From Alphaproteobacteria bacterium (GTDB lineage Bacteria > Pseudomonadota > Alphaproteobacteria > JAREAF01): a stretch of 64,000 bases of DNA. Where the stretch lies: assembly GCA_035620695.1 (NCBI GenBank), contig DASPGI010000066.1:40163-104162 (forward strand). Reading direction: 5' to 3'. Below the pieces are notes generated by a model that was given only the letters and a program-made list of their open reading frames with translations, searched no databases and had not been told where the DNA came from. Shown in pieces: positions 1-64,000 of the stretch (position 1 is the first letter of the stretch; the number at the start of each line of letters is the position of its first letter). Both the position numbers and the translations under genes were made by a program.

Positions 1-542
1 GGGCCGAGCTCGGCCGCCAGATAGCGCACGGTCGCTTCGAGCGCGGCCTTCACCGGTCCCATCACATTGTAATTCTCCACCACCATCTGGCTGCCATAGT
101 AGGTCATGGTGAACAGCGTGCCGCCCTCTGTCATCAACGGCTCGGCCAGCTTGGCCATGCGAATGAAGGACCAGCAGGACACATCCATGGCTTGGAGGAA
201 GCCCTCGCGCGACACGTCGACCACGCGGCCGTGCAGCGCCTCCTTCGGCGCGAAGGCGATCGAGTGCAAAAGAAAATCGAGCTGCCCCCAGTCCTGCCCG
301 ATCCGCTCGAACACCGCTTCCAGCTGCCCTTCGGCACGGACATCGAGTGGAAGCACCAGATCGGCCTCGACCTGTCTTGCCAGCGGCTCGACGAAGGGCT
401 TGGCCTTGTCGTTGAGATAGGTAATCGCCAGCTCCGCCCCGAGGCGATGGAATGCCTTGGCGCATCCCCAGGCAATGGAGTGCTCATTGGCGATGCCTGT
501 GACGAGACCCTTGCGGCCGCGCAAGAGCTTGAACTCGGTCAT
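1..542 (-). CDS. fabI: Enoyl-[acyl-carrier-protein] reductase (NADH), FabI family. Only the N-terminal ~180 aa are in the window; the gene runs off the left edge.
   Basis: The reverse-complement reading from the ATG at 540-542 gives MTEFKLLRGRKGLVTGIANEHSIAWGCAKAF..., the FabI Rossmann motif. The ORF track does not list it because the stop lies outside the window. It sits immediately downstream of ackA, as in the rhizobial pta-ackA-fabI2 arrangement. Confidence 0.85.
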   Translation of the reverse strand, partial: MTEFKLLRGRKGLVTGIANEHSIAWGCAKAFHRLGAELAITYLNDKAKPFVEPLARQVEADLVLPLDVRAEGQLEAVFERIGQDWGQLDFLLHSIAFAPKEALHGRVVDVSREGFLQAMDVSCWSFIRMAKLAEPLMTEGGTLFTMTYYGSQMVVENYNVMGPVKAALEATVRYLAAELG

Positions 543-549
543 GTCGGGT

Positions 550-1782
550 CTATGCGCCATGCATCATCTCCTGCCTTCCACCGCGTTGACGCGCCAACAC
601 CGCCAACGTATGGCGGGCGATCATCAACTCCTCGTCGGTCGGCAGCACGAAAAGCGCGACGCGACTGCCGGGAGCGGAGATCAGCGGGCCGCCCCGCTCG
701 TTTGCCTTCACATCAAGCTCGGCGCCAAGCCAGGCTAGCCGCTGAGCGATCCGAGCACGGATCTCGGGGGAGTTTTCGCCGATGCCGGCGGTGAAGACGA
801 ACGCGTCGAGGCCGCTCATGGCGGCGGCCAAGGAGCCGGCGGCGAGCCCCGCGCGATAGACGAAGTAATCGATGGCAAGAGCCGCTTCTGGCCTGCCGCT
901 CGCGAGGAGCTCTCGCATATCGTTGCTGAGACCGGACAGACCCTTGAGCCCGCACTCGTGATAGAGCAAGCGTTCAACCTCGGCCGCGCTCATGCCCTTC
1001 TCGGCGAGCAGGTACAGAACCACCCCGGGGTCGATTTGCCCCGGCCGCGTGCCCATGGGCAATCCATCCAGCGCGGTGAATCCCATTGTGCTGTCGACGC
1101 TGCGGCCATCGACCATCGCGCACATCGAGACACCGCTGCCCAGATGGGCGACGATGACCCGCCCTGATCGGATCTTCTCATCGAGCGCCGTCAGCCGCTC
1201 GGCGATGTATTCGTAGGAAAGCCCGTGGAATCCATAACGACGAACGCCTTCGGCATACAGACGGGAAGGGATGGCGTAGCGGTCCGCGACCTCCGGATGC
1301 CCGCGATGGAACGCGGTGTCGAAGCATGCGACCTGAAGAAGCTCGGGCGCCTGCGCGAGCAGCGCCCGTATCGGCGCCAAATTGTTCGGCTGATGCAGCG
1401 GCGCCAGGGACACGAAACGCTCGAGCTTGTCGAGAGTCTCGGCATCGATGACCGTCGGTGCATGGAAATCGGGGCCGCCATGCACAACGCGGTGCCCGAC
1501 GGCGACCGGAAAGCCGCGGACCGTTTCACGCAGCCAGGCCCCGACGCGCCGCATCGCCTCCGGAACGTTGGGAACCTCGTCGGCGGAATAGCGGCGTTCG
1601 GCCGTCATACCGGGCTCGACGCCTTCGGCGAGAAGCATGGGCTTGACGCCGATCCCTTCCATGCGGCCCTTGAGCTTCCGCTCCACCTCCTCGCCTCCTG
1701 CGGCGGCAGCGAAGAGCTGGAACTTGATGCTCGACGAACCCGCATTGATGACGAGGACGGTGTCCGTCGGCGACGCCCTCAT
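550..1782 (-). CDS. ackA: Acetate kinase
   Basis: 410 aa. The N-terminus [16 protein letters not shown] is the acetate/propionate kinase signature. It overlaps the pta stop by 4 bp. Confidence 0.95.
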
Positions 1783-2744
1783 CCGGTCACCTTGTCGGGC
1801 CGCGCCCGCAAGGCATGCGCATAAAGCACGGCGACCGCGCAGGAGGCCATCCGGGTACGCACCGAATCGGCACGCGAGGTAAGGATGATCGGAACCCTCG
1901 CGCCCAGCACTATGCCCGCGGCATCGGCCCTGGCGAGGAACGTCAGGTTCTTGGCCAGCATATTGCCGGCCTCGAGATCGGGTACGACCAGGATTTGTGC
2001 GCGACCGGCGACCTCGGAGCGGATGCCCTTGATGCGCGCCGCCTCGGGATCGATGGCATTGTCGAAGGCAAGCGGTCCATCGAGAACACCTCCTTTGATC
2101 TGTCCGCGGTCGGCCATTTTACACAAGGCCGCCGCCTCCAGCGTGGAGGGGATCTTCGGCGTGACCGTCTCCACCGCCGACAGTATCGCGACCCTTGGGA
2201 CACCGAGCCCGAGGCCGCTGAAGAGATCGATCGCGTTCTGGATGATATCCCGCTTGGCCTCGAGATCGGGGAAGATGTTCACCGCCGCGTCGGTGATGAA
2301 CAAGGGATCGGGATAAGTGGGCACATCCATGATGAAGACATGGCTGATCCGGCGGGCGGTCCTAAGCCCGGTCTCGCGCGAGGTCACCTCGTGCAGGAGC
2401 TCGTCGGTATGGAGGCTTCCCTTCATCAAGAGCTCACCCTTGCCTTCCCGAATGAGCGCCACACCCTTGGCCGCGGCCTCGTGGCTGTGCGCGGCGTCAA
2501 CGATCTCGTGGCCGGAAAGGTTCAGCCGGTGCTCCGCCGCGACTGCGCCGATCTTGCCTTTCGGGCCCACTAGGATCGGTCGGATGAGACCATGCTCGGC
2601 GGCTTCGAGGGCCCCGCCCAGCGAGGTCTCGTCGCACGGATGCACGACCACCGTCGGCAGCGCACCGGCCTCGCGCGCTTTCGCGATCAGCCGCTCATAT
2701 TTCGCGCCGCGAGGCTCCGTGTCCGGGGTGCCGGCCGCTACCAT
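1779..2744 (-). CDS. pta: Phosphate acetyltransferase, short ~320-aa Pta/Ptb type
   Basis: 321 aa with a phosphate acetyl/butyryltransferase fold. It has a 4-bp overlap with ackA, the classic pta-ackA operon. Confidence 0.88.
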
Positions 2745-3211
2745 CGGAAAAATATCCCGATATCTCCGGGCATCCCACCGGGATAGTTGAGCACCTCCAC
2801 CCGCATCTTGTAGCCGAGTGGGGCCAGATGCTCGACATGGTAGTCATAGACCTTTCTTGCAATCCCCTGCAGGCTTTCCGGCCAGTCCTCCTCGGCGTTG
2901 TTGATCCGCCGCCCTCCATCAGAGCACCAGGAGGCCGGGAACTGCCCGATCATGATTTCTTGCCGCCCCTGCTCGGCTGCCTTGCGCACGGCGGTATTGA
3001 AGCGCTCTATCGCTTCCCGCCCGATCTCGCGGCTCATGAAGGCGTCGTGAAGCTCGCGCTGCTCCTGTTCGATTCTTTTCTTCTTCTCCAGAGCCTCGCG
3101 CGCCGCGGCCATATCGCGATCCTCCTGGAGCTTGTTGAGCTCCGAAGGTGCCACGATCTTTCCGGCAGACGATTCCTTCGCTGGCGACATGATGTCCGCT
3201 CCTTTCTTCAT
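2738..3211 (-). CDS. Conserved hypothetical protein upstream of pta (orfA-like)
   Basis: 157 aa, charged coiled-coil-like sequence. Its stop overlaps the pta start and its start overlaps the DUF3141 stop (ATGA-type coupling). No motif recognised. Confidence 0.55.
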   Translation of the reverse strand: MKKGADIMSPAKESSAGKIVAPSELNKLQEDRDMAAAREALEKKKRIEQEQRELHDAFMSREIGREAIERFNTAVRKAAEQGRQEIMIGQFPASWCSDGGRRINNAEEDWPESLQGIARKVYDYHVEHLAPLGYKMRVEVLNYPGGMPGDIGIFFRW

Positions 3212-5436
3212 CCGCCCGAGCTTCCGGCGCGGGCCGCCGAGCGTCCGCCTCGGGGCGCCGCCGCGAGATCGATCAAGGTTCCGGGTGTCTGTTCACGCAA
3301 CCCGAACAGACCCTCAACTACTTCCAGACGCCTGCGAATTTCCGCATCAGGTTCGCCTCGCGCCGCCACCACGCGCCGAAGCAGTTCGAAGGCGGTTTTT
3401 CGCGCAGCGGCCTCCTTGGGCAGGAGTTTTGGAATAGCCTGTAGCGCCGCGTCGCGATCGATCAGCAGCATGTAAAACTGCTCGCGCAGTATCTGCTTGA
3501 AGCTCTGCAACGGTAGCGCGTTACTGCCCTCATGTTCTGCGCGAATGCGTCGGATTGCCTCGAAGATGCGCTCATCGGTGCCGCCGAAGGCACTGCCGAC
3601 ATAGACCAGCGCCCGTAACAGCGCCTCGCGTATGCCTCCCTCGCCGATTCGACTATGCAGCTCCGCCTTGCGTGCCTCAACAAAGGCGTCGTGCAGCGGG
3701 CTCCGGCCGGCTTGCTCCCGCGACCAGTCCGCGGAAATGCCAAGCATCGATTGCAGCACCGGAGAGCTATAGACGGTAAGGAAGGTGCGTTCATAGGCCG
3801 CATCACGCGCATCGCGCCACCCATCCAACGCCTTCACCATCTGCTCGGAGAACCGCTCCTGCATTTGCAGGAAGGGGTTGTCGGCGGATACCGGGCTGCG
3901 GTGGTCGCGGACCGTCTCGGCCAACGCGCCGACCGCCCGCATCATCGGATTGGCGTCTGACATCCACTCATATTGCAGCCGCAGCGGGTGCATCTGTGTG
4001 AGGAACGAGGCGAAGGGGGCAAATCCCGCGCGCACCGCCGGCGCAAAAAAATGCCGATACAGCGCGAGGTTGATCTCGGAGAGCCGCTCCACCGCAGCGA
4101 AGCGACGATCGTCCTCCGGGTCGGAGGGAGCCGCGGCCCTCAAGTCATCGAAGGTGCGCGCCTCGAACCGAAGAACCCAGTCGCCCGAGACGAGATCCGT
4201 TTCCTTCATCTCACTCTTCGGCACCAGCACCGCCTCGTAGAGGCCCGGCGGAAGCACATCGATGAAATCGATGTTGCTGGCGAACTCGTCATGCTCCTTC
4301 CGGGCGATCTTGGCGGAGACGAAGATGCCGAGATGTCCGATCGAGGCGTGAACCGAGTAGATGATGGTCTGCCCGTGGACGCGGATGTCGTCGACATCCT
4401 TGTAAAGATCAGTGATCCAGCCGAGGGCCTGCGGGGGCGGAGTAATGTTGTCGCCCTCAGAGCAGAATACCAGGATCGGCGAGCGGATGGCACGCAGATC
4501 GATGCGCGATCCCTCGGAGGTGACGATCTCCGAGCTCGAAAGCTTGTTGCCGATGAACAGCTTGTCGACGATAAACTGGATTTCCTCGGCGTTGAGCATG
4601 ACATGGCCGCCCCACCATTTCTCGAAACCAAGGAATCGCGGCCCTTCCGTGTCGATATTGGCGTAGAGATTGTAGGGCTTCTTCCATAGCGTGTTGGCTG
4701 GATCCAGATTCTCGAAATTGGCCACCAGCCAGGCGCCATCGAACTGCCCGTTTCCGGCATCGCCTAAGAGCGCCGTCAGCCAGCTTCCGCCGACCAAGCC
4801 GCCGGTATAGCGCATGGGGTTCTTGCCATGAACACCAGCCCAGTAGGACAGCGGCGCACCGGCAACCACCACCGGTCCGACCAGATCGGGATGGAGCGCC
4901 GCCAGCATCATCACCGCCCAGCCGCCCTGGCAGTTGCCGATGACGCAGGGCTTGCCCTCGGCGTCGGGGTGAAGCGCGATAACTCGTTCCAGAAACTTCG
5001 CTTCCGCGGCCGTCACGTCCTCGATCGTCTGGCCCGGCATCGGCTCCGGCAGAAAGCCGATGGCATAGCAGGGATGCCCGGCGGCGAGCGCCACGCCGAT
5101 CTCGCTATCCGCCTTGAAGCCGCCGATACCCGGCCCGTGCCCGGCGCGCGGATCGACGACGACGAATGGCCGCTTGCGCGGATCGGCTTCGATGCCTTCG
5201 GGCTGCCGGATGCGGACGAGGCCGTAGTTGACAGGCCGCTCCAGTCGGCGCCCATCCATCACCGGCTCGAATTCGAAGGACAAGACGTGGGGCGCGGTGC
5301 GGGCGGTATGCTCGCGGTACTGGTTCCCGCGTTGACGCAGCATGTCCAGGTAAAGCACGGTCCGCTGCGCCGAATCGACCAGATATTCGAATAGAGGATT
5401 GTTAAAGGCGGCAACCCGTTCCCTGCTTTCTTGCAT
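3208..5436 (-). CDS. DUF3141-family alpha/beta-hydrolase-like protein with a PhaC-like GxCxGG box
   Basis: About 742 aa. The start is taken at MQESRER... (ATG at 5436) because a GGAGGAG RBS lies 7 bp upstream; the listed ORF extends further to 5628. It contains GNCQGGW, a nucleophile-elbow/lipase box that resembles the PHA synthase G-X-C-X-G-G box. Confidence 0.7.
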   Translation of the reverse strand: MQESRERVAAFNNPLFEYLVDSAQRTVLYLDMLRQRGNQYREHTARTAPHVLSFEFEPVMDGRRLERPVNYGLVRIRQPEGIEADPRKRPFVVVDPRAGHGPGIGGFKADSEIGVALAAGHPCYAIGFLPEPMPGQTIEDVTAAEAKFLERVIALHPDAEGKPCVIGNCQGGWAVMMLAALHPDLVGPVVVAGAPLSYWAGVHGKNPMRYTGGLVGGSWLTALLGDAGNGQFDGAWLVANFENLDPANTLWKKPYNLYANIDTEGPRFLGFEKWWGGHVMLNAEEIQFIVDKLFIGNKLSSSEIVTSEGSRIDLRAIRSPILVFCSEGDNITPPPQALGWITDLYKDVDDIRVHGQTIIYSVHASIGHLGIFVSAKIARKEHDEFASNIDFIDVLPPGLYEAVLVPKSEMKETDLVSGDWVLRFEARTFDDLRAAAPSDPEDDRRFAAVERLSEINLALYRHFFAPAVRAGFAPFASFLTQMHPLRLQYEWMSDANPMMRAVGALAETVRDHRSPVSADNPFLQMQERFSEQMVKALDGWRDARDAAYERTFLTVYSSPVLQSMLGISADWSREQAGRSPLHDAFVEARKAELHSRIGEGGIREALLRALVYVGSAFGGTDERIFEAIRRIRAEHEGSNALPLQSFKQILREQFYMLLIDRDAALQAIPKLLPKEAAARKTAFELLRRVVAARGEPDAEIRRRLEVVEGLFGLREQTPGTLIDLAAAPRGGRSAARAGSSGG

Positions 5437-5796
5437 TAAAGCTCCTCCAACGCGACCGAACTTTTCGACATCTTCCCGGATGGCCGATCCGACCCCTTTG
5501 ACCTGCATCAAAGTGGCGGCATTCCGGCGGCAGTCAAGGAAAAGGACGCTTGCAGCTACCGGCCATTCAGCACCGCACGCGCATTCACGACGGAGATGAG
5601 CGAGGGCGACGAACGCGCTGCCACGCAATCATCATTGTGCCGCCCGCCGCTGGCGTCATTGTTTTCATGGAGCGCGTAAAAGCATCTGGTCGAAGGTAGT
5701 AGCCCCAACGCCCAACTCGGGGTTTTTTCGCTATTCCCACGGCTATTTCCGGAGCGGGCCTCAGCAGTTGTCGACGGTGCCGGGCTTGCGAACGGC

Positions 5797-7569
5797 TTAT
5801 GGCTTCCAGTCAACCCGGTGTTCGGCCAGATAGGCGTCGACTCCGGCTCCGAGCGTTGGATGGAAACTATCGTGCCCGAGTTGGCCCATGATCTCGAACC
5901 GCCGCAGCTTGTCTTTCACCGGATCCTTCATCTCGGCGAACCGCAACTCGATCCCGTCATGTCGCAGGCTCGTCTCCAACTCGGAGAGCATATCGGCTGA
6001 CGTCACATCCACGCTGGTGATGGGTTCTGCCGCGAGGACCACTCTGCGCACCGGCGTCGGCGACATTGCGATCGCCGCGCTCAGGCTCTTGCGAAACAAT
6101 TCGGAGTTGGCGAAAAAAAGCGGCGCATCCCAGCGAAAGATGACGAGGCCGGGAACAAGTCGCGCATGCGGATAGCGCCTAAGATCGTGGTATCCGCGCA
6201 AGCCGTCGACGCGGCCCAGAATCGCGGAGTATGGGCGCCAGCCGTCCCAGAGAAACTCGATCACGGCGATTACGATCGCAAGCCCGATACCCTGGATCGC
6301 GCCCAACGTAGCAACGCCCGCGAAGCAGGCCATGGACAGCCAGAATTCCCAACGCTGAATGCGATATATGCGGCGCAAATCGGTGATTTCGAAGAGGCCG
6401 ATGGCGGCCGCGATCACGACCGCCGCCAGCGCGCTGCTGGGCAGATCGCGCAGCAGATCGGGTGCAAGGACCAGAAGGAGCATGACGCCTCCCGCTCCGA
6501 CGACGCCGGTGAGCTGCGTCTTGGCGCCGGCGGACTCCGCCACGGGCGTTCGCGAGGAGGAGCTGCTGATCGGAAAGCCCTGGAAGAATCCAGCGGCGAG
6601 GTTGGCTGCTCCGAGCCCGATCACTTCCTGGTTCGGGTCCACACTTGTTCGCATCCTTGCGGCATAGGAGCGTGACAGCACGCTCGTGTCGGCAAAAGAC
6701 ACCAATGCGACGGCGCAACCACCGATGATGACAGGAACCAGGTCGCCTGCCTCTATCCACGGAACGACAAAGGAGGGCAAGCCCTCCGGCAAGGGACCGA
6801 GAACCTTGACCCCTGCGGCCTCGTCGAGCCCGAAGATACCGACCGCGGCGGTCGCGCCGATCACGGCGAGGAGAATGCCGGGATGACGTGTCCAGCGTTT
6901 CGACATCAAGATCACCAAGAGCGTGGCGGCCCCGATGGCGAAAGCGATCCAGTTGACCCTGCCGTTCAGGACCGCCTTGACGATCTCCAGCAAGTCTTGC
7001 ACCGGCCCGGTGCTCTTGACGGAGACCTGCAAGAGATTGGGGATCTGGCTGATAATCACCGTCAGCGCAATGCCGTTCATGTAGCCGTACCGGATCGGCT
7101 TGGAGAGGAGCTCGGTGATGAACCCAAGCCGCAGCACGCCAAAAAGGACGCATACGAGCCCGGCAACCACCGCCATCATGCCGGCAAGTGCGACGGCGCG
7201 GCCCGGATCTCCTCCCGACAGCGGCAGGACAGTGCCTAAGATAAGGGTCGCCAGCGCCGAATCCGGCCCCAGCACCAGGATCCGGCTTGGCCCGAACAAA
7301 GCATAGGCCAAGAGCGGAACGATGGTGGCATAAAGACCGTAGATGCCCGGCACGCCGGAAGCCACCGCATAGGCGATACCCACCGGGATCAACATGGCCG
7401 ACAAGACAAGGCCGGCCGTCAGATCGCTTGGCAGCCAGGCGAGCTTGTACCGTCGCGCGGATTCGATTCCCGGCAGCCAGCGTCGCCAACCCGATGCGGC
7501 CGCTTCCAAACCGGGGCTCCTCTGGCGACCCGATTCCGGGTCCCGCTCCTCAAGTGATGCCTCGTTCAT
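5797..7569 (-). CDS. SulP-family sulfate/anion permease with C-terminal STAS domain
   Basis: 590 aa. Polytopic N-terminal region (PVGIAYAVASGVPGIYGLYATIVPLL) followed by a STAS-like C-terminus. Confidence 0.9.
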   Translation of the reverse strand: MNEASLEERDPESGRQRSPGLEAAASGWRRWLPGIESARRYKLAWLPSDLTAGLVLSAMLIPVGIAYAVASGVPGIYGLYATIVPLLAYALFGPSRILVLGPDSALATLILGTVLPLSGGDPGRAVALAGMMAVVAGLVCVLFGVLRLGFITELLSKPIRYGYMNGIALTVIISQIPNLLQVSVKSTGPVQDLLEIVKAVLNGRVNWIAFAIGAATLLVILMSKRWTRHPGILLAVIGATAAVGIFGLDEAAGVKVLGPLPEGLPSFVVPWIEAGDLVPVIIGGCAVALVSFADTSVLSRSYAARMRTSVDPNQEVIGLGAANLAAGFFQGFPISSSSSRTPVAESAGAKTQLTGVVGAGGVMLLLVLAPDLLRDLPSSALAAVVIAAAIGLFEITDLRRIYRIQRWEFWLSMACFAGVATLGAIQGIGLAIVIAVIEFLWDGWRPYSAILGRVDGLRGYHDLRRYPHARLVPGLVIFRWDAPLFFANSELFRKSLSAAIAMSPTPVRRVVLAAEPITSVDVTSADMLSELETSLRHDGIELRFAEMKDPVKDKLRRFEIMGQLGHDSFHPTLGAGVDAYLAEHRVDWKP

Positions 7570-7619
7570 CCACGTACTCTGCGAGCCTGCGCACCTGTCC
7601 GGCCCTGGTCTTATGTGGG

Positions 7620-8681
7620 CTAGGATTCGGGCGTCAGGAAGAAAGCCAGGCCGAGAATCAGATAGACCGCAAGCAGCTGCACCCCTTTCAGCCAGTCCGA
7701 CCGCCCATCTCCGGCGACCTGCCCGGTTATCAGTACGGCCAACAATACAGTGAGCACCAGGCCCTCCCCGAAAACGAGATCCATCGTCGCCGGACCAACG
7801 AAGAGACTTGCCAGTACCAGAAGTGGAGCAACGAAAAGGGCGACCTGCACGCTGGATCCGATGGCGATCGACAGGGAGAGGTCCATGCGGTTCTTCATCG
7901 CGGCCGTGATCGCGCTGGCGTGTTCGGCGGCATTGCCGAGAATGGCGACGACGAAAACACCTATGAAGATGTTGCTAAGGCCAAGCTCGTGCGCGCTCGG
8001 CTCGATCGCCCCGACCAAGATCTCGCTTATCCAGGCGATGGCGACAGTCGCACCCGCAAGCACTGCGATTGCCCATCCAACCGGCCACGCCTCCCCATGC
8101 TCGCCATGCTCCGGTGCGGAGAATCCCGAGAACAACGTGGAATGGGTACGTAACGAAAAGAAGAGGAACATGACATAAACCACCAGCAGGACCACCGATA
8201 TGGAGAGGCTAAGGATCCCCTGCCCGCCCGGAACGTACTCGGCGACCAGCTGGCTGTAGGCAGCCGGGATGATCAATGCGATTGCCGCGAGCGTCAGCAT
8301 GGTGGCCTGCGAGCGCGCTCCCGCCGCATTGAAATGCTGCTCTTCGTGCCGAATGCCGCCGGCAAGCATAGCGGCACCGAGCACCAGCAGAATGTTGCCC
8401 ACGATGGATCCGGCGATCGAGGCTTTGACCACGTCGTGCAGCCCGGCGCGCAGAGCGGCGAGCGCGATGATCAGTTCGGCGGCGTTGCCGAAGGTGGCGT
8501 TGAGCAATCCGCCCACGCCTTCACCCGACCGGTTCGCGAGTTGCTCGGTGGCGCGACCCAACCAGCCGGCAAGCGGCAGAATCGCGATCGCGGCCGCCAA
8601 GAACACCAGCAGATAGCGCTCCGGCGTCAGGTACTCCAAAACGATCGCGATCGGGGTGAATATCAACAGCCATTTCATCAT
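7620..8681 (-). CDS. Ca2+/H+ antiporter, CaCA (ChaA/CAX) family
   Basis: Two Na_Ca_ex repeats with GNAAE motifs ([19 protein letters not shown]). Start taken at MMKWLL (ATG at 8681) behind a GGAG RBS; the listed ORF start at 8861 is probably an N-terminal over-extension. Confidence 0.85.
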
Positions 8682-8698
8682 ATCCAAGCAGTCTCCTC

Positions 8699-9427
8699 TC
8701 AGCCGCCCAAGGCAATGGCGACGGCCACCAGCGCGATGCCTAGCAACATCACGCCGACACCGGCGAACCACGGGTTCGCGATCGTATGGCGCGCCCACAG
8801 ATAGCCGACCACGAACAGCAAGATGGTGAGGAGCAAGTTGGAGAGGCGCAACGCCAGCCACGAGTCACTGACCAACAAAAATGGGGCAGCCGCCGGAAGG
8901 GCCGTCATGAACACGAGAAAGAATACGGTAACCGCCCCCATCAGATCGTCGCGCGTCACGCGAGTCCGAGGCGGCTGCGAGCGGGTGACAACTTCAAAAA
9001 CCCCCCGATATAGCCGATCGCGGTCTTCCTCTTGTGTGACCGGCTCGAGATCCGGCTCCATCTCGCGGCGAATTGCCGCCAGCGCCATAACCTCGTTCGG
9101 GGCCGCCTTGATGGCGCGAGCCAAGCGGACACGGCGGCTGCGGACGAACACCTTGCCCATGATATAGAGCACAGCGTCGATGATGCCCCAAGCGATGTTG
9201 CAGCCAATGGCCGCATAAAGCAGCTCTTGTGCGCTACCGGCTCCTTCGCCAGCGCGAATAGCGATACCGGCGCCAAGCGTGAAGGTCAGCACCATGATCA
9301 GCCCGAACAGGAGTTCACCAAGACTTTCCTCCGGACCGAGATAGCGTAGGAGAAGCAATGTCGGGTTCCCAAAATGCGAGGGTTTGATCGCTCTGAGTTC
9401 ATCGTGCCGCTTGCGATTCAAATTCAC
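8699..9427 (-). CDS. VIT1/CCC1-family iron/manganese transporter
   Basis: 242 aa. A cytoplasmic N-terminal helical region then five TM helices, with a VIT-family-like segment LYAAIGCNIAWGIIDAVLYIMG. There is an 18-bp gap to the CaCA gene. Confidence 0.75.
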   Translation of the reverse strand: MNLNRKRHDELRAIKPSHFGNPTLLLLRYLGPEESLGELLFGLIMVLTFTLGAGIAIRAGEGAGSAQELLYAAIGCNIAWGIIDAVLYIMGKVFVRSRRVRLARAIKAAPNEVMALAAIRREMEPDLEPVTQEEDRDRLYRGVFEVVTRSQPPRTRVTRDDLMGAVTVFFLVFMTALPAAAPFLLVSDSWLALRLSNLLLTILLFVVGYLWARHTIANPWFAGVGVMLLGIALVAVAIALGG

Positions 9428-9668
9428 AATCAGCTCCTGATTTTGACAAGGATCAAAGGCCGCATTGCAAAGCCATGCCGTTCACGCGCGCGCACCCCGC
9501 ACGGATGGACTTTAGTGCTAAGGCTTACGGCTCAACCTAGTCCGATAATGGCCTCTTTCGGGCAATCGACAGGGTCACGATTCAAGGACGATAGATAAGG
9601 GATGTCGCGGGCACTGCCTTTTCCCCAACCCTGCCCATGCGCGCTCTTTTTCGCGAACGGCGTCTGCG

Positions 9669-10772
9669 TCACGATGCCGGCGGCTTCTGTTGGTCCGCCA
9701 CCGGCCGCAACACATAGTCTCCGGGGCTCCATTCCCTCATCAAGGTGTAAAGAATGGCCAGAATCGTCGGCCCAAGAAAGATGCCGATGAAGCCGAAGGC
9801 GATAGCCCCGCCCAATATGCCGATGAGGATCAGCAGCAGAGGCAGCGCGCTGCCGCGCGAGATGAACATCGGCCTGATGACATTGTCGATATTCCCTACC
9901 AGGATGGCACTCCATGCGACCAGGAAAACGCCCCAGGCGATCTGGTCTGAGCGGAACAGCCAGATCGCGACCGGCAGCCAGACAATCACCGCCGCGCCCG
10001 GAATGATTCCGAGGAAACCCGTGGCGATGCCGAGCAGGAACGGCGCCGGCACCCCCGAAATCCAGTAGCCGAAAGCCGCGAGCGAGGCTTGCGCCAGCGC
10101 CGAGCCCATGACGCCGTAGACCACGCCCTTGAGCGTACCGTAGGCAACGGCCAGAAGACGCCGCGCCCGGTCTCCCGCCACGCGACTGAGGATGTCGGTC
10201 AGGCGATGCAAAGCGGCTTCGCCATCCCGATAGAAGAAGAAAGCGCAGACGATGCTGAGGGCAAGCTCCGCAATGCCGCCTCCCACCGCCGCGCCGATCT
10301 TCAACAACCGCTGGACCGCACCTCGCAGCAGTTGCTGCAGCTCCTCGGACTCGCTTCCTTCAGCGGCAAGCTCGCGCCAGCGTTGAACGAGCCTGTCTCC
10401 GACGAGCGGGATCCGCGCGAGGAAGTCAGGGGGCTCGACACCGCCCTCCTGAAGCGCCAGGCGCAGCCGTTCGCCCAAGGTCGCGACATTGTCCGCCATG
10501 GTCACGCCGACCAAAGCGACCGGGCCCAGCAGCACCAACACCAGCAGTAGCGTCATCAGCGTCGCCGCGAGCGTGCCACGCCCACCGAGATGTCTGCGGA
10601 ACCAGGAGAAAACCGGCCATGTGGCGATGGCAAGGATCGCGCCCCAAAGCAGAGCCGCCAGAAACGGCCGCACGATCACGAACGAGACCGCGCATAGAAG
10701 AAGGATGAAGATCAGCGCGAACGCGGTCGCGATGTAGGCGGTGCGTTGTTCGGGCCTCTGCGCCATATCCAC
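9669..10772 (-). CDS. AI-2E family transporter (PerM/UPF0118)
   Basis: 367 aa, 8 TM. The C-terminal conserved block NIDNVIRPMFISRGSALPLLLILIGILGG is typical of AI-2E/PerM permeases. Confidence 0.85.
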   Translation of the reverse strand: MDMAQRPEQRTAYIATAFALIFILLLCAVSFVIVRPFLAALLWGAILAIATWPVFSWFRRHLGGRGTLAATLMTLLLVLVLLGPVALVGVTMADNVATLGERLRLALQEGGVEPPDFLARIPLVGDRLVQRWRELAAEGSESEELQQLLRGAVQRLLKIGAAVGGGIAELALSIVCAFFFYRDGEAALHRLTDILSRVAGDRARRLLAVAYGTLKGVVYGVMGSALAQASLAAFGYWISGVPAPFLLGIATGFLGIIPGAAVIVWLPVAIWLFRSDQIAWGVFLVAWSAILVGNIDNVIRPMFISRGSALPLLLILIGILGGAIAFGFIGIFLGPTILAILYTLMREWSPGDYVLRPVADQQKPPAS

Positions 10773-10856
10773 CGCCCATCGGAATCGCTCCGTTGGCGAA
10801 CAATCTTCGGCCCTGCCAGGGCATACCCCGCATCGCCGCCGGCCGGGCGCGGATGC

Positions 10857-11648
10857 CTACAAGCGATAATTCACCGTGAATCCCAAGAACAGTTGATTCT
10901 CATCGCCCCGATTATCGACGACCGGGCTATCGGCCGCGTCGTCGATCAACCGGGTGAAGCCGCCGAGGAGCGTGGCCGACCAATGTTCGGCGAACCGATA
11001 GTTGACATTGGCGCTGACGCCGACATCCTTGAAACCGGCATCCGCATCGAAGGTGTTGAGCCCGCTTCGGGCGGCATCGCTGGCGTTCACGCCGAAATAC
11101 TCCGACATATAGTCTTCACTCGCCCAGTTGCTGAACAGCTCGGCGCCAATGGAGAAAGGGCTGTCGGGCATTCTATTGAAGTAGGACAGGCGCGGCGTGA
11201 CGAGATAGCCGTTGTCGCTGGCGACATCGTAGCGCAGATCGAGAAGCGCCGCGAAATCGGCGTTGGCCTGCGGGAAGAAGTCCCAACCAAAGATGCCGCC
11301 CAAGAAAAGTCCGGCATCGACACTCCTCATGCGGTCGACGGCGTCGTCTTCGACATTGTTGCGCTCGGGTATGTACAACCCCGATACACCAGCTCGCAGA
11401 TGCGGATCGGCGACGAAATTGGACCGCAACGCCGGTCCGGCCAGTGTTACATAGGTGTCGGGGTGGTAGAGATCCTTGGCGGAAAAGAGCCAAGTCGGCA
11501 CGCCCTGATAGTCGTCCGAACCCTCATAGTCCGGCGCGGCGCCGACACCCAGCCCCACGGTGAAGTCAGTCGCGTTCGCCGGAGCAATTGCCGCGGAAAT
11601 GACAAATGTTGCGACAGTGCAAAGGAATCCCAGGCTCAGTTTTTTCAT
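10857..11648 (-). CDS. MipA/OmpV-family outer-membrane protein
   Basis: 263 aa. Signal peptide MKKLSLGFLCTVATFVISAAIAPANA, beta-rich sequence ending FLGFTVNYRL, in keeping with an MltA-interacting-protein family beta-barrel. Confidence 0.75.
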   Translation of the reverse strand: MKKLSLGFLCTVATFVISAAIAPANATDFTVGLGVGAAPDYEGSDDYQGVPTWLFSAKDLYHPDTYVTLAGPALRSNFVADPHLRAGVSGLYIPERNNVEDDAVDRMRSVDAGLFLGGIFGWDFFPQANADFAALLDLRYDVASDNGYLVTPRLSYFNRMPDSPFSIGAELFSNWASEDYMSEYFGVNASDAARSGLNTFDADAGFKDVGVSANVNYRFAEHWSATLLGGFTRLIDDAADSPVVDNRGDENQLFLGFTVNYRL

Positions 11649-11899
11649 CTGTTTGGATCTCCATTCGCTTGTCCTAATACAACGTGGGTTCGATTCTGGC
11701 CGTGGCGAAATTCATTGAGCTGCCACCGGTGCGCATTGATGTAAATCAAGACCGCATTCGCCGCCACCTTATCTTTGTGCCGAAGTGGCCTGCTCACGCC
11801 GCTCCCAACAAATATGGCGTCGTCGCCGCGATTGGTAGCAGCGCCATCGGCGGTGCGACTCGAAGGTCATGCGCGGCCGACAATCCGCGGATTTCTCCG

Positions 11900-12970
11900 T
11901 CACCGCAGGGGATCCGGAAGATTTTCGCGGATAAGTATGGAAAACAGCGGGCTCTTGCCAGCCCGATCGGCGGCCTCGTTGATCTGCGCGCGGTTTTGCA
12001 ACTCCTCGAACGGCAGGCGCGTGTCGGGCGAGCCGCGCGCATAGAGATATTCGGGTGTATGCCCGGTCAGCAGCAGCCTCCAGTCCCAGGGCAGGACGGC
12101 GCCCGCCGCAAGACCCGCAACGCGGATCTGGCTGGTGCAATTGGTCCAGAGGGTGTTGTAGAAGCGCGGCCTCTGCGCAAGCGCGTTGATCGTTCGCAAA
12201 TATTCGAGAAAGAGGCGGCGTGCATTTTCAGGGGGGGTGCGCAGCCGGAAAAGATGGACGCGCTCCTTGCGGAAGGTCGTTCGCAGCCGCAAGAGATCGC
12301 GCTCGTCACCGAGAATATAGATCAGCTCGTAGTTCCGGAAGGCGCCTTGAAGGGTCGAATATTCCTGGTCCCGGCGTCGCCGGATTTCGATCGACGCGAT
12401 GATTTGCTCGCCCGTATCGAAACCGAAGCTGACCATCAGATGCGCGATATGCGGACCGCCCCAATAGGAGGCGATCAGGTCCAGGCGGCTCAGCGCGGAG
12501 AGGGAATAGCTGCGCTCCTCCCAGCGTTCGAGGAACCGATCCGTTCCATTCCAGTCGAAATTGCGGATGTTGCGGATGGTGACGCGATCGCCCTCGATCG
12601 AGGCTTCGGCCATTCTCGCGACCTCCGGCGGCCAGTTGCCGGCATGGGAAGGCTCGATCAGCGCCCAGGCCACAGTGGCCAGCGCGGCGGCGACCCCTAG
12701 AGCGAGGATCGCCGGCCGCAACCGTCGAAGGAAGACGCCGGCAAGCGCCAGCAGCGCCAACATGGCTACTGCCAGGGCGGCGGGAAGCCGCGCCTGACCG
12801 GACAGCACCGGTGCATAGAGAAGCACAAGCTCTGTCCAACCGCCGACGGCAAGAATGGCCAGGACAAAGAGGCTCTTGGATAGGATGTGCACGGCCAGTC
12901 CGCCGGCTCTCTTGGGCTGCAAGGGAACGCTACCGGCGCGTGCCATGCGATTACCCAGGGTCCCTTTCAA
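11900..12970 (-). CDS. DUF4105-domain (Lnb-like) membrane/periplasmic protein
   Basis: 356 aa. N-terminal TM helices then a soluble domain (YWGGPHIAHLMVSFGF...). An internal start at 12946 is possible. It begins 8 bp after the upstream SYLF gene. Confidence 0.6.
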   Translation of the reverse strand: MKGTLGNRMARAGSVPLQPKRAGGLAVHILSKSLFVLAILAVGGWTELVLLYAPVLSGQARLPAALAVAMLALLALAGVFLRRLRPAILALGVAAALATVAWALIEPSHAGNWPPEVARMAEASIEGDRVTIRNIRNFDWNGTDRFLERWEERSYSLSALSRLDLIASYWGGPHIAHLMVSFGFDTGEQIIASIEIRRRRDQEYSTLQGAFRNYELIYILGDERDLLRLRTTFRKERVHLFRLRTPPENARRLFLEYLRTINALAQRPRFYNTLWTNCTSQIRVAGLAAGAVLPWDWRLLLTGHTPEYLYARGSPDTRLPFEELQNRAQINEAADRAGKSPLFSILIRENLPDPLR

Positions 12971-12978
12971 GGATCCGC

Positions 12979-13551
12979 CTAACGTTCGATGCGCGTGATC
13001 TTCGATCCCTCGATGCCGAGGCCCGCCATCAGTCCTTCCTGTCCAAAAATGAACGCGTAGATATCGCTTTGAAGGGTGGTGGTGGAGGCCTTTTTGCCGA
13101 AGCCCTCATCGGCGACGACGATCGAAGGCCCGACGCCCAGCTCCCAGCCGTCGGATTTCTGGACATGCGCCAGCGCCTCGTCCGTCATCAGAAGCAGAGT
13201 GTAACTAAAGCTCTGGACGCCGATCTGGAGTCCGTAGGATGCGGCCACCGAATTATAGTAGCCGACGGTCTTGCCGCCGACCCGCAAGGCCCCCTGGCCA
13301 TAGGCGCCGCCAAGGACGAAGCCGCCTTTGATGATCGAGGGAAAAATGAGGACGCCCTTGGCCTTGTCGGCCAAGGCGCGCGCCCCCTCGTTCGTCCGAT
13401 AGAGGCTGTCCAGCGCGTTGTCGGCCTTGGCGTCGATCTCCGAAGCTGTTGCGGCCAGCGCCCCGCCTGGCAGGCTGAGTGTCAACATCACAATGGGCGC
13501 CGCCCGGCACAGGTCACGGCGCGAAAGACCAGACGGATGTCTTTTGAACAT
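12979..13551 (-). CDS. SYLF/Ysc84-like (DUF500) lipid-binding domain protein with Tat-type signal
   Basis: 190 aa. The SRRDLCRAAP twin-arginine-like leader is followed by the SYLF core (GGAYGQGAL..., LGVGPSIVVADEGFG). Confidence 0.7.
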   Translation of the reverse strand: MFKRHPSGLSRRDLCRAAPIVMLTLSLPGGALAATASEIDAKADNALDSLYRTNEGARALADKAKGVLIFPSIIKGGFVLGGAYGQGALRVGGKTVGYYNSVAASYGLQIGVQSFSYTLLLMTDEALAHVQKSDGWELGVGPSIVVADEGFGKKASTTTLQSDIYAFIFGQEGLMAGLGIEGSKITRIER

Positions 13552-13572
13552 GGCTCTGCTCTCCCTCCGCTC

Positions 13573-14415
13573 CTACTCCTCAAGGGCGCCCTGGAGGTAG
13601 ATTGCCTCCAGCAGGGCGCCCGGTGGCCGGTTCCCGAACGTCCCACGGTAGATTTTGGTGAGCTCGGTGGATTTGAAGATCCGCGCCAGCGCCCGGTCGA
13701 CCTCGAGCCTGAAATCCTCGTCGCCGCGCCGCAAGGCAAGGCCGTAAGGTTCGACGCTCAGAACCGACTCGGACAGCTTGATGCCCTCGGAGGGAGAGGA
13801 TTTGAGCAGCTCGGCCAGAATCGCGCGATCGGCGAAATAGGCGGAGATGTTCTTTGCGGCCAGCGCCTCCACCGCCAACTGATGATCGGCGAACCGCATG
13901 ATCTCGGTCTTGATGCCGAAGCGATCGATGGTCTCGATCAGCGACTGCTCGGTCGTGGTTCCCGACCGCACGCCGATCTTATGCCCCTCCAGTTCGGCGA
14001 AGGATTGCGGGCCGTCGGCCCGGAACAGGATCGCCGCGCCGGTCACATAGATGGGGGAGGAGAAGCTTACCTGCTCGCGGCGCGACAGAGTGATGGTCGT
14101 CGCCCCGCAGAGAAGATCTATCCGGCCCTCCTTCACCGCATCGAAGCGGTCTTCGGCCGTGACTTTGACATACTCGATCTTGAGCTCCGGCAGCTCTGCC
14201 GCCGCCTTGAGGTGCACCGAGACTGCGCGGCAAAGCTCGACGGTGTAACCGGAGGGCTCTCCAAGCTCGTTATAAAAGGAGAAAGGACGAGCATCTTGTC
14301 GCACTCCAATCCGGATCGTGCCGCGCTCGCGAATATCGTCGAGCGTTCCGGCGACCGCGGTCTGTGAAAGCATCATCAAGGCGATCAGGCTGAGCGTTAA
14401 TCTTGATCTGCTCAT
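13573..14415 (-). CDS. ABC-transporter substrate-binding protein, family 3 (polar amino-acid type)
   Basis: Start taken at MSRSRLTLSLIALMMLSQTAVA (signal peptide, ATG at 14415) rather than the listed 14526. The mature domain is PBP family 3-like (GTIRIGVRQDARPFSFYNELGEPSGYTVEL). Confidence 0.8.
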   Translation of the reverse strand: MSRSRLTLSLIALMMLSQTAVAGTLDDIRERGTIRIGVRQDARPFSFYNELGEPSGYTVELCRAVSVHLKAAAELPELKIEYVKVTAEDRFDAVKEGRIDLLCGATTITLSRREQVSFSSPIYVTGAAILFRADGPQSFAELEGHKIGVRSGTTTEQSLIETIDRFGIKTEIMRFADHQLAVEALAAKNISAYFADRAILAELLKSSPSEGIKLSESVLSVEPYGLALRRGDEDFRLEVDRALARIFKSTELTKIYRGTFGNRPPGALLEAIYLQGALEE

Positions 14416-14541
14416 ACGGGCATCCCCTGTCTCTTTACGCTCTGCGGCATTTGGTTGCGTTGGCAATATGAGCCGGCCGAAATGGCCGGCTAGAAAAGCA
14501 CGGCGGAGAGTGAAGTTCCGCCGCACGGATCCATGAGGCGT

Positions 14542-14913
14542 TTATCGCTGCAGCATCTGATCGATGCGATTTGTTTCCCGATTGAGATCTCCTTGGCTGC
14601 GAAGCTGCGCGGCGGTTCCCGCCTGCGGCGTGCTGTCCAACTGCTGAAGGCGCCGTTGGGCGGCAAGCTCGTTGCGATAAGATAAGGCCTTCTGCTGCTC
14701 CAGGGAATCAAGCGCTCCGGTTGGAGGGGAGGTGTAGCGATATGGCGCTATCGGGCTGGGCCGTTCCTCGGCCAGCGACGCGGACAGACTCAGGACGAGC
14801 AACACCGCGGAGCCGATGAGCCGTAACGGGGAGATCAGCCAACGGCTTCGGCATGTCTCGGCCCTAGTCATGGCACAGCCGCTCCTCCCGCGCTGATATG
14901 GTTCGCTCGCCAA
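14542..14913 (-). CDS. Hypothetical small secreted protein
   Basis: 123 aa with a hydrophobic leader (LISPLRLIGSAVLLVLSLSASLA). No recognisable domain. Start uncertain; an alternative is 14871. Confidence 0.4.
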   Translation of the reverse strand: MASEPYQRGRSGCAMTRAETCRSRWLISPLRLIGSAVLLVLSLSASLAEERPSPIAPYRYTSPPTGALDSLEQQKALSYRNELAAQRRLQQLDSTPQAGTAAQLRSQGDLNRETNRIDQMLQR

Positions 14914-15062
14914 TGAATGGAATACCCCTCGATCGCGCTTTTACTCAAATCAACCCGCACCGGTCCTACGCGAACGACTGCATCACCTCACCGAGCAAGG
15001 TCACTATGCAGATCATCTTAAGTAACCGGCGAAGCCTCTGTCGGCCACCCGCGAACTTGGCT

Positions 15063-15956
15063 TCAGTCCGCCTCGACAAAAAAGGGCTCGGGGTGTCGAT
15101 GCAGATCCTCGTAATGGATCAGGACCGGCTCACCCAGCGCGCAAGGCTCGCCCTCGCGGAAGGCCCAAACGCCGCGATCGGAATTCGCCCCCACGACATA
15201 TCCGTTGATGTAGAAACGGCGGTCCATCTCGGAGCGATTTGGGCCCGAGCCGTGGACGGTCAATAGATGCCAAAGGGCGACATCGCCCGGCTCCAACTCA
15301 ATATCGAGTAGATCCGCCGGATCGAGGCCGACACGACGCAGCTCCTCATCGCTCGCGCTGCGCGTCAGCACCGGACCAGCTTGATCGAGCGGCAGCTCGC
15401 CCAGCAGGTGGCTGCCGGGAAGCATGCGCATGCATCCGTTGAGGGAGCGATGCGGATCGACGGCGATGCCGGTCTGGACATAGGAGGTGGGCAGGTCGCG
15501 GAAGGCGCTGCGAGGTCGGCGGAAGCGAATATCCTGGTGGTAGGCGAATTCCGCCGCAGCCGCGCCGGGAGGCTTCCAATGCAGCTGATTGATGATCTGC
15601 TTGAGGTTCGCACCTATGAGAGGAGCCAGGATCGTCAGCATCCGCCGATCGAGTCGCACCGCGTCCAGCGTGGCGTCGAAATAGGAGGGCCATTGAACCA
15701 GGCGCAGCACGCGCCCGAGCTTCGCATCCTTGCTCTGCCGGAAGAATACATTCTGATGGCGATAGCTGGCGGGGTAGGTTAAGCCCTGCGCGCGGATACG
15801 GTCAAAGGCGGCAGCCATCCCCACCACCTCCTCGGCGCCGAACACGCCGCGCACCACCGTAAAGCCCCGCTCGCGGAAATCGTCAACCTGCTCTCGACTG
15901 AGGCAAACCTGTGCCGCCGACCCGCCCATTGCGGCAGAATGCCTGCACCCCATCAA
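15063..15956 (-). CDS. Phytanoyl-CoA dioxygenase (PhyH)-family Fe(II)/2-oxoglutarate oxygenase
   Basis: 297 aa with an HxD...H facial triad (YHQDIRF ... LTVHGSGPN). Start may be at 15929 (MGGSAAQ). Confidence 0.75.
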   Translation of the reverse strand: MMGCRHSAAMGGSAAQVCLSREQVDDFRERGFTVVRGVFGAEEVVGMAAAFDRIRAQGLTYPASYRHQNVFFRQSKDAKLGRVLRLVQWPSYFDATLDAVRLDRRMLTILAPLIGANLKQIINQLHWKPPGAAAAEFAYHQDIRFRRPRSAFRDLPTSYVQTGIAVDPHRSLNGCMRMLPGSHLLGELPLDQAGPVLTRSASDEELRRVGLDPADLLDIELEPGDVALWHLLTVHGSGPNRSEMDRRFYINGYVVGANSDRGVWAFREGEPCALGEPVLIHYEDLHRHPEPFFVEAD

Positions 15957-16019
15957 GTCCGGGAGAACTTATCCGGGGCTGCCCGATCGGAGAGCGGGCC
16001 TCACGGCGGAGATGCCTCT

Positions 16020-17144
16020 TCAGAAGGACAGCGCCAACGCCACGGAGACGCGTTTTTCCAAGGCGTCCTCCTCCAAATCAGCGGCGGGCGTGGCGAGCCC
16101 GCCGCCCATGCGCAAGGAAACGCCCGGACGAGGGGATTCTTCCGCCTGAACCACGAATTCGTGCGCTGATCCAATCGAGGAACGACTGGCGTAGAGGAGA
16201 TCGAGCCGCAAAGGCGCTCGCGGGCGAAGCGTCAGTCGCAGATCGGCCGACGCCCCCTCCTCCGCGAGGGCCAGAGGCTCGCCGGCACCGAGGTTGAGGG
16301 CCAAGGGCAGCGCGTCGCCGGCAACCTGGCCACGGGCTACCCGGTAGCGGACCGTCACAATGGGTGACCAGGGGGCCAAGTGGGCAAGGTCGTAACCCAG
16401 TTCGCCCTGGCCCCAATCGGCGGCCAGATCGGCCCCTTCGGTCGCCCGGTCGATCGGCCGGAAATAGCTCGCGCCGACAATCAGCGGGCCCGGCATCAGC
16501 CTGGCATCCAACCCGCCGAGTCTCAGATTGTCCTTGTCCTTGCCTTGGAGATGAAACAGCCGGAGCCGGCCCGGCCCGTGCTTCACCGTCATGGTCGCAC
16601 TGTCGAATTGAGCGGGCTGGCGCCGCATCCAGCAGTCGGCAGCGCAACGATCGGGGTCGGCGTCCCATTCGAGAAGGCCCGTCCCGTCATCGGCCATTTC
16701 GCGCCCGAAGGAGAGGCTTACCGCATCCTCTCCCAGCGCGCCGAGAAGCGCGCCGGAGGACCAGCCCGCATAGACCTGCTTCAGCCAGGCCATGCCGCGG
16801 CCATCGAACCGGATGTCCGAGGACTCTCCCTCCGCACCGGTCATCACCGCGCTCGCGGTCGACGCGGCCGCGAAGATGCCGCCGTAATATGGCGAGCGCG
16901 TTTCAAGGCGCGGCTGGAACAGACTGCCTGCACCCTCCTCAGCGGCGCTCAACGCCGCGCGCAGTTGGAGCCTGGCATCGCCGACCGCCTGAAGGTCCGG
17001 CACCGTCAGGTCGACACGCTTTTCGGTCACCTGTTCCGCACGTGCGGCAGGCCCGGCCAGGCAAAGCGGCGCCAAAAGTAAAGCGATCGAGGCAAGCTTT
17101 ATGCAAAGCTCGCGAAAATCCCTCCGAAGCGCCCCCATGGACAA
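16020..17144 (-). CDS. Hypothetical secreted protein, probably an outer-membrane beta-barrel
   Basis: 374 aa. Signal peptide (IALLLAPLCLAGPAARA), alternating amphipathic pattern, C-terminal ...VSVALALSF ending in an aromatic residue as in OMP beta-barrels. Confidence 0.55.
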   Translation of the reverse strand: MSMGALRRDFRELCIKLASIALLLAPLCLAGPAARAEQVTEKRVDLTVPDLQAVGDARLQLRAALSAAEEGAGSLFQPRLETRSPYYGGIFAAASTASAVMTGAEGESSDIRFDGRGMAWLKQVYAGWSSGALLGALGEDAVSLSFGREMADDGTGLLEWDADPDRCAADCWMRRQPAQFDSATMTVKHGPGRLRLFHLQGKDKDNLRLGGLDARLMPGPLIVGASYFRPIDRATEGADLAADWGQGELGYDLAHLAPWSPIVTVRYRVARGQVAGDALPLALNLGAGEPLALAEEGASADLRLTLRPRAPLRLDLLYASRSSIGSAHEFVVQAEESPRPGVSLRMGGGLATPAADLEEDALEKRVSVALALSF

Positions 17145-17250
17145 CCTCGCCCCCCTGTCGGGCGCGAGTGTGCAGGAGCAGAGACTTAGAGAGGTTTAAC
17201 GGCCAACTGTGGCGGGAACCACGATTTGACGCGTTTTCCCGTACGCCAGA

Positions 17251-18840
17251 TCAAGGCTGTCCGGTCTTTGCTCCCAAGGGTGCCTCCATATTGGGAAGAG
17301 AGGTGCTTTCGGAATGCTTGTCTCCGGTTTGGTCGCCTGCTTCCGGGTTCACTCTCACGATCCCGATCCCAATGAGGCTGAACAGAAAGGAAATCAGCGG
17401 ATTCAAAAGGTTGAAGAAGCAGTAGATCAGATAGTTGGAAGCCGGGATACCCAGAGCCGCCGCCATATAGGCGCCGCAGCTGTTCCAGGGGATCAGCGGC
17501 GAGGTCACGGTGGCGGAATCGCCGACTACGCGCGACAGCAGGACCGGCGCCAAGCCCCGGCGCTTGAACTCCATCCGGAACATCCGTCCGGGCAGCATGA
17601 TGGCGATATACTGGTCGGAGGTCAGCAGGTTGGCGCCGATCGCGGTTCCAATCACCACGCCGACCAAGCCTGCGACCGATTTCGCCTTGTCGATGATCGG
17701 ATCGACCAGCCGATTCAACAGCCCCGCCTGCTCGACCACCGCTCCGAAGGCCAGGGCCGTCATGATCAGCCATACAGTCACCATCATGCTTGCCATGCCG
17801 CCGCGGCTCAACAACTGGTCCAAGGCCGGATCGCCCGTGCTTGATTGATAGCCGGTGGCCAGTGCGGACCAGGCGCCCTTCAAAAGCGCCAGTGACTGCG
17901 GAATGTCCGGAGCGTCGGCGAATTCAAGCACCTTGTCCGGTGATTGGACCACCGCCAAGACGCCGCCCAGCAGCGCGCCAGCGAAGATCGCCAGGAAGGG
18001 TGGCGTGCGCAGCATCGCCAGTACGAATACCGCCAGGAGCGGCAAAAAGGCCCAGAGCGTGATGTGGTGACGATCGCCGATCCGCGTCAGCTCGGCGGAG
18101 GCGTCGAAATCTCCCGGCGACCCGATCAGCGCAAAAAACACCAGCGCAAGCACCAGGGCCGGCACCGAGATGCGCAACGATTCCTTGATATGGCTGAAAA
18201 TCTCCGATCCCGCCGCGGCCACCGCAAGATTGGCGGTGTCTGATAGCGGCGAGGTCTTGTCGCCGAAATAGGCGCCCGAGATCACCGCCCCGGCGGTGAT
18301 CGCCAGCGAGAGCTCCATCGTCGCGGCGATGCCCATGAGGCCGATGCCGATCGTCCCCGCGACCGTCCAGGAACTGCCGATCGCGGTGGCGACCACGGCG
18401 CAGATCAGCGCGGCGCTGGCATAGAAATATTGCGGCGAAAGCAGCTGCAGCCCGTAATAGACCATGGCGAGGATGGTGCCGCTCATCGCCCAGGTTCCAA
18501 TCAGCGCACCGACGCCCAGAAGAATGAAGATGGCGGCCAAACCGCTCGACACGCCTTCAACCGCGCCGGCGCGAATGCTTGCCCAGGGCCTTCCATTCTT
18601 GAAAGAGATCAATGTTGCCAGCACGGCGGCAAACACGAGCGCGATCTGGTTGGGTCCTTGAGAGGCGTCCGCGCCGTAGAGATAAAAAGACAAGGCCAGA
18701 AGGACGATCAGTCCGCCGACCGGAATCAAGGCGTCGAGGAGAGATGGTCTGCGCGCGGGCTGAGCCGGTTCTTCCGTGGACCCGGGCAAGGTCGGATCAG
18801 TTGCCGCCATCACCGTCTCGGTCGCCCTTGCGGCATCCAA
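17251..18840 (-). CDS. NhaC-family Na+/H+ (or arginine/ornithine-type) antiporter
   Basis: 529 aa, about 12 TM, NhaC-family topology. It begins 30 bp after arcC on the same strand, so it is likely co-transcribed with the arc operon. Confidence 0.85.
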   Translation of the reverse strand: MDAARATETVMAATDPTLPGSTEEPAQPARRPSLLDALIPVGGLIVLLALSFYLYGADASQGPNQIALVFAAVLATLISFKNGRPWASIRAGAVEGVSSGLAAIFILLGVGALIGTWAMSGTILAMVYYGLQLLSPQYFYASAALICAVVATAIGSSWTVAGTIGIGLMGIAATMELSLAITAGAVISGAYFGDKTSPLSDTANLAVAAAGSEIFSHIKESLRISVPALVLALVFFALIGSPGDFDASAELTRIGDRHHITLWAFLPLLAVFVLAMLRTPPFLAIFAGALLGGVLAVVQSPDKVLEFADAPDIPQSLALLKGAWSALATGYQSSTGDPALDQLLSRGGMASMMVTVWLIMTALAFGAVVEQAGLLNRLVDPIIDKAKSVAGLVGVVIGTAIGANLLTSDQYIAIMLPGRMFRMEFKRRGLAPVLLSRVVGDSATVTSPLIPWNSCGAYMAAALGIPASNYLIYCFFNLLNPLISFLFSLIGIGIVRVNPEAGDQTGDKHSESTSLPNMEAPLGAKTGQP

Positions 18841-18870
18841 CCGGGTGTTCGCCCGATCCCGTCGGCTCGA

Positions 18871-19809
18871 TCAGCGGTGCCATGAAAGGCCCTTGCGGTC
18901 GGAGCTGACCAGCGTTCCTTTTTCGCCCGCCACTATGGCCGGAATGTCGGCCAGCGCACCAATCGCGGCGGTCTTGCCGGTGGCTTCTGCGAAGCGGCAG
19001 GCGGCGTCGACCTTGGGTCCCATCGAGCCGGCCGGGAACTGATAGTCCCGCATCGACGCCGGGCTCGCCCGATGAATGGCCTTGGCATCGGGCTTGCCCC
19101 AATTCACGAAGACGGCGGCGGCATCGGTCGCCATTATGAAAAGGTCGGCGGCCAGTTCGCGAGCGAGAAGCTCGCTCGCCAAGTCCTTGTCGATGACGGC
19201 CTCGACGCCGATCAACTTGCGGTTCGCGCTACGCTGATACATGGTCGGAATGCCGCCGCCGCCGGCCGCGATGACGATGGTGCCCCTCTCCAACAACCAC
19301 CGGATGGGCCGGATCTCGAAGATGCGCTTGGGCTCAGGAGAAGGCACGACCCGTCGCCACTTGTCACCGTCCGCCTTGAAGATCCAACCCTTTTCCTTGG
19401 CGATGCGGTCGGCGGTCGACTTATCGTAAACCGGGCCAACGAACTTGGTCGGATTGGCGAAGCCCGGATCGTCGGGATCGATCTCGATCATGGTCAGGAG
19501 CGTGGCGAAGGGCACCTCAAACGGCAGCAGGTTGCCGAGCTCCTGCTCGATCATGTAGCCGATCATCCCTTCGGTTTCCGCGCCCAGGACGTCGAGCGGG
19601 TAGGCCTCGTCCGGCTTGTAGGCCGCGCCCTGAAGGGCAAGGAGCCCGACCTGGGGGCCGTTGCCGTGACTGATGACGAGCTGATGGTCGCGCGCGACAG
19701 GCGCCAGCGCCTCGGCCGCGATCTTCACATTCCGGCGTTGAGCGTCGGCGGTCATCGGCTCGCCACGTTTCAGAAGCGCGTTGCCTCCCAGAGCGACGAC
19801 GATGCGCAT
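18871..19809 (-). CDS. arcC: Carbamate kinase
   Basis: 312 aa. [17 protein letters not shown]... amino-acid kinase fold. Last gene of the arcDABC set. Confidence 0.95.
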
Positions 19810-19814
19810 GGCCC

Positions 19815-20819
19815 TTAATCTCCCAAGGTGGCGACCAGCAGCGCCTTGATCGTGTGCATCCGATTCTCGGCCTGCTCGAAGGCGATGTTCCGCTCTGACT
19901 CAAACACCTCGTTGGTGACCTCAAGCCCGTTCGTCATGCCGTAAGTTTCGGCGATCTGACGACCCACGACCGTCTCTGTATCGTGGAAAGCGGGCAAGCA
20001 GTGCATAAACCTCACTTGCGGGTTTCCGCTTGCCTCGATCAGGGCGTCATTCACCTGATAGGGCTTCAAGAGGTCGATGCGCTCCTTCCAAACCTCCTTC
20101 GGCTCGCCCATGGAAACCCAGACGTCCGTGTGAATGAAGTCCACCCCCTTCACCGCGGCCTTGGGGTCTTCGGTGATGGTGAGCTTGGCGCCGTGCTTAC
20201 GCTCCAAATCCTGGGCGATCTTCCTGTATTCCTGGGTTGGCCAGAGTTTCTTTGGGCCAGCGATGCGCACATCCATTCCCATCAGGCATCCGGCGATCAT
20301 CAGCGAATGGCCCATATTCGAGCGGGTATCGCCGACATAGGCGTATTTGATCTCGTGGATCGGCCGGTCGCTGTGCTCGCGCATGGTCATGATGTCCGCA
20401 AGCATCTGGGTCGGGTGATACTCGTCGGTTAGCCCGTTATAGACCGGCACGCCGGCATATTCCGCGAGCTGCTGCACGCCCTCCTGAGAAGCGCCGCGAT
20501 ACTCGATCGCGTCATACATGCGCCCCAGCACGCGCGCGGTGTCCTTGAAGGATTCTTTGTGTCCGATTTGCGAGCCCGCCGGATCGAGATAGGTGACATG
20601 CGCGCCCTGGTCATGACACGCGACCTCGAAGGCACAACGGGTGCGGGTCGAGGTCTTCTCGAAGATCAGGCAGATCTCCTTTCCTTCGAGATGCCGCTGC
20701 TCGGTCCTCGAGTACTTCGCCCGCTTGAGATCGCGCGCGAGATCCAGGAGGTAGCGGAACTCCCGTTGGGTGTAGTCCTGCACGGTCAAGAGCGAACGGT
20801 TGCGCAGATTGAAGCTCAC
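19815..20819 (-). CDS. arcB: Ornithine carbamoyltransferase, catabolic
   Basis: 334 aa. STRTR carbamoyl-phosphate motif and HCLP ornithine motif. Called arcB from operon context. Confidence 0.93.
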
Positions 20820-20847
20820 GGGTTCCCTCCGTCGACATTGATGGCAT

Positions 20848-22077
20848 TCAATAGGCTGGGTCGCGGGAGACAGGGCAGGTCATGCAATGGCCACCGCCAC
20901 GCCCGCGGCCAAGCTCGGCTCCGCGTACGGTGATCACTTCGATGCCCGCCTTTCTCAGAAGAGTGTTGGTGTGAATGTTCCGGTCGTAGGCGACGACGAC
21001 GCCGGGCTCTAACGCGACGACGTTGTTTCCGTCGTCCCACTGCTCGCGTTGTGCGTCGTAGGCGTCTCCTCCGGTCTCGACGACGTGGAGCTTTTTTAAC
21101 CCCAGCGCCTCCGGAACCACCTCCAAAAGCGGCTTCGTCTCCTTGCGTATCTCGATGCCGACCGGCTCCTTGCCGGGATAGGCGCTGTAGCAGGCGATCT
21201 GATCGACCACCTCGCGGAAGACGGTGACGATATCGCGATCACAGAAACTGAAGACCGTATCGAGATGCATCGCCGCCCGGCTCTTGGGCATCAGGCATGC
21301 GATCACGCGCGAGGCCGCCTTGTTCCGGAACAGCTCGCGACAGACCTGCATCACCGCGTGCCGGCTGGTCCTCTCGCCCATCCCGATCAGCACCAGCCCC
21401 TTCCCGACCGGCATGACGTCGCCGCCTTCCATCGTGGCATTGGCGAAGTCTTCGTCCGAATCACCCCACCAGATCTTGAAATCGCCCTGTTTAAACAGCG
21501 GGTGAAACTTGTAGACGGCGCGCTGGAGCAGGGTTTCCGGCTTGCGCGCCGGCCAGAACATCGGATTGCACGTAACCCCGCCATAGATCCAGCAAGAGGG
21601 ATCGCGCTGAAACAGGGTATTGGGAATCGGCGGGATCACGAAATCGGCGCCACCGAACGCCTCGCTCATCATCTTCTTCATGCCGTTTTCAGGGAGGTCG
21701 TCGACGGCGATGCCGCCGATCAGATGTTCGGCCAGTTGCTTGGCCGGCATCTCGTCGAGCCAAGGACGCATCGCCACCGCAGCGCCGACGCCAACATGAT
21801 TCGACGTGATACGGCGGTCGAGGATGAAGGCTCGTCCCTCGGGCTCTTCCAGAACCGCGGTCAGCAGATCGTGCAGGTCCAGGACCTCGGTGCCTCGTTC
21901 CTGCATCTTCAGCGCGAAGTCGTAGTGGTCCTTCTGCGCCTCGTGCACCCACAGCACATCGTCAAATAGCAGGGTATGGCAGTTTCCGGGCGTGAGGCGC
22001 TGATGCGCCAAACCGGGCCGGCACACCATCACCGCATTCAGCTTGCCGACCTCAGAGTGAACCCCGAGCTTGAACAT
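20848..22077 (-). CDS. arcA: Arginine deiminase
   Basis: Start taken at [13 protein letters not shown] (ATG at 22077) behind a GGAGAGGAAG RBS. The listed ORF start at 22149 would overlap arcD and is probably an over-extension. It contains ADI family blocks, including the catalytic Cys region GGGHCMTCP. Confidence 0.93.
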
Positions 22078-22121
22078 CTTCCTCTCCCGTAATCCGTGAT
22101 CCGAAGAAGCTTCCACTCCGT

Positions 22122-23603
22122 TCAAAGCGGGCTGATTTGGCCGGTCCATAAGAGCCAGCCTGCGTAGACGCCGAGCGCGACGATTGCTGCGGCGATCAGC
22201 GCCTCGATCCCTGTGAAGGCTGCCTGCCCCGTCTCCCTACGCGCCTTGACATAGACGAGGATGCCCGGAACGAAGAGCACCGCGCACATCAACAGGTAAG
22301 AGAGCCCTGCGGCATAGACGAGCCAGAGTCCATAAAGGGTGGCGACCGCGCCTACGATCAAATCGCGGGTCCGCCCGCGCTCCGCCGTTCCGTAGCCCTC
22401 GCCCGTCAGCGCCAGCTTCAGCGCATAGGCGCCGGAGAAGACGTAAGGAGGCAGGATGGCCACCGAAGCGATGAAGTAGAAGAACTGATAGGCGCTCTTC
22501 GAGAAGAACGAGAGCACCAGGAACAGCTGGATAAGGATATTGGTGACCCAGAGCGAGTTGACCGGCGAGCCGTTGGCGTTCTCCGCGGCGAACCATTTGG
22601 GGAAGGTGCCGTCGCGGCCGCAGATATAGGGAATTTCCGCACAGAGAAGCGTCCAGGCCAAGAATGCGCCCCCGACCGAAACGATCAGACCGATATTGAT
22701 GACGGCCGCACCCCAGGGCCCGACCACCGAGGCAAGGACCCCGGCCATCGAAGGAACCTTCTGGTCGGCAAGCTCGGGCTGGCTCAACACCCCGGTGGCC
22801 AGAAGCGACACGAGCACATAGATGCCGAGAGCTCCGAGGAAGCCGAGCACGGTCGCCCGCCCGACATCTCGCCGATTGGCCGCGCGGGCGGAGTAGACGC
22901 TTGCACCCTCGATGCCGATGAAGACCCACAAGGTCACCAGCATCGTGCTCTTGACCTGGTCGAGCACCGAGCCAAGCCCGGCATTCTCAGCGCCGCCTGC
23001 CCGGCCCCAGAAATCGAAAGTGAACTGGTCCCAGTTGAAGGCGATGATCGCCACCAGGATGAAGAGCATGATCGGCGCCAGCTTGGCGACGGTCGTGATC
23101 AGGTTGACGAACGCCGCCTGCCGTATGCCCTTCAGCACCAGGGCATGGATCAGCCAAAGGCAGATCGACGCCCCGATGATGGACGGCAGGTTGTTGCCGT
23201 CCCCGAACATCGGAGCGAAGTAGGACAGCGCCGAGAAGATCGCGACCGCATAGGCGACGTTGCCGAGGAAGGCGCTGATCCAGTATCCCCAGGCGCTGTT
23301 GAATCCGATGAAATTGCCGAAGCCCGCCTTGGCATAGGCGTAAGGGCCGGCGTCGAGGCCAGGCTTGCGCATGGCCAGACCCTGATAGACGAAGGCGAGC
23401 ATCAACATGCCGATGCCGGTCACGATCCAGCCGATCACGATCGCGCCAGGACCAGCACTTCTCGACATGTCGGACGGCAGATTGAAGACGCCGCCGCCGA
23501 TCATCGAACCGACGACGAGTGCGACCAAGGGCAGGAGCGTCAATTTTGGCGATACGCCGGCTGCCCTGCTCTCCTGTCCGGCCGTTGCAACCTGAGTGGT
23601 CAT
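22122..23603 (-). CDS. arcD: Arginine/ornithine antiporter, APC superfamily
   Basis: 493 aa, 12-13 TM, with an APC-type N-terminus ([18 protein letters not shown]). First gene of the arc operon. Confidence 0.9.
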
Positions 23604-23668
23604 TAGTGGTCCCTAAATAAGTGATCCCTAAGTCGGATCAGATGTAAGGCGCACCAAACGGAACGTTG

Positions 23669-23682
23669 TTGATCTGGATCAA
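23669..23682. promoter_or_regulatory. Candidate FNR/ANR-type box TTGATCTGGATCAA upstream of arcD
   Basis: Perfect TTGAT-N4-ATCAA palindrome centred about 72 bp upstream of the arcD start codon, in the 340-bp arcD/porin divergent intergenic region. Confidence 0.55.
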
Positions 23683-23942
23683 AGGGTGCCCGTGATTGCT
23701 CTTCAAGTTTTTGTGATCTTCCGAACTAGAAGTGACTGCACAAGAGGTAGCCTTAAGTTCGCGGCCAATCACCAGCTTGTCTGTAACTCGCTCGCCACAC
23801 GGTATGATTGATCTCGAATCTCATTTTGGTTTCGCGTTGACCCTCTATCCTCCGCGGTTCTACTCCGGTGCCGTGGGCCAAGACTCGGAAGGCTGACAGG
23901 GGGATTGACTCCTCCAGCCTTGATCTTGGAGGGGGCCATAAG

Positions 23943-25064
23943 ATGAAAAGAGTTCTGTTGGGAACGACGGCATTGATGGCCGCCAGCGCGATCGGCATGG
24001 GCCAAGCCCATGCGAAGTTCGATGTGACGATCAATGGCGTCTGGAACACCGCTTACGGCTTCGTCGACCAGGATGACAGCACCGGCGAGTCTGGCGACAA
24101 TAGGCACAACCAAGCCATCAACGAAGACTTCGAGGTGTTTTTCCAGATAACCCAGACCTTGGATAACGGCGTTACGGTCGGCGGCCGAGTCGAGCTGGAA
24201 GGCTTTCAGTCCGACAGTGACCAAATTGATGAGCGCTGGATCTATTTCCGCGGCGGCTTCGGCGAGGTCCGCATCGGCGACGAGGACGACGCCCGCAAGC
24301 TGATGTCTTACACCTCTCCGAACCCGACGAACTTCCTTTTCGGCGTGAATTCGCCCTCCTTCACCTTCCAGAGCTTGGCCTCCGGCCAGGTCGTGTCGAC
24401 CAACTCGACCACTCCGTTCGACGGCGACTCCTCGAAGATCATCTACTTCACGCCCTCCTTCAGCGGTTTCCAGCTCGCCGTCTCTTACGCGCCAGATGCC
24501 AGCCAGGACCGCACCGGTTTCGGCACCGGCAGCACCCAGGATTTCGTGTCGAGTTATGTCTCGATCGGAGCAAACTATTCCGGTCAGTTCGACGGCTTTA
24601 CTATCGGGGCTGGCGGCGGATATTCCCAGGCTCACGCCGAAACCAACGGTCCTGGTCCTTTCGGCAATGCCATCAACGACGACAGCCCCTATACTTGGGC
24701 GGCCGGCGCGAATATCGGCTTCGGCGGGTTCACCGTGGGCGGATCGATCGCGATGGGCGATGGGCTGGATTCAACCGGCTACAACGGCTATTCGGTGACC
24801 GAAGCCACCGTCTATGATATCGGCGTGACCTACGCGTTCGATGCGGTCAATGTCGGCATCGCCTGGAGCCACGGCGAATACGAGGACGTAAACGACGGCG
24901 AGAATGACGAGCTCGACTTCATCACCCTCGGCTCGGGTTACACATTGGGCGAGGGGGTGTTACTCGCCGCCTTCGTCGGATGGTTCGACTATGAGGATGG
25001 AGGCCCGACGAGCAACGACAATACCGGCTGGCAGGCCGGCGTCGGCGCCGGGCTCGACTTCTGA
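23943..25064 (+). CDS. Alphaproteobacterial porin (Omp2/RopA-like)
   Basis: Start at MKRVLLGTTALMAASAIGMGQAHA (signal peptide, GGAGGGGG RBS) rather than the listed 23868. Glycine-rich beta-strand pattern with a C-terminal ...GVGAGLDF. Confidence 0.8.
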   Translation: MKRVLLGTTALMAASAIGMGQAHAKFDVTINGVWNTAYGFVDQDDSTGESGDNRHNQAINEDFEVFFQITQTLDNGVTVGGRVELEGFQSDSDQIDERWIYFRGGFGEVRIGDEDDARKLMSYTSPNPTNFLFGVNSPSFTFQSLASGQVVSTNSTTPFDGDSSKIIYFTPSFSGFQLAVSYAPDASQDRTGFGTGSTQDFVSSYVSIGANYSGQFDGFTIGAGGGYSQAHAETNGPGPFGNAINDDSPYTWAAGANIGFGGFTVGGSIAMGDGLDSTGYNGYSVTEATVYDIGVTYAFDAVNVGIAWSHGEYEDVNDGENDELDFITLGSGYTLGEGVLLAAFVGWFDYEDGGPTSNDNTGWQAGVGAGLDF

Positions 25065-25162
25065 CCTCGATCTCTGGTTCGCGCGTAGCCTCTGGGCTTG
25101 AGCGCCGTTGCTTTGACAAGTGCGGCCTCTTTTCCAGGAACGATGTTCCGAAAGGGAGTGGC

Positions 25163-26629
25163 ATGAGCGTCCAGCAATCTTGCGCACCGCTTGGCCGTCG
25201 GGAACTCCTCGTGGCGCTTCTCGCCGCGCCACCGCTGCTTTTCGCCTATCGCGCGCTGGCGCAGACAGGAGCTCTGCAAGACGAAGACGAAGCGGAAATA
25301 CCCGATGACCCGTTACTTGCCACCGCCCTCAGCCATTGGACCGGCGATCTTGACGGGATGGTCGAACGGGGCATGCTCCGCATCGCGATTCCGTTTGGAT
25401 TGACGACCTATTTCCTCGACGGTCCCGATCAACGGGGCTTGACCTACGAGTTCGCGCTGAAATTCGAGGAGTTCCTGAAGAAGCGCCTGGGCAAACAGGC
25501 GGCCAGGTTGACACTGGTTGTCATACCGACCAGCCGTGACCGGCTCTTTCCGATGGTGACGGAAGGTCTGGTCGACATCGCTGCCGGTTCGCTCACCATC
25601 ACGCCCGATCGGCTCGCGATCGTCGATTTCAGCGATCCTTTTGGCACAAATGTGCGTGAGGTGCTGGTCACAGGTCCCGCTGCGCCCGATATTCGCACAG
25701 CTGAGGATCTGCTAGGGACGCCCATCCATATCCGGCGGTCCAGCAGCTTCTACGAGCATCTGCGGGACCTGAATGATCGCCGGATCGCCGAAGGCAAGGA
25801 GCCGTTCCTGGTCGTGGAGGCGGATGAGAAACTGACGACGGACGATTTCTTCGAGATGGTGTCCGCCGGAATGTTTCCAGCGACGATCGGCGACGATTTC
25901 GCGGCCAACTTTTTCGTTCAGGTCTTCGACAATCTCCGTATCCATGACGATCTCGTGCTTGCGGATAATCAGTCGCTCGGCTGGGCGTTCCGGAAGAACA
26001 GCCCGCAATTGAAGGAGGCGGTAAACGCCTTTGTCGATACGGCCCGCAAGGGAACACAGTTGGGCAACATCCTGCTTGCAAAGTATCTCAAGAATACGAA
26101 ATGGGTCGAGAACGCGCTGGCCCCGGGCGAGCGGGAGAAGTTCAAGGCGACAGTCGGCCTCATCAAGACCTATGCCGATCGCTACGAGTTCGATTGGCTG
26201 ATGATCGGGGCACAGGCGTACCAGGAGTCCCGGCTCGATCAGAGCAAACGCAGCCCGGTCGGCGCGATCGGCATCATGCAGGTAATGCCGCAGACCGCGC
26301 GCGATCCCAATGTGGGAATTCCCGACATCCACATCACCGAGCCGAATGTTCATGCCGGGGTCAAATATCTGCGCTTCGTGCGCGACCAATATTTTAGCGA
26401 TCCCGAACTGACGGAGCTGGATCAGACCCTGTTTTCTTTCGCCGCCTACAACGCGGGTCCCGGCAACATTCGCAAAGCTCGCCGCCATGCCGGGAAGCTC
26501 GGCCTCGATCCGAATGTCTGGCTCGACAATGTCGAGATTGCCGCGGGCAAGGTGATCAGCCGCGAACCGGTCGTTTACGTGCGCAACATCTACAAGTATT
26601 ACATCGCGTACAAGTCGATCGGCGGATAG
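25163..26629 (+). CDS. mltF: Membrane-bound lytic murein transglycosylase F-like (PBP3 domain + SLT domain)
   Basis: 488 aa. N-terminal family-3 solute-binding-like domain plus a C-terminal lytic transglycosylase domain with the catalytic block AYQESRLDQSKRSPVGAIGIMQVMPQTA. Confidence 0.85.
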   Translation: MSVQQSCAPLGRRELLVALLAAPPLLFAYRALAQTGALQDEDEAEIPDDPLLATALSHWTGDLDGMVERGMLRIAIPFGLTTYFLDGPDQRGLTYEFALKFEEFLKKRLGKQAARLTLVVIPTSRDRLFPMVTEGLVDIAAGSLTITPDRLAIVDFSDPFGTNVREVLVTGPAAPDIRTAEDLLGTPIHIRRSSSFYEHLRDLNDRRIAEGKEPFLVVEADEKLTTDDFFEMVSAGMFPATIGDDFAANFFVQVFDNLRIHDDLVLADNQSLGWAFRKNSPQLKEAVNAFVDTARKGTQLGNILLAKYLKNTKWVENALAPGEREKFKATVGLIKTYADRYEFDWLMIGAQAYQESRLDQSKRSPVGAIGIMQVMPQTARDPNVGIPDIHITEPNVHAGVKYLRFVRDQYFSDPELTELDQTLFSFAAYNAGPGNIRKARRHAGKLGLDPNVWLDNVEIAAGKVISREPVVYVRNIYKYYIAYKSIGG

Positions 26630-26682
26630 CGCGATTGGAGAGCCCGCCCCGTCGAGCGAAAACTGCAGTTAAGGATGCGGAG

Positions 26683-26862
26683 ATGCGTATTGCTTATTGG
26701 CTGGCGGCGAGCGCGATGCTGCTTGCGGCGGGCTGCGCCGAGGAGCCCGGTCCACCGCGCTGCTACAAGATCCTCGAATCGTCGAATGAGTCCGGCGCGC
26801 GCGCGCTCATGGTGACGCCCTGCCCGCCCGGAAGGCACGGGCTGCTGAAAGACGGGGAGTAG
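26683..26862 (+). CDS. Hypothetical small lipoprotein
   Basis: Start at MRIAYWLAASAMLLAAGC, a lipobox LAAGC, about 59 aa. No homology recognisable. Confidence 0.35.
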   Translation: MRIAYWLAASAMLLAAGCAEEPGPPRCYKILESSNESGARALMVTPCPPGRHGLLKDGE

Positions 26863-26986
26863 CTCGGCGCGACGGCAGACAATCCCGCCGTCCCACGAGG
26901 TTAACCAACCTTCATTATAGAGTTTTTAAATAACTTTCGCTCTAATCCTCGCCGGTCCCCTGAGCCGGATTTGATAGGAGGAGATA

Positions 26987-27205
26987 ATGACAAGAGCAGT
27001 TGCTGTTCCGACTTACGTCATCCCGGTTCGCGCCATCGAGGCGACCGTTCACCCGCAAACCGGAGAAGCGGGAGTACAGTTCATGGATCCGACCAGCTCG
27101 ACCGTGTTCCTGCCGGTCTCGCTGGACTCTCTTAAAGAGCTGGCCTCGGATATCAACTGGATCCTGACGCGATTGGAACTTGCAGGCGAGGCAAGTGCCA
27201 CCTAA
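26987..27205 (+). CDS. Hypothetical small protein (72 aa)
   Basis: Strong RBS AGGAGGAG immediately upstream of the ATG. No recognisable domain. Convergent with the histidine kinase gene. Confidence 0.4.
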   Translation: MTRAVAVPTYVIPVRAIEATVHPQTGEAGVQFMDPTSSTVFLPVSLDSLKELASDINWILTRLELAGEASAT

Positions 27206-27358
27206 CCCCTGGTTGTTCAGATCCAGCCAAGCCACCACAGAACCCATCGTCGCAACCCCGGCGATGGCGGCATAGACGAGCAGCATCATCGCGGCCGCGA
27301 GAGCGGGGTGTCGTATCTGCGAACAGAAAGAGTGCCGAATCGGGCGTGAAGCCGGAGA

Positions 27359-28771
27359 TTAAGAAAGGGGCACCTCGATTTCGCAGCGCAAGCCGTCCTT
27401 GCGCCACTCCATTTCGAGGGTACCTCCCAACTGCTGACAGACGGCCCCTTCAATGATGGTCATGCCGAAGCCCTTTTTTCTCGGCGGCTGGGCCTCAGCG
27501 CAACCGCTTTCCGTCCACCGGAACAGCAGTCGGTCGCCCGGCATCCCCCACCAGCGCAGCTCGATACGGCCGGACGGCTGGTGGATTGCGCCATGCTTGA
27601 CGGCGTTGGTCGACAGCTCGTGCACCACCATGGCGAGCGACTGGGCCAGCTGCGGGGAGACCGAAAGAGAGGGGCCATCGATCGCCACGCGGACATTCTC
27701 GCCTCCCAGATAAGGAGCAAGCTCGTCCTGGACGATACGGCGCAGATCGGCACCTTCCCAGCGCGAGGTCGACAGCAAGGTGTGCGCACGAGACAGGGCC
27801 GAGATGCGGCCGTCGACCGCCTCCTTGAACTCCGGTATTGAATCGGCCTGGGTCAGATGCACCAGCGCCTGGATCACCGCAAGCATGTTCTTCGCCCGGT
27901 GGTCCACCTCGCTGGCAAGCAGGCGCAGCCGTTCCTCCGACGCCTTGCGCTCGGTGATGTCCACCAGCATGTTGACCGCCCCGACCACGGCGCCCGAGCA
28001 ATCGTGCAGGAGTGTCGGATAGGGCGCAAAGGTAACGCGCGTGCCGTCCGGACGCTCCACGACGGCTTCGGCGCCTCTGATCGGGCGGCGCTGGTTGAGC
28101 GTCTGGGCCATGGGGCAGTGATCGTGCGGCATCGGCCTGCCATCGGGATAGAACAGCCGCCACGATCCGCACCAGGTCGCGGTTCCGATCTCAGGTCGAC
28201 ACCCCCAAAGCTCGACGGCGGCTTCGTTGTAGAAGGTGATGGAACCGGCCGCATCCGTGGTGTAGATGGCGGCGGGCAGTCCTTGAAGCAGCTCACGCAG
28301 CCGCTGTTCGCTTTCCTTGACCCTCTCTTCTGCAAGCCTGCGGCGAGTGATGTCCTGAAAGCAGTTCACCGCGCCGGCGAGCTCTCCCGTCTCCGAGAAA
28401 AGCGGCCGGACATTGAGCAGAACCGAGATGCGTGTCCTATCCGGGCGCTCGATCGTGAGCTCTCGATCGACAGCCGGAATTCCGGTCCGCAATACTTCCG
28501 CCATCGGCGTTTCGTCGAGCGAGAGCGGCACGCCGTCCGGCGTGTAGGCGCGCAACGCTCCGCAATAACGCTGCCGAGCCTCGCCGATCTGCGGCGAGCG
28601 GCCCCAAAGCATCGCGGCGCGCTCGTTGTAGCGGATCAGCGCCCCGTCCCGGTCGCAGATGCACAAGCCGATCGGCAGCGCATCGAAGAGGTGTTCGCCC
28701 CAAAGCGGGAGGGACCTTGGCTGGGCCGAGACGAATGGAACGACCTTTTCCGCCGCGGTCGGCTCGCTCAT
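27359..28771 (-). CDS. Cytoplasmic PAS-PAS sensor histidine kinase, HWE/HisKA_2 family
   Basis: 470 aa. Two PAS-like repeats, an H-box HRAKNMLAVIQAL (HisKA_2) and an HWE-type ATPase region (HELSTNAVKHGA ... RWWG ... E). No TM segments. Confidence 0.85.
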   Translation of the reverse strand: MSEPTAAEKVVPFVSAQPRSLPLWGEHLFDALPIGLCICDRDGALIRYNERAAMLWGRSPQIGEARQRYCGALRAYTPDGVPLSLDETPMAEVLRTGIPAVDRELTIERPDRTRISVLLNVRPLFSETGELAGAVNCFQDITRRRLAEERVKESEQRLRELLQGLPAAIYTTDAAGSITFYNEAAVELWGCRPEIGTATWCGSWRLFYPDGRPMPHDHCPMAQTLNQRRPIRGAEAVVERPDGTRVTFAPYPTLLHDCSGAVVGAVNMLVDITERKASEERLRLLASEVDHRAKNMLAVIQALVHLTQADSIPEFKEAVDGRISALSRAHTLLSTSRWEGADLRRIVQDELAPYLGGENVRVAIDGPSLSVSPQLAQSLAMVVHELSTNAVKHGAIHQPSGRIELRWWGMPGDRLLFRWTESGCAEAQPPRKKGFGMTIIEGAVCQQLGGTLEMEWRKDGLRCEIEVPLS

Positions 28772-28888
28772 GCTTCACCTCTCCCAAATTGTCGGCTCAC
28801 GCAAGGGACGAAGCGCGCGGCCGAACCGATGAAAACATCCGAAAATGGCGGCAGTTCTCGGCATCAAGTCGCCGGCCATTCACGGATC

Positions 28889-29692
28889 TTAGAATTGAGC
28901 GCCAAGCGCTATCATGCCGGCCAGAATCAGCGTCCATCCCGTGACGCGGGTCAGCCAGTGCCCCAACGGCACGCTTTTCTCGATCAAGATATAAAGGGCG
29001 AGCCCTCCGATCCAGGCGAAGTTCATGACGCCCCCATAGAAGAGCAGCCCCATCATGACCCAACAGCAACCGAGGCAATAGGCGCCATGCGCGATACCCA
29101 TGCGAAGAGCGCCAAATCGGCCCGAGCGCCAGTGGTGCGAAAGAAACCGAAGCGGGCTTTGGCAGTGGGCGAGGCATGCGCGTTTGATCGGAGTGAGCTG
29201 CCAAGTTCCCGCGCCGATCAGGATAAGCCCGCCCAAGAATGAGCTAGCGCTGGCCATCGCCATGGTCATGAGGCCGCTCTGGTCGAGCGCCCAGTGGAGG
29301 ATTGCCGCGACCAGGCTGAAACTGCCCCAGACCAGCATATAGCCCCAGGCGAAGGACAGCGTCGCCGACGCTCGCCCATCCGTCAAGCGCCGAGCGACGA
29401 GGTCGTAGAGAAGAATAGTCGGGGCAGCGCTCGGCAGCATCATCGCCGCCATCATGATCCACCACATCAGGAAGATCACGACGGCGTAGCCGGGGGACCA
29501 GGGCAAGGGCGCCATCACCATGCTCGGGTCCATTCCATCCATCGAGGGCATGCCCGCCCCGGCGAAGAGATAGACCCAAGCCAACCCCGCCACGACCAAA
29601 AGCGCTACCGTCACGACGCGGCGTTCGCGCTGCAGCACCAGCCGCCATGCTTGGCGAGATCCTCGAATCTGATGGAGAGCGACCTCGCCCAT
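28889..29692 (-). CDS. DUF2182-family predicted metal-binding integral membrane protein
   Basis: Start at MGEVALH (ATG at 29690-29692), which overlaps the stop of the upstream DUF1326 gene by one base (ATGA coupling) with a neighbouring GGA; the listed ORF start is 29746. Polytopic (6 TM), Met/Trp-rich helices. Confidence 0.7.
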   Translation of the reverse strand: MGEVALHQIRGSRQAWRLVLQRERRVVTVALLVVAGLAWVYLFAGAGMPSMDGMDPSMVMAPLPWSPGYAVVIFLMWWIMMAAMMLPSAAPTILLYDLVARRLTDGRASATLSFAWGYMLVWGSFSLVAAILHWALDQSGLMTMAMASASSFLGGLILIGAGTWQLTPIKRACLAHCQSPLRFLSHHWRSGRFGALRMGIAHGAYCLGCCWVMMGLLFYGGVMNFAWIGGLALYILIEKSVPLGHWLTRVTGWTLILAGMIALGAQF

Positions 29693-30327
29693 CAGGCAAT
29701 CACGCCCTTGGGTCCGTAGGCGACATATGTCAGAAAGCCATAGCAATTACGGTGCTGCATACCCAGCTCGGGACCTGCGGACTCGAAACGGCCACTGGCC
29801 ATCTCGGCCTCGCGGAACTCGAATCCCTCCGGCAGCCGGATCTGCGCCCGGTGCGGCGCGCCGGTCACGGGGTTGCGGATTGGCTCCAGGCTCATCTCCA
29901 TCATTCCAGGCACGCGGAAGCCGCCGGTGCGTGATTCGAGATCAGCGCTGAACTCTACGGGAGCCACGATCAGGTCCAGCTCACGGGCGATGGTTGCTCC
30001 ATAGATGTTGAAGGGTGTGGCCGGCTCCTGCTCCTTGCCGGACATGATCTGGATCAGCGCATCGCGCTGCTCGGGCGTGGCGCGCTCGTCGATGAAGCCC
30101 TGCGCGACGCCGCCCCCCTCATGAACCGGCCCCGGCCAGCGGTAGCGCGCACCGATGATGAGCCCGTCGAGCTTCACGGCGCCGAAATGACCTTGGTCGA
30201 TCCGATGCGCCTCCAGGCCTTCGCAGATCGGGTGCGTCGGACGTGCATTGAACTCGCACGGGCAGCCATAGTCGCAATTGCAGGCGGAGATCTTGGGTCC
30301 CTTGATCATCCAGTCCCGATGCGCCAT
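29692..30327 (-). CDS. DUF1326-family protein, the usual partner of DUF2182
   Basis: 211 aa, soluble, with a Cys-rich N-terminus (ISACNCDYGCPCEFNARP). Translationally coupled to the downstream DUF2182 gene. Confidence 0.7.
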   Translation of the reverse strand: MAHRDWMIKGPKISACNCDYGCPCEFNARPTHPICEGLEAHRIDQGHFGAVKLDGLIIGARYRWPGPVHEGGGVAQGFIDERATPEQRDALIQIMSGKEQEPATPFNIYGATIARELDLIVAPVEFSADLESRTGGFRVPGMMEMSLEPIRNPVTGAPHRAQIRLPEGFEFREAEMASGRFESAGPELGMQHRNCYGFLTYVAYGPKGVIA

Positions 30328-30413
30328 CTGCGCCTCCTCGACGATTCCAGTTTAGTGGAAGAAAAACGATGATGCCCGCCGGATCAAGCCGGTTAAGGGT
30401 GCATAGGGAGTAG

Positions 30414-31352
30414 TCACGGTCGTGGAGCGAAACCCGCGGGGTCGGTGTTTGCTCCGCACAGCACAACGCCGACGCGCTCGCCCGCTTCGATGGGATAGGC
30501 ACCGCAGAGCAACGCCGCCAGCGCCGCCGCGCCGCCGGGCTCGACGAGGATGCGCAGCTCGCGCCACAGCGCCCGCTGCGCCGCCTGGATCGCATCATCT
30601 TCGACCAGCAGCACGCGCAGGGCCTGAGCTTGCGCGATCTCGCAAGCAAGACCGCCCGCCTCGCGCGCGCCGAGGGAATCGGCAGCGATGCCCGATACGG
30701 CCACCGGAACGGGCCGCCCCGCCGCCAGTGCGTCATGCAAGGTCGGCGCAAGGTTCGGCTCGACACCAATGACGCGGGTGCCGCTACCCTGATAGGCCAG
30801 TGCCATTCCGGCGATGAGCCCTCCACCGCCGACCGCGACCAGAACGCTATCGAGGTCCGGCGCCTGGCGCCGCAATTCGAGCCCCACGGTGCCTTGACCC
30901 AGAACAACCTCGGGCTGGTCGTACGCGTGAACGACCAGCGCGCCGCTTGTCTCTGCCCGAATCGCGCTGGCCGCAAGGGCCTCGGCATAGGTCGCGCCGG
31001 TCACCGCCACATCGGCGCCGGTGTCGCGGATGGCCCGAAGCTTGGCCGGCGCGGCGATGGTCGGAACGAAGATTGTCGCCTTGACCCCGAGCCGGCGCGC
31101 CGCGTGGGCGACGGCAATTCCGTGATTTCCGCCCGAAGCCGCGATCACGCCCGACGATGGAATCTCATGAGACAGCAGGCGGTTGAACGCCCCGCGAGGC
31201 TTGAAGGAGCCGGTGACTTGCAGGAATTCGAGCTTGAGCGTAAGGCGACCGTTGAGCCCAAACGCCCCCTTCTCCAGCTCCAGGACGGGCGTGGTGCGGA
31301 TGTGCGGCGCGATTCGCTCCAAAGCGTCGGCGATGCCGTTCCTGTCGATCAT
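30414..31352 (-). CDS. PLP-dependent threonine/serine dehydratase-like enzyme
   Basis: Start at MIDRNGIADALERIAPHIRTTPV (ATG at 31352) rather than the listed 31502. Lys motif SFKPRG and a glycine-rich PLP loop ASGGNHG. Confidence 0.8.
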   Translation of the reverse strand: MIDRNGIADALERIAPHIRTTPVLELEKGAFGLNGRLTLKLEFLQVTGSFKPRGAFNRLLSHEIPSSGVIAASGGNHGIAVAHAARRLGVKATIFVPTIAAPAKLRAIRDTGADVAVTGATYAEALAASAIRAETSGALVVHAYDQPEVVLGQGTVGLELRRQAPDLDSVLVAVGGGGLIAGMALAYQGSGTRVIGVEPNLAPTLHDALAAGRPVPVAVSGIAADSLGAREAGGLACEIAQAQALRVLLVEDDAIQAAQRALWRELRILVEPGGAAALAALLCGAYPIEAGERVGVVLCGANTDPAGFAPRP

Positions 31353-31383
31353 CTCCGCACCATGACGACGACGTGCTGTCGCT

Positions 31384-32025
31384 TCAATGGGGATGGGGCG
31401 TGGAGCCCGAGAGGAGACCCAGCCGCTGGAAATGGCCGCGCAACTCCTCTGCTCCAATGAACCGGATCGCTTGAAAGCCGAGCCCGAGAGCCGCCGCGAC
31501 ATTCGCCTGCGAATCGTCTACGAAGATCGTGCGCTCGGGTATCAATCCCGTCCTCTCGATCAGCAACCCGAAGATTCGCGGGTCGGGCTTGATCACCCCC
31601 TCCTCGCCAGAGATCAGGATGTGCCGGAACCGGTTCAGGAACGCAAAACGCCTGCGTCCGATCGGGAATGTCTCGGCCGACCAGTTGGTCAACGCATAGA
31701 GCGGCATTCCGCTTGAATGCAGCTCCTCCAGAAGAGCGACCGTGCCTGAGATCTCTCCGCCAAGCATTTCCTCCCAACGCTCCCGCCAAGCGCGAATGAA
31801 CGGCTCCTGTTCAGGGTGGAGAAGCATAAGTTCGGCCAAGCCCTCCTCGAAGGAGCGGCCGGCATCGAGGCGCCGAATCCAATCCGGGGAGCACACCTCC
31901 CTCAGGAATCTCTCCATCGCCTCCTCCTCGTCGAACAGCTTGCGATAGAGATGGCGCGGATTCCAGTCGATGAGCACCCCGCCGAGATCGAAGACCACCG
32001 CTCCGATCGCAATCCGATCCTCCAT
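31384..32025 (-). CDS. HAD-superfamily hydrolase (subfamily IA-like phosphatase)
   Basis: Start at MEDRIAIGAVVFDLGGVLIDW (DxG motif I) rather than the listed 32295; about 213 aa. Motif IV-like FVDDS. Confidence 0.8.
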   Translation of the reverse strand: MEDRIAIGAVVFDLGGVLIDWNPRHLYRKLFDEEEAMERFLREVCSPDWIRRLDAGRSFEEGLAELMLLHPEQEPFIRAWRERWEEMLGGEISGTVALLEELHSSGMPLYALTNWSAETFPIGRRRFAFLNRFRHILISGEEGVIKPDPRIFGLLIERTGLIPERTIFVDDSQANVAAALGLGFQAIRFIGAEELRGHFQRLGLLSGSTPHPH

Positions 32026-32026
32026 A

Positions 32027-32944
32027 TCAACCAGCCTCCAGAGTCGGTGCGAGTCGCGGCAGAGCCTCGTGGATCTCCCGCTCGGTCGGCAGGCTGCTCT
32101 GCGCGCCCTGAGTGAGACAGGCGAGCCCGCCGGCCACACTGGCCCATCGCAAAGCCTCGCCCGGATCAAGCCCGCGATCGAGCGCGGCGGCGAAGACTCC
32201 GACCGCGGCATCGCCGGCGCCGGTGGTGTCCGCCGGCGTGATTGGGAGGGCCGGGACGCGCCACCGCGCCTCGCCCTTACAGGCAGCGATGCCACGAGCG
32301 CCCAATGTGATCACCACGCCAATATTGAACGCGCTGGCGATCGTCTTTGCATCGCCTTCGGAGCTGAGCCCCTGCGCCTTGGCGAGATCGACCGCCTCGC
32401 CTTCGTTGAGGATGAGCCAATCGAGCTTGCGCAAGAGATCGGAGGGCACAGGGCCGGCAGGCGCGAGGTTGAGCAGGATCGTCACACCCCGGGTGGCGGC
32501 GCGCCGGGCCAGGCTCCAAATTTCCTCGGCCGTGACCTCGCGCTGAAGCATCAGGATCGTACCCTGCTGCAGCAGCGCATCGGGTACGGCACGCTGGGTC
32601 AGCTTCGCGTTCGCGCCGAGTGCCACGGCGATCTGGTTCTCGCCTTTGGGATCGACGCAAATCAGCGCGCAGCCGGTCGGCGCCGATGCATCTCGGACCA
32701 GGTGATCGAGACCGACGCCCGCTGCGACGAGTTCGGCCAGGGCTGGCTCGGCAAAGGCATCACGGCCGACACAGCCGACGAAATGCGCTTCAGCACCAGC
32801 GCGACGCGCGGCCAACGCTTGATTGGCGCCTTTGCCACCGGGAAGCGTGCGATAGCCGGGCCCAAGCACGGTCTCGCCCGGACGCGGCAGACGCTCTACG
32901 GAGGCGATCAGGTCCAGATTGACGGCGCCAAACGAGATGATCAT
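32027..32944 (-). CDS. PfkB-family carbohydrate kinase (ribokinase-like)
   Basis: Start at MIISFGAVNLDL (ATG at 32944) rather than the listed 33079. GG dipeptide region PGGKGANQA and the ATP-binding signature DTTGAGDA. Its stop lies next to the HAD gene start. Confidence 0.85.
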   Translation of the reverse strand: MIISFGAVNLDLIASVERLPRPGETVLGPGYRTLPGGKGANQALAARRAGAEAHFVGCVGRDAFAEPALAELVAAGVGLDHLVRDASAPTGCALICVDPKGENQIAVALGANAKLTQRAVPDALLQQGTILMLQREVTAEEIWSLARRAATRGVTILLNLAPAGPVPSDLLRKLDWLILNEGEAVDLAKAQGLSSEGDAKTIASAFNIGVVITLGARGIAACKGEARWRVPALPITPADTTGAGDAAVGVFAAALDRGLDPGEALRWASVAGGLACLTQGAQSSLPTEREIHEALPRLAPTLEAG

Positions 32945-35193
32945 CGAACGAGCTCGAGTTTCACGGAGGCGCTGCGTTTTGGAACCAAATAACGAAGCCG
33001 GTTCCCTTCCCGCCGACCCGCCAGCACGCTGCCGTCGAGGCGCGCCTTCAGGCCGTCTCCTGCGGGAACGGCAATCCACGCGGCGGGGCCGGGCGGCAGC
33101 TCGGCTTTCACGGCGTCGGCATCGAAGGAAAGCCCGGTCAAGCGCTCAACGGATGTGATCAGGCGCGGCTGTCCATCGATGCTGAGCGTCATCGCTTCCG
33201 TTTCCGTCGACGATTCCAATCCGCCCCAGGGCGAGCAGACCGGACCCGATCGTTCGCCGTTCTTGCCGCGCGCGACAGACCAACCCCACCAAGGCGTCAC
33301 GTCGATGCGCTCGCCGAGGGCGATGAACGGCATCAGCGCGCCCCAGCCATAGAAGGAATCCGTGTCCGGCTGGTCAAAGGCCTCTCCGGTCGTGGCGGAA
33401 TAGTTTTCCGGGCATTTGCGGTCGGCCCAGGCGCGCCGGAACAGGCGCCAGCCATTCTCGGCGAGCAGGCTCGCCTCCGCCATGAAGCCGGCCCGCCGCA
33501 AGCCCGCCCAGACCAGAAAGTTCAGCGGCGGCCAGATCCGGCCCCGCCAATAGACATTGTCGGCGAAAGCCGGATCGTCGCGAGTGACCGAGGGCAAGAG
33601 CCACTCGCCGCCGAATTTCCGGGGATCGCCGAGGAGCCGTACCATGGCGCTCGCCTGCTCGGGGCGCGCCGCTCCTGCCAGAAGCGGAAAGAAACTGGTC
33701 GGCGCCAGGGAGCAAACAAAGCGTCCCGACCAGAGGCGATTGGCAAAGACCTGCCGCTCGCCATCCCAGAGCCGCTCGGCGATACGTGCCTTCAAAGCCT
33801 CCGCGCTTTCGGCATGGCGGCGCGCTGCTTGCTTTTTCCCCAGCACCTCCGCGATCAGCGCCAGCATTTCCGCGTCCAACGCGATCAGGCTGTTGAGGCC
33901 GACATCGGCGGCATTCAGCGTCCGTGTTTTCAGATCGAATTCGGCCTCGTCATGGACCGGGGAATTGTCCATAAAGGATTCGTCCTTGGCCGCGAGCTTC
34001 GTGCCGATATAGAGCCCAGCGCCGATATCCGAGCTGCCATATTCGTAAAGCCCGTCGCCATTGCCGTCGCGCCGCGCCAGCCACCAGCGGTGATTGGCAT
34101 CCAAAACGGGCCAGGCGCGGCGCAACAGCTCCCGCGAACCGAGACGCGTATGAAGAAGCCAGACGATGAAGCTTCCGATGGGGGGCTGCGAACGGTCGAG
34201 CCACGCGTCTCGACCGGTGATGAGGCAGGCAAGATTGCCCTCGGGCGTGGCGTTGCCCAGCGCAGCCTCGAGATTTTCGCGCGCGAGGTCGGGATCGATC
34301 GCGCTCGCCATCAGCGCATGGAAAAACAGATCGTCGAGCCACACACCCCAGCCACCGAATTTCTGCATGCCCCAGTTCCGGCTGAGCGTCGTGTAGGGGC
34401 GATGATTCACCGGGTCCCAAACCGTGTTCCAGGTAATCACATCACGCACGGCGGCCAGCGGGTCGGCGCTCTGGTCTCGCGATCCACCACCGCTCCAACC
34501 CTCTCCACTCGCGGGGGATGACGGCTGAAGCCGCGAAAGCGTCTCTCCGACACGCCGTACCGCCGTGCCCGGATCCGCCGCGACGGTGGCGACGAAGGTC
34601 AAACCCGGCATCTCTTCCAGATTGTAGCGCAACGCCAGAAGCGTGCCGGAGGTGCTCCGCGAATCGAGATACCAGTAGCCCTTGCTCTGCATCTCCTCGC
34701 GCAATGCCGCAAGCGAGGAATGGGCCGTCACCAGAAGCGGGCGGCGGCTGGCCCCGACCGCAACCTTCCATCTCCGATGAACCGCCTGAGCAAACCCTGT
34801 CCGCGGGTCGAACCGCCAGCGCGCCGATGCGCCAGCGCGCTCGGGCGCCATCAGCCGCAGTGCGAGCACGACCCAGAAGCGCAGGCCCCATTCGCCGTGC
34901 TTGAGCACGCGATAACGGCCGATCAATGTCGTCGGATCCGGAGAGGTGTAGCGAAGCTCGAGCTCGGTTCCGGCATGCGCGAGCCGGAGCCAAACGCCAT
35001 CGGCGGTGACCCGGCGTTGACCCAAGCTGAGACCCGGCGCGCCGGCGGGATAGTCGGTGAAGTCGTTGCGGCTGGCTGCATAGGTGCAGGGACGCAGCTC
35101 CAGGCCCAGCGGCAGATACCGCATCGCCGCGGGATGATCGGAGTCCCAACTATTCCAAGCGCGCTCGGCCGGGACGATATCAGTCCCGATCAT
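32941..35193 (-). CDS. Six-hairpin glycoside hydrolase of the GH63 / GDE_C (amylo-alpha-1,6-glucosidase-like) superfamily
   Basis: 750 aa. A large soluble enzyme whose C-terminal half resembles (alpha/alpha)6-barrel glycosidases such as YgjK and mannosyl/glucosylglycerate hydrolases. Its start overlaps the isochorismatase-family gene stop (ATGA). Confidence 0.65.
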   Translation of the reverse strand: MIGTDIVPAERAWNSWDSDHPAAMRYLPLGLELRPCTYAASRNDFTDYPAGAPGLSLGQRRVTADGVWLRLAHAGTELELRYTSPDPTTLIGRYRVLKHGEWGLRFWVVLALRLMAPERAGASARWRFDPRTGFAQAVHRRWKVAVGASRRPLLVTAHSSLAALREEMQSKGYWYLDSRSTSGTLLALRYNLEEMPGLTFVATVAADPGTAVRRVGETLSRLQPSSPASGEGWSGGGSRDQSADPLAAVRDVITWNTVWDPVNHRPYTTLSRNWGMQKFGGWGVWLDDLFFHALMASAIDPDLARENLEAALGNATPEGNLACLITGRDAWLDRSQPPIGSFIVWLLHTRLGSRELLRRAWPVLDANHRWWLARRDGNGDGLYEYGSSDIGAGLYIGTKLAAKDESFMDNSPVHDEAEFDLKTRTLNAADVGLNSLIALDAEMLALIAEVLGKKQAARRHAESAEALKARIAERLWDGERQVFANRLWSGRFVCSLAPTSFFPLLAGAARPEQASAMVRLLGDPRKFGGEWLLPSVTRDDPAFADNVYWRGRIWPPLNFLVWAGLRRAGFMAEASLLAENGWRLFRRAWADRKCPENYSATTGEAFDQPDTDSFYGWGALMPFIALGERIDVTPWWGWSVARGKNGERSGPVCSPWGGLESSTETEAMTLSIDGQPRLITSVERLTGLSFDADAVKAELPPGPAAWIAVPAGDGLKARLDGSVLAGRREGNRLRYLVPKRSASVKLELVR

Positions 35194-35801
35194 TCCGCTC
35201 TCCGGTCGGGCCAGGCCGCGAGCACTCCCTCAAGGCTGGCAATTTGGATCTGCTGATCAAGGCGCGGGTAAATCGCCTCGAGCGCGGCGTGGTGGCCCGC
35301 GGGCGAGGAGGAGGCAACGGCATCCTCCACGATTATGACGCGGTAGCCACGATCGGTCGCACCGAGAGCGAACGCCAGCACGCAGACATCGGTTTCTACC
35401 CCGGTCAGCACCAGCGTCGATGCTCGACGGCGTCCGATGGCCTTGACGAAGGCGGGGTCTTCCCAACCGCCATGGCTACGCTTGTCCAAAATCGAATCAG
35501 GTCGCGCATGCCGGGCCAGAGGCGGCACAAGGTCGAGCAGTGCAGGGTCCATGTGCGAGAGCGTCACGCTCTGCCAACGCCGGTAATAGTACCGCCATTG
35601 TCCATGCGCATCTTCCGCCCTGCGCGGCGTGACGAAGCGCGTGAACAAGGTCTCGTGCGGATGGCTGCCGATCAGCCTCAAAATCGGCGGCACGAGCTTT
35701 GGCAGCTCGGGCACCGACCAGTCGGGGTGCTCAACGAACAGCCGCTGCATGTCGAGGACGATGTGGAGCGTGTCGGCGCCCAGCGCGCCCTTCAATCTCA
35801 T
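35190..35801 (-). CDS. Isochorismatase-family (cysteine) hydrolase
   Basis: 203 aa. TGVETDVCVL catalytic-Cys block typical of isochorismatase / nicotinamidase / RutB-like hydrolases. Confidence 0.8.
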   Translation of the reverse strand: MRLKGALGADTLHIVLDMQRLFVEHPDWSVPELPKLVPPILRLIGSHPHETLFTRFVTPRRAEDAHGQWRYYYRRWQSVTLSHMDPALLDLVPPLARHARPDSILDKRSHGGWEDPAFVKAIGRRRASTLVLTGVETDVCVLAFALGATDRGYRVIIVEDAVASSSPAGHHAALEAIYPRLDQQIQIASLEGVLAAWPDRRAE

Positions 35802-35847
35802 GACAACCCGCAGGTGACGAAGCGATCCCGGAAAGCACGGCTACTGG

Positions 35848-36915
35848 TCATGGCGTGACCCAGATGCTGTGCTCGGGCGCCCAGAAGAGAGTTACGGCGG
35901 CGCCGGCATCACGCGGCGCGGCGGCGCGGTTCTGCTCGAATACGGTCAGCTCCTGGCCGGGAATCTCGATCCGGTAGGCGATGCTGCTGCCGGAATAGAT
36001 CGAACGCAAGATGCGCCCTTCAACCCGGTTGGCGCGGGCGGGCGCGTCTTTGGCAGGATCGACGAGTTGGATCTTCTCCGGCCGTACCGCCAGAATCGCT
36101 TCGCCGTCCGGCGGCGGCAATGCGCTCTCAACCGCAACCCCCGCGGTCGTGCGCACCTTGCCGCCCGCGGCGGCACCCCGCTCGACGCTGCCGCAGAAAA
36201 GGTTGGCCTCGCCCAGGAACTCGGCCGCAAATCGGCTCTGTGGGTGCTCATAGACTTGCGCCGGCGGGCCGATCTGCATCAGCCGGCCCTCGCTCAGGAT
36301 AGCGATACGGTCGCAGAGCGTCAGCGCTTCCTCCTGATCGTGCGTGACGAAGAGGGTCGTGATGCCGACCGTACGCTGAATCTGTTTCAGCTCCACCTGC
36401 ATTTCCTGCCGCAAGCGCTTGTCCAGGGCGCCCAGGGGCTCGTCCAGCAGCAGCACTTTCGGCCGGGTCACCAGCGCGCGCGCAAGCGCAACTCTCTGCT
36501 GCTGACCGCCGGAAAGCTGGCGCGGCCGGCGCTCCTCCAGTCCGGAAAGGCGCACCAGGCGTAGCGCCTCGGCGACACGCTCTGTGATCTCCGCCTTGGC
36601 AATGCCGCGAACTTGCAGACCGAAGGCGATATTGTCGAAGACGCTCAAATGCGGAAAGAGCGCGTAATTCTGGAATACCATGCCGATGCCGCGCTTGTGG
36701 ACCGGTACCGTCTCGATGCGTTGCCCGTCGATGCGGATCTCTCCAGACTCCGGCATGACGAAGCCGGCGATGGCGCGCAGCAACGTGGTTTTGCCGCTGC
36801 CGCTTGGACCCAGAAGCCCGAAGAATTCGCCCTCCGCCACCCTGAGCGTCACGCGATCGAGCGCGGCAACCGCGCCGTAGCGCTTTACCGTCTCGTGCAC
36901 TTCGACCGCGCTCAC
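35848..36915 (-). CDS. ABC transporter ATP-binding protein (PotA-like)
   Basis: 355 aa. Walker A GPSGSGKTT, signature LSGGQQQRV, Walker B LLLDEP, and a C-terminal TOBE-like regulatory domain. Confidence 0.9.
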   Translation of the reverse strand: MSAVEVHETVKRYGAVAALDRVTLRVAEGEFFGLLGPSGSGKTTLLRAIAGFVMPESGEIRIDGQRIETVPVHKRGIGMVFQNYALFPHLSVFDNIAFGLQVRGIAKAEITERVAEALRLVRLSGLEERRPRQLSGGQQQRVALARALVTRPKVLLLDEPLGALDKRLRQEMQVELKQIQRTVGITTLFVTHDQEEALTLCDRIAILSEGRLMQIGPPAQVYEHPQSRFAAEFLGEANLFCGSVERGAAAGGKVRTTAGVAVESALPPPDGEAILAVRPEKIQLVDPAKDAPARANRVEGRILRSIYSGSSIAYRIEIPGQELTVFEQNRAAAPRDAGAAVTLFWAPEHSIWVTP

Positions 36916-37685
36916 CGCTCTCCTCCGAAACGGTAGAAGCGTGCTACTGCCAGCATCAGCCCCATGGACACCAGTATGATCACCGTGGAAATGGCGTTGA
37001 TTTCCGGCGTGAAGCCCTTGCGGATGGCGGAATAGATCTCGACCGGCAGCGTCGAAACCCCTGGTGGCGCGAGAAAATAGGAGATGACGAACTGGTCGAA
37101 GGAGACGGCGAATGCAAAGAGAGCCGCCGCGACCACACCCGGCGCGATCACCGGCAAGGTCACGCGCCGGAAAGTGGTCCAGGGGCCGGCTCCGAGAGTG
37201 GCCGCCGCTTCCTCAAGCGTGACGCCGAAGCTGCGCAATCTCGCGCCGACCACGACGATGACGTAAGGCAGCGACAAGGCGACATGCCCCAGCAGGATGG
37301 CATGCAGGCCTCGTCCGATCCCGGTCCAGAAGAACAACACCAGCATGGCCGTGCCGATGATCAGCCAGGGAATCGTGATCGGGGGCAGGAGCAGAATCTG
37401 CAGAAGCGTGGCACCTCGGAAACGATAACGCTGGAACGCAAGGGCCGCCATCGTACCGAGTGCGGTCGCGATGGCCGTGTTCGCAAGCGCGATGGCCAGG
37501 CTGTTGAGCCCCGCCCCGACCAGTCGCTCATTGCCGGCAAGCCGTTCGAACCAGATGGTGTCGAAGACCATCGGCATGGCGTAAAGGGGAGATTGGTTGA
37601 AGGCCATTACCGCCATCACTCCCAGCGGCAGATAGAGAAAGATCAGCACCAGAACGAGGACGCTGCGCAATAGGATGGGCGCCAT
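36912..37685 (-). CDS. ABC transporter permease (PotC-like)
   Basis: 257 aa, 6 TM. 4-bp overlap with the ATPase gene. Confidence 0.88.
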   Translation of the reverse strand: MAPILLRSVLVLVLIFLYLPLGVMAVMAFNQSPLYAMPMVFDTIWFERLAGNERLVGAGLNSLAIALANTAIATALGTMAALAFQRYRFRGATLLQILLLPPITIPWLIIGTAMLVLFFWTGIGRGLHAILLGHVALSLPYVIVVVGARLRSFGVTLEEAAATLGAGPWTTFRRVTLPVIAPGVVAAALFAFAVSFDQFVISYFLAPPGVSTLPVEIYSAIRKGFTPEINAISTVIILVSMGLMLAVARFYRFGGER

Positions 37686-37700
37686 TGCCGGGACCTGCCT

Positions 37701-38636
37701 CTATCGCCCGGTCGCGGCCGCGAGCGGACGGCCGAGGACGGGAGCGGCAATGGCCATCAGAAGAAGCACTATCGCCAAAAGAATGAAGGAGAGGGCAGCG
37801 CCGAGCGGCCAGTTGAAGACGACGGTGAACTGATCCTCAATCACCGTGCCGAGCATGATTCCCTCCGGACCGCCCAGGATGCGCGGCTCCATGAACGAGC
37901 CGATCACCGGGACGAAGATCAGGACCACTCCGACCAGCAGTCCCGGCAGGCTAAGCGGCAAGGTCACCCGGCGAAAGACGGTGAGGGGCGAGGCGCCGAG
38001 GCTGAGCGCCGCCTCCTCGAGACTTGTCTCGATCGCTTGCAGCGAGAGATAACAAGTGAGGATCATGTAAGGCAGGAAGGAGTGGACCAGGCCGACTACG
38101 ATCGCCGGGTAGCTGAAGAGGATGCCGAGCGAGGGCGCCTCGGGCCAGAGGACCTGGACCGATTGGTCGATAAGCCCACCCCCGCGCAGCACCATGGTCC
38201 AGGAAAAGATGCGCACCAGCGCATTGCTCCAGAATGGCAGCACGATCAGGAGGAACAGCGCCTCGCGCCAGCGTCCCGGCACATGGCGCGCCAAGGCGAG
38301 TGCAGCGGGATAACCGATCACCATGCACCAGAAGGTGACGTCCAGACCGAGCTTGAGCGAGCGCCAGGTAAGGGTGCGGTAGAATTCCTTGTCCATGAAG
38401 GCCGCATAGTGCCGAAACGTGAATTCGGCCTCGCGCCCTCCGAAGGGGGCCACCGAGAGAAAGCTGAACAGCAGCATCGCCGAAAGCGGCAGGAAGATCG
38501 TGAGCAAGAGCCAGAGATAGGCCGGGCCCAGAAGATAGAATGGGGCAAGACTCGCCCGGGAGATCGCAGATGCGCCGGCCCTGCCCCTTCCGCCGCTACC
38601 AGACATTCCCTGCACGATGTTTGAAGGGCTAGCCAC
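37701..38636 (-). CDS. ABC transporter permease (PotB-like)
   Basis: 311 aa, 6 TM. 15 bp upstream of the second permease. Confidence 0.85.
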   Translation of the reverse strand: MASPSNIVQGMSGSGGRGRAGASAISRASLAPFYLLGPAYLWLLLTIFLPLSAMLLFSFLSVAPFGGREAEFTFRHYAAFMDKEFYRTLTWRSLKLGLDVTFWCMVIGYPAALALARHVPGRWREALFLLIVLPFWSNALVRIFSWTMVLRGGGLIDQSVQVLWPEAPSLGILFSYPAIVVGLVHSFLPYMILTCYLSLQAIETSLEEAALSLGASPLTVFRRVTLPLSLPGLLVGVVLIFVPVIGSFMEPRILGGPEGIMLGTVIEDQFTVVFNWPLGAALSFILLAIVLLLMAIAAPVLGRPLAAATGR

Positions 38637-38740
38637 CCCACCCTCACCCGACCTCTTCCGCCCCAGGGGCGGGAGAGGGGCTCAATGAGCGACCCCTCGC
38701 CCCGCCGAGCGGAGAGAGGGTCGGGGTGAGGGGCAACTCA
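38630..38740. repeat. GC-rich palindromic intergenic repeat element (REP/RIME-like)
   Basis: Imperfect inverted arms CCCTCACCCGACCTCTTCCGCC ... GGCGGAGAGAGGGTCGGGGTGAGGG flank an internal CCCCAGGGGCGGGAGAGGGGC palindrome. The element sits between the periplasmic-binding-protein gene and the first permease. Confidence 0.5.
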
Positions 38741-38760
38741 ACTGCGCACGCGCCAACAGC

Positions 38761-39834
38761 TCACAGCGCGATCTTGGTCTTTACTTCCTGCCAGAGATCG
38801 AGCCACTCCTGCTTGCGGTCGTCGGGAATCGGCGCCTGGAACTGGAGGCGCTTGGCCACCTCCGGGTTGCCGAGAACGGCGCGGTTCAGCGCATCCTCGG
38901 GCAGCTCGGCGTTGGCCTTGGCATTGGCCGAGGCGGGAGCGCCGACATTGTTGTCCCATGGCACATAGAAGTCCGGATCGACCATATAGTCGATGAAGGC
39001 ATGCGCCGCGTCCGGATTGGGTGCGCCAGCGGCGATGGAGAGGCCGTCGAACCAGCCGATCGCGCCCTCCTTCGGCACTACGAACTCGACCGGCAGTCCG
39101 AACGCTTTCTTGCTGCGGGCGGCCGAACCGGACCAGTAGACCGCGATGTCGAACTGGTCGGCTTGCATATACTTGTTCCACTCATCCTCGGAGGACCAGA
39201 AGGTCGCGATCTGCGGCTTCAAGGCCTCGAGCTTTTCGCGGATCTTGCCCATGTCGGCGGGATTGTTCATATCCTGGCCCGTGGCGATCGCGGCGAGCTG
39301 CACGGCCTCGATCGCGTCGTCGCGCCAGCCGATCCGACCCTTGAATGCGGGATCCCAGAGCACCTGGATCGACTCCGGCGCTGGTGCGATTTCCGCACTG
39401 TCGTAAGCGAATGAGGTGACGCCCCAAACCCAGGAGAGGCCATAGGTCTTGCCGTCGATATTCAGATAGGTGTGGTCACGGAATGTGGGCGTCAAATCGG
39501 CGAAATTGGTGATCTTCGATGTGTCGATCGGCTGGATCAGCCCTTCCGACTGCGCCTGACCGGTGAAGGTTGAGTTGATGAGCACGACATCGTAGGTGCC
39601 GGGGCTGGTCCGCAGCTTGGTCAGCATCTCCTGCTCGGAGTTGAAATAGTCGTGGCTGACCTTGACGCCATGCGCCTTCGAGAAGGCCTCGACGGCCCAG
39701 GCCTCGTCAGTGCCGTAACCCTGCCAGTTGAGTACCCTGAGCTCGCCCGCCGCCGCCGCGCGCCGCCTCAGCGCCGGAAGGGTCGTCAGCGCCAAAGCCG
39801 CCGACGAGCCGATGAGAAACTGCCGCCTCTGCAT
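38761..39834 (-). CDS. ABC transporter periplasmic substrate-binding protein, family 1 (PotD/PotF-like), Tat-type signal
   Basis: 357 aa. N-terminus MQRRQFLIGSSAALALTTLPALRRRAAAA, then a PotD-like fold. Confidence 0.85.
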   Translation of the reverse strand: MQRRQFLIGSSAALALTTLPALRRRAAAAGELRVLNWQGYGTDEAWAVEAFSKAHGVKVSHDYFNSEQEMLTKLRTSPGTYDVVLINSTFTGQAQSEGLIQPIDTSKITNFADLTPTFRDHTYLNIDGKTYGLSWVWGVTSFAYDSAEIAPAPESIQVLWDPAFKGRIGWRDDAIEAVQLAAIATGQDMNNPADMGKIREKLEALKPQIATFWSSEDEWNKYMQADQFDIAVYWSGSAARSKKAFGLPVEFVVPKEGAIGWFDGLSIAAGAPNPDAAHAFIDYMVDPDFYVPWDNNVGAPASANAKANAELPEDALNRAVLGNPEVAKRLQFQAPIPDDRKQEWLDLWQEVKTKIAL

Positions 39835-39940
39835 GCGAAATCCTCCCCGCCTCTTTACCGGGCGTACTGTCCCTGCGCGGGAGGGCCCGAGCCCTGCCCC
39901 GCGACCGATCAGGATTAAAGGCGGCTGGCCGGGCGACTTG

Positions 39941-41836
39941 TCAATTCAGAACTCGGGGGACCCCGGATGGCGCCTTCGCGCAATGGGCCGCACCTGCCGC
40001 CCTGGCGATGGCCCGGATCTCCTCTGCATCCAAGGTCTCGCGCTCAAGCAAGGCATGCGCCAGAGCTTCTAGGGCCGATGCCTGGCGGGTCAGCATCGCG
40101 ATCGCCCGGCCATGGGCGCACTCGATGATGGCACGCACCTCGCTGTTGATCAGCGCCGCCGTGGTGTCGGTCATCGCCGCCCGCTCATAAGCGCCGGAGG
40201 CTGCGCCCCCCTCCGCATAGGCCACCAGCCCCATCCGCTCGCTCATGCCCCATTTGCAGACCATGTTGCGCGCGATGTGGGTGGCCATCTCGATGTCGGC
40301 GGCCGCCCCGGTGGTGATGCGTCCAGGCCCGAAGACCAGCTCTTCCGCCGCCCGGCCGCCCATGGCCACCGCAAGGTCGGCTTCGAGCTTGGCGCGGGTC
40401 GCCGAAAGGCGGTCGCGCTCCGGCAGACGCACCACCTGGCCCAGCGATCGGCCGCGCGGCAGGATGGTCGCTTTATGCACCGGGTCGGAATCGGGCTCGT
40501 TCAGCGCGACCAGCGCATGGCCAGCCTCGTGATAGGCAGTGAGCCTCCGTTCCTCCTCGCTCATGGTAAGGCTGCGCCGCTCGGAGCCCATCAGGATCTT
40601 GTCCTTGGCGGCCTCGAAAGCGACCATATCCACCGCGTCGGCCCCGTGCCGCGCAGCGATCAGGGCCGCCTCGTTGACCAGATTGGCAAGGTCGGCACCG
40701 GAGAATCCAGGGGTGCCGCGCGCAAGATCAAGCACCTGAACCTTCTGTTCCAGCTTCAGCTTGCGCATATGGACGGTCAGGATTTCGATGCGGCCCTTCA
40801 GATCGGGATTGGCGACGTTGACCTGACGATCGAATCGGCCCGGCCTCAGCAGCGCGGGGTCGAGCACGTCCGGACGGTTGGTCGCGCCGATCAGCACGAC
40901 ACCCTCGGAAGGATCGAAGCCGTCGATCTCGACCAGAAGCTGGTTCAGGGTCTGGTCATGCTCGTCATGCCCGCCGCCCCCGCTGCCGTTACGCCGCCGA
41001 CCGACGGCGTCGATCTCGTCGATAAAGACGATGCAAGGGGCCTGCTTGCGGGCGGCGCGGAAGAGCGAGCGCACCCGCCGGGCGCCGAGGCCGACAAACA
41101 TCTCGACGAATTCGGAGCCCGAGATGGAGAAGAACGGCACCTTCGCCTCGCCGGCGACGGCACGTGCAAGCAGAGTCTTGCCGGTGCCCGGGGGTCCCAA
41201 CAGCAAAAGTCCTTTGGGCATGCGCCCGCCCAGCGACTGAAAGCGCGCCGGATCCTTTAGAAAGGCGATGACTTCGGCCAATTCTTCCTTGGCATCCTCC
41301 ACGCCCGCCACATCGGCGAAGGAAAAGCCGTTGCGCTTGGGATCGATCAGCTGCGCAGGCGATCGGCCGATCCCAAGCAACCCACCGCGACCAAAGCCGC
41401 CGCCGACCAGATAGAGTATCGGGCCGAGTAGAATCAGCGCCGGGACCAGCGAGATCATCAAGTCGATGAGGCGCCCATCCTCGGGTGCGAGAAAGGCCAG
41501 CTCGACCCCTGCTTGCCCCGCTCGCGCGGCCATCTCGGGCGCAAATCCTTCCGGAAGCAGCGTCGTCGTGAACCCGCCGGCATGGGTGCGGATCGCGAGG
41601 CGATCTTCCTTCAACACCAGTCCGGCGACTGCGCCCTCGTCGAGCAGGCGCAGAAAATCGGAATAGGCGATCTCCTCGGCGAGCGCCTCGGCAGGGCCGG
41701 CCTCGAGGTTGCCGCCCGCTTCCTTGAACAGGGCGCGGGCCTCGTCGCCCTTGCCCCAGGACAATGCCGCATAGGTTCCCGCAGAACACAGAAGCGCAAT
41801 TCCGGCGAGGATTGCCACCTTCCACTTGGCCGTCAT
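39941..41836 (-). CDS. ftsH: ATP-dependent zinc metalloprotease FtsH (paralog)
   Basis: 631 aa. Two TM helices flank a periplasmic region. AAA+ Walker A GPPGTGKT, Walker [10 protein letters not shown], second region of homology, and the zinc motif HEAGHA. Confidence 0.9.
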
Positions 41837-42146
41837 CGCCTCGTCACCCCACCGCCGATGCCGGAACGGTCTGAGCGAAGCCCTAGCATCGTCATGGAAA
41901 ACGAATGGTTAAGCTGCGCAAGGCGCTCCTTCTCTTCGGCCTGGAAAGTATCAGGGAAACTGCGGCCGTCACTGCCGCCCGAGTGTCCCCGACTCGGTCG
42001 GGCAATTCTTCTAACCCGTTTGAATATTGTGTGCGGAGAGATATGCCAAACAAAAATCTGCGATACGAGCCAACTTTTTTCTCGCTTCCCGTCCTGGCTT
42101 ACGTATTCTCGCCGCCGGCAAGGGGAATTGAGGGGGTCCATGACCG

Positions 42147-42926
42147 ATGTCGAACCGGCTTTCGCCGGCGGTAGGTCTGTTGGTGCGGGCCACGGCCGCC
42201 ATTATGGCGCTTGTCGTTCCGATCATCTTCGCTGAGGCCGCAACAGCCAGTCCGGAAGATCTCCGGTCCAAGCCTGATCTGTCGGCGCCGGATCTCGCCA
42301 AGGGCGTGGAGGCAATGAAACGCGGTTCCGACTATCTGGCCTTCGCCATCTTCGAGCCCTATGCGGAGCGAGGCAACCCGGTAGCAGAAGCGAATCTCGC
42401 AAACCTGTATTTGCGCGGGCGTGGCACCGAAAAGAATCCGCAAGTGGCGCGGCTGCTCTTCGAAACGGCGGCGATGCGAGGTTTGCCGCTGGCCTATGGG
42501 CAGCTTGGTGCCCTCTACCAGCAGGGCGAAGGCGCACCCGCCGATCCGAAGCTGGCATTGGATTGGTACCGGCGCGGCGCGGCCGCGGGCGATTCGGTCA
42601 GCCTGTTCGGATTGGGGCTTATGTATCAGAATGGGCTGGGGGTCCGTGCCGATCTGTTGCAGGCGGCGAAATGGTATCGCATGGCGGCGGCGCGCGGCCA
42701 TGCCCGCGCCAAGTTCGTTTTGGGCGTCATGCACTTTCAGGGTCAGGGCGTGGCCAAGAACCTGATCGAGGCCTACAAATGGTTCGCGCTGGCGCAAGCC
42801 GCGCTGCCGCCCGGACTGGATCGCGACCGCAGCGCCAAGGCGGCAAGCCTTATCGAGGCAAGCCTGCCGCATAACGAACTGGAAGCGGCGCGCGCCTCCG
42901 CACGCTCCTGGAAGCCGGAGGAATAG
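42147..42926 (+). CDS. Sel1-repeat (TPR-like) secreted protein
   Basis: 259 aa. Signal-peptide-like N-terminus and about five Sel1 repeats (...LANLYLRGRGTEKN..., ...LGALYQQGEG..., ...LGLMYQNGLG..., ...LGVMHFQGQG..., ...AYKWFALA...). Confidence 0.8.
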   Translation: MSNRLSPAVGLLVRATAAIMALVVPIIFAEAATASPEDLRSKPDLSAPDLAKGVEAMKRGSDYLAFAIFEPYAERGNPVAEANLANLYLRGRGTEKNPQVARLLFETAAMRGLPLAYGQLGALYQQGEGAPADPKLALDWYRRGAAAGDSVSLFGLGLMYQNGLGVRADLLQAAKWYRMAAARGHARAKFVLGVMHFQGQGVAKNLIEAYKWFALAQAALPPGLDRDRSAKAASLIEASLPHNELEAARASARSWKPEE

Positions 42927-42935
42927 GCCTACGCG

Positions 42936-44843
42936 CTAATGCAGCGCTTGTTCGTGCGGGCGCGGCGCGGTCTCCCCAACCGCGCGGCGCAACTCCTCGC
43001 GCAACCGCTCGGGCGCGAAGGGCTTGTGCAGCAGCACGCAGCCCGACTGCTTGGCCTCGCGCAAGCGGTCGGGGCCGGTGTCGCCGGTGAGGATGATCCC
43101 CGGGATGCGCCGACCGGCGATCTGCGCGATCAGCGCGATGGTCTCGACCCCGGTCATCCTGCTCGGCATGCGAAAATCGCTGATCACCAAGGCCGGAGTC
43201 CGTGGCGCCGAGCGCACCGCGATTAGCGCCTTTTCCGGACTACCTGCGGCAATCACCCGGTAGCCCCAGCCCTCCAGCATCATCTGCATCCCGATGCGTT
43301 GCTCACGATCGTCCTCGATGATGAGGATGGTCGAGGCCGAGGGCGGGATCTCAGTAACTGGCTCAACCGAGGGCGCGGGCGCCGCGGCGCTCGCCTGGAC
43401 CAGTGGCACGGAAATAGAGAAAACTGAGCCGTGACCCGGCCGCGAACGCACCGATACCGGATGGTCGAGCAGGCGCGCCATGCGCGCCACGATCGGCAGT
43501 CCTAGCCCAAGCCCTTGCGAGCGGTCGCGCTCCGGATTGCCGATCTGAAAGAAATCCTCGAAAACCGCCTGCTGTTTTTCTACCGGGATGCCGATGCCGG
43601 TATCGACCACGATCAGGTTCCACCGGCCGGCCCGACGACGGCAACCCAAAAGAATGCCGCCCCGTTGCGTGTAGCGCAGCGCATTGTTGAGCAGATTGCG
43701 CACCATGCGCTCCAGCAGCACGGAATCCGATCGCACCACAGCCAGTGACGGCACCATGCGGAAATCAAGCCCCTTTGCAGAGGCTTGTGGCTCGAATTCT
43801 TGCGCCAGTCGGGTCAGCATCGACTGAATGGGAAAATCCGCAAGGCGCGGCTCGACGGTGCCCGCCTCCAGCGTCGAGATATCGAGCAGAGCGTTCAGGA
43901 GCTCCTCGCCCGCCTGCATAGCTTCGCCCAAGCGTGTCGCTATTTCGCGTGTGCCGCTGTCGGCAAGGCGCGATTGCAGGATATGGTGGAAGAGGCGCAT
44001 CGCCTGAAAAGGCTGCCGCAGGTCGTGGCTGGCGGTCGCGAGGAATCTGGACTTCGCGGCATTGGCCCGCTCAGCCTCGTCGCGCGCACGACGCTCGGCC
44101 CCTTCGGCACGGCGTCGTTCGGTGATCTCGACCGTAAGCCGCCGGTTGCTGCTCTCAAGCGCGGCCGTGCGCTCGGCAACGCGCTGCTCGAGATTGGAGA
44201 GGAGGCGATCGCGCGACCGCAGCAATGCATCCTTCTCCAGCCGTAGGCGCTGGCTGCGGGCGAACGCGCTGCCCAGATTGCGGGCGACGATCGACAGCCC
44301 AGCGGCATAGGCTATGACCATCGCGGCCATCGCCAAATGCGCGATCGTACCTTCCATCGCGAGCCGGGCGCCGAGCGGCAGCAGGACGGGAAGGAGAAAG
44401 GTGTAGAAGGCCGGCCCGTAGCACGACAGCGCCGCCGCCGCTCCGGCACACATCCCCGTCGCGGCCAGAATCGTGAGCATCTGCAGCAGAAGCGTACTCG
44501 GAAAGAGCAGGGCCAGCCCGACGCCCCACAAGACCGCCGCGACCGCCGTTCCACCCACCGCGATGCCAGCCCAGGCGTCGATTTCATCGGGCGAGGGATC
44601 AGCGCAGCGGCGTCTGCGCCAGAGCACAAATCGCGCGGCTGACACGACCAGAATTGAGATGAGCCACGCCACCGGAAGGATCCATTCACCTTCCGTCGCC
44701 AGCGCAACGGCGATCAGAAGCGCGACTACCACATTGCTGGCCAGGACGACGGGTTGCTGCTGGAAGAGCACGCGCACTTGCTCTGCCCGCAGCCGCGCGG
44801 CCTCGGGCTGCCCCTCCCACGCTTCGGCGTCAGGGGTCTGCGC
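42936..44843 (-). CDS. Membrane-anchored hybrid sensor histidine kinase / response regulator
   Basis: N-terminal 6-7 TM sensor module, H-box ATASHDLRQPFQA, HATPase_c (NLLNNALRYT ... DTGIGIP ... GLGLGL) and a C-terminal receiver (ILIIEDD ... ISDFRMP ... ILTGD). Start uncertain (44843, 44867 or 45044). Confidence 0.85.
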   Translation of the reverse strand, partial: AQTPDAEAWEGQPEAARLRAEQVRVLFQQQPVVLASNVVVALLIAVALATEGEWILPVAWLISILVVSAARFVLWRRRRCADPSPDEIDAWAGIAVGGTAVAAVLWGVGLALLFPSTLLLQMLTILAATGMCAGAAAALSCYGPAFYTFLLPVLLPLGARLAMEGTIAHLAMAAMVIAYAAGLSIVARNLGSAFARSQRLRLEKDALLRSRDRLLSNLEQRVAERTAALESSNRRLTVEITERRRAEGAERRARDEAERANAAKSRFLATASHDLRQPFQAMRLFHHILQSRLADSGTREIATRLGEAMQAGEELLNALLDISTLEAGTVEPRLADFPIQSMLTRLAQEFEPQASAKGLDFRMVPSLAVVRSDSVLLERMVRNLLNNALRYTQRGGILLGCRRRAGRWNLIVVDTGIGIPVEKQQAVFEDFFQIGNPERDRSQGLGLGLPIVARMARLLDHPVSVRSRPGHGSVFSISVPLVQASAAAPAPSVEPVTEIPPSASTILIIEDDREQRIGMQMMLEGWGYRVIAAGSPEKALIAVRSAPRTPALVISDFRMPSRMTGVETIALIAQIAGRRIPGIILTGDTGPDRLREAKQSGCVLLHKPFAPERLREELRRAVGETAPRPHEQALH

Positions 44844-45203
44844 TCCTGCCATCTCAATGTTCGCGGCAGGTCTCATTCCCCGACAACGCCCCCTTGGATC
44901 GCAATAGTCCTTTTCGGTCGCCGCACGGCAAAGAGCAGTCGATCGCTCTTGCGGACTTAAGGCCCCCTGCTCGCGCAGTCCCGGGAAAACGAATCCCGAG
45001 TGAATGCGAACGCGGCATTGATCACGATATCTCGACGCTTGCACGTTACCTAGGAATTACTTTGAAATATTAACTCTGCCTTAGAGAACTTCATTTCCTG
45101 CGCGAAATTGCAACCTTTCGCTGCGCTTGGAAGTCGGCATGCTTGCCCCAAGCCCGAGCGGCATGTCACCAATCCGCCTCGCCCTCATCAAACAGGAGCC
45201 TCC

Positions 45204-46367
45204 ATGCCGACAGATACACTTCGCTTCAGCGCCGCGATGAGGCTCGTGGGCGAGTCCGAGATCGCGCAGGTCTGGAAGCTGGGCTTCGAGGTTCCCGATG
45301 TCGTGGGGCTGTGGGTGGGCGAGGGAGACCTGCCGACGCCGGACTTCATCTCGGATGCCGCGGTCAAGGCGCTGCGCGACGGGCACACCTTCTACACGCA
45401 CAAAAGCGGCATCCCGGAGCTGCGTGCCGCACTGCGGCGCTACCATGCGCGCATCTACGGCGTCGAACCTGCGATTGAACGGATCACGGTCACGGGCTCC
45501 GCCATGACCGGCATCTTGATGCTGATGCAGGCTCTGCTTGATCCGGGCGATTCGGTCGCGGTGGTAACGCCGGTCTGGCCCAACATCTTCGCCGCCGTCC
45601 AGATTCAGGGCGGCATCGTCCGCGAGGTGCCGCTGAAGGTCGAGGGCGATCGCTGGCGTCTCGACCTTGAAGCGTTGTTCGCCGCCTGCGACAGGACCAC
45701 CAAGGCCATTTTCATCGTCTCGCCCGGCAACCCGACGGGCTGGATCATGACGGCGGAGGAGCAGGCGGCGGTCGTCGACTTCTGCCGACAGCGCAGCATC
45801 CTCTACATCGCCGATGAGGTCTATCACCGCTTCGTCTATGAAGGGCGCGGTGTCGCCCCCTCGGTGCTGGAGGTGATGCGGCCGGACGACCCGGTGTCGA
45901 TCGTCAACACGTTTTCGAAGAGTTGGGCCATGACCGGCTGGCGGCTCGGCTGGCTGATCAGTCCGCCCAGGCTGGCCGAAACCCTCGATACGCTCGTGGA
46001 ATACAATACCAGCGGCAGCCAACCATTCCTGCAGCATGCCTGCATCGTGGCGCTCGAGAAAGGCGACGGCTTCATCGCCGAGCAGGTGGAGCGATGCGGA
46101 CGCGCACGTGCACTTTTGATGCAGCGCTTCGCGGCGATGCCCCGCATCCGGCTGATGCGCCCGGATGCCGCTTTCTACGCCTTCTTCGGAATCGAAGGCG
46201 TGAGCGACAGCCTGAGCCACGCCAAGAAGCTGGTGCGCGAGGCGCGCGTGGGGCTAGCACCCGGCACCGCTTTCGGCAAGAGCGGCCAAGGCTGGTTCCG
46301 GCTATGCTATGCGGGCAGCATCGACCGGCTCCAGCGCGGGTTCGACCGTCTCGAGGCGGCACTTTAG
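45204..46367 (+). CDS. Class I/II PLP-dependent aminotransferase (aspartate/aromatic type)
   Basis: Start at MPTDTLRF (AGGAG RBS) rather than the listed 45108. PLP-lysine block NTFSKSWAMTGWRLGW. Confidence 0.85.
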   Translation: MPTDTLRFSAAMRLVGESEIAQVWKLGFEVPDVVGLWVGEGDLPTPDFISDAAVKALRDGHTFYTHKSGIPELRAALRRYHARIYGVEPAIERITVTGSAMTGILMLMQALLDPGDSVAVVTPVWPNIFAAVQIQGGIVREVPLKVEGDRWRLDLEALFAACDRTTKAIFIVSPGNPTGWIMTAEEQAAVVDFCRQRSILYIADEVYHRFVYEGRGVAPSVLEVMRPDDPVSIVNTFSKSWAMTGWRLGWLISPPRLAETLDTLVEYNTSGSQPFLQHACIVALEKGDGFIAEQVERCGRARALLMQRFAAMPRIRLMRPDAAFYAFFGIEGVSDSLSHAKKLVREARVGLAPGTAFGKSGQGWFRLCYAGSIDRLQRGFDRLEAAL

Positions 46368-46392
46368 TCCGTGTTGAAAGTTCTCTCGCCGG

Positions 46393-47019
46393 TCAGCCGG
46401 CTTTGACCTGCCTGCTGCGCTCGGGCGCATCATCGCGGGAGCGGGCGCGCTTACGAAAGATCCAGATGCTGGCAGGCGGCACGTTCTGTAGGACGCGCGC
46501 GACCGGACGCCCCTTCAGTCCGAACTCGCGACGTGGCAAGGGCGAGAACAGGCTGTAGGTGAATTGGATGAACGGAGCTCCAGGCTCCAACACCTCGAAA
46601 CTGGCGTCCAGAAGCTCGCGTAGAATGCGCTTGGGCATCGCCACCACAGGTAGGCCTGACACCACTGCGGCGACCGGTCCGATGCCGAGCGTCTTCAGAT
46701 GCTGGCCGAGATGTCGGGCATCGCCCTGGACGACCGTCACGCCCGGAAACCTGCTGCGCAAATGGCGCGCAAGATCCGGATCCCGTTCGACCACGATCAG
46801 ACGTTCAGCCGGGACGTGATGCAGGAGCGCTGCCGTCACCGATCCGGTGCCGCCGCCCAGCTCCACGATCGGCAGACTGGAGCGGCGCGGCACGACCCGC
46901 GCCATCGCCCGCCCCAAATGCTCACCCGAGGGTGCGATCGCCCCAACCCGCAACGGCGATTTCAACCACGCCTTCAGGAACAGGAGCGTGGCGTTCGAGT
47001 TCTTGTCGGTGAGCGGCAT
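46393..47019 (-). CDS. Small class I SAM-dependent methyltransferase (rRNA-adenine-dimethylase-like / Rhodobacter-type phospholipid N-methyltransferase-like)
   Basis: Start at MPLTDKN (ATG at 47019). SAM motif I VELGGGTGSVTAAL. Confidence 0.7.
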   Translation of the reverse strand: MPLTDKNSNATLLFLKAWLKSPLRVGAIAPSGEHLGRAMARVVPRRSSLPIVELGGGTGSVTAALLHHVPAERLIVVERDPDLARHLRSRFPGVTVVQGDARHLGQHLKTLGIGPVAAVVSGLPVVAMPKRILRELLDASFEVLEPGAPFIQFTYSLFSPLPRREFGLKGRPVARVLQNVPPASIWIFRKRARSRDDAPERSRQVKAG

Positions 47020-47100
47020 GCCTCGCTCCCGTGCCTGGCTCGGACGCGCCATTCGCGCCGAAGTCAGCGGCTTTGGCCAGTGATATATACGCTCGTTAGC

Positions 47101-48369
47101 TCACGAGGAAGCGGATTGCCGTGCCAGCGTCAGCGGTCGGTCCGCCAGAAAAAGGTGATTGATGGCGTTCAGCACGGCGTAAAGCGCCGCAAAATCCCGC
47201 TCGAATTCCCCCTCGCTCAGCGAAAGGCCGGCCTCGGAGACCGCGCGGCGAAGGTCGCCGATGGTGCGCCGCCCATCGATCTGCGCAAGGATTGGCACGG
47301 CCCGGCGCGGCAATGGAAAGCTCAGGCTGGTCGCGCCAAAGCCAACCTTCAGCGGCTGGCCTGGCTTCAATCCACGCGCGAGGGCGCCGCCGTCCCCCTC
47401 GCGCAAGATCGGGATCAGATCGGAGGCGATTTGCGCCTTCGACCGACGAGCATCGCCGGCCGGAACCAGATAGGCGATATGAACCTTGAGGTCGCCGGCA
47501 ACCAGCTCCGCCACGGCGGCCCTCTGGATCGGGTCGAGAGGCCGCAGTCGTTCAAGGAGCGCCGGATCGGTGAGATAGCTTTCCGGCTGGTAGCGCGCCG
47601 GCTCGATCAGGCTGACGACATCGAAACCGGCCGAAGCGACGAGTTGCGCCAGTTCGGGCACCGTATAGGACCGGTCGCGCTCATGCAGAAGCAGATCGTA
47701 AAGACCGGCGTCGCCGCCCTTGAGATGGTCGCCGACAAAGGGATTGCGAAGCAACCAGTTGGTGCGGGGAAGCTGCCTAAGAAGACGACGGGCGCGGTCC
47801 AGCCGGGTCCGCTGCGGCTCGCCCTCATTGGTCAGCGCGCGCAAGATAGTTTGTGCATGGTAAACGCCGATTCGCCCAAGCGCGCCGTAGACCATCATCC
47901 CGATGCCGCCGCCCTGCGCCAGGGCGCGCCTAAGCATGGCGAGGCCCGCTGCCGGATCTTCGAGATGATGCAGGACGCCGCAGCAATCGACATAGTCGAA
48001 GGAACCGAGCCCGGATCCCTCCAACTCCTCGATCGTGCCGGCTTCGAATCGAATGTTGCCGAGATTGCGGATCCTCGCCCGCGCTTCGGCAATGTTTCGC
48101 GCGGCTCGGCTGGGCTCGAGATGAACGATCTCTGCCGGCGCGCGGAGATCGGAGAGCTGCTGAGCCAGCATAATCGCTCCGTCGCCGGTGCCCGCCCCGG
48201 CAAACAATGCACGAAACGGAAGGTCGAAGTCGCGCCGCCCGGCAAAAAGATAATGGTTGATCTCGAGGATGTGGCTCGGCGAGCCGACGATCAGCCTGCG
48301 CCGTTCGTCGGCCGGATCGCGCGCGGGGTAAGGAAACTCCTCGTACTGGGCCCGGACGGGGTCGCTCAT
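47101..48369 (-). CDS. Class I SAM-dependent methyltransferase, about 422 aa, function unknown
   Basis: The real start is at MSDPVRAQYEEFPYP (ATG at 48369, ATGA-coupled to the qor stop). The listed 757-aa ORF is an out-of-frame 5' over-extension through qor. SAM motif I FAGAGTGDGAIMLAQQL. Confidence 0.7.
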   Translation of the reverse strand: MSDPVRAQYEEFPYPARDPADERRRLIVGSPSHILEINHYLFAGRRDFDLPFRALFAGAGTGDGAIMLAQQLSDLRAPAEIVHLEPSRAARNIAEARARIRNLGNIRFEAGTIEELEGSGLGSFDYVDCCGVLHHLEDPAAGLAMLRRALAQGGGIGMMVYGALGRIGVYHAQTILRALTNEGEPQRTRLDRARRLLRQLPRTNWLLRNPFVGDHLKGGDAGLYDLLLHERDRSYTVPELAQLVASAGFDVVSLIEPARYQPESYLTDPALLERLRPLDPIQRAAVAELVAGDLKVHIAYLVPAGDARRSKAQIASDLIPILREGDGGALARGLKPGQPLKVGFGATSLSFPLPRRAVPILAQIDGRRTIGDLRRAVSEAGLSLSEGEFERDFAALYAVLNAINHLFLADRPLTLARQSASS

Positions 48370-49355
48370 TCCTTCAAGGTGAGCACCACCTTGCCCGTGG
48401 CGCGCCGCTCCTTGAGCGATTTGAGGGCTTCGGCCACTTCGCCAAGCGGCAGGCGATGCAAGACATGGGGCTTGAGGAGGCCCTGGCTCCACCAGCCGAA
48501 CAGCTCGGCGAAGGCCGGCGCAAGAAGCTCCACCGCATGCTTGCGATACGAGCCCCACCAGAATCCCAGCGCGGAGGCATTCTTGACCAGCAGCAGATTG
48601 GCCGGAATCTGTTGCACGCGTCCCCCGGCAAAGCCGATCACGATCACCCGCCCGCCCCAGGCGAGCGCCCGGAACAGCGCATCGAACGTGTCGCCGCCGA
48701 CCGGGTCGAAAGCAACTTCGATACCGGGCTTGCTGAGCTTTTGCGCAATGTCCTTCAGCCGGCCACGCAGATCCTCGACGCGATAGTCGATGACATAGTC
48801 CGCACCTCGCGCGGCGGCGAGCGCCAGTTTGTCGACGCCGGAGGCGCCGGCGATCACCGTGGCGCCCAGCGCTTTGCCTACCTCGACGGCTGAAAGGCCG
48901 ACGCCCCCGGCGGCCCCGGTTACCAAGAGGAGCTCGCCGGGCCGGGTACCGGCGCGCCATCGCAGCGCGCCATAGGCCGTCCCGTAGGTGATCGGGAATC
49001 CTGCAGCGGTCGCGAAGTCCATTTCGTTCGGGATCGCAAAGACGTCGCTCTCGCGTGCGACCGCCTGCTCGGCGAAGCCGCCATGATCGAGCACGGCCAT
49101 GACCCGCTGGCGTGGGGTGAGCCGCTTCACGCCCGGCCCGATGGCTCGGACGGTGCCGGCAACCTCCAGCCCCGGCACGAAGGGCAGCGGCGGCTTTTCC
49201 TGATACTGGCCCGCGACCATCAGAATATCGGCGAAATTCACGCCAGCCGCGTGCACATCGATCGTGACTTGGCCAGGACCGGGAGCCGGGGTCGGCAACT
49301 CGTCCAGCACCAGACCTTCGGGGCCGCCCGAGGCGCGGCAGATCACCGCACGCAT
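48366..49355 (-). CDS. qor: NADPH:quinone oxidoreductase (zinc-type MDR superfamily)
   Basis: 329 aa. MDR fold with the nucleotide-binding glycine motif VTGAAGGVGLSAVEV. Confidence 0.88.
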   Translation of the reverse strand: MRAVICRASGGPEGLVLDELPTPAPGPGQVTIDVHAAGVNFADILMVAGQYQEKPPLPFVPGLEVAGTVRAIGPGVKRLTPRQRVMAVLDHGGFAEQAVARESDVFAIPNEMDFATAAGFPITYGTAYGALRWRAGTRPGELLLVTGAAGGVGLSAVEVGKALGATVIAGASGVDKLALAAARGADYVIDYRVEDLRGRLKDIAQKLSKPGIEVAFDPVGGDTFDALFRALAWGGRVIVIGFAGGRVQQIPANLLLVKNASALGFWWGSYRKHAVELLAPAFAELFGWWSQGLLKPHVLHRLPLGEVAEALKSLKERRATGKVVLTLKE

Positions 49356-49515
49356 GGCACTTCTCGCAAATCAAATCTCATATCTAGGCGTCCGGTGCGG
49401 CACATCGCGCTCGCACCACCCCCGGAAGGTCATACGGATGTCGCCCAAGCCGCCATCCCTCCCTTCCTACGATGCTCATATAGTGCCTCGTCAAACCGCG
49501 ATCCAGGTCCCTTTC

Positions 49516-50553
49516 TCAAGCTTCGCCGGCGTTGATCCGGATCGCTCCCACCAGTCGTCCGACGCGGTTGAAGACGGGTGGATGAAGGCGCAAAGCAAGA
49601 TTCTGGCGGCTGAGTTCGTCGAGTAGGCCGAAGCTTTCGAGCAAATGCGCCACCACAAGCTCAACCGCGCGTCCCGCGCCGTCCACGGTCTTGAGTGCAA
49701 TGCCGATGCCCTGCTCCGGCAAGGCGGCGCAGAATACACCCTCCGCGCCTGTCTTGACGAAGGCGCGCGCGCCCAGACACTCCATCACCTCGGTGCAGAA
49801 TCGCCCCGTGCCGGCGAGCATGAACGGCTCGGCAGCGACGGCGCTGCGAATGCGATCGACGGCGGCGCGACGGTCGGGCGGCAGGGCGCCGGGATCGGCG
49901 ATACGCGCCATGCCGAGCGCGAGCTTTTCCAAGGGAACCCCCATGACCGGAATGCCGCAGCCGTCGATCCCCCTGGGCGCGCGCGACAGGTCGACACCGC
50001 ACATCTCCTCAAGCACGCGCGTGACGCGCTGTTGCACGGGATGAGTCGGCTCGATATAGCCGCGCACGCGCTCTCCCATGTGGCGGGCGGTGGCAAGAAA
50101 TCCAGCATGCTTTCCCGAGCAGTTATTGTGCGCGGGGCTTGCGGCCAATCCGGCGGCGATAAGCGCGGCAGCGCTGGGTTCGTGAAATGGCGTGTGGCTG
50201 CCGCATTCGAGGTCGGCTTGCGAAAGCCCGATCCGCTCCAGCCAGTGCAACACCCTTTCGACATGCCGCGGTTCGCCGCTATGCGAGGCGCAAGCCAGGG
50301 CAAGTTCGCTCGCATCGACAGCCCACCGATCGGCCGCACCGGTCTCGACCAAAGGCAATGCCTGCAGCCCCTTGACGGCTGACCGCGCAAAGACGGGGCT
50401 TTCGATCTCGCCGCGCCAGGCGATGCGACGTCCGGCGGAGTCGACCGCGGCGAAAGAAACCGCATGTCGGCTCTCGACCATGTCGCCGCGAATGACCTCG
50501 ACGATAAGGGGCGCGTGTCCGCCATCGCGCGGCTGCGCAAGAAGCTCGGTCAT
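49516..50553 (-). CDS. Asparaginase II family protein (Rhizobium-etli-type L-asparaginase)
   Basis: 345 aa. Family PF06089-like blocks (SAVKGLQALPL ... CSGKHAGFLA). Confidence 0.8.
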   Translation of the reverse strand: MTELLAQPRDGGHAPLIVEVIRGDMVESRHAVSFAAVDSAGRRIAWRGEIESPVFARSAVKGLQALPLVETGAADRWAVDASELALACASHSGEPRHVERVLHWLERIGLSQADLECGSHTPFHEPSAAALIAAGLAASPAHNNCSGKHAGFLATARHMGERVRGYIEPTHPVQQRVTRVLEEMCGVDLSRAPRGIDGCGIPVMGVPLEKLALGMARIADPGALPPDRRAAVDRIRSAVAAEPFMLAGTGRFCTEVMECLGARAFVKTGAEGVFCAALPEQGIGIALKTVDGAGRAVELVVAHLLESFGLLDELSRQNLALRLHPPVFNRVGRLVGAIRINAGEA

Positions 50554-50644
50554 GGCTGATGGAATACCTGCCGCTCGCCAGATCCCTCAAGGTCGAGCCG
50601 ACCACCTTGCCTCGTTCACGGCGCGCGTGCAAGGTTTGGGCCCG

Positions 50645-51205
50645 ATGGGAACCTCGTCCGTCCCTCGTGGCTATTTCGGCATCGGCGTCGAGCGCGTCAG
50701 CAAGCCGATGAATCTCGGCGCGCTCTTGCGCACTGCCCATGCCTTTGGCGCCAGCTTCGCCTTCGCCATCGCGCCGGATCTGAGGTTCCGCGACGCCAAA
50801 CGCTCCGACACATCGGCCACCCCGGAGCATCTGCCGTTCTACACCTTCGCCAGCGCGGCCGAATTGATGCTTCCGAAAGGCTGCGCCTTGGTGGGGGTCG
50901 AGCTCTTGGAGGAGGCGGATGACCTGCCGAGCTTCCGCCATCCGCGGCAGGCCGCTTATGTGTTGGGCCCCGAGCGCGGCAGCCTGTCGCCAGAACTGAT
51001 GGCGGTCTGCGATTTCCTGGTGCGCATCCCGACGCGCTTCTGCATCAATCTGTCGGTCGCCGGAGCGATCGTTCTCTATGACCGGCTGCTCTCGGCCGGG
51101 CGCTTTGCTGAGCGGCCGATCGTGGCTGGGGCAGCGCCGCTGCCACTGGCGCCTCATCGCCATGGCGCCCCGATCTGGGTGAAGAAGCGCGCGCGCCGCG
51201 CATGA
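50645..51205 (+). CDS. SpoU/TrmH-family RNA 2'-O-methyltransferase
   Basis: Start at MGTSSVPRGYFGIGVERVSKPMNLGALLRTAHAFGA (186 aa), the typical SPOUT/TrmH N-terminus, rather than the listed 50192. Divergent from the asparaginase gene. Confidence 0.75.
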   Translation: MGTSSVPRGYFGIGVERVSKPMNLGALLRTAHAFGASFAFAIAPDLRFRDAKRSDTSATPEHLPFYTFASAAELMLPKGCALVGVELLEEADDLPSFRHPRQAAYVLGPERGSLSPELMAVCDFLVRIPTRFCINLSVAGAIVLYDRLLSAGRFAERPIVAGAAPLPLAPHRHGAPIWVKKRARRA

Positions 51206-51273
51206 TCCGCTTGGAAACGAGGGTATTGAACGCTTGGCGATCGGGCCGTCCACACGTTATCCTTCCTCGCGCC

Positions 51274-51798
51274 ATGAGATTCCCATCAATGTCCACCCTG
51301 TTCGCGCTCTGCGCGCTGACGCTTGAGCCGAGCACCGTCCTCGCGCAGAGCGTCGAGCCGATTGGCGAGGCTGGAAAGTGGCGCGCCTACACCTTCCTCG
51401 AGGACGGCAAGAAGGTCTGCTACATGTCCGCCGCTCCGGACAAGTCGGAGGGCGACTACAAGGTGCGGGGCGAGGTCTATGCCCTGGTCACCCACCGTCC
51501 GGCGCTGGACAGCCGCGACGTAGTGGAGCTGAAAACGGGCTATCCTCTCAAGCCCGACGCCGACATCGTGGTCACCATCGACGGCAAGCAGAAGTTCATC
51601 CTGTTTGCCGACAAGGAGTCGGCCTGGACACCCGACGACAAGGCCGACCGGGCGCTGGTCATGGCCATGGTGAAGGGAAACAGGATGGTGGTCGAAGGGG
51701 TCTCCAGCCGTGGCACCAAGACCAAGGACACTTATTCCTTGAGCGGCTTCGGCAAAATGCATCAGACGATCGGTGCGGCCTGCGGCGTCAAGGGTTAG
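51274..51798 (+). CDS. Invasion-associated locus B (IalB)-family periplasmic protein
   Basis: Start at MRFPSMSTLFALCALTLEPSTVLAQS (signal peptide). The mature protein resembles IalB (WRAYTFLEDGKKVCYMSAAPDKSEGDY). Confidence 0.72.
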   Translation: MRFPSMSTLFALCALTLEPSTVLAQSVEPIGEAGKWRAYTFLEDGKKVCYMSAAPDKSEGDYKVRGEVYALVTHRPALDSRDVVELKTGYPLKPDADIVVTIDGKQKFILFADKESAWTPDDKADRALVMAMVKGNRMVVEGVSSRGTKTKDTYSLSGFGKMHQTIGAACGVKG

Positions 51799-51831
51799 CG
51801 CCGCACGCGCCCCTCTCTTATATTCAGGGCC

Positions 51832-52992
51832 ATGAGCACCGAGCGCCATGCCAGCCGCTTCGCCCCGCCGGCCCCAAGCGCCGAGGGACGTCTTGACCTG
51901 ATCGGTCTTGATCGGAGCGAGCTTCAGACCACGCTCAGCGAGATCGGGGCCGAGCCGTTTCGAGCGCGCCAGCTCTGGCACTGGATCTACCATCGCGGGG
52001 TGAGCGACTTCGCGTTGATGACCAGCCTGGCGAAGGAATTCCGGCTGCGGCTTGCCGAACGCTTCATCATCGGGCGACCGCAGATCGCCGCCAACAGCCT
52101 CTCTGGCGACGGCACCCGCAAATGGCTCCTGCGCTTTGCGGACGGGCAGGAGGTCGAGACGGTGCACATCCCCGAGGAGGATCGCGGCACGCTTTGCGTT
52201 TCCTCCCAGGTCGGCTGCACGCTCACCTGCCGCTTCTGCCATACCGGCACGCAAGCGCTCGTGCGCAACCTCGGCGCGGCGGAGATCCTGGGGCAGGTGA
52301 TGCTGGCGCGCGACGCGCTCGGCGAATGGCCGTCGCCCAAGGACGACCGGCTCCTATCCAACATCGTGCTGATGGGGATGGGTGAGCCGCTCTACAATTA
52401 CGACAATGTCGCCAAAGCGCTGAAGATCGCGATGGACCATGAGGGCATCTCGATCTCGAAGCGCAAGATCACGCTTTCGACGGCAGGCGTCGTGCCGATG
52501 ATCCGGCGCGCTGGCGCCGAGCTTGGAGTCAATCTCGCCGTTTCGCTCCATGCGGTCACCGACGAGCTGCGCGATCGGCTGGTGCCGCTTAACCGAAAAT
52601 ATCCCATCGCCGAGCTATTGATGGCGCTGCGCGACTATCCCGGGTTGTCCAATGCCCGGCGGATCACCTTCGAATATGTGATGCTGAAGGGGGTCAACGA
52701 TTCGCCGGCCGACGCGCGCGCTTTGGTGAAGCTGATCCAGGGCATTCCGGCCAAGGTCAATTTGATCCCGTTCAATCCTTGGCCGGGCGCGCCGTTCGAA
52801 TGCTCGGACGCGGCGGACATTGAGCGCTTTGGCGATATCGTCAACGCCGCCGGTTACGCCAGCCCCGTTCGCACCCCCCGCGGTCGTGACATCCTCGCCG
52901 CCTGCGGCCAGTTGAAGAGCGAAAGCCGGCGTTTGCGGGCGTCCCTGCGCACGGGCGCTCAGGTAGCGCCGGAGAGCGTTTCGCTTAGTTGA
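51832..52992 (+). CDS. rlmN: 23S rRNA (adenine2503-C2)/tRNA methyltransferase RlmN, radical SAM
   Basis: 386 aa. Radical-SAM cluster motif [11 protein letters not shown] (CX3CX2C) plus conserved RlmN N- and C-terminal blocks. Confidence 0.9.
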
Positions 52993-53012
52993 TCCGGGGG
53001 CTGTTGCGCTAA

Positions 53013-53029
53013 CATTATTGCGAATAATG
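53013..53029. promoter_or_regulatory. AT-rich perfect palindrome CATTATTGCGAATAATG (candidate operator)
   Basis: 17-bp perfect inverted repeat in the rlmN / membrane-protein intergenic region, about 170 bp upstream of the 53202 start codon. Strongly AT-rich in a ~65% GC genome. Confidence 0.4.
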
Positions 53030-53201
53030 TATCGTTGAATTACCCTATCTCCGGACGATTGTTTTAGATAAGCCGCCTGCCCGCCTTGCGCGGAGACGCT
53101 GGCGGCGCAGCTTCCAAGCGCAGCGCCTCCTGGTCAAATTTCATTCAGAGCAACTTGGCGCCCAACCTCCGTCGTTCCGCGAACCTCGGGGCGCGAGGCG
53201 C

Positions 53202-54821
53202 GTGGACTCATCGGTATCCAAACACGATCCCTTGCAGTGGAGCGGCCCTTTCTGGGCAGCGCTTCCCCTTCTGTTTCTCGCTGCCCTGGCGACGGCGAGC
53301 ATCGGGCTGGTTCTGAACACGAACGGCGCGTTCTTCTATACGCTTGATGATCCATACATCCATCTTGCCCTCAGCGAGCGAATCGCGCGGCTGCACTATG
53401 GACTGAACGCAGGCGAATTCGCCGCGCCCTCCTCCTCGGTCTTGTGGCCGTTCCTATTGGCTCCCTTCGCCTCATATTCCTGGCACCATCTCGTTCCCCT
53501 CGGCATCAATCTGGCCGCCCAGGCGGGCACGCTCGCGCTTATCCACCAGCTCATGCATCGCGGTACCAAAGGGGGCGCTCCGGGGCTTGCAGCACTCCTT
53601 TCCATTCTCATCGCGTGGTGCGGCGGCACATTCGCGCTGATCTTCACAGGCATGGAGCACAGCCTCCATCTGATGCTGGCCGTTGCAACGGTCCTTGGTC
53701 TGATCATCCTGATCGAGGAGCGGCGCCTTGTCGGTTGGCTGCCAGCCCTGCTGGTCTTTGCCCCGCTGATCCGTTACGAGGCCGGGGCGCTAACGGCGAT
53801 CGGCCTCATCTCAGTGTGGAGTGCTGGCTACCGCCGCCCAGCCCTCCTTACAGCGGCCGCGTGTCTGTTGCTGCTTGCCGCATTCAGCCTGTTCCTTGTC
53901 GCGAATGGTTCGCCCCCGTTTCCCGGTTCGGTGCTCGCAAAGCTTGGTGAGGGGATGGATCCCGGAAGCAGCATTGCCGCAAGCCTCATCAAGACGGCCA
54001 ATTTCAAGCTGGCCCAGGCCGAAGGCCGGAACCTCGTCCTGTCGCTCTGCGCCGCGGCGCTTGCGGGGGCGTTGGTTTCCAGTGGCAGACGGCTGGTCGC
54101 GCTGCTGGCGCTCGCCTTTCTGCTCCACTTCCTGTTCGGTCTCCTGACCGAGCGCTACATCGTCTATCTGCGCACCCTGCTTCTGATCGGCGCCGCCTAT
54201 ATCCTGGCCCCGCATCTGCACAGATTGAGAGAATGGAAAGGTGTCGCAGCCGCGATCGCCCTTTTGCTCCTGGCAAGCATGCCCCTCCTCTTCGAACCAG
54301 GGCGCGAATTTGTCCGCTTGCCCGGCAGGGCACAGGACATCCGGCTGCTTCAGTCGCAGGCGCATCGCTTCATCGTGGAGGAGTGGAAGCGGCCCGCCGC
54401 AGTCAATGATCTGGGGCAAGCGGCCTACCGCAATCCAAATTACGTGCTCGACCTTTGGGGCCTGGGTTCGGAAAAGGCCCGCCTTGCCCGCCTTGCGGGC
54501 GGAGAAGGCTGGGCGCAGCCGCTCCTCGTTAATCGACATGTCAAGCTGGCTCTGGTCTTCGATTCCTGGCTGAAGCGATCCATTCCCGGAGACTGGATCC
54601 GGCTGGGCGCGCTCAAGATCGACGAGGCCGTGGTGACGCATATGAAGGAGGAGCTTGCCTTCTACGCCGATCCGCGCGCCTCGGGCGAGCTTGTCTGCCT
54701 TCTGGCTCGGTTCGCCGAGACCCTGCCGCACGGCGTTCGTTTCCGGGCCGCGGCGACAAGCGCGCACAGTCCCCTCGCTTGTCACAATCTCGGCGATCCC
54801 CGATACTCCGCGCCCACTTGA
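53202..54821 (+). CDS. Polytopic membrane protein of unknown function; paralog of 56202..57761
   Basis: 539 aa, about 9-11 TM plus a ~180-aa C-terminal soluble region. It shares conserved blocks with the second copy ([14 protein letters not shown].../...[14 protein letters not shown].../...[27 protein letters not shown]...). The DDPYIHL motif follows TM1, as in GT-C-type transferases (speculative). Confidence 0.65.
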
Positions 54822-54849
54822 TCGGAGCAGATGCCAAGAGGGCTGGGCG

Positions 54850-56052
54850 GTGAAGGGCGCGGTAAAGAAAGTGGTCCTTGCCTATTCGGGCGGGCTGGAC
54901 ACATCGGTCATCCTCAAATGGCTGCAGGAGACCTACCGCTGCGAGGTCGTTACCTTCACGGCCGATCTCGGCCAGGGCGAGGAGTTGGAACCGGCCAGAG
55001 CCAAGGCCGAGCTTTTGGGCGTGAGGGAGATCTTCGTCGAGGATCTGCGCGAGACCTTCGTGCGCGACTATGTCTTTCCGATGTTCCGGGCCAACGCACT
55101 CTATGAGGGGGTCTATCTGCTCGGCACCTCGATCGCGCGGCCCTTGATCGCCAAGCGCCAGATCGAGATCGCCCGAGAGGTCGGGGCCGATGCGGTCGCT
55201 CACGGTGCCACCGGCAAGGGCAATGACCAGGTTCGCTTCGAGCTCGCATACTATGCGCTGAAGCCCGACATCCGGGTGATCGCCCCCTGGCGCGAATGGG
55301 ATCTCGCCTCGCGCACCGAGTTGATCGAGTTCGCCGAGCGTCACCAGATCCCGATCGCCCGGGACAAGCGCGGCGAGGCGCCCTTCTCGGTCGACGCCAA
55401 CCTCCTGCACATTTCGGCCGAGGGCAAGGCGCTCGAAGATCCTTGGGCCGAGCCCGAGGAGTTCGTCTATTCGCGCAGCGTGGCGCCCGAAGACGCGCCC
55501 GACAAGCCCGCCTATGTCGAGATCGCATTCGAGCGGGGCGATCCAATCGCGGTCGATGGCGAGCGGCTAACTCCAGCCGCGCTGTTGACCAAGCTGAATG
55601 AACTTGGCGGCAAGCATGGCGTGGGCCGCGTCGACCTGGTCGAGAACCGTTTTGTCGGAATGAAATCCCGGGGCGTTTACGAGACGCCGGGCGGCACCCT
55701 CCTCCACGCCGCCCATCGCGGCATCGAGAGCCTGACCCTCGATCGCGGCGCGGCACATCTCAAAGACGAGCTGATGCCGCGCTATGCCGAGCTCGTCTAC
55801 AACGGTTTCTGGTTCTCCCCCGAACGCGAAATGCTGCAGGCCTTGATCGACAAAAGCCAGGAGAAGGTCACGGGCGAGGTGCGCCTGAAGCTCTACAAGG
55901 GCTCGGCGCGAGTTGTCGGGCGCAGATCGCCGAACTCGCTCTACAGCCTCGCTCATGTCACCTTCGAGGAAGACCAGGTTTACGACCAGCGCGACGCCGA
56001 GGGTTTTATCAAGCTGAATGCCCTGCGATTGCGGCTGCTGCGTCGGCAATAA
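54850..56052 (+). CDS. argG: Argininosuccinate synthase
   Basis: Proposed GTG start at 54850 giving [19 protein letters not shown]..., because there is no in-frame ATG before the [10 protein letters not shown]-loop. Conserved ArgG blocks throughout, ending ...[13 protein letters not shown]. Confidence 0.93.
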
Positions 56053-56201
56053 AAGACTGCAAGAACGAATTTTTCATTCATAATCGGGCAACTTTGGTCT
56101 AACCTACCCTCTTCACGGGCGGCAATGGCTGCCGGCGCTCGCGACCTCATATCCCGGCCGGCGGTTGAGCGCGAAACCCGAACGAACTCGTCGATAACTC
56201 C

Positions 56202-57761
56202 TTGATGATCGATACGGTTCACAAGCAACGGGCTCGGCTGTTCCAGGCACGGTTGCTCGTCTCCCCAATCCCGTTCGCGACCTGTCTCTTCCTGATCGAG
56301 CTTGCGGCGGCCCTGGCGCTCAGCGGCGGACAGTTCAGCTACGTATTGGATGATCCCTACATCCATCTGGCGGTCAGCGAGGAGCTGGCCCGCGGCGGAT
56401 ATGGAATCAACTCTGACGAGCTGGCCTCTCCCTCCTCTTCGATACTTTGGCCGCTCATTCTGACGCCATTCGCCCGCCTGTCGTTTCATCCCTATCTGCC
56501 GCTGATCCTCAATTACGGGTTCGTCCTCGCCTCCGCGCTCACGGCGCGAAGGCTTTTCGAGACGGAGCTGCGGAGCGAACACCGACCGGCTGTACGCGAC
56601 GGCCTTACCACCCTCCTGCTCTTCCTGGGCAGCTTCGTTTTCCTGGCCTTCATGGGCCTGGAGCATGTGCTCCAATCATGGCTCGGCCTCCTCATCCTGC
56701 TCGGCGTCATTCTGGCCAAGCGGGAGGGCCGGACGCGATGGTGGCTATGGGCCGCTCTCGCCGGCGCGCCGCTCGTGCGCTTCGATTCATTGAGCTTGAC
56801 CGTGCCTTTTGCTTTCTTGCTCTGGCGCATGGGCTACGGCCGGCAAGTGTTGACCATAGTCGCCGTGCTGAGCGTTGCTTTCCTTCTCTACGCGGGCGTG
56901 ATGCGGATGCTCGATCTTCCGATTCTACCGAGCTCCATTCTTGTGAAGGCGGCGATTGCCCACGCCGATCTGTCCATCGGTTCCACCGCGACTGGCCTGG
57001 TCCGGAACTTCTTTTCGGCCCACATTCTTTTGCGCCTGTCTGGTTTCCTCTTGCTCGTAGCCCTGCTTGTCGGGCGCCACCGCGGACCGGCGTTAGCCCT
57101 CGCCGCGGCCTGCATGCTGCATTTCATCTTTGGCTTGTCGGGATATGCATTTGGCCGTTACGAGGCCTATCTTCTCGTGGCTGCTATCTCTCTCTTCGCT
57201 CTGGCGGGGGCTCCGGCCCTGGCCTCGCTCGCCGAGCGGCGGGGCCTGTTGGTGGCGATGTTCGCCGCGGCGCTGATTGCGACCCCACTCTGGCCCATGG
57301 CGGTTCGCAATCATGCGTATCTACCCCTCGCCGCGGCGAATATCGTCGCTCAGCAGCATGAGATGCATCGCTTCGCGACCGAGTTCGTGCAAGGGCCGGT
57401 GGCGGTCAACGACCTCGGTCGGGTCTCTTATCGCAACGAGCATTATGTACTCGATCTGTGGGGTCTCGGTTCCGAAGAAGCTCGGCGCAGGCGTCTTTCC
57501 GGCGAGCCGGGCTGGGCAAAGGGACTGCTAAGCCAGCATGATGTTCAGTTGGCGATGATCTATGACGACTGGCTGGCAAACGAGGTGCCGGCCGACTGGA
57601 TGCCGATCGGCCGCTTGGCGCTGACGCGTAAGTTCGATACCGGGCTGCTGCCGGAGGTCGCCTTCTATGCCCGGCCGGACCGCGCCGCGGAACTGACGGA
57701 GGCGGCACGACGCTTCGCCGCCGGTCTGCCGCCCGGAGCTTCCTTCCGCTTCGCCGAGTAA
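56202..57761 (+). CDS. Polytopic membrane protein of unknown function; paralog of 53202..54821
   Basis: 519 aa with the same architecture and conserved blocks as the upstream copy ([14 protein letters not shown]..., SSSILWPLILTPFA..., [27 protein letters not shown]...). Confidence 0.65.
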   Translation: MMIDTVHKQRARLFQARLLVSPIPFATCLFLIELAAALALSGGQFSYVLDDPYIHLAVSEELARGGYGINSDELASPSSSILWPLILTPFARLSFHPYLPLILNYGFVLASALTARRLFETELRSEHRPAVRDGLTTLLLFLGSFVFLAFMGLEHVLQSWLGLLILLGVILAKREGRTRWWLWAALAGAPLVRFDSLSLTVPFAFLLWRMGYGRQVLTIVAVLSVAFLLYAGVMRMLDLPILPSSILVKAAIAHADLSIGSTATGLVRNFFSAHILLRLSGFLLLVALLVGRHRGPALALAAACMLHFIFGLSGYAFGRYEAYLLVAAISLFALAGAPALASLAERRGLLVAMFAAALIATPLWPMAVRNHAYLPLAAANIVAQQHEMHRFATEFVQGPVAVNDLGRVSYRNEHYVLDLWGLGSEEARRRRLSGEPGWAKGLLSQHDVQLAMIYDDWLANEVPADWMPIGRLALTRKFDTGLLPEVAFYARPDRAAELTEAARRFAAGLPPGASFRFAE

Positions 57762-57773
57762 CGAGAGACAATC

Positions 57774-58454
57774 TCAGCCGATCGGCGAAACCCCGAACAC
57801 GGCCGGGTGCAGGCCGATCAAAAGCGCATAGAACGCCGCCGCCAAGGCCAGGCGCCACCAGCCGATCTCCGACCAGACGAGCCGAGCGCGGCCTTGGGCG
57901 ATGGCGGCGATGGGAAGGTTCGAGGTGCGCGAAGCGAAGGCGGTCCAGCCGGCCGGGTCGCGCCCGCGCGTCTTGCGGTCGATCTCGACCGTGCCGACCA
58001 GGGCGAGCGCCAGCATTCCACCGAATAACACCAGCGAGGGAAAATCGCCATTGACGACCAGGTGCCCCGCCGCCCAGAGCGCCACCGACCACAGGAACGG
58101 GTGGCGCGTTATCGCCATCACGCCGCGCGCCGCATCCGCACCAAGGCCTCGCGTCTGACCCACCGTGGTCGGATTGCGCTGGCTGAAGGCGCCGACGAAG
58201 AGGAGGCTGGCCGGCGCCATCAAAAGAAGCGGCACGGCTGAGAACTGCGGTCCCCACCACGGCGCGCGCGGCGCGGTCGCATAGCCATAGGAAAGCCAGA
58301 GGAGGCCAATGAGCGCCACCATAGAATAGGCCATGGTGAAGCCGCGCTCGCCGAGCCAGCTCGCCAGCTTCGGCCGAACGGGCCCGGAGGCCAGGATGAC
58401 ATGCCCACCATAGAAGAGGGCCGCGCCCATCAGCAGGTGAGATGTGCCGGACAT
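57774..58454 (-). CDS. nnrU: NnrU-family membrane protein
   Basis: 226 aa, 5-6 TM, with the NnrU-like block ITRHPFLWSVALWAAGHL. Confidence 0.72.
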   Translation of the reverse strand: MSGTSHLLMGAALFYGGHVILASGPVRPKLASWLGERGFTMAYSMVALIGLLWLSYGYATAPRAPWWGPQFSAVPLLLMAPASLLFVGAFSQRNPTTVGQTRGLGADAARGVMAITRHPFLWSVALWAAGHLVVNGDFPSLVLFGGMLALALVGTVEIDRKTRGRDPAGWTAFASRTSNLPIAAIAQGRARLVWSEIGWWRLALAAAFYALLIGLHPAVFGVSPIG

Positions 58455-58497
58455 GGCGGCGATGGTCCGCGCCGCCGCAGAGGCTTGTCAAGCTGCC

Positions 58498-59373
58498 TCA
58501 AGCTTCGATGCCGCGACGCCTTCGAAACGCGGTCAGCGTGTTCTGCAAGAGGCAAGCGATGGTCATCGGCCCGACCCCGCCCGGAACGGGGGTGATGGCG
58601 CCCGCAACCTTGGCGGCTTCGGCGAAGGCGACGTCGCCCACCAGCCGCGCCTTCCCCTCGCGCTCGACGCGGTTGATGCCGACATCGATCACCATCGCGC
58701 CGGGCAGGATCCAGTCGCCCCGCACCATCTCCGGCCGGCCGACCGCGGCGATCAGGATCTCGGCGCGGCGACATTCGCCAGCGAGATCATGCGTCCGAGA
58801 ATGAGCGACCGTCACCGTGCAATTCTCCTGCAGGAGAAGCTGGGCCATCGGCTTGCCGACGATGTTGGAGCGCCCCAGCACGAGAGCGCGTTTGCCGGAT
58901 AGATCGCCGAGATGGTCCTTCAGAAGCATCAGGCAACCGAGCGGCGTGCAGGGCACCAGGCCCGGCAGACCCGTCGCCAGCCGTCCGACATTGACGACAT
59001 GGAACCCGTCCACATCCTTGTCCGGATCGATGGCGTCAAGCATCTTTGTCGAATCGATGTGCTTCGGCAGCGGCAGCTGGATGAGGATGCCGTCGATCTC
59101 CGGATCGGCGTTGAGACTGCGAATGAGGCTCAAAAGCTCAGCCTCTGAAGCTTCCGCCGAAAGCCGGTGCTCGAAGGAATTCATCCCCACCTGCCTGGTC
59201 TGAAGCGCCTTGTTGCGCACATAGACCTGACTCGCCGGATTGTCTCCGACCACGACCACGGCAAGGCCGGGGACGAGATCATGGGTGGATTTGATGCCGG
59301 CGACCGCCTCCCCGATGCGCCGGTGCATCCCTTCGGCGAAGGCTTTGCCATCGATGATCGCCGCTCGTGTCAT
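58498..59373 (-). CDS. folD: Bifunctional methylenetetrahydrofolate dehydrogenase (NADP+) / methenyl-THF cyclohydrolase
   Basis: 291 aa. [14 protein letters not shown]... N-terminus and FolD blocks (GILIQLPLP ... DVDGFH ... [13 protein letters not shown]). Confidence 0.95.
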
Positions 59374-59457
59374 TCGGATCGAAGCTCCCCTCTCATGCGG
59401 GCGGCAGAATAGCCCCGCCCGATCGCCTTGTGGCTCGCGCGCAAGCGAAGCCGCATG

Positions 59458-59796
59458 TCACCTGCGCGACGCGCCGGCGAGGCGGGCCGCAAGCCAGGCC
59501 TCCAGGTGCTGACGCAGCCGGCCGGACTCGCCCGCCAGGTGCAGGGTCTTGTGGCGGTCGACGGCCCCGGAGAGCAGCGACAGGCTCCGCTTCGGGACCC
59601 GCCATTGCCGCGCCAGGAAGGCGATCAGCTCGGCATTGGCGCGCCCGCCTTCGGGCGGCGATGCAAGCGCGATCCTCAGCTCGGCGCGGCCGTCCGGCCG
59701 ATCGGCAAGCCCCAGCACCCGCGCGGGCGCGGATCGGGGGCTGACCCGGACGAGGATGCGCACACCGTCCGCCATTTCAGCGAAGGGCGAGCCCAT
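59458..59796 (-). CDS. DUF167 / YggU (UPF0235) family protein
   Basis: 112 aa (...VRILVRVSPRS ... GRANAELIAFLARQ...). Downstream of the yggT homolog, as in yggS-yggT-yggU clusters. Confidence 0.7.
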   Translation of the reverse strand: MGSPFAEMADGVRILVRVSPRSAPARVLGLADRPDGRAELRIALASPPEGGRANAELIAFLARQWRVPKRSLSLLSGAVDRHKTLHLAGESGRLRQHLEAWLAARLAGASRR

Positions 59797-59806
59797 GGCC
59801 GGCCGC

Positions 59807-60086
59807 TCAGCGCAGATATTCGTTCATCAAGCCACGGACCAGGAGGAGCAGAACGATCAGCGCCAGGGGCGAGAGGTCCACCCCGCCAAGGTTGGGCAGG
59901 ACGCGGCGAAACGGCCTCAGCGCCGGCTCGGTGATCCGGTAAAGGAAATCGCCGATGGTGCGGACGAACTGATTGCGTGTATTGACGATGTCGAACGACA
60001 CCAGCCAGCTCAGGACGACATAGATGATGACGACCCACATATAGAGGTCGATCAGGCTGCTGATCAGTCCAACGATCGTGTTCATC
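59807..60086 (-). CDS. YggT-family small membrane protein
   Basis: Start at MNTIVGLISSLIDLYMWVVIIYVVLSWL (ATG at 60086), about 92 aa with two TM helices. The listed ORF start at 60268 is an over-extension. Confidence 0.7.
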
Positions 60087-60290
60087 GGCGCGGATTCTAT
60101 TCGGGAACGGTCAGAGAATGCGTAATCGCGGGCCGAAACCCTAGCCCAGCCCTCGCCGCATCCGCAAGGGAGCACGCTTGCGGTCAAACTCTCCGCTTCG
60201 CGCAGGCCCGGCCGCGCAGCAGAAAATCGGGCCTGGCGCAGCCTTGACAGCCTTCGTTCCGCCACCACATAGTCGCCCGCCCGAAGGTCA

Positions 60291-60366
60291 GGGGCCGTAG
60301 CTCAGTTGGGAGAGCGCCTCGTTCGCAATGAGGAGGTCAGGGGTTCGATTCCCCTCGGCTCCACCA
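60291..60366 (+). tRNA. tRNA-Ala (anticodon CGC)
   Basis: GGGGCCGTAGCTCAGTTGGGAGAGCGCCTCGTTCGCAATGAGGAGGTCAGGGGTTCGATTCCCCTCGGCTCCACCA. G3:U70 Ala identity pair, anticodon loop TTCGCAA, T-arm GGTTCGATTCC, encoded CCA. Confidence 0.9.
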
Positions 60367-60382
60367 GGATTTCAGCAGCGCT

Positions 60383-60410
60383 TTGGTCGAATACGACCAA
60401 GGCTTTTTGT
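60383..60410 (+). terminator. Rho-independent terminator downstream of tRNA-Ala
   Basis: Hairpin TTGGTCGAATACGACCAA (7-bp stem) followed by GGCTTTTTGTTT. Confidence 0.5.
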
Positions 60411-60555
60411 TTAGGGCGCCATGCTCTTCTCGCCGCTCGTTCCTGCTTTCTTCGCGCTCCGATAGCAGCCACCCCCATGTCGAGGTGAGGAAGACTCGTC
60501 GGCTTGAATTCGGCTATTTCCTGTTCCTTGCGGCTCACAATCGATCGAGGCAGGC

Positions 60556-61320
60556 ATGATCTCGGCGGATCTTTCCGGCAAGGTTGCCTTTGTCACGGGC
60601 GCGGCCTCGGGTATCGGGCTGGCGGTGGCGGAGTTGCTCGCTGCCAACGGCGCCAGTGTCGCGATCAATGATCTGCCCGACGATCCGCGCCTCGATGCGG
60701 CGGTCGAGCGGCTGCGGCAGGCCGGGCATGATGTTCACGCGTTTTCGGGCGACGTCGGCAAGCCAAGGGACGTCGAGATCATGATCGCGCGCGCGGCCGA
60801 GCGAATGGGTCGCATCGACTATCTCGTCAACAACGCGGCGACACCCGGCACGACGGCGCCGATTTCGCCGGCCGACTTCGAGCGCATGGACGAGGCGTTC
60901 TGGTTGCGGCTCGTCTCCGTCAATCAGATCGGCCCCTATCGCTGCTTGAAGGCTGCGGCGCCCTATCTGAGGCAAGCGCGGGGCGCGGTGGTCAACGTCG
61001 CGTCGACCGCCGGCCTGGGCGAGGGCGGATCCTCGAGTGTCTACGCCGCGACCAAGGCCGCGCTCATCCTGCTCACCAGAGAATGGGCGTTCGCGCTCGG
61101 GCCCGAGGTTCGCGTCAACGCCATCGCGCCGTCGACCGTAGAGGGCTCGGACTGGGAATGCCGCTTCGATCCCGCGGAGCTGGCCGCCATGATCGCCAAG
61201 CTGCCCTTGCGTCGCGCCGGACGACCCGAGGACTATGCCGAGGTGGTGTTCTACCTGTTGGCGGGCGCCGGATACATTACCGGACAGACGATCGTGGTCG
61301 ACGGCGGTGGAGTTCGCTGA
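60556..61320 (+). CDS. Short-chain dehydrogenase/reductase (SDR) family oxidoreductase
   Basis: 254 aa. TGAASGIG cofactor motif, NNAA motif, catalytic YxxxK region (SSVYAATKAAL). Confidence 0.85.
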   Translation: MISADLSGKVAFVTGAASGIGLAVAELLAANGASVAINDLPDDPRLDAAVERLRQAGHDVHAFSGDVGKPRDVEIMIARAAERMGRIDYLVNNAATPGTTAPISPADFERMDEAFWLRLVSVNQIGPYRCLKAAAPYLRQARGAVVNVASTAGLGEGGSSSVYAATKAALILLTREWAFALGPEVRVNAIAPSTVEGSDWECRFDPAELAAMIAKLPLRRAGRPEDYAEVVFYLLAGAGYITGQTIVVDGGGVR

Positions 61321-61474
61321 CGCACTGAACGACCCTCATTCGCTCGTGGGATCGACATCTGCTAGGCTAGGCCCGCAAGCCGGCATGAGGAATTCTCTCC
61401 CGGGGGACCGAAGTGGCCGCCGGTGAGTTCCACAGCGACGCCGGCCGGCCTTACACCATCGGTCCGGCTAAGCA

Positions 61475-63067
61475 ATGTCCCAGTCAAAATCGACGGCCAT
61501 CGAATGGATCGACTCCCGGCGCGCCCAGTGGTCCGATTGGCACCAGCTCATCTGGAACTTCGCCGAAACCGCCTGGCGCGAATATCACTCCGCCGCCTGG
61601 TATGTGGATCTGTTGAAAAGCGAAGGTTTCGCCGTGGAGGCCGGCAGCGCTGGAATGCCCACCGCCTTCTCCGCGCTCTGGGAGAACGGAGCCGGCCCGA
61701 CCATCGGCGGCTATGCCGAATATGACGGCGTGCCCGGCAACTGCCAGGCCGCGGACATCGTGCGCCGTCCGCGCGACGGCCTCAGCCCCTATGCGGGCGG
61801 CCACACCGACCCGCATTCGGCCTTGGGGATCTCCGCGCTCGTCGGAATCCTTGCGGCGAAGGAGGCGATGACCCGGCACAAAATCCGAGGCCGCCTCAAG
61901 CTCATCGGCGAGCCGGCCGAGAAGGTTCGCGGCTCGAAGCCGATCCATGCCGCCGCCGGCTATTATGACGATCTCGACGCGGCGATCAGCTTCCATCCCT
62001 TCTACATGCTGCCGCTCTGCAACACCGTCCGCTGGAACACCCATTGCGGCGTCGGCTACGCCGCCATTTACACCTTCACCTGCGACAGCCCCGAGACATG
62101 GATGGCGGCGGAAGCGGATTCGCCGATCCCGGCCTATCACAGCGCCGCCCGCGCGCCTGGCGCCAACGACGCGCTCTTCCAGATGTACCTCTCCGGCAAG
62201 GCGCTCAAGGAACACATCCTCTCGAGCGGCACGAGCTGGTCGATGAATGAGGCCATTCTCACCGCCGGACAGGCGACCGCGGACAATATTCCGGCGCAGA
62301 TGGCGCAGATCACCTACATAGCCCGAGTGCCAACCATCGCCATGGCCGAGCATGTGTTCAAGGCGCTCGATCATTTCGCGGAATCGGCGGCGCGAACGGC
62401 CCATTGCTCATGGCGGCGCGACTGGGTCTCGAAGAGCCGGCCGGGGCTGCCCAATCACGTGATGGCGCGCACCACCTACGACAATCTTGAGCGGGTCGGT
62501 CCGCCCCGATTCGGTGACGAATCGATCGCGCTGGCGAATGGAATCCGCCGGTCGCTTGGACTGGTGCCCTCGAACGCGCCCTTCCTTGCCGACATAGAGC
62601 GCCTGCGCAATCCGGAGGAGGCCGAAACGGAGCTACGCCGCTTGCTCCCGCCCTCACAGGAGCATTTCACCTCCGACGACTACACGGAATATTGCTGGCA
62701 TGCGCCGACCGTCAGACTGTATGTCGGCCGCCCCACGCTTGCGCCGCGCCCGGACGGGATCGGCTATCCGACATGGGTCATGAATGCGCTGGGAGGCCTT
62801 GCGCCTTGCATCGATCCGATGATCGAGGTGGCGGCCAAGACGATCGCCTTCACCGCCCTTGATCTTCTGGAGGACCGTGAGCGGCTCTCGGCCGCGAAGG
62901 CCGAATTCCAGGACCGGACCGGTGGCGGTGTCGGCGGCAGCCGCTGGATCGCTCCGCTCTGCGACTACGACCCGCCGATCCACTTCCGCTGGCCCGAATA
63001 TGTGAGCACGCCCCGTGGCCGCGTGGAGTGGGTCATACCCGCAAATCCCCGCGACGCGGCCGGTTGA
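61475..63067 (+). CDS. M20-family amidohydrolase (AbgB / aminobenzoyl-glutamate-utilisation-like)
   Basis: 530 aa with the two-domain M20D layout (dimerisation insert). Metal-ligand-like His/Asp/Glu blocks (GGHTDPH ..., ...GEPAEK...). Confidence 0.8.
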   Translation: MSQSKSTAIEWIDSRRAQWSDWHQLIWNFAETAWREYHSAAWYVDLLKSEGFAVEAGSAGMPTAFSALWENGAGPTIGGYAEYDGVPGNCQAADIVRRPRDGLSPYAGGHTDPHSALGISALVGILAAKEAMTRHKIRGRLKLIGEPAEKVRGSKPIHAAAGYYDDLDAAISFHPFYMLPLCNTVRWNTHCGVGYAAIYTFTCDSPETWMAAEADSPIPAYHSAARAPGANDALFQMYLSGKALKEHILSSGTSWSMNEAILTAGQATADNIPAQMAQITYIARVPTIAMAEHVFKALDHFAESAARTAHCSWRRDWVSKSRPGLPNHVMARTTYDNLERVGPPRFGDESIALANGIRRSLGLVPSNAPFLADIERLRNPEEAETELRRLLPPSQEHFTSDDYTEYCWHAPTVRLYVGRPTLAPRPDGIGYPTWVMNALGGLAPCIDPMIEVAAKTIAFTALDLLEDRERLSAAKAEFQDRTGGGVGGSRWIAPLCDYDPPIHFRWPEYVSTPRGRVEWVIPANPRDAAG

Positions 63068-63179
63068 TAGGTGTCGAGTCCGTGCCCGACGGCGTGACGG
63101 TTAGGGCAGGTCGTGTTCATTTCCAGTCTCGTAGCCCTCATCGCAATGTCGCAGGTCACCCCCACCCGGCGCGTTCCGC

Positions 63180-63262
63180 GCCGACCTCCCCCCTCGAGGG
63201 GGAGGTGAAATTATGGTGCCGCAGCAATGACTTGCCCCCCCTTGAGGGGGAGGCCGCGAGCG
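63180..63262. repeat. GC-rich palindromic direct-repeat element (two copies of a CCCCCCTYGAGGGGGAGG motif)
   Basis: GACCTCCCCCCTCGAGGGGGAGGTG (near-perfect palindrome) and TTGCCCCCCCTTGAGGGGGAGGCC about 50 bp apart in the convergent intergenic region. Pseudo-translation gives PLEGEV / PLEGEA. Confidence 0.45.
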
Positions 63263-63324
63263 GGACGCGAGCGGGAGGGGGTGCGGGAGAGCACGCTTCC
63301 GATCACCCTTGAACGGAACGTGCT

Positions 63325-64000
63325 CTAGCGCAGGCCCGCCTCGGCTGGCTGAGCGGGCGACCGGGCGAGAGGGCCGATGGTCGGCCGGTCGCGCAGATGG
63401 CCGCTCAAGCGATGCTCCATCCTGCGGAACATCCAGACCAAGGAATAGGTGACCGTCAGATACATGAGCGCGATGGTGATGTAGAGCTCATAGAAGGCGA
63501 AAGTGTTGCTGATGATCGCCTCGGCGGTGCCGGTCAGCTCCTGGATGGTGACGATGCTCGCGATGGCGCTGGCCTGCAAAGTCAGAATCACTTCATTGGC
63601 GAAAGCGGGCAGCGCATACCGGAACGCGCGCGGCAGGACGATGCGCCGCAACAGCAAGGACCGGCTCATGCCAACCGACTTCGCCGCCTCGACCTCGCCA
63701 TGCGGCACCGCCAGGATGGCGCCTCGGAAGATCTCCGTCTGATAGGCGGCTGTGTTCAGCGTGAAAGTAAGTACCGCGCAGTACCAGGGCTCTCGCAGGA
63801 ACGGCCAGAAGACGCTTTCCTGAATCCCGGGGATCTGCCCGCTGCCGTAATATATGAGGTAGAGCTGCACGAGGAGCGGGGTGCCACGCATCACATAGAC
63901 ATAGGCATAGACCGGCATCCAGGCGATGGGATTGCGCGAAACGCGCAACAGCGCAAGCGGCACCGCCACCACGAAGCCGAGTGCAAGCGATATTGCGACC
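63325..64000 (-). CDS. Polar amino-acid ABC transporter permease (His/Glu/Gln/Arg/opine family). Truncated at the right window edge.
   Basis: The listed ORF 63325..63972 is 215 aa with no start before the window end. It carries an EAA-like loop (...EAAKSVGMSRSLLLRRIVLPRA...). Confidence 0.85.
   Translation of the reverse strand, partial: VAISLALGFVVAVPLALLRVSRNPIAWMPVYAYVYVMRGTPLLVQLYLIYYGSGQIPGIQESVFWPFLREPWYCAVLTFTLNTAAYQTEIFRGAILAVPHGEVEAAKSVGMSRSLLLRRIVLPRAFRYALPAFANEVILTLQASAIASIVTIQELTGTAEAIISNTFAFYELYITIALMYLTVTYSLVWMFRRMEHRLSGHLRDRPTIGPLARSPAQPAEAGLR

What the first reader, a model, noticed from the sequence alone, without database searches (positions are those of the whole stretch)
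30414..39834. Nine-gene catabolic operon of unknown substrate: PotABCD-like importer + isochorismatase hydrolase + GH63/GDE-like glycosidase + PfkB kinase + HAD phosphatase + threonine-dehydratase-like enzyme
All nine genes are on the minus strand with overlaps or gaps of 46 bp or less, apart from a ~125-bp gap between the binding-protein gene and the first permease that carries a REP-like element. The importer is of the polyamine/opine type (family-1 SBP with a Tat signal). The enzymes suggest a hydrolytic step (amidase-like isochorismatase fold), cleavage of a glycosidic or glycosyl-ester bond (750-aa six-hairpin glycosidase related to GH63 / mannosyl- or glucosyl-glycerate hydrolases / debranching-enzyme C-domain), phosphorylation by a ribokinase-family kinase, dephosphorylation by a HAD enzyme, and a PLP-dependent deamination/dehydration. 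The combination resembles pathways for glycosylated compatible solutes, Amadori/opine-like sugar-amino-acid conjugates or glycosylated amines, but it does not match a pathway I can name. It looks like a plant- or soil-derived nutrient catabolic island typical of rhizobial accessory regions.
Basis: inference. Interest (0 to 1): 0.65.

Follow-up and report, generated by a model that had tools for sequence, protein, structure and literature searches.

The report
Importer-hydrolase operon for a vitamin-B3-type glycoside
The nine genes are real, but only six or seven form a module conserved across Alphaproteobacteria: a polyamine-type importer, a cysteine amidase, a GH63/trehalase-like glycosidase and often a ribokinase. 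In other bacteria this module repeatedly sits beside nicotinamide and nicotinate breakdown genes, so its substrate is probably a still unidentified sugar conjugate of vitamin B3.

Summary
Observation confirmed.

Interpretation partly supported. Of 50 related loci of at least 20 kb, 44 keep the binding protein and the cysteine hydrolase beside the glycosidase. Eleven have the kinase. None has the HAD or PLP gene, so these two are add-ons of the window's own lineage.

The module, or its importer alone, adjoins nicotinate or nicotinamide catabolic genes in about seven differently arranged lineages. These use two unrelated nicotinate pathways. It also recurs with nucleoside hydrolase plus kinase, or with ADP-ribosylglycohydrolase plus kinase.

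Best reading (about 0.45): uptake and breakdown of a cationic N-glycosyl pyridine such as nicotinamide riboside or a glycosylated relative. The bond the glycosidase cuts is unknown.

The window carries no nic genes and looks chromosomal, not a rhizobial accessory island. I found no paper describing this link.

The parts
39835..39940 (-). 106-bp intergenic region upstream of the binding-protein gene; presumed promoter and operator
   Evidence: Gap between the FtsH-like gene (39941-41836) and the binding-protein ATG. No sigma-70 consensus match and no Rfam family or riboswitch. The role as promoter is inferred only.
38761..39834 (-). Periplasmic substrate-binding protein, PotD-like, with a twin-arginine signal
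   Evidence: SBP_bac_8 E 3e-34. PotD equivalog 149 bits against a cut-off of 582. Best solved relatives are PotD and PotF. PotD ligand positions: W37, Y40, W234, W261, D173 and D263 kept; E36->G39, Y293->A299, T35->Q38, S83->N87, Y85->T89.
38633..38734 (-). G+C-rich hairpin between the binding-protein and first permease genes (REP-like)
   Evidence: MFE -79.5 kcal/mol, z -3.4. Palindromes occupy the same junction in L083. No second full copy in the window or in the loci fetched by then.
37701..38636 (-). ABC permease 1 (PotB-like); the true start may be the ATG at 38606
   Evidence: BPD_transp_1. PotB equivalog 172 bits against a cut-off of 348. The homologue in L083 is 299 aa. Junctions.
36912..37685 (-). 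ABC permease 2 (PotC-like)
   Evidence: BPD_transp_1. PotC equivalog 201 bits against 326.
35848..36915 (-). ABC ATPase with C-terminal TOBE domain
   Evidence: ABC_tran plus TOBE_2. Passes the potA subfamily model TIGR01187 (368.6 against 355.6) but not the PotA equivalog. Overlaps permease 2 by 4 bp.
35190..35801 (-). Isochorismatase-fold cysteine hydrolase (amidase type); not a canonical PncA
   Evidence: PF00857 E 4e-31. D17, K107 and C140 are at least 95% conserved among 46 family members, as are several Trp. Best solved relatives are nicotinamidases at E about 1e-9. The PncA metal ligands are replaced.
32941..35193 (-). Cytoplasmic 750-aa clan GH-G glycosidase (GH63/GH37-like, MGH1-like domain)
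32027..32944 (-). PfkB kinase, ribokinase-like
   Evidence: PF00294 E 4e-58. Ribokinase equivalog 237 bits against 299.65. The top 16 solved relatives are all ribokinases, best E 3e-58. ATGA overlap with the glycosidase stop. Present in 11 of 50 long related loci.
31384..32025 (-). HAD-IA hydrolase or phosphatase; lineage-specific add-on
   Evidence: PF00702 and PF13419, passes TIGR01509. Found only in L001 and L083 among relatives.
30414..31352 (-). PLP-dependent serine/threonine dehydratase-like enzyme; lineage-specific, possibly a separate unit with DUF1326/PpoB2
   Evidence: PALP E 6e-72. Passes NCBIfam PRK08246 (422.7 against 331). In L001 it is separated from HAD by an IlvD/Edd gene while staying next to DUF1326 and PpoB2.

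Best explanation
The locus is one copy of a conserved uptake-and-hydrolysis module of Alphaproteobacteria. Its substrate is most likely a cationic N-glycosyl pyridine of the vitamin-B3 family: nicotinamide or nicotinate riboside, or a further glycosylated relative.

Proposed mechanism:
1. A Tat-exported PotD-like binding protein captures the cation. It keeps the aromatic box and two aspartates of PotD but has an altered set of the other ligand contacts.
2. The PotBC-like permeases and the PotA-like ATPase import it.
3. In the cytoplasm the Asp-Lys-Cys cysteine hydrolase removes an amide, probably the carboxamide of the nicotinamide moiety.
4. The GH63/trehalase-like glycosidase cleaves a glycosidic bond of the conjugate.
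5. The ribokinase-like PfkB phosphorylates the released ribose.

The pyridine product would go to NAD salvage or to nicotinate catabolic genes elsewhere in the genome. HAD and the PLP dehydratase are co-packed, lineage-specific additions, not core steps.

Shown: gene families, catalytic residues, fold, conservation of the six- to seven-gene core, and the linkage to nic, pncA and ribose genes in relatives.

Inferred: substrate identity, order of steps, the bond cut by the glycosidase, and co-transcription.
For: Core conservation:
- 44 of 50 loci of at least 20 kb that hold a glycosidase homologue (40-69% identity) also hold the binding protein and the cysteine hydrolase within 10 kb. They occur in two gene orders. 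11 have PfkB, 0 have HAD and 0 have PALP.
- The Hypericibacter terrae genome has exactly binding protein, two permeases, ATPase, hydrolase, glycosidase, PfkB.

Link to nicotinate and nicotinamide, in differently arranged lineages:
- Rhizobiaceae (27 loci): the module lies between a NicA/NicB-like hydroxylase pair and a MarR/XdhC pair. NicC-, NicD- and NicE-like genes are divergent, and in L081 also NicF- and NicX-like genes. The NicX-like protein matches 2,5-dihydroxypyridine dioxygenase 7CN3 at E 3e-95.
- Aureimonas.
- Acetobacteraceae: glycosidase with GH3, beside NicX/F/E/D-like or FeS/NicC-like genes.
- Dongiaceae: one same-strand run of nucleoside hydrolase, PfkB, importer, hydrolase, glycosidase, true PncA (2WT9, E 1e-76), FAD subunit, FeS-Moco dehydrogenase and an Hnr-like gene.
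- Cypionkella and L077.
- Pleomorphomonas: binding protein and glycosidase lie 3-10 kb from genes annotated nicR and Hnr.
- Burkholderia stagnalis: importer alone beside NicX/NicF/NicB-like genes and an MFS transporter.

Link to ribose:
- The window PfkB's best solved relatives are all ribokinases.
- An IU-nucleoside hydrolase (PF01156, E 6e-59) sits upstream of PfkB or of the binding-protein gene in 12 loci.
- A sister variant pairs the same importer with an ADP-ribosylglycohydrolase-family protein and a different PfkB. In Paracoccus and Mesorhizobium its binding protein is 55% identical and has the same pocket signature.

Cation site:
- The PotD aromatic box and two Asp are kept, while E36, Y85 and Y293 become small residues.

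Active enzymes:
- Glycosidase acids are invariant and the cysteine-hydrolase triad is conserved in at least 95% of 46 members.
- 105 positions are invariant across 70 glycosidases, including several acidic residues absent from YgjK.

Candidate compounds:
- Plants are reported to make and partly secrete nicotinate N-glycosides (PMC6776627, PMC13510662).
Against: - The window and its closest relatives (L001, L002, L003, L083, L084) have no nic, pncA or nucleoside-hydrolase gene in reach. The inference rests on homologues of 40-69% identity.
- The 27 Rhizobiaceae loci count as one evolutionary event.
- To my knowledge all characterised clan GH-G enzymes cut O-glycosidic bonds of alpha-glucosides or alpha-mannosides, not beta-N-ribosides or beta-N-glucosides. 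The glycosidase step has no precedent in this scheme.
- Nucleoside hydrolase and a true PncA coexist with the glycosidase and the cysteine hydrolase in Dongiaceae. Plain nicotinamide riboside would leave the latter two without a role.
- The cysteine hydrolase lacks the PncA metal site.
- No experimental or literature support was found.
Confidence: 0.45

Rival explanations
1. Catabolism of a glycosylated compatible solute carrying an amide, such as mannosylglyceramide or a glucosylglycerate/mannosylglycerate derivative. The amidase would deamidate it, the MGH1-like hydrolase would release hexose plus glycerate, and the PfkB kinase would phosphorylate the sugar.
For: The best Pfam hit of the glycosidase is the mannosylglycerate hydrolase MGH1-like domain (E 8e-50). 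Solved relatives include TTHA0978 and the M. hassiacum glucosylglycerate hydrolase. An amidase next to the glycosidase fits a glyceramide.
Against: The glucosylglycerate hydrolase equivalog scores 59 bits against a cut-off of 550. A cation-type PotD-like binding site is odd for an anionic or neutral solute. The kinase is ribokinase-like. No glycerate kinase or dehydrogenase appeared in the neighbourhoods inspected. This reading does not explain the repeated nic/pncA, nucleoside-hydrolase and ADP-ribosylglycohydrolase neighbours.
Confidence: 0.1
2. Catabolism of another cationic glycoside: an amino-sugar or aminoglycoside-like compound, a glycosylated polyamine, or an Amadori or opine-type sugar-amine conjugate.
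For: The importer is polyamine-type and keeps a cation-binding core. The mannopine and agropine binding proteins MotA and AgtB are distant relatives of the binding protein (E about 5e-8). Ribose- and alpha-glucosamine-containing aminoglycosides would in principle need an alpha-glycosidase, a ribokinase and sometimes an amidase (my inference).
Against: No homologues of moc, soc or frl-type oxidoreductases or deglycases appeared in the loci inspected. The fructoselysine kinase model gives only 34 bits against 247. This reading does not explain linkage to two different nicotinate pathways and to PncA.
Confidence: 0.15
3. The genes are not one system: a polyamine importer followed by unrelated enzymes that merely share a strand.
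For: No transcript data exist. No promoter or terminator could be assigned. HAD and PALP are indeed not conserved partners. The ATPase passes the potA subfamily model.
Against: Importer, cysteine hydrolase and glycosidase stay together in 44 of 50 long loci across at least four alphaproteobacterial orders and in two gene orders. Junctions are 4-bp overlaps or short gaps. Five of 13 spermidine contacts are replaced by family-conserved residues.
Confidence: 0.05

Closest known systems
PotABCD spermidine/putrescine ABC importer (E. coli)
   Same: Same four-component architecture (binding protein, two permeases, ATPase with TOBE domain). PotD and PotF are the best solved relatives (E 1e-39). The aromatic box (W34, Y37, W229, W255) and D168 and D257 are conserved.
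   Different: All four PotA-D equivalog cut-offs are missed. E36, T35, S83, Y85 and Y293 are replaced (G, Q, N, A/I/T, A). The signal peptide is Tat-type. The genes are embedded with hydrolases rather than standing alone.
GH63 / GH37 (clan GH-G) glycosidases: E. coli YgjK, Thermus TTHA0978, mycobacterial glucosylglycerate hydrolase, trehalases
   Different: Only 14-28% identity. It fails every NCBIfam equivalog (YgjK 92 bits against 625, GgH 59 against 550, TreA/TreF). It has an extra C-terminal beta-sandwich (630-750). Many of the 105 family-invariant residues, including several acidic ones, are not shared with YgjK. The genomic partners are an amidase and a cation importer.
Nicotinamidase PncA and other isochorismatase-fold cysteine hydrolases (CSHase, RutB, BiuH, YcaC)
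   Same: PF00857 fold and Asp-Lys-Cys triad. The closest solved relatives are streptococcal nicotinamidases.
   Different: Only E about 1e-9, over the C-terminal half. The PncA metal-binding Asp/His/His are replaced by Arg, a hydrophobic residue and a variable residue. The family has its own conserved residues at 95% or more (H13, W28, W69, W76, R154, H170, R180, W197). It coexists with a true PncA in Dongiaceae.
Aerobic nic cluster (P. putida nicAB-C-X-D-F-E, NicR) and the Hnr-type nicotinate pathway (E. barkeri)
   Same: Relatives of the module are embedded in or adjacent to such clusters in about seven lineages.
   Different: The window has no nic gene in 64 kb. The module would act upstream of these pathways. 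I found no published nic cluster description that includes these genes.
Nucleoside catabolic cassettes of the type hydrolase + PfkB kinase + transporter (e.g. rihABC/rbsK, yeiC-yeiN, yegTUV)
   Same: A ribokinase-like PfkB next to a glycosidase and an importer. Related loci add an IU-nucleoside hydrolase or replace the hydrolases with an ADP-ribosylglycohydrolase-family protein.
   Different: The glycosidase here has a GH63-like fold that is not known to act on nucleosides. The importer is polyamine-type rather than a nucleoside or ribose transporter.

Membership tests
PotABCD polyamine importer | Binding protein, two permeases and an ATPase encoded together | tested here: met
   Pfam SBP_bac_8, two BPD_transp_1, ABC_tran plus TOBE_2; contiguous genes.
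PotABCD polyamine importer | Scores above the curated PotD, PotB, PotC and PotA equivalog cut-offs | tested here: not met
   149 against 582, 172 against 348, 201 against 326, 360 against 482. Only the broad potA subfamily model passes, 368.6 against 355.6.
PotABCD polyamine importer | The spermidine-contacting residues of PotD (list recalled from the PotD crystal-structure literature; all 13 residue letters matched the E. coli sequence) | tested here: not met
   In the window 8 of 13 are kept (W34, Y37, D168, E171, W229, W255, D257, Q327). E36->G, Y293->A, T35->Q, S83->N and Y85->A/I/T are replaced throughout the family, and positions 171 and 327 vary among members.
Clan GH-G glycoside hydrolases (GH63/GH37) | Six-hairpin catalytic barrel, with an N-terminal beta-sandwich as in YgjK | tested here: met
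Clan GH-G glycoside hydrolases (GH63/GH37) | General acid Asp and general base Glu (YgjK D501 and E727; roles recalled from the literature) | tested here: met
   Window D409 and E596, plus D288 aligned with YgjK D324; invariant in 70/70 homologues.
Clan GH-G glycoside hydrolases (GH63/GH37) | Passes the Pfam family thresholds | tested here: met
   PF22422 170.9 against 27, PF01204 64 against 21, PF03200 39.8 against 22.4.
Clan GH-G glycoside hydrolases (GH63/GH37) | Orthology with a characterised enzyme (YgjK, glucosylglycerate hydrolase, TreA/TreF) | tested here: not met
   All NCBIfam equivalogs fall far below their cut-offs.
Clan GH-G glycoside hydrolases (GH63/GH37) | CAZy family or subfamily assignment, and measured alpha-glycosidase activity | not testable with these tools
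   dbCAN/CAZy is not available here and no biochemistry is possible.
Isochorismatase-fold cysteine hydrolase | PF00857 domain with an Asp-Lys-Cys triad | tested here: met
   E 4e-31. D17, K107 and C140 conserved in at least 95% of 46 members.
Nicotinamidase PncA | Metal-binding Asp/His/His (QDWHxPNH motif) | tested here: not met
   Aligned with the Dongiaceae PncA, these positions are Arg, a hydrophobic residue and a variable residue in the family.
Ribokinase (RbsK) | PfkB fold with ribokinase-level similarity | tested here: inconclusive
   The top 16 solved relatives are ribokinases, E 3e-58. The sequence shows the NxD, GGKGANQ and GAGD motifs (motif roles from my own knowledge). The TIGR02152 score is 237, below its cut-off of 299.65.
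nic (nicotinate degradation) cluster | Presence of nicAB, nicC, nicX or equivalent genes in the locus | tested here: not met
   tblastn with the Rhizobium and Dongiaceae nic-type proteins finds nothing in the 64-kb window. The linkage exists only in homologous loci.

The most novel reading that the evidence does not exclude
The GH63/trehalase-like protein is a new kind of clan GH-G enzyme. It would release nicotinamide or nicotinate from an N-glycosyl pyridinium compound, or strip an unknown sugar from a glycosylated nicotinamide riboside. Together with its dedicated cysteine amidase and PotD-derived importer it would define a widespread, undescribed bacterial route for harvesting conjugated vitamin B3, for example plant-secreted nicotinate N-glycosides or nicotinamide riboside.
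Probability: 0.2. Interest if true: 0.8.

Novelty: new variant of a known kind. Interest (0 to 1): 0.6.

Why it matters
Plants detoxify and partly secrete nicotinate as N-glycosides. A 2026 study reports that root bacteria carrying nic clusters convert secreted vitamin B3 into an immune-priming signal (PMC6776627, PMC13510662). I found no described bacterial system for taking up and deconjugating glycosylated B3.

If this module does that job, three things follow:
- A large uncharacterised branch of GH63/GH37-like enzymes would gain a function. The search found 862 proteins with E <= 1e-10 among the 8000 candidates scored.
- It would show a PotD-type binding site retuned for a different cation.
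- It would add an entry step to nicotinate catabolism and NAD salvage in soil and rhizosphere Alphaproteobacteria.

Even if the B3 reading is wrong, the six-gene core is a well-defined and easily testable orphan pathway.

Tried and rejected
- Megablast of the 9.4-kb locus against plasmids found only short hits of 70-85% identity in transporter genes, so there is no known plasmid homologue.
- The exact-sequence look-up of the glycosidase found nothing on record.
- Rfam at gathering threshold on the whole window, and a permissive scan of 38600-40000, found no riboswitch. The only hits were a tRNA at 60291-60363 and a chance miRNA match.
- The sigma-70 promoter and terminator scan found 0 promoters, and terminator-like sites were at chance level.
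- The search for further copies of the hairpin motif found none beyond the two arms, in the window or in the 90 loci fetched by then.
- Eight literature searches on nicotinate glycosides, nicotinamide riboside catabolism, GH63 with isochorismatase, GH63 gene clusters, Rhizobium nic clusters, and ADP-ribosylglycohydrolase with PfkB found no paper describing this module. The RikA paper proved irrelevant.
- Source names for homologues of the cysteine hydrolase are only generic: 'cysteine hydrolase' or 'nicotinamidase-related amidase'.
- PDB sequence searches for the 894-aa partner protein of Rhizobium and for the Hnr-like protein gave no usable match.
- Pfam scans of other recurrent neighbours found housekeeping or efflux genes and no NAD-type regulator such as NrtR, NiaR or NadR.
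- I considered and rejected a functional role for HAD and PALP in the core pathway, because they are not conserved.
- I considered and rejected a mobile or accessory island, because composition is even, the neighbours are housekeeping genes and no scanned gene product matched a mobility family.

Full report
**1. What is in the sequence**

The interval 30414-39834 holds nine minus-strand genes.

- A PotD-like family-1 binding protein (SBP_bac_8, E 3e-34).
- Two BPD_transp_1 permeases, closest to PotB and PotC.
- An ABC ATPase with a TOBE domain. It passes only the broad potA subfamily model.
- An isochorismatase-fold protein (E 4e-31).
- A 750-aa protein matching the MGH1-like glycosidase domain (E 8e-50), trehalase and GH63 models.
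- A PfkB kinase (E 4e-58).
- A HAD-IA hydrolase.
- A PLP enzyme that passes the serine/threonine dehydratase model PRK08246.

The longest ORFs of the last three genes carry spurious N-terminal extensions. Domain boundaries, ATG positions and the gene calls in an 81%-identical relative (L083) place them at 32027-32944, 31384-32025 and 30414-31352. With these starts the junctions are 124, 15, -4, 46, -4, -4, 1 and 31 bp.

The 124-bp gap folds into a roughly 100-nt G+C-rich hairpin (-79.5 kcal/mol, z -3.4). A relative has a larger cluster of palindromes at the same junction. I found no other full copy of the motif.

The binding protein begins MQRRQFLIG, a twin-arginine motif.

**2. Where it comes from**

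The glycosidase is identical to a protein from a metagenome-assembled, unclassified Alphaproteobacterium on a 107-kb contig. Its nearest relatives are Rhodospirillales MAGs.

G+C is even across the window, 0.60-0.67. The flanking genes are:

- an FtsH-like protease, a hybrid histidine kinase, a Sel1-repeat protein and an aminotransferase;
- DUF1326 and PpoB2, and an HWE histidine kinase;
- an arginine deiminase operon;
- ack-pta, argG, folD and rlmN.

None of the gene products scanned matched a mobility family, and no known plasmid carries the locus. The phrase 'rhizobial accessory island' is not supported.

**3. Which genes belong together**

I fetched 80 genomic loci encoding homologues of the glycosidase (40-69% identity) and mapped the nine window proteins onto them.

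Among the 50 loci with at least 20 kb, 44 carry the binding protein and the cysteine hydrolase next to the glycosidase. Eleven carry the PfkB kinase. None carries HAD or PALP.

Two gene orders exist.

- Rhodospirillales and many Hyphomicrobiales: binding protein, permease, permease, ATPase, hydrolase, glycosidase.
- Rhizobiaceae and others: glycosidase first, then the importer and the hydrolase.

The Hypericibacter terrae genome has exactly the seven genes from binding protein to PfkB, with overlapping junctions.

HAD and PALP occur only in the window's closest relatives, L001 and L083. In L001 an IlvD/Edd dehydratase separates them, while PALP stays next to DUF1326 and PpoB2.

The unit under selection is therefore importer plus cysteine hydrolase plus glycosidase, often with a kinase. 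HAD and PALP are lineage-specific neighbours, even though their packing in the window suggests co-transcription.

**4. The proteins**

*Glycosidase.* The best solved sequence relatives are YgjK (E 3e-19), Thermus TTHA0978, the mycobacterial glucosylglycerate hydrolase, glucosidase I and trehalases.

An AlphaFold model built on 38 sequences (pLDDT 87.4) shows three parts: an N-terminal beta-sandwich, a helical barrel, and an extra C-terminal beta-sandwich.

YgjK D324, D501 and E727 align with window D288, D409 and E596. All three are invariant in 70 of 70 homologues. Their roles as acid and base come from my recollection of the YgjK literature.

All orthologue-level models fail. The family has 105 invariant positions, including several acidic residues absent from YgjK. 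It is a distinct, uncharacterised branch of clan GH-G.

*Cysteine hydrolase.* D17, K107 and C140 are conserved in at least 95% of 46 members, together with several tryptophans. The nearest solved relatives are nicotinamidases, at only E 1e-9. The metal ligands of PncA are replaced.

*Kinase.* The 16 best solved relatives are all ribokinases (E 3e-58). The ribokinase equivalog score is nevertheless below its cut-off.

*Binding protein.* I aligned it with E. coli PotD. It keeps the aromatic box (W37, Y40, W234, W261) and two aspartates (D173, D263). It replaces E36, T35, S83, Y85 and Y293, and the family has G, Q/K, N, A/I/T and A at these positions. This looks like a cation site with smaller side chains at three contacts. 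It is not a spermidine site.

**5. What the neighbours in other genomes say**

*Rhizobiaceae (27 loci).* The module lies between a 2Fe-2S protein plus a 1180-aa molybdopterin/cytochrome c protein (the NicA/NicB architecture) and a MarR regulator, a GH3 enzyme and XdhC.

A divergent operon encodes an FAD monooxygenase, an alpha/beta hydrolase and an Asp/Glu racemase-type protein. In L081, whose flank reaches further, it also encodes an isochorismatase and a protein that matches 2,5-dihydroxypyridine dioxygenase NicX at E 3e-95. This is the aerobic nicotinate pathway.

*Other nic-linked lineages.*

- Aureimonas shows nic linkage in a different arrangement.
- Gluconobacter and Komagataeibacter have the glycosidase with GH3, a TonB-type receptor and a symporter, but no importer.
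- Dongiaceae have one same-strand run: nucleoside hydrolase, PfkB, importer, hydrolase, glycosidase, a true nicotinamidase (2WT9, E 1e-76), then an FAD subunit, a fused FeS-molybdopterin dehydrogenase and a 516-aa protein.
- That 516-aa protein is 70% identical to a Pleomorphomonas gene annotated as 6-hydroxynicotinate reductase.
- The same alternative nicotinate gene set flanks the module in Cypionkella and L077.
- In Pleomorphomonas it lies 3-10 kb from the binding protein and glycosidase.
- In Burkholderia stagnalis the importer alone (binding protein 57% identical) sits beside NicX, NicF, NicB, MarR and an MFS transporter.

That makes about seven differently arranged lineages and two non-homologous nicotinate pathways. 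Chance adjacency is very unlikely, although I could not run a formal genome-wide control.

**6. The ribose thread**

An IU-type nucleoside hydrolase (PF01156, E 6e-59) lies upstream of PfkB or of the binding-protein gene in 12 loci.

In Paracoccus, Mesorhizobium and Burkholderia the importer is paired with an ADP-ribosylglycohydrolase-family protein and a different PfkB (25-27% identity to the window kinase). These loci have neither the glycosidase nor the cysteine hydrolase.

The Paracoccus and Mesorhizobium binding proteins are 55% identical to the window's and share its pocket signature. The start of the Burkholderia protein shows the same W-K-G-Y motif.

So the same or a very similar ligand seems to be handled by alternative hydrolase sets. 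All of them are glycosidic-bond hydrolases teamed with a sugar or nucleoside kinase.

**7. Best explanation and its limits**

The simplest reading that covers all of this is uptake of a cationic N-glycosyl pyridine: nicotinamide or nicotinate riboside, or a further glycosylated relative. Amide hydrolysis, glycosidic cleavage and ribose phosphorylation follow. The pyridine product then goes to salvage or to nic genes elsewhere.

Candidate natural compounds exist. Plants are reported to make nicotinate N-glucoside, N-pentoside and N-rhamnoside, and the N-glucosides are reported to be secreted (PMC6776627, PMC13510662).

The weak points are real.

- The window and its nearest relatives have no nic or pncA gene in reach.
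- To my knowledge clan GH-G enzymes act only on alpha-O-glucosides and alpha-O-mannosides.
- In Dongiaceae a nucleoside hydrolase and a true PncA coexist with the glycosidase and the cysteine hydrolase. Plain nicotinamide riboside would not need the latter two.

I put 0.45 on the vitamin-B3 glycoside reading. I put about 0.8 on the weaker statement that this is a conserved six- to seven-gene module for a cationic glycoside bearing an amide.

Rival readings are a compatible-solute amide (0.10), another cationic glycoside or opine/Amadori compound (0.15), and unrelated genes (0.05).

**8. Novelty**

Eight full-text searches found no description of this glycosidase branch, of its pairing with the cysteine hydrolase and the PotD-like importer, or of their embedding in nic clusters.

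In kind it is an ordinary importer-plus-hydrolase catabolic operon. In content it is a new variant: an orphan GH-G branch, a retuned polyamine-type binding site, and an unreported link to vitamin-B3 catabolism.

Simple binding and enzyme assays on culturable carriers would settle the question.

Noticed in passing
window 17251-23603 (-): A complete arginine deiminase pathway operon: amino-acid permease (22122-23603), arginine deiminase (20848-22149), ornithine carbamoyltransferase (19815-20819), carbamate kinase-like protein (18871-19809) and a Na+/H+ antiporter family protein (17251-18840).
   Followed up: no
L089 9976-15659; L090 9130-15768; L087 6989-13741: A sister variant of the importer in Paracoccus albus, Mesorhizobium sp. 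B1-1-8 and Burkholderia stagnalis: [GntR], ADP-ribosylglycohydrolase-family protein, a distinct PfkB, then binding protein, two permeases and ATPase. It has no GH63-like glycosidase and no cysteine hydrolase. In Paracoccus and Mesorhizobium the binding-pocket signature is the same as in the window. In Burkholderia the variant abuts NicX/NicF/NicB-like genes.
   Followed up: partly
L081 9299-11983 and homologues in 31 loci: An 894-1232-aa protein annotated 'carbohydrate-binding protein', with no Pfam or NCBIfam hit, lies directly beside the glycosidase in Rhizobiaceae, Aureimonas and Acetobacteraceae. Its only solved-structure match is a weak N-terminal one to Bacteroides BT0986 (5MQM/5MWK, E 1.5e-4).
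   Followed up: partly
L021 3636-20857 (also L019, L022, L023): Dongiaceae carry a same-strand run of about 15 genes: nucleoside hydrolase, kinase, importer, cysteine hydrolase, glycosidase, PncA, a three-part molybdenum dehydrogenase, an Hnr-like protein, two unknown proteins (one AA_synth, PF06684) and MarR. It looks like a complete route from a nicotinamide conjugate into a reductive nicotinate pathway.
   Followed up: partly
window 28889-30327 (-), and L001, L083: A DUF1326 plus PpoB2 (DUF2182-type 'copper chaperone') gene pair follows the PLP dehydratase after an 86-bp gap. The pair stays with it in both close relatives, so the dehydratase may belong with this pair rather than with the glycosidase operon.
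   Followed up: no
window 39941-41836 (-): A 631-aa FtsH-like AAA protease (Peptidase_M41) lies 106 bp upstream on the same strand. A Sel1-repeat gene and a hybrid histidine kinase lie beyond it. The arrangement is conserved in L083 but not in more distant relatives.
   Followed up: no
L005 12968-14844: A DarT (ssDNA ADP-ribosyltransferase) and macro-domain pair, that is a DarTG-type toxin-antitoxin, sits immediately downstream of the PfkB gene of the module in one Rhodospirillales MAG.
   Followed up: no
window 3208-5628 (-) and 550-2744 (-): An 806-aa DUF3141 protein (E 4e-277) lies next to phosphotransacetylase and acetate kinase genes.
   Followed up: no
window 60291-60363 (+): A single tRNA gene; it is the only Rfam match in the window at gathering threshold.
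   Followed up: no

Follow-up and report, generated by a model that had tools for sequence, protein, structure and literature searches.

Paralogous membrane proteins flanking argG belong to a large, unannotated family with a predicted GT-C(A) fold and a probable role in lipid-linked sugar transfer

Two homologous membrane proteins encoded on either side of argG, here called A and B, belong to a large family without annotation as yet, whose members are probably integral-membrane glycosyltransferases with a GT-C(A) fold. The explanation that best accounts for the observations overall, to which we give a probability of roughly 0.6, is that they are GT-C(A) enzymes resembling mycobacterial AftB, that they use a lipid-linked donor, and that their adjacency to argG is accidental. 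The window, that is, the whole stretch of DNA analysed, is 64,000 nucleotides long, and positions are counted from its first letter. Its relevant genes and protein domains are as follows.

53202..54821, + strand: paralog A, 539 aa, GTG start; predicted GT-C-fold membrane glycosyltransferase
53244-54314, + strand: transmembrane (TM) domain of paralog A, residues 15-371
53346..53351, + strand: invariant D49-D50 codons of paralog A (LDDPYIHL), predicted catalytic acid pair
54315-54818, + strand: predicted periplasmic alpha/beta domain of paralog A, residues 372-539
54850..56052, + strand: argG (argininosuccinate synthase), Pfam PF00764 + PF20979
56205..57761, + strand: paralog B, 518 aa from ATG 56205; family and architecture as in A
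56349-56354, + strand: DD codons of paralog B

The coordinates place argG between A and B, directly adjoining both, as an earlier sequence-only reading of this DNA had described. That reading also reported ORFs of 539 and 519 aa with a common architecture, and these are recovered; ORF B (56202-57761, + strand) has 519 aa from a TTG, and the NCBI call, from ATG 56205, has 518. The homologous blocks it quoted are all found in A and B, which align in BLASTP at 38% identity over 484 aa (E 3e-73). Both are real, intact paralogs under purifying selection. Each keeps 26/26 family-invariant residues, and dN/dS against orthologs is around 0.2-0.3 (0.22-0.30) as compared with around 0.09 for argG, so the pseudogene status that the earlier reading had allowed for does not apply. 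In a neighbour-joining tree the A clade and the B clade are sisters, and the two genes are anciently duplicated members of one family. A recent tandem duplication is ruled out: each paralog has its own orthologs at 50-81% identity, as against 38% between A and B. GC3 is 0.74-0.75 in A and B versus 0.79-0.84 in their neighbours, values that lie inside the range of the window, and the signal for horizontal transfer is weak.

On the strength of modelling, A and B very likely have the GT-C fold. The AF2 model has a pLDDT of 91.7 and a pTM of 0.91, and its best Foldseek match is AftB (E 5.7e-5, 20% identity), which is the top structural match by both structure-search methods; the structure library used for these searches holds the AftB chains 9dlh and 9dlf. 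Model helices and a positive-inside count over 40 sequences give 11 TM helices for the family: K+R counts are 1.2-2.2 for each of the short loops predicted to be cytoplasmic, and in the short periplasmic loops the only such residues are the invariant arginines. The soluble C-terminal domain, alpha/beta and predicted periplasmic, comprises some 145-165 aa, and on its own yields weak generic structural matches only. The architecture first proposed from sequence is thus retained, with its counts (about 10 TM helices and about 180 soluble residues) revised.

All 26 invariant residues fall in predicted periplasmic loops, periplasmic helix ends or the C-terminal domain. D49 and D50, invariant in 40/40 sequences, lie after TM1 (residues 15-41) and right before the first juxtamembrane helix (JM1, residues 50-62). 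Three hallmarks of GT-C(A) enzymes can be recognised: a polytopic TM core with the conserved N-terminal module and with juxtamembrane helices in the first extracytoplasmic loop, a conserved acid where JM1 begins or at its tip (D49/D50, whose catalytic role is a prediction), and an active site predicted by the positive-inside count in 40 sequences to face the periplasm. The DDPY motif occupies the position of the catalytic Asp in GT-C(A) enzymes (PMC12041299), in support of what had been a speculative GT-C guess.

Searches of Pfam (E <= 1) and NCBIfam gave no match for A or B, and the Pfam models PMT_2, PMT, STT3, GT39, GT83 and GT87 are among those without one. This bears out the earlier failure to place them in a named family. 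A search of all PDB chain sequences with the family profile (hmmsearch) returned nothing at E <= 10, AftB included. The family numbers about 7,100 clusters at 50% identity in many phyla, and length and architecture are uniform in the best 150 representatives of these clusters. A literature search yielded no paper describing it, and a plasmid collection contained degenerate Cereibacter copies only.

The gene neighbourhoods point to a class of donor. Beside the family gene in at least eight independent lineages stands a PPPRS gene, with or without DprE1/DprE2. Sets of PPPRS, DprE1-like and DprE2-like genes, on the same strand and a few kb away, occur in loci L005, L039 (Verrucomicrobiales), L020 (Alteromonas sp. 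a30, with a HAD phosphatase as well), L026 (Desulfonema), L073 (Spirochaetales) and L095 (a Cereibacter plasmid); PPPRS alone occurs in L038 (Acidobacteriales), Sporomusa L054, L055 and L063. The PPPRS proteins of L020, L026, L063 and L038 score above the NCBIfam curated cut-off for decaprenyl-phosphate phosphoribosyltransferase, and the PPPRS-bearing loci are scattered over the family tree. When 1,062 neighbour ORFs from 84 loci were clustered without bias, PPPRS-like proteins and SDRs were the top two neighbour families, and no neighbour family was present in more than seven loci. Other neighbours include TPR-bearing proteins of 583-625 aa, encoded by separate genes adjoining the family gene in L005 and L039. 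The ~385-aa genes downstream in L020 and L038 show no relation to each other. In the relatives L088 and L030, trimeric autotransporter adhesin genes adjoin the family gene.

Because the family gene adjoins polyprenyl-phospho-ribose/-arabinose genes in at least eight independent lineages, the family most likely works in the periplasm, where it would attach a lipid-linked sugar, probably a pentofuranose, to a glycan of the envelope. Polyprenyl-phospho-pentofuranose (D-Araf or D-Ribf) is the likeliest class of donor; for A and B themselves a pentofuranose donor is a tentative assignment, which we hold at somewhat below even odds. That A and B are active lipid-linked-sugar glycosyltransferases of some kind we consider probable; for the lipid-phosphate-linked donor that GT-C(A) enzymes use, the PPPRS neighbourhoods of other lineages are an indirect sign.

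In the mechanism that we propose, the N-terminus would be cytoplasmic and 11 TM helices would set the DD pair in the first periplasmic loop, ahead of the juxtamembrane helices, with an alpha/beta domain of about 150 aa capping the periplasmic face. The donor sugar, linked to polyprenyl phosphate, would be synthesised in the cytoplasm, flipped to the outside and then enter the enzyme laterally from the membrane. The DD pair may then act on the anomeric centre while the invariant R191 and R318, with H54, E152/H153 and H309, hold the phosphate and sugar, and the sugar would be moved onto a periplasmic envelope glycan or glycoconjugate. A and B probably differ in the linkages they form or in their acceptors.

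A GT-C enzyme could instead use another donor, such as polyprenyl-P-hexose, -GalA, -Ara4N or a polyprenyl-PP-oligosaccharide, and modify LPS, exopolysaccharide or a surface protein in the manner of ArnT, Pmt or PglB. We regard this as unlikely, if not negligibly so. In the structural matches AftB has only a small lead over Pmt4, PIG-M, ALG12, ArnT and PglB, about 90% of family loci lack donor genes within 10 kb, and tblastn detected no PPPRS, DprE1, DprE2 or GtrA in the 64-kb window; moreover, a protein acceptor is conceivable because of the adhesin genes in L088 and L030. Against these points, PPPRS, with or without DprE1/DprE2, is the only functional neighbour that recurs across phyla, whereas polyprenyl-phosphate hexosyl-transferases do not recur (the one GT2 neighbour seen, in L026, lies alongside DPA genes), and the enzyme that heads both structure searches is an arabinofuranosyltransferase. 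It is very unlikely that A and B have the GT-C fold without a glycosyltransferase role, whether as scaffold or lipid-handling subunits like PIG-U/GAB1 or as decaying copies: both are full-length and under purifying selection, their invariant DD, Arg and His residues are kept and cluster on the predicted periplasmic face, and the best 150 of the ~7,100 clusters are uniform in length and architecture.

The position of argG had suggested a different reading, in which the paralog-argG-paralog array responds to arginine as a single unit: its promoter lies downstream of a palindrome that serves as the operator for an ArgR-like regulator, and envelope modification is coupled to arginine status. The elements that bear on it are these.

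53012..53030, no strand assigned: AT-rich inverted repeat, ACATTATT-GCG-AATAATGT, 8-bp arms, 3-nt spacer
53018..53046, + strand: candidate promoter of A, TTGCGA-17 nt-TACCCT, inferred from a three-locus alignment
54779..54807, + strand: argG-proximal promoter-like element, TTGTCA-17-GATACT, from a consensus scan, inside the 3' end of A

We find such a unit scarcely credible, and the comparative data appear largely to refute it. In its favour are the gene order and the close spacing: between the end of A and the argG GTG (54850, preceded by AAGAGGG) there are 28 bp, exactly as had been reported, B follows argG after 152 bp, and no intrinsic terminator is predicted in either gap. The order rlmN-A-argG is also kept in relatives whose A orthologs are 63-81% identical. 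Yet tblastn with argG, rlmN and NnrU gave 0, 0 and 1 matches in 80 family loci from other genomes, argG being missing from all 80, and close relatives carry one or the other paralog at this place. L088 has A without B on the same rlmN-argG-NnrU backbone, with an adhesin-like gene after argG in place of B, and L093, on that backbone too, has rlmN-argG-B without A. A functional tie to arginine is thus not upheld. Judging from these comparisons, the flanking of argG by A and B appears to be accidental and particular to this lineage, a matter of gene order within the conserved rlmN-argG-NnrU-folD locus; argG is a housekeeping gene outside glycosyltransferase function.

Loci with A share an invariant CTTGTC...GATACTCCGCGCCC block, and L093, where A is absent, has it in the non-coding gap between rlmN and argG, which suggests that argG keeps its own conserved promoter-like element with or without A. 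This element and the 152-bp argG-B gap contradict the view that the region upstream of A is the only promoter-like gap. Co-transcription of A and argG is possible, no terminator being predicted between them, yet the arrangement can be accounted for without it. Counts in the promoter and intrinsic-terminator scan were at or below chance, and a comparison of the regions upstream of B in four loci revealed no conserved element.

The supposed operator begins 20 nt past the stop codon of rlmN, with 172 nt between its end and A, in agreement with the ~170 bp given earlier. It is not the 17-bp perfect palindrome it was taken for, since the centre reads GCG on one strand and CGC on the other. The window holds 24 inverted repeats of such size against 23.5 +/- 6 expected; AT-richness, the sole unusual trait of this one (1 versus 0.1 expected from whole-window composition), is a point for the arginine-responsive unit. 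The repeat has no second copy in the window, and only ATTATTGCG is kept in L091 and L088, the right arm being lost even where the A ortholog is 81% identical. The left arm and centre of the repeat coincide in part with the conserved -35-like TTGCGA, which together with TACCCT retains a fixed spacing in three diverged orthologous gaps; the -10 of this candidate promoter is weak and was missed by the consensus scan. An ArgR-type operator fares no better: the ARG box TGAATWWWWATTCA (<= 3 mismatches) has 1 match versus 2.8 expected, the half-site is unlike an ARG box, and neither the ARG boxes nor the conserved operator and arg linkage of ArgR arginine operons are found. An Rfam scan of 52800-58000 gave no element, a lone sub-threshold sraL match inside gene B being dismissed, and the leader RNA fold is ordinary (z -0.7). 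The repeat is probably incidental and, as the loss of its right arm in relatives suggests, not a conserved operator. A misleading lead is thereby removed, as there is no evidence of A or B in arginine metabolism or its regulation.

GT-C enzymes are builders and decorators of cell envelopes; within the mycobacterial arabinosyltransferase group, the Emb proteins serve as drug targets. The GT-C assignment and the donor-gene link offer a testable function for thousands of "hypothetical" membrane proteins, with Sporomusa ovata DSM 2662, Alteromonas sp. a30 and Herpetosiphon llansteffanensis as cultured carriers, and would bring a second GT-C family into the scheme of three-component pentofuranose glycosylation. 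It is possible, although doubtful, that the family as a whole forms a clade of AftB-like enzymes for pentofuranosyl transfer (D-Araf or D-Ribf) that spans phyla and has gone unrecognised. Such a clade would merit its own CAZy GT family, and arabinan- or ribofuranan-type envelope glycans made from polyprenyl-phospho-pentofuranose would be widespread well outside Actinobacteria, including the alphaproteobacterial lineage of A and B, where two paralogs would forge different linkages.

Among known systems, the GT-C(A) enzymes ArnT, PglB/STT3, PMT and the ALG mannosyltransferases differ from A and B in their C-terminal domains. GT136, represented by ORF12 of Citrobacter youngae O1, has PPPRS, a flippase and, as an option, epimerases of the DprE1/E2 type for partners, and most GT-C genes of pentofuranose systems are annotated as hypothetical (PMC11127046). 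Its partner genes also flank the A/B family, in L005, L020, L026, L039, L073 and L095. ORF12, by its published description, belongs to the EpsG family in CDD and bears a beta-rich CBM (PMC11127046), whereas A and B lack a Pfam match (EpsG included, E <= 1) and have an alpha/beta C-terminal domain; its motif is D31xxE34Y35, as against L-D49-D50-P-Y-I-H54 in A. TfpW, the pilin D-Araf transferase of Pseudomonas aeruginosa, requires DprE1/E2/PPPRS homologs (bioRxiv 10.1101/2020.04.19.049825) and is likewise a GT-C protein: it has a DDx motif, its TM helices number 11 and its C-terminal domain is periplasmic, but that domain is a TPR domain, which A and B lack.

The nearest solved relative of the family, as judged from the model, appears to be AftB (Rv3805c, CAZy GT89; structures 9dlh and 9dlf), the terminal beta-(1->2)-arabinofuranosyltransferase, which has 11 TM helices, a periplasmic cap domain, the catalytic D62 in a DD motif at the JM1 tip, and R221/R372 on the phosphate (PMC12041299). 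AftB is a retaining enzyme with decaprenyl-P-Araf as donor and arabinan as acceptor. The A/B family and AftB differ in that sequence similarity, by which GT89 membership is recognised, is undetectable (profile versus PDB, E > 10), structural identity is only 15-20%, and the A/B family occurs in Gram-negative and other non-actinobacterial phyla. By prediction they agree in the 11 TM helices, the C-terminal periplasmic alpha/beta domain capping the bundle, the juxtamembrane helices of the first periplasmic loop and those that separate TM7 from TM8, the DD motif at the JM1 start and the conserved arginines in periplasmic loops. The likeness extends to gene order: a PPPRS gene adjoins the A/B-family gene in several genomes, and in M. 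tuberculosis aftB adjoins ubiA/Rv3806c.

Two paralogous membrane-protein genes, here called A and B, lie either side of argG:

53202-54821, same strand as argG and B: gene A, 539 aa
54850-56052, same strand as A and B: argG
56205-57761, same strand as A and argG: gene B, 518 aa from an ATG, or 519 aa from a TTG 3 bases upstream

A is preceded by a SpoU-type methylase gene, IalB and rlmN; after B, the opposite strand carries NnrU, folD, a YggU-family gene and YggT. The two proteins share 38% identity across 484 residues (E 3e-73), and both do contain the motif blocks given in the sequence-only reading. A search of the window for a third family copy found none. The exact database matches to the two proteins, from metagenome-assembled "Alphaproteobacteria bacterium", are both labelled hypothetical. 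In a 40-sequence alignment, all 26 family-invariant residues are kept in both. By the Nei-Gojobori method, A and its ortholog in L091 (L numbers denote loci of other genomes) give a dN/dS of 0.22; A compared with L088 gives about 0.29 and B compared with L093 about 0.30, dS in these two cases being close to saturation. The value for argG, for comparison, is about 0.09. Judged on this conservation, A and B are real, functional genes. With GC3 values of 0.74 and 0.75 they lie below the flanking housekeeping genes (0.79-0.84), which suggests lower expression or later arrival, but both values fall inside the window's range.

No Pfam or NCBIfam model matched A or B, and the family profile found nothing among PDB sequences at E <= 10. 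For A, AlphaFold2 run on the family alignment gave a very confident model (pLDDT 91.7, pTM 0.91). AftB ranks first in two structure searches with this model: in Foldseek (E 5.7e-5, 20% identity, 385 columns) and in a second search, whose next twenty hits are all GT-C-fold membrane proteins (Pmt4, PIG-M, ALG12, GAB1/PIG-U, ArnT, ALG3, PglB, STT3, AglB, AftA, ALG9, ALG6, DPY19, PimE, AftD and EmbA). The structure searches thus support the earlier guess that these are GT-C proteins.

Topology was derived by combining model helices, hydropathy and charge counts over 40 sequences, which gave 11 membrane segments. The predicted short cytoplasmic loops carry 1.2-2.2 Lys+Arg each, while the only Lys/Arg of the predicted short periplasmic loops are the invariant R191 and R318; these charge counts place the N-terminus in the cytoplasm and, on the outer side, the DD loop together with the C-terminal domain (residues 372-539). 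The 26 invariant residues (D49, D50, H54, Y66, G67, S78, G150, E152, H153, L155, P188, R191, P241, H309, G313, R318, P374, F390, D403, G405, N411, L416, D417, G420, F487 and P509) all fall in predicted periplasmic loops, at periplasmic helix ends or in the C-terminal domain. Such an arrangement is typical of the GT-C(A) class. [quoted passage not shown] By analogy, R191 and R318 of A would take the same roles as these two arginines.

The family is large. An exhaustive profile search returned 7,105 cluster representatives (clustered at 50% identity) with E <= 1e-3, of which 3,326 reach E <= 1e-30, and nearly all of the best 150 of the 7,105 are about 500-560 aa long. Members occur in at least 541 species-representative genomes, distributed over Acidobacteriota, Chloroflexota, Ignavibacteria, Spirochaetota, Planctomycetota, Verrucomicrobiota, Desulfobacterota, Gammaproteobacteria, Alphaproteobacteria and Negativicutes; among the carriers in culture are Sporomusa ovata DSM 2662, Sporomusa sp. 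KB1, Alteromonas sp. a30 and Herpetosiphon llansteffanensis. Wherever the source gives a name, it is "hypothetical" or "membrane protein of unknown function", and our literature search found no paper describing the family.

The position of the pair around argG had been read as a possible tie to arginine status, through an operator upstream of A. Neither argG nor rlmN was found near the family gene in any of 80 other loci. P0002-P0006, the A-type proteins, match A at 50-81% identity, and the B-type proteins (P0018, P0010, P0008, P0030 and others) match B at 51-56%; in a neighbour-joining tree the A and B clades are sisters, each with its own orthologs, and A and B themselves share 38% identity, so the duplication is old. 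In relatives, gene order is IalB-rlmN-A-argG followed by an adhesin-like gene (L088), asparaginase-IalB-rlmN-argG-B-NnrU-folD, without A (L093), or adhesin-B-NnrU (L030). The adhesin gene found between argG and the B-type gene in relatives is of the trimeric-autotransporter (YadA/BimA-like) type (L088 5207-5848, L030 14-1012), and may encode a protein acceptor or be just one more insertion here.

A promoter-like element precedes argG:

54779-54807, within the last ~15 codons of A: TTGTCA-17-GATACT

In an alignment of L088, L091, L092 and L093, CTTGTC...GATACTCCGCGCCC is unchanged in every locus that has A, and also in the non-coding rlmN-argG gap of L093. As this block is invariant with or without A, argG has retained an upstream signal of its own; the C-terminal tail of A (...DPRYSAPT), which is poorly modelled, simply reads through the element. 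Since the same block is non-coding in a relative without A, conservation of the DPRYSAP peptide probably reflects constraint on the DNA rather than on the protein. Read-through from A into argG is possible, as no terminator is predicted between them.

The supposed operator, described as a perfect 17-bp palindrome, has a centre that is not self-complementary; what lies at 53012-53030 is an inverted repeat whose 8-bp arms are separated by 3 nt. Inverted repeats of that size occur in the window at the chance rate (24 observed, 23.5 expected); given the base composition of the whole window, one that is AT-rich is uncommon (1 observed, 0.1 expected). In the orthologous gaps of L091, whose A ortholog is 81% identical, and L088, only ATTATTGCG and a second block, TTGnATTAyCyT, are conserved; the right arm is not. 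Across these three sequences the conserved pieces would fit a promoter with -35 TTGCGn and a weak -10 TAyCyT at 17-nt spacing, in which case the left arm would belong to the promoter. Matches to the ARG-box consensus showed no excess over chance, and neither an Rfam element nor an unusually stable leader fold was found in the region. With argG absent from the 80 loci, A or B missing in relatives and ARG-box matches at chance, the arginine and operator reading is not supported, and there is no reason to regard A, argG and B as a functional unit: argG is a bystander. The original observation of the gene pair was thus largely right, as was the GT-C idea, and it is the arginine interpretation that falls away. 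A complete arginine deiminase pathway cluster, which serves arginine catabolism, lies at 18871-23603 on the minus strand, ~30 kb from argG; its genes encode an arcD-like amino-acid permease, arginine deiminase (PF02274, E 1e-126), ornithine carbamoyltransferase and carbamate kinase.

Genomic context was surveyed over the 80 loci, up to 10 kb each side. Unbiased clustering of 1,062 neighbour ORFs revealed no widely conserved partner, and the sole recurrent functional neighbours are enzymes that make polyprenyl-phospho-pentofuranose donors. In L005, L039 (Verrucomicrobiales), L020 (Alteromonas, plus a HAD phosphatase), L026 (Desulfonema, plus GT2 and a PMT_2-type GT-C) and L073 (Spirochaetales), genes for a UbiA-type polyprenyl-phosphate phosphoribosyltransferase (PPPRS) and for DprE1-like and DprE2-like epimerase subunits share the strand of the family gene and lie no more than a few kb from it; in L038 (Acidobacteriales) PPPRS alone adjoins it. 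In the Sporomusa loci, genes for a PHP phosphoesterase, an LPG_synthase_TM protein and a GT87 enzyme belong to the operon as well. The PPPRS of L020, L026, L063 and L038 score above the NCBIfam curated cut-off for decaprenyl-phosphate phosphoribosyltransferase; DprE1 and DprE2 are the best specific models for the neighbouring oxidase and reductase, with scores under those models' cut-offs. On a neighbour-joining tree without support values, the donor-linked members are scattered and form no single clade. Donor genes are present in only ~1/10 of loci, and none were found in the window. A pentofuranose donor is our preferred but unproven assignment for A and B.

In the plasmid collection, matches came from Cereibacter only, as an internally deleted member between HAD-PPPRS/GtrA and DprE1/DprE2. 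That of C. azotoformans pORIO1 (NZ_CP089967.1; L095 8869-10032) has 387 aa, with a deletion of TM3-TM8 that removes E152, H153 and R191, and Ala in place of D403; it is probably a decaying copy. Sporomusa sp. KB1 (L054, L055) apparently carries the same ~21-kb locus, with PPPRS, PHP phosphoesterase, GT87, family gene and secretin, twice on one scaffold, going by identical match statistics and ORF coordinates. The sole clear true tandem pair in 84 loci is that of Herpetosiphon llansteffanensis (L066 8213-9757 and 9977-11515), and L024 has a 148-aa family fragment immediately 5' of its full-length gene. The family gene is followed after 21 bp by a B12-binding radical SAM gene in L003 (9653-11386; on one contig with L013), a neighbour confined to one metagenomic lineage among the analysed loci.

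Near the family gene in four loci are polytopic proteins of a second family, with an N-terminal VQDDAFISFRYA motif (L025 11586-13253; L015 11754-13316 and 18270-20168; L042 2925-4439 and 4476-6296; L060 17448-20468). They are mostly 500-630 aa, reaching ~1,000 aa in L060. Three members had no match in a Pfam scan, and hhalign to the profile of our A1 alignment gave just 35% probability over the N-terminal 156 columns; this is possibly another unannotated GT-C family.

What keeps the locus of interest is the AftB-like GT-C family itself, which is large, unannotated and repeatedly linked to the synthesis of Araf/Ribf donors. What is new is the family; this kind of enzyme is well known and the pathway concept already published. 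The donor genes near the linked members make up the gene set of the mycobacterial DPA pathway, a set shared by the three-component pentofuranose systems that Kelly et al. describe (PMC11127046), with the family gene here in the place of their GT-C enzyme.
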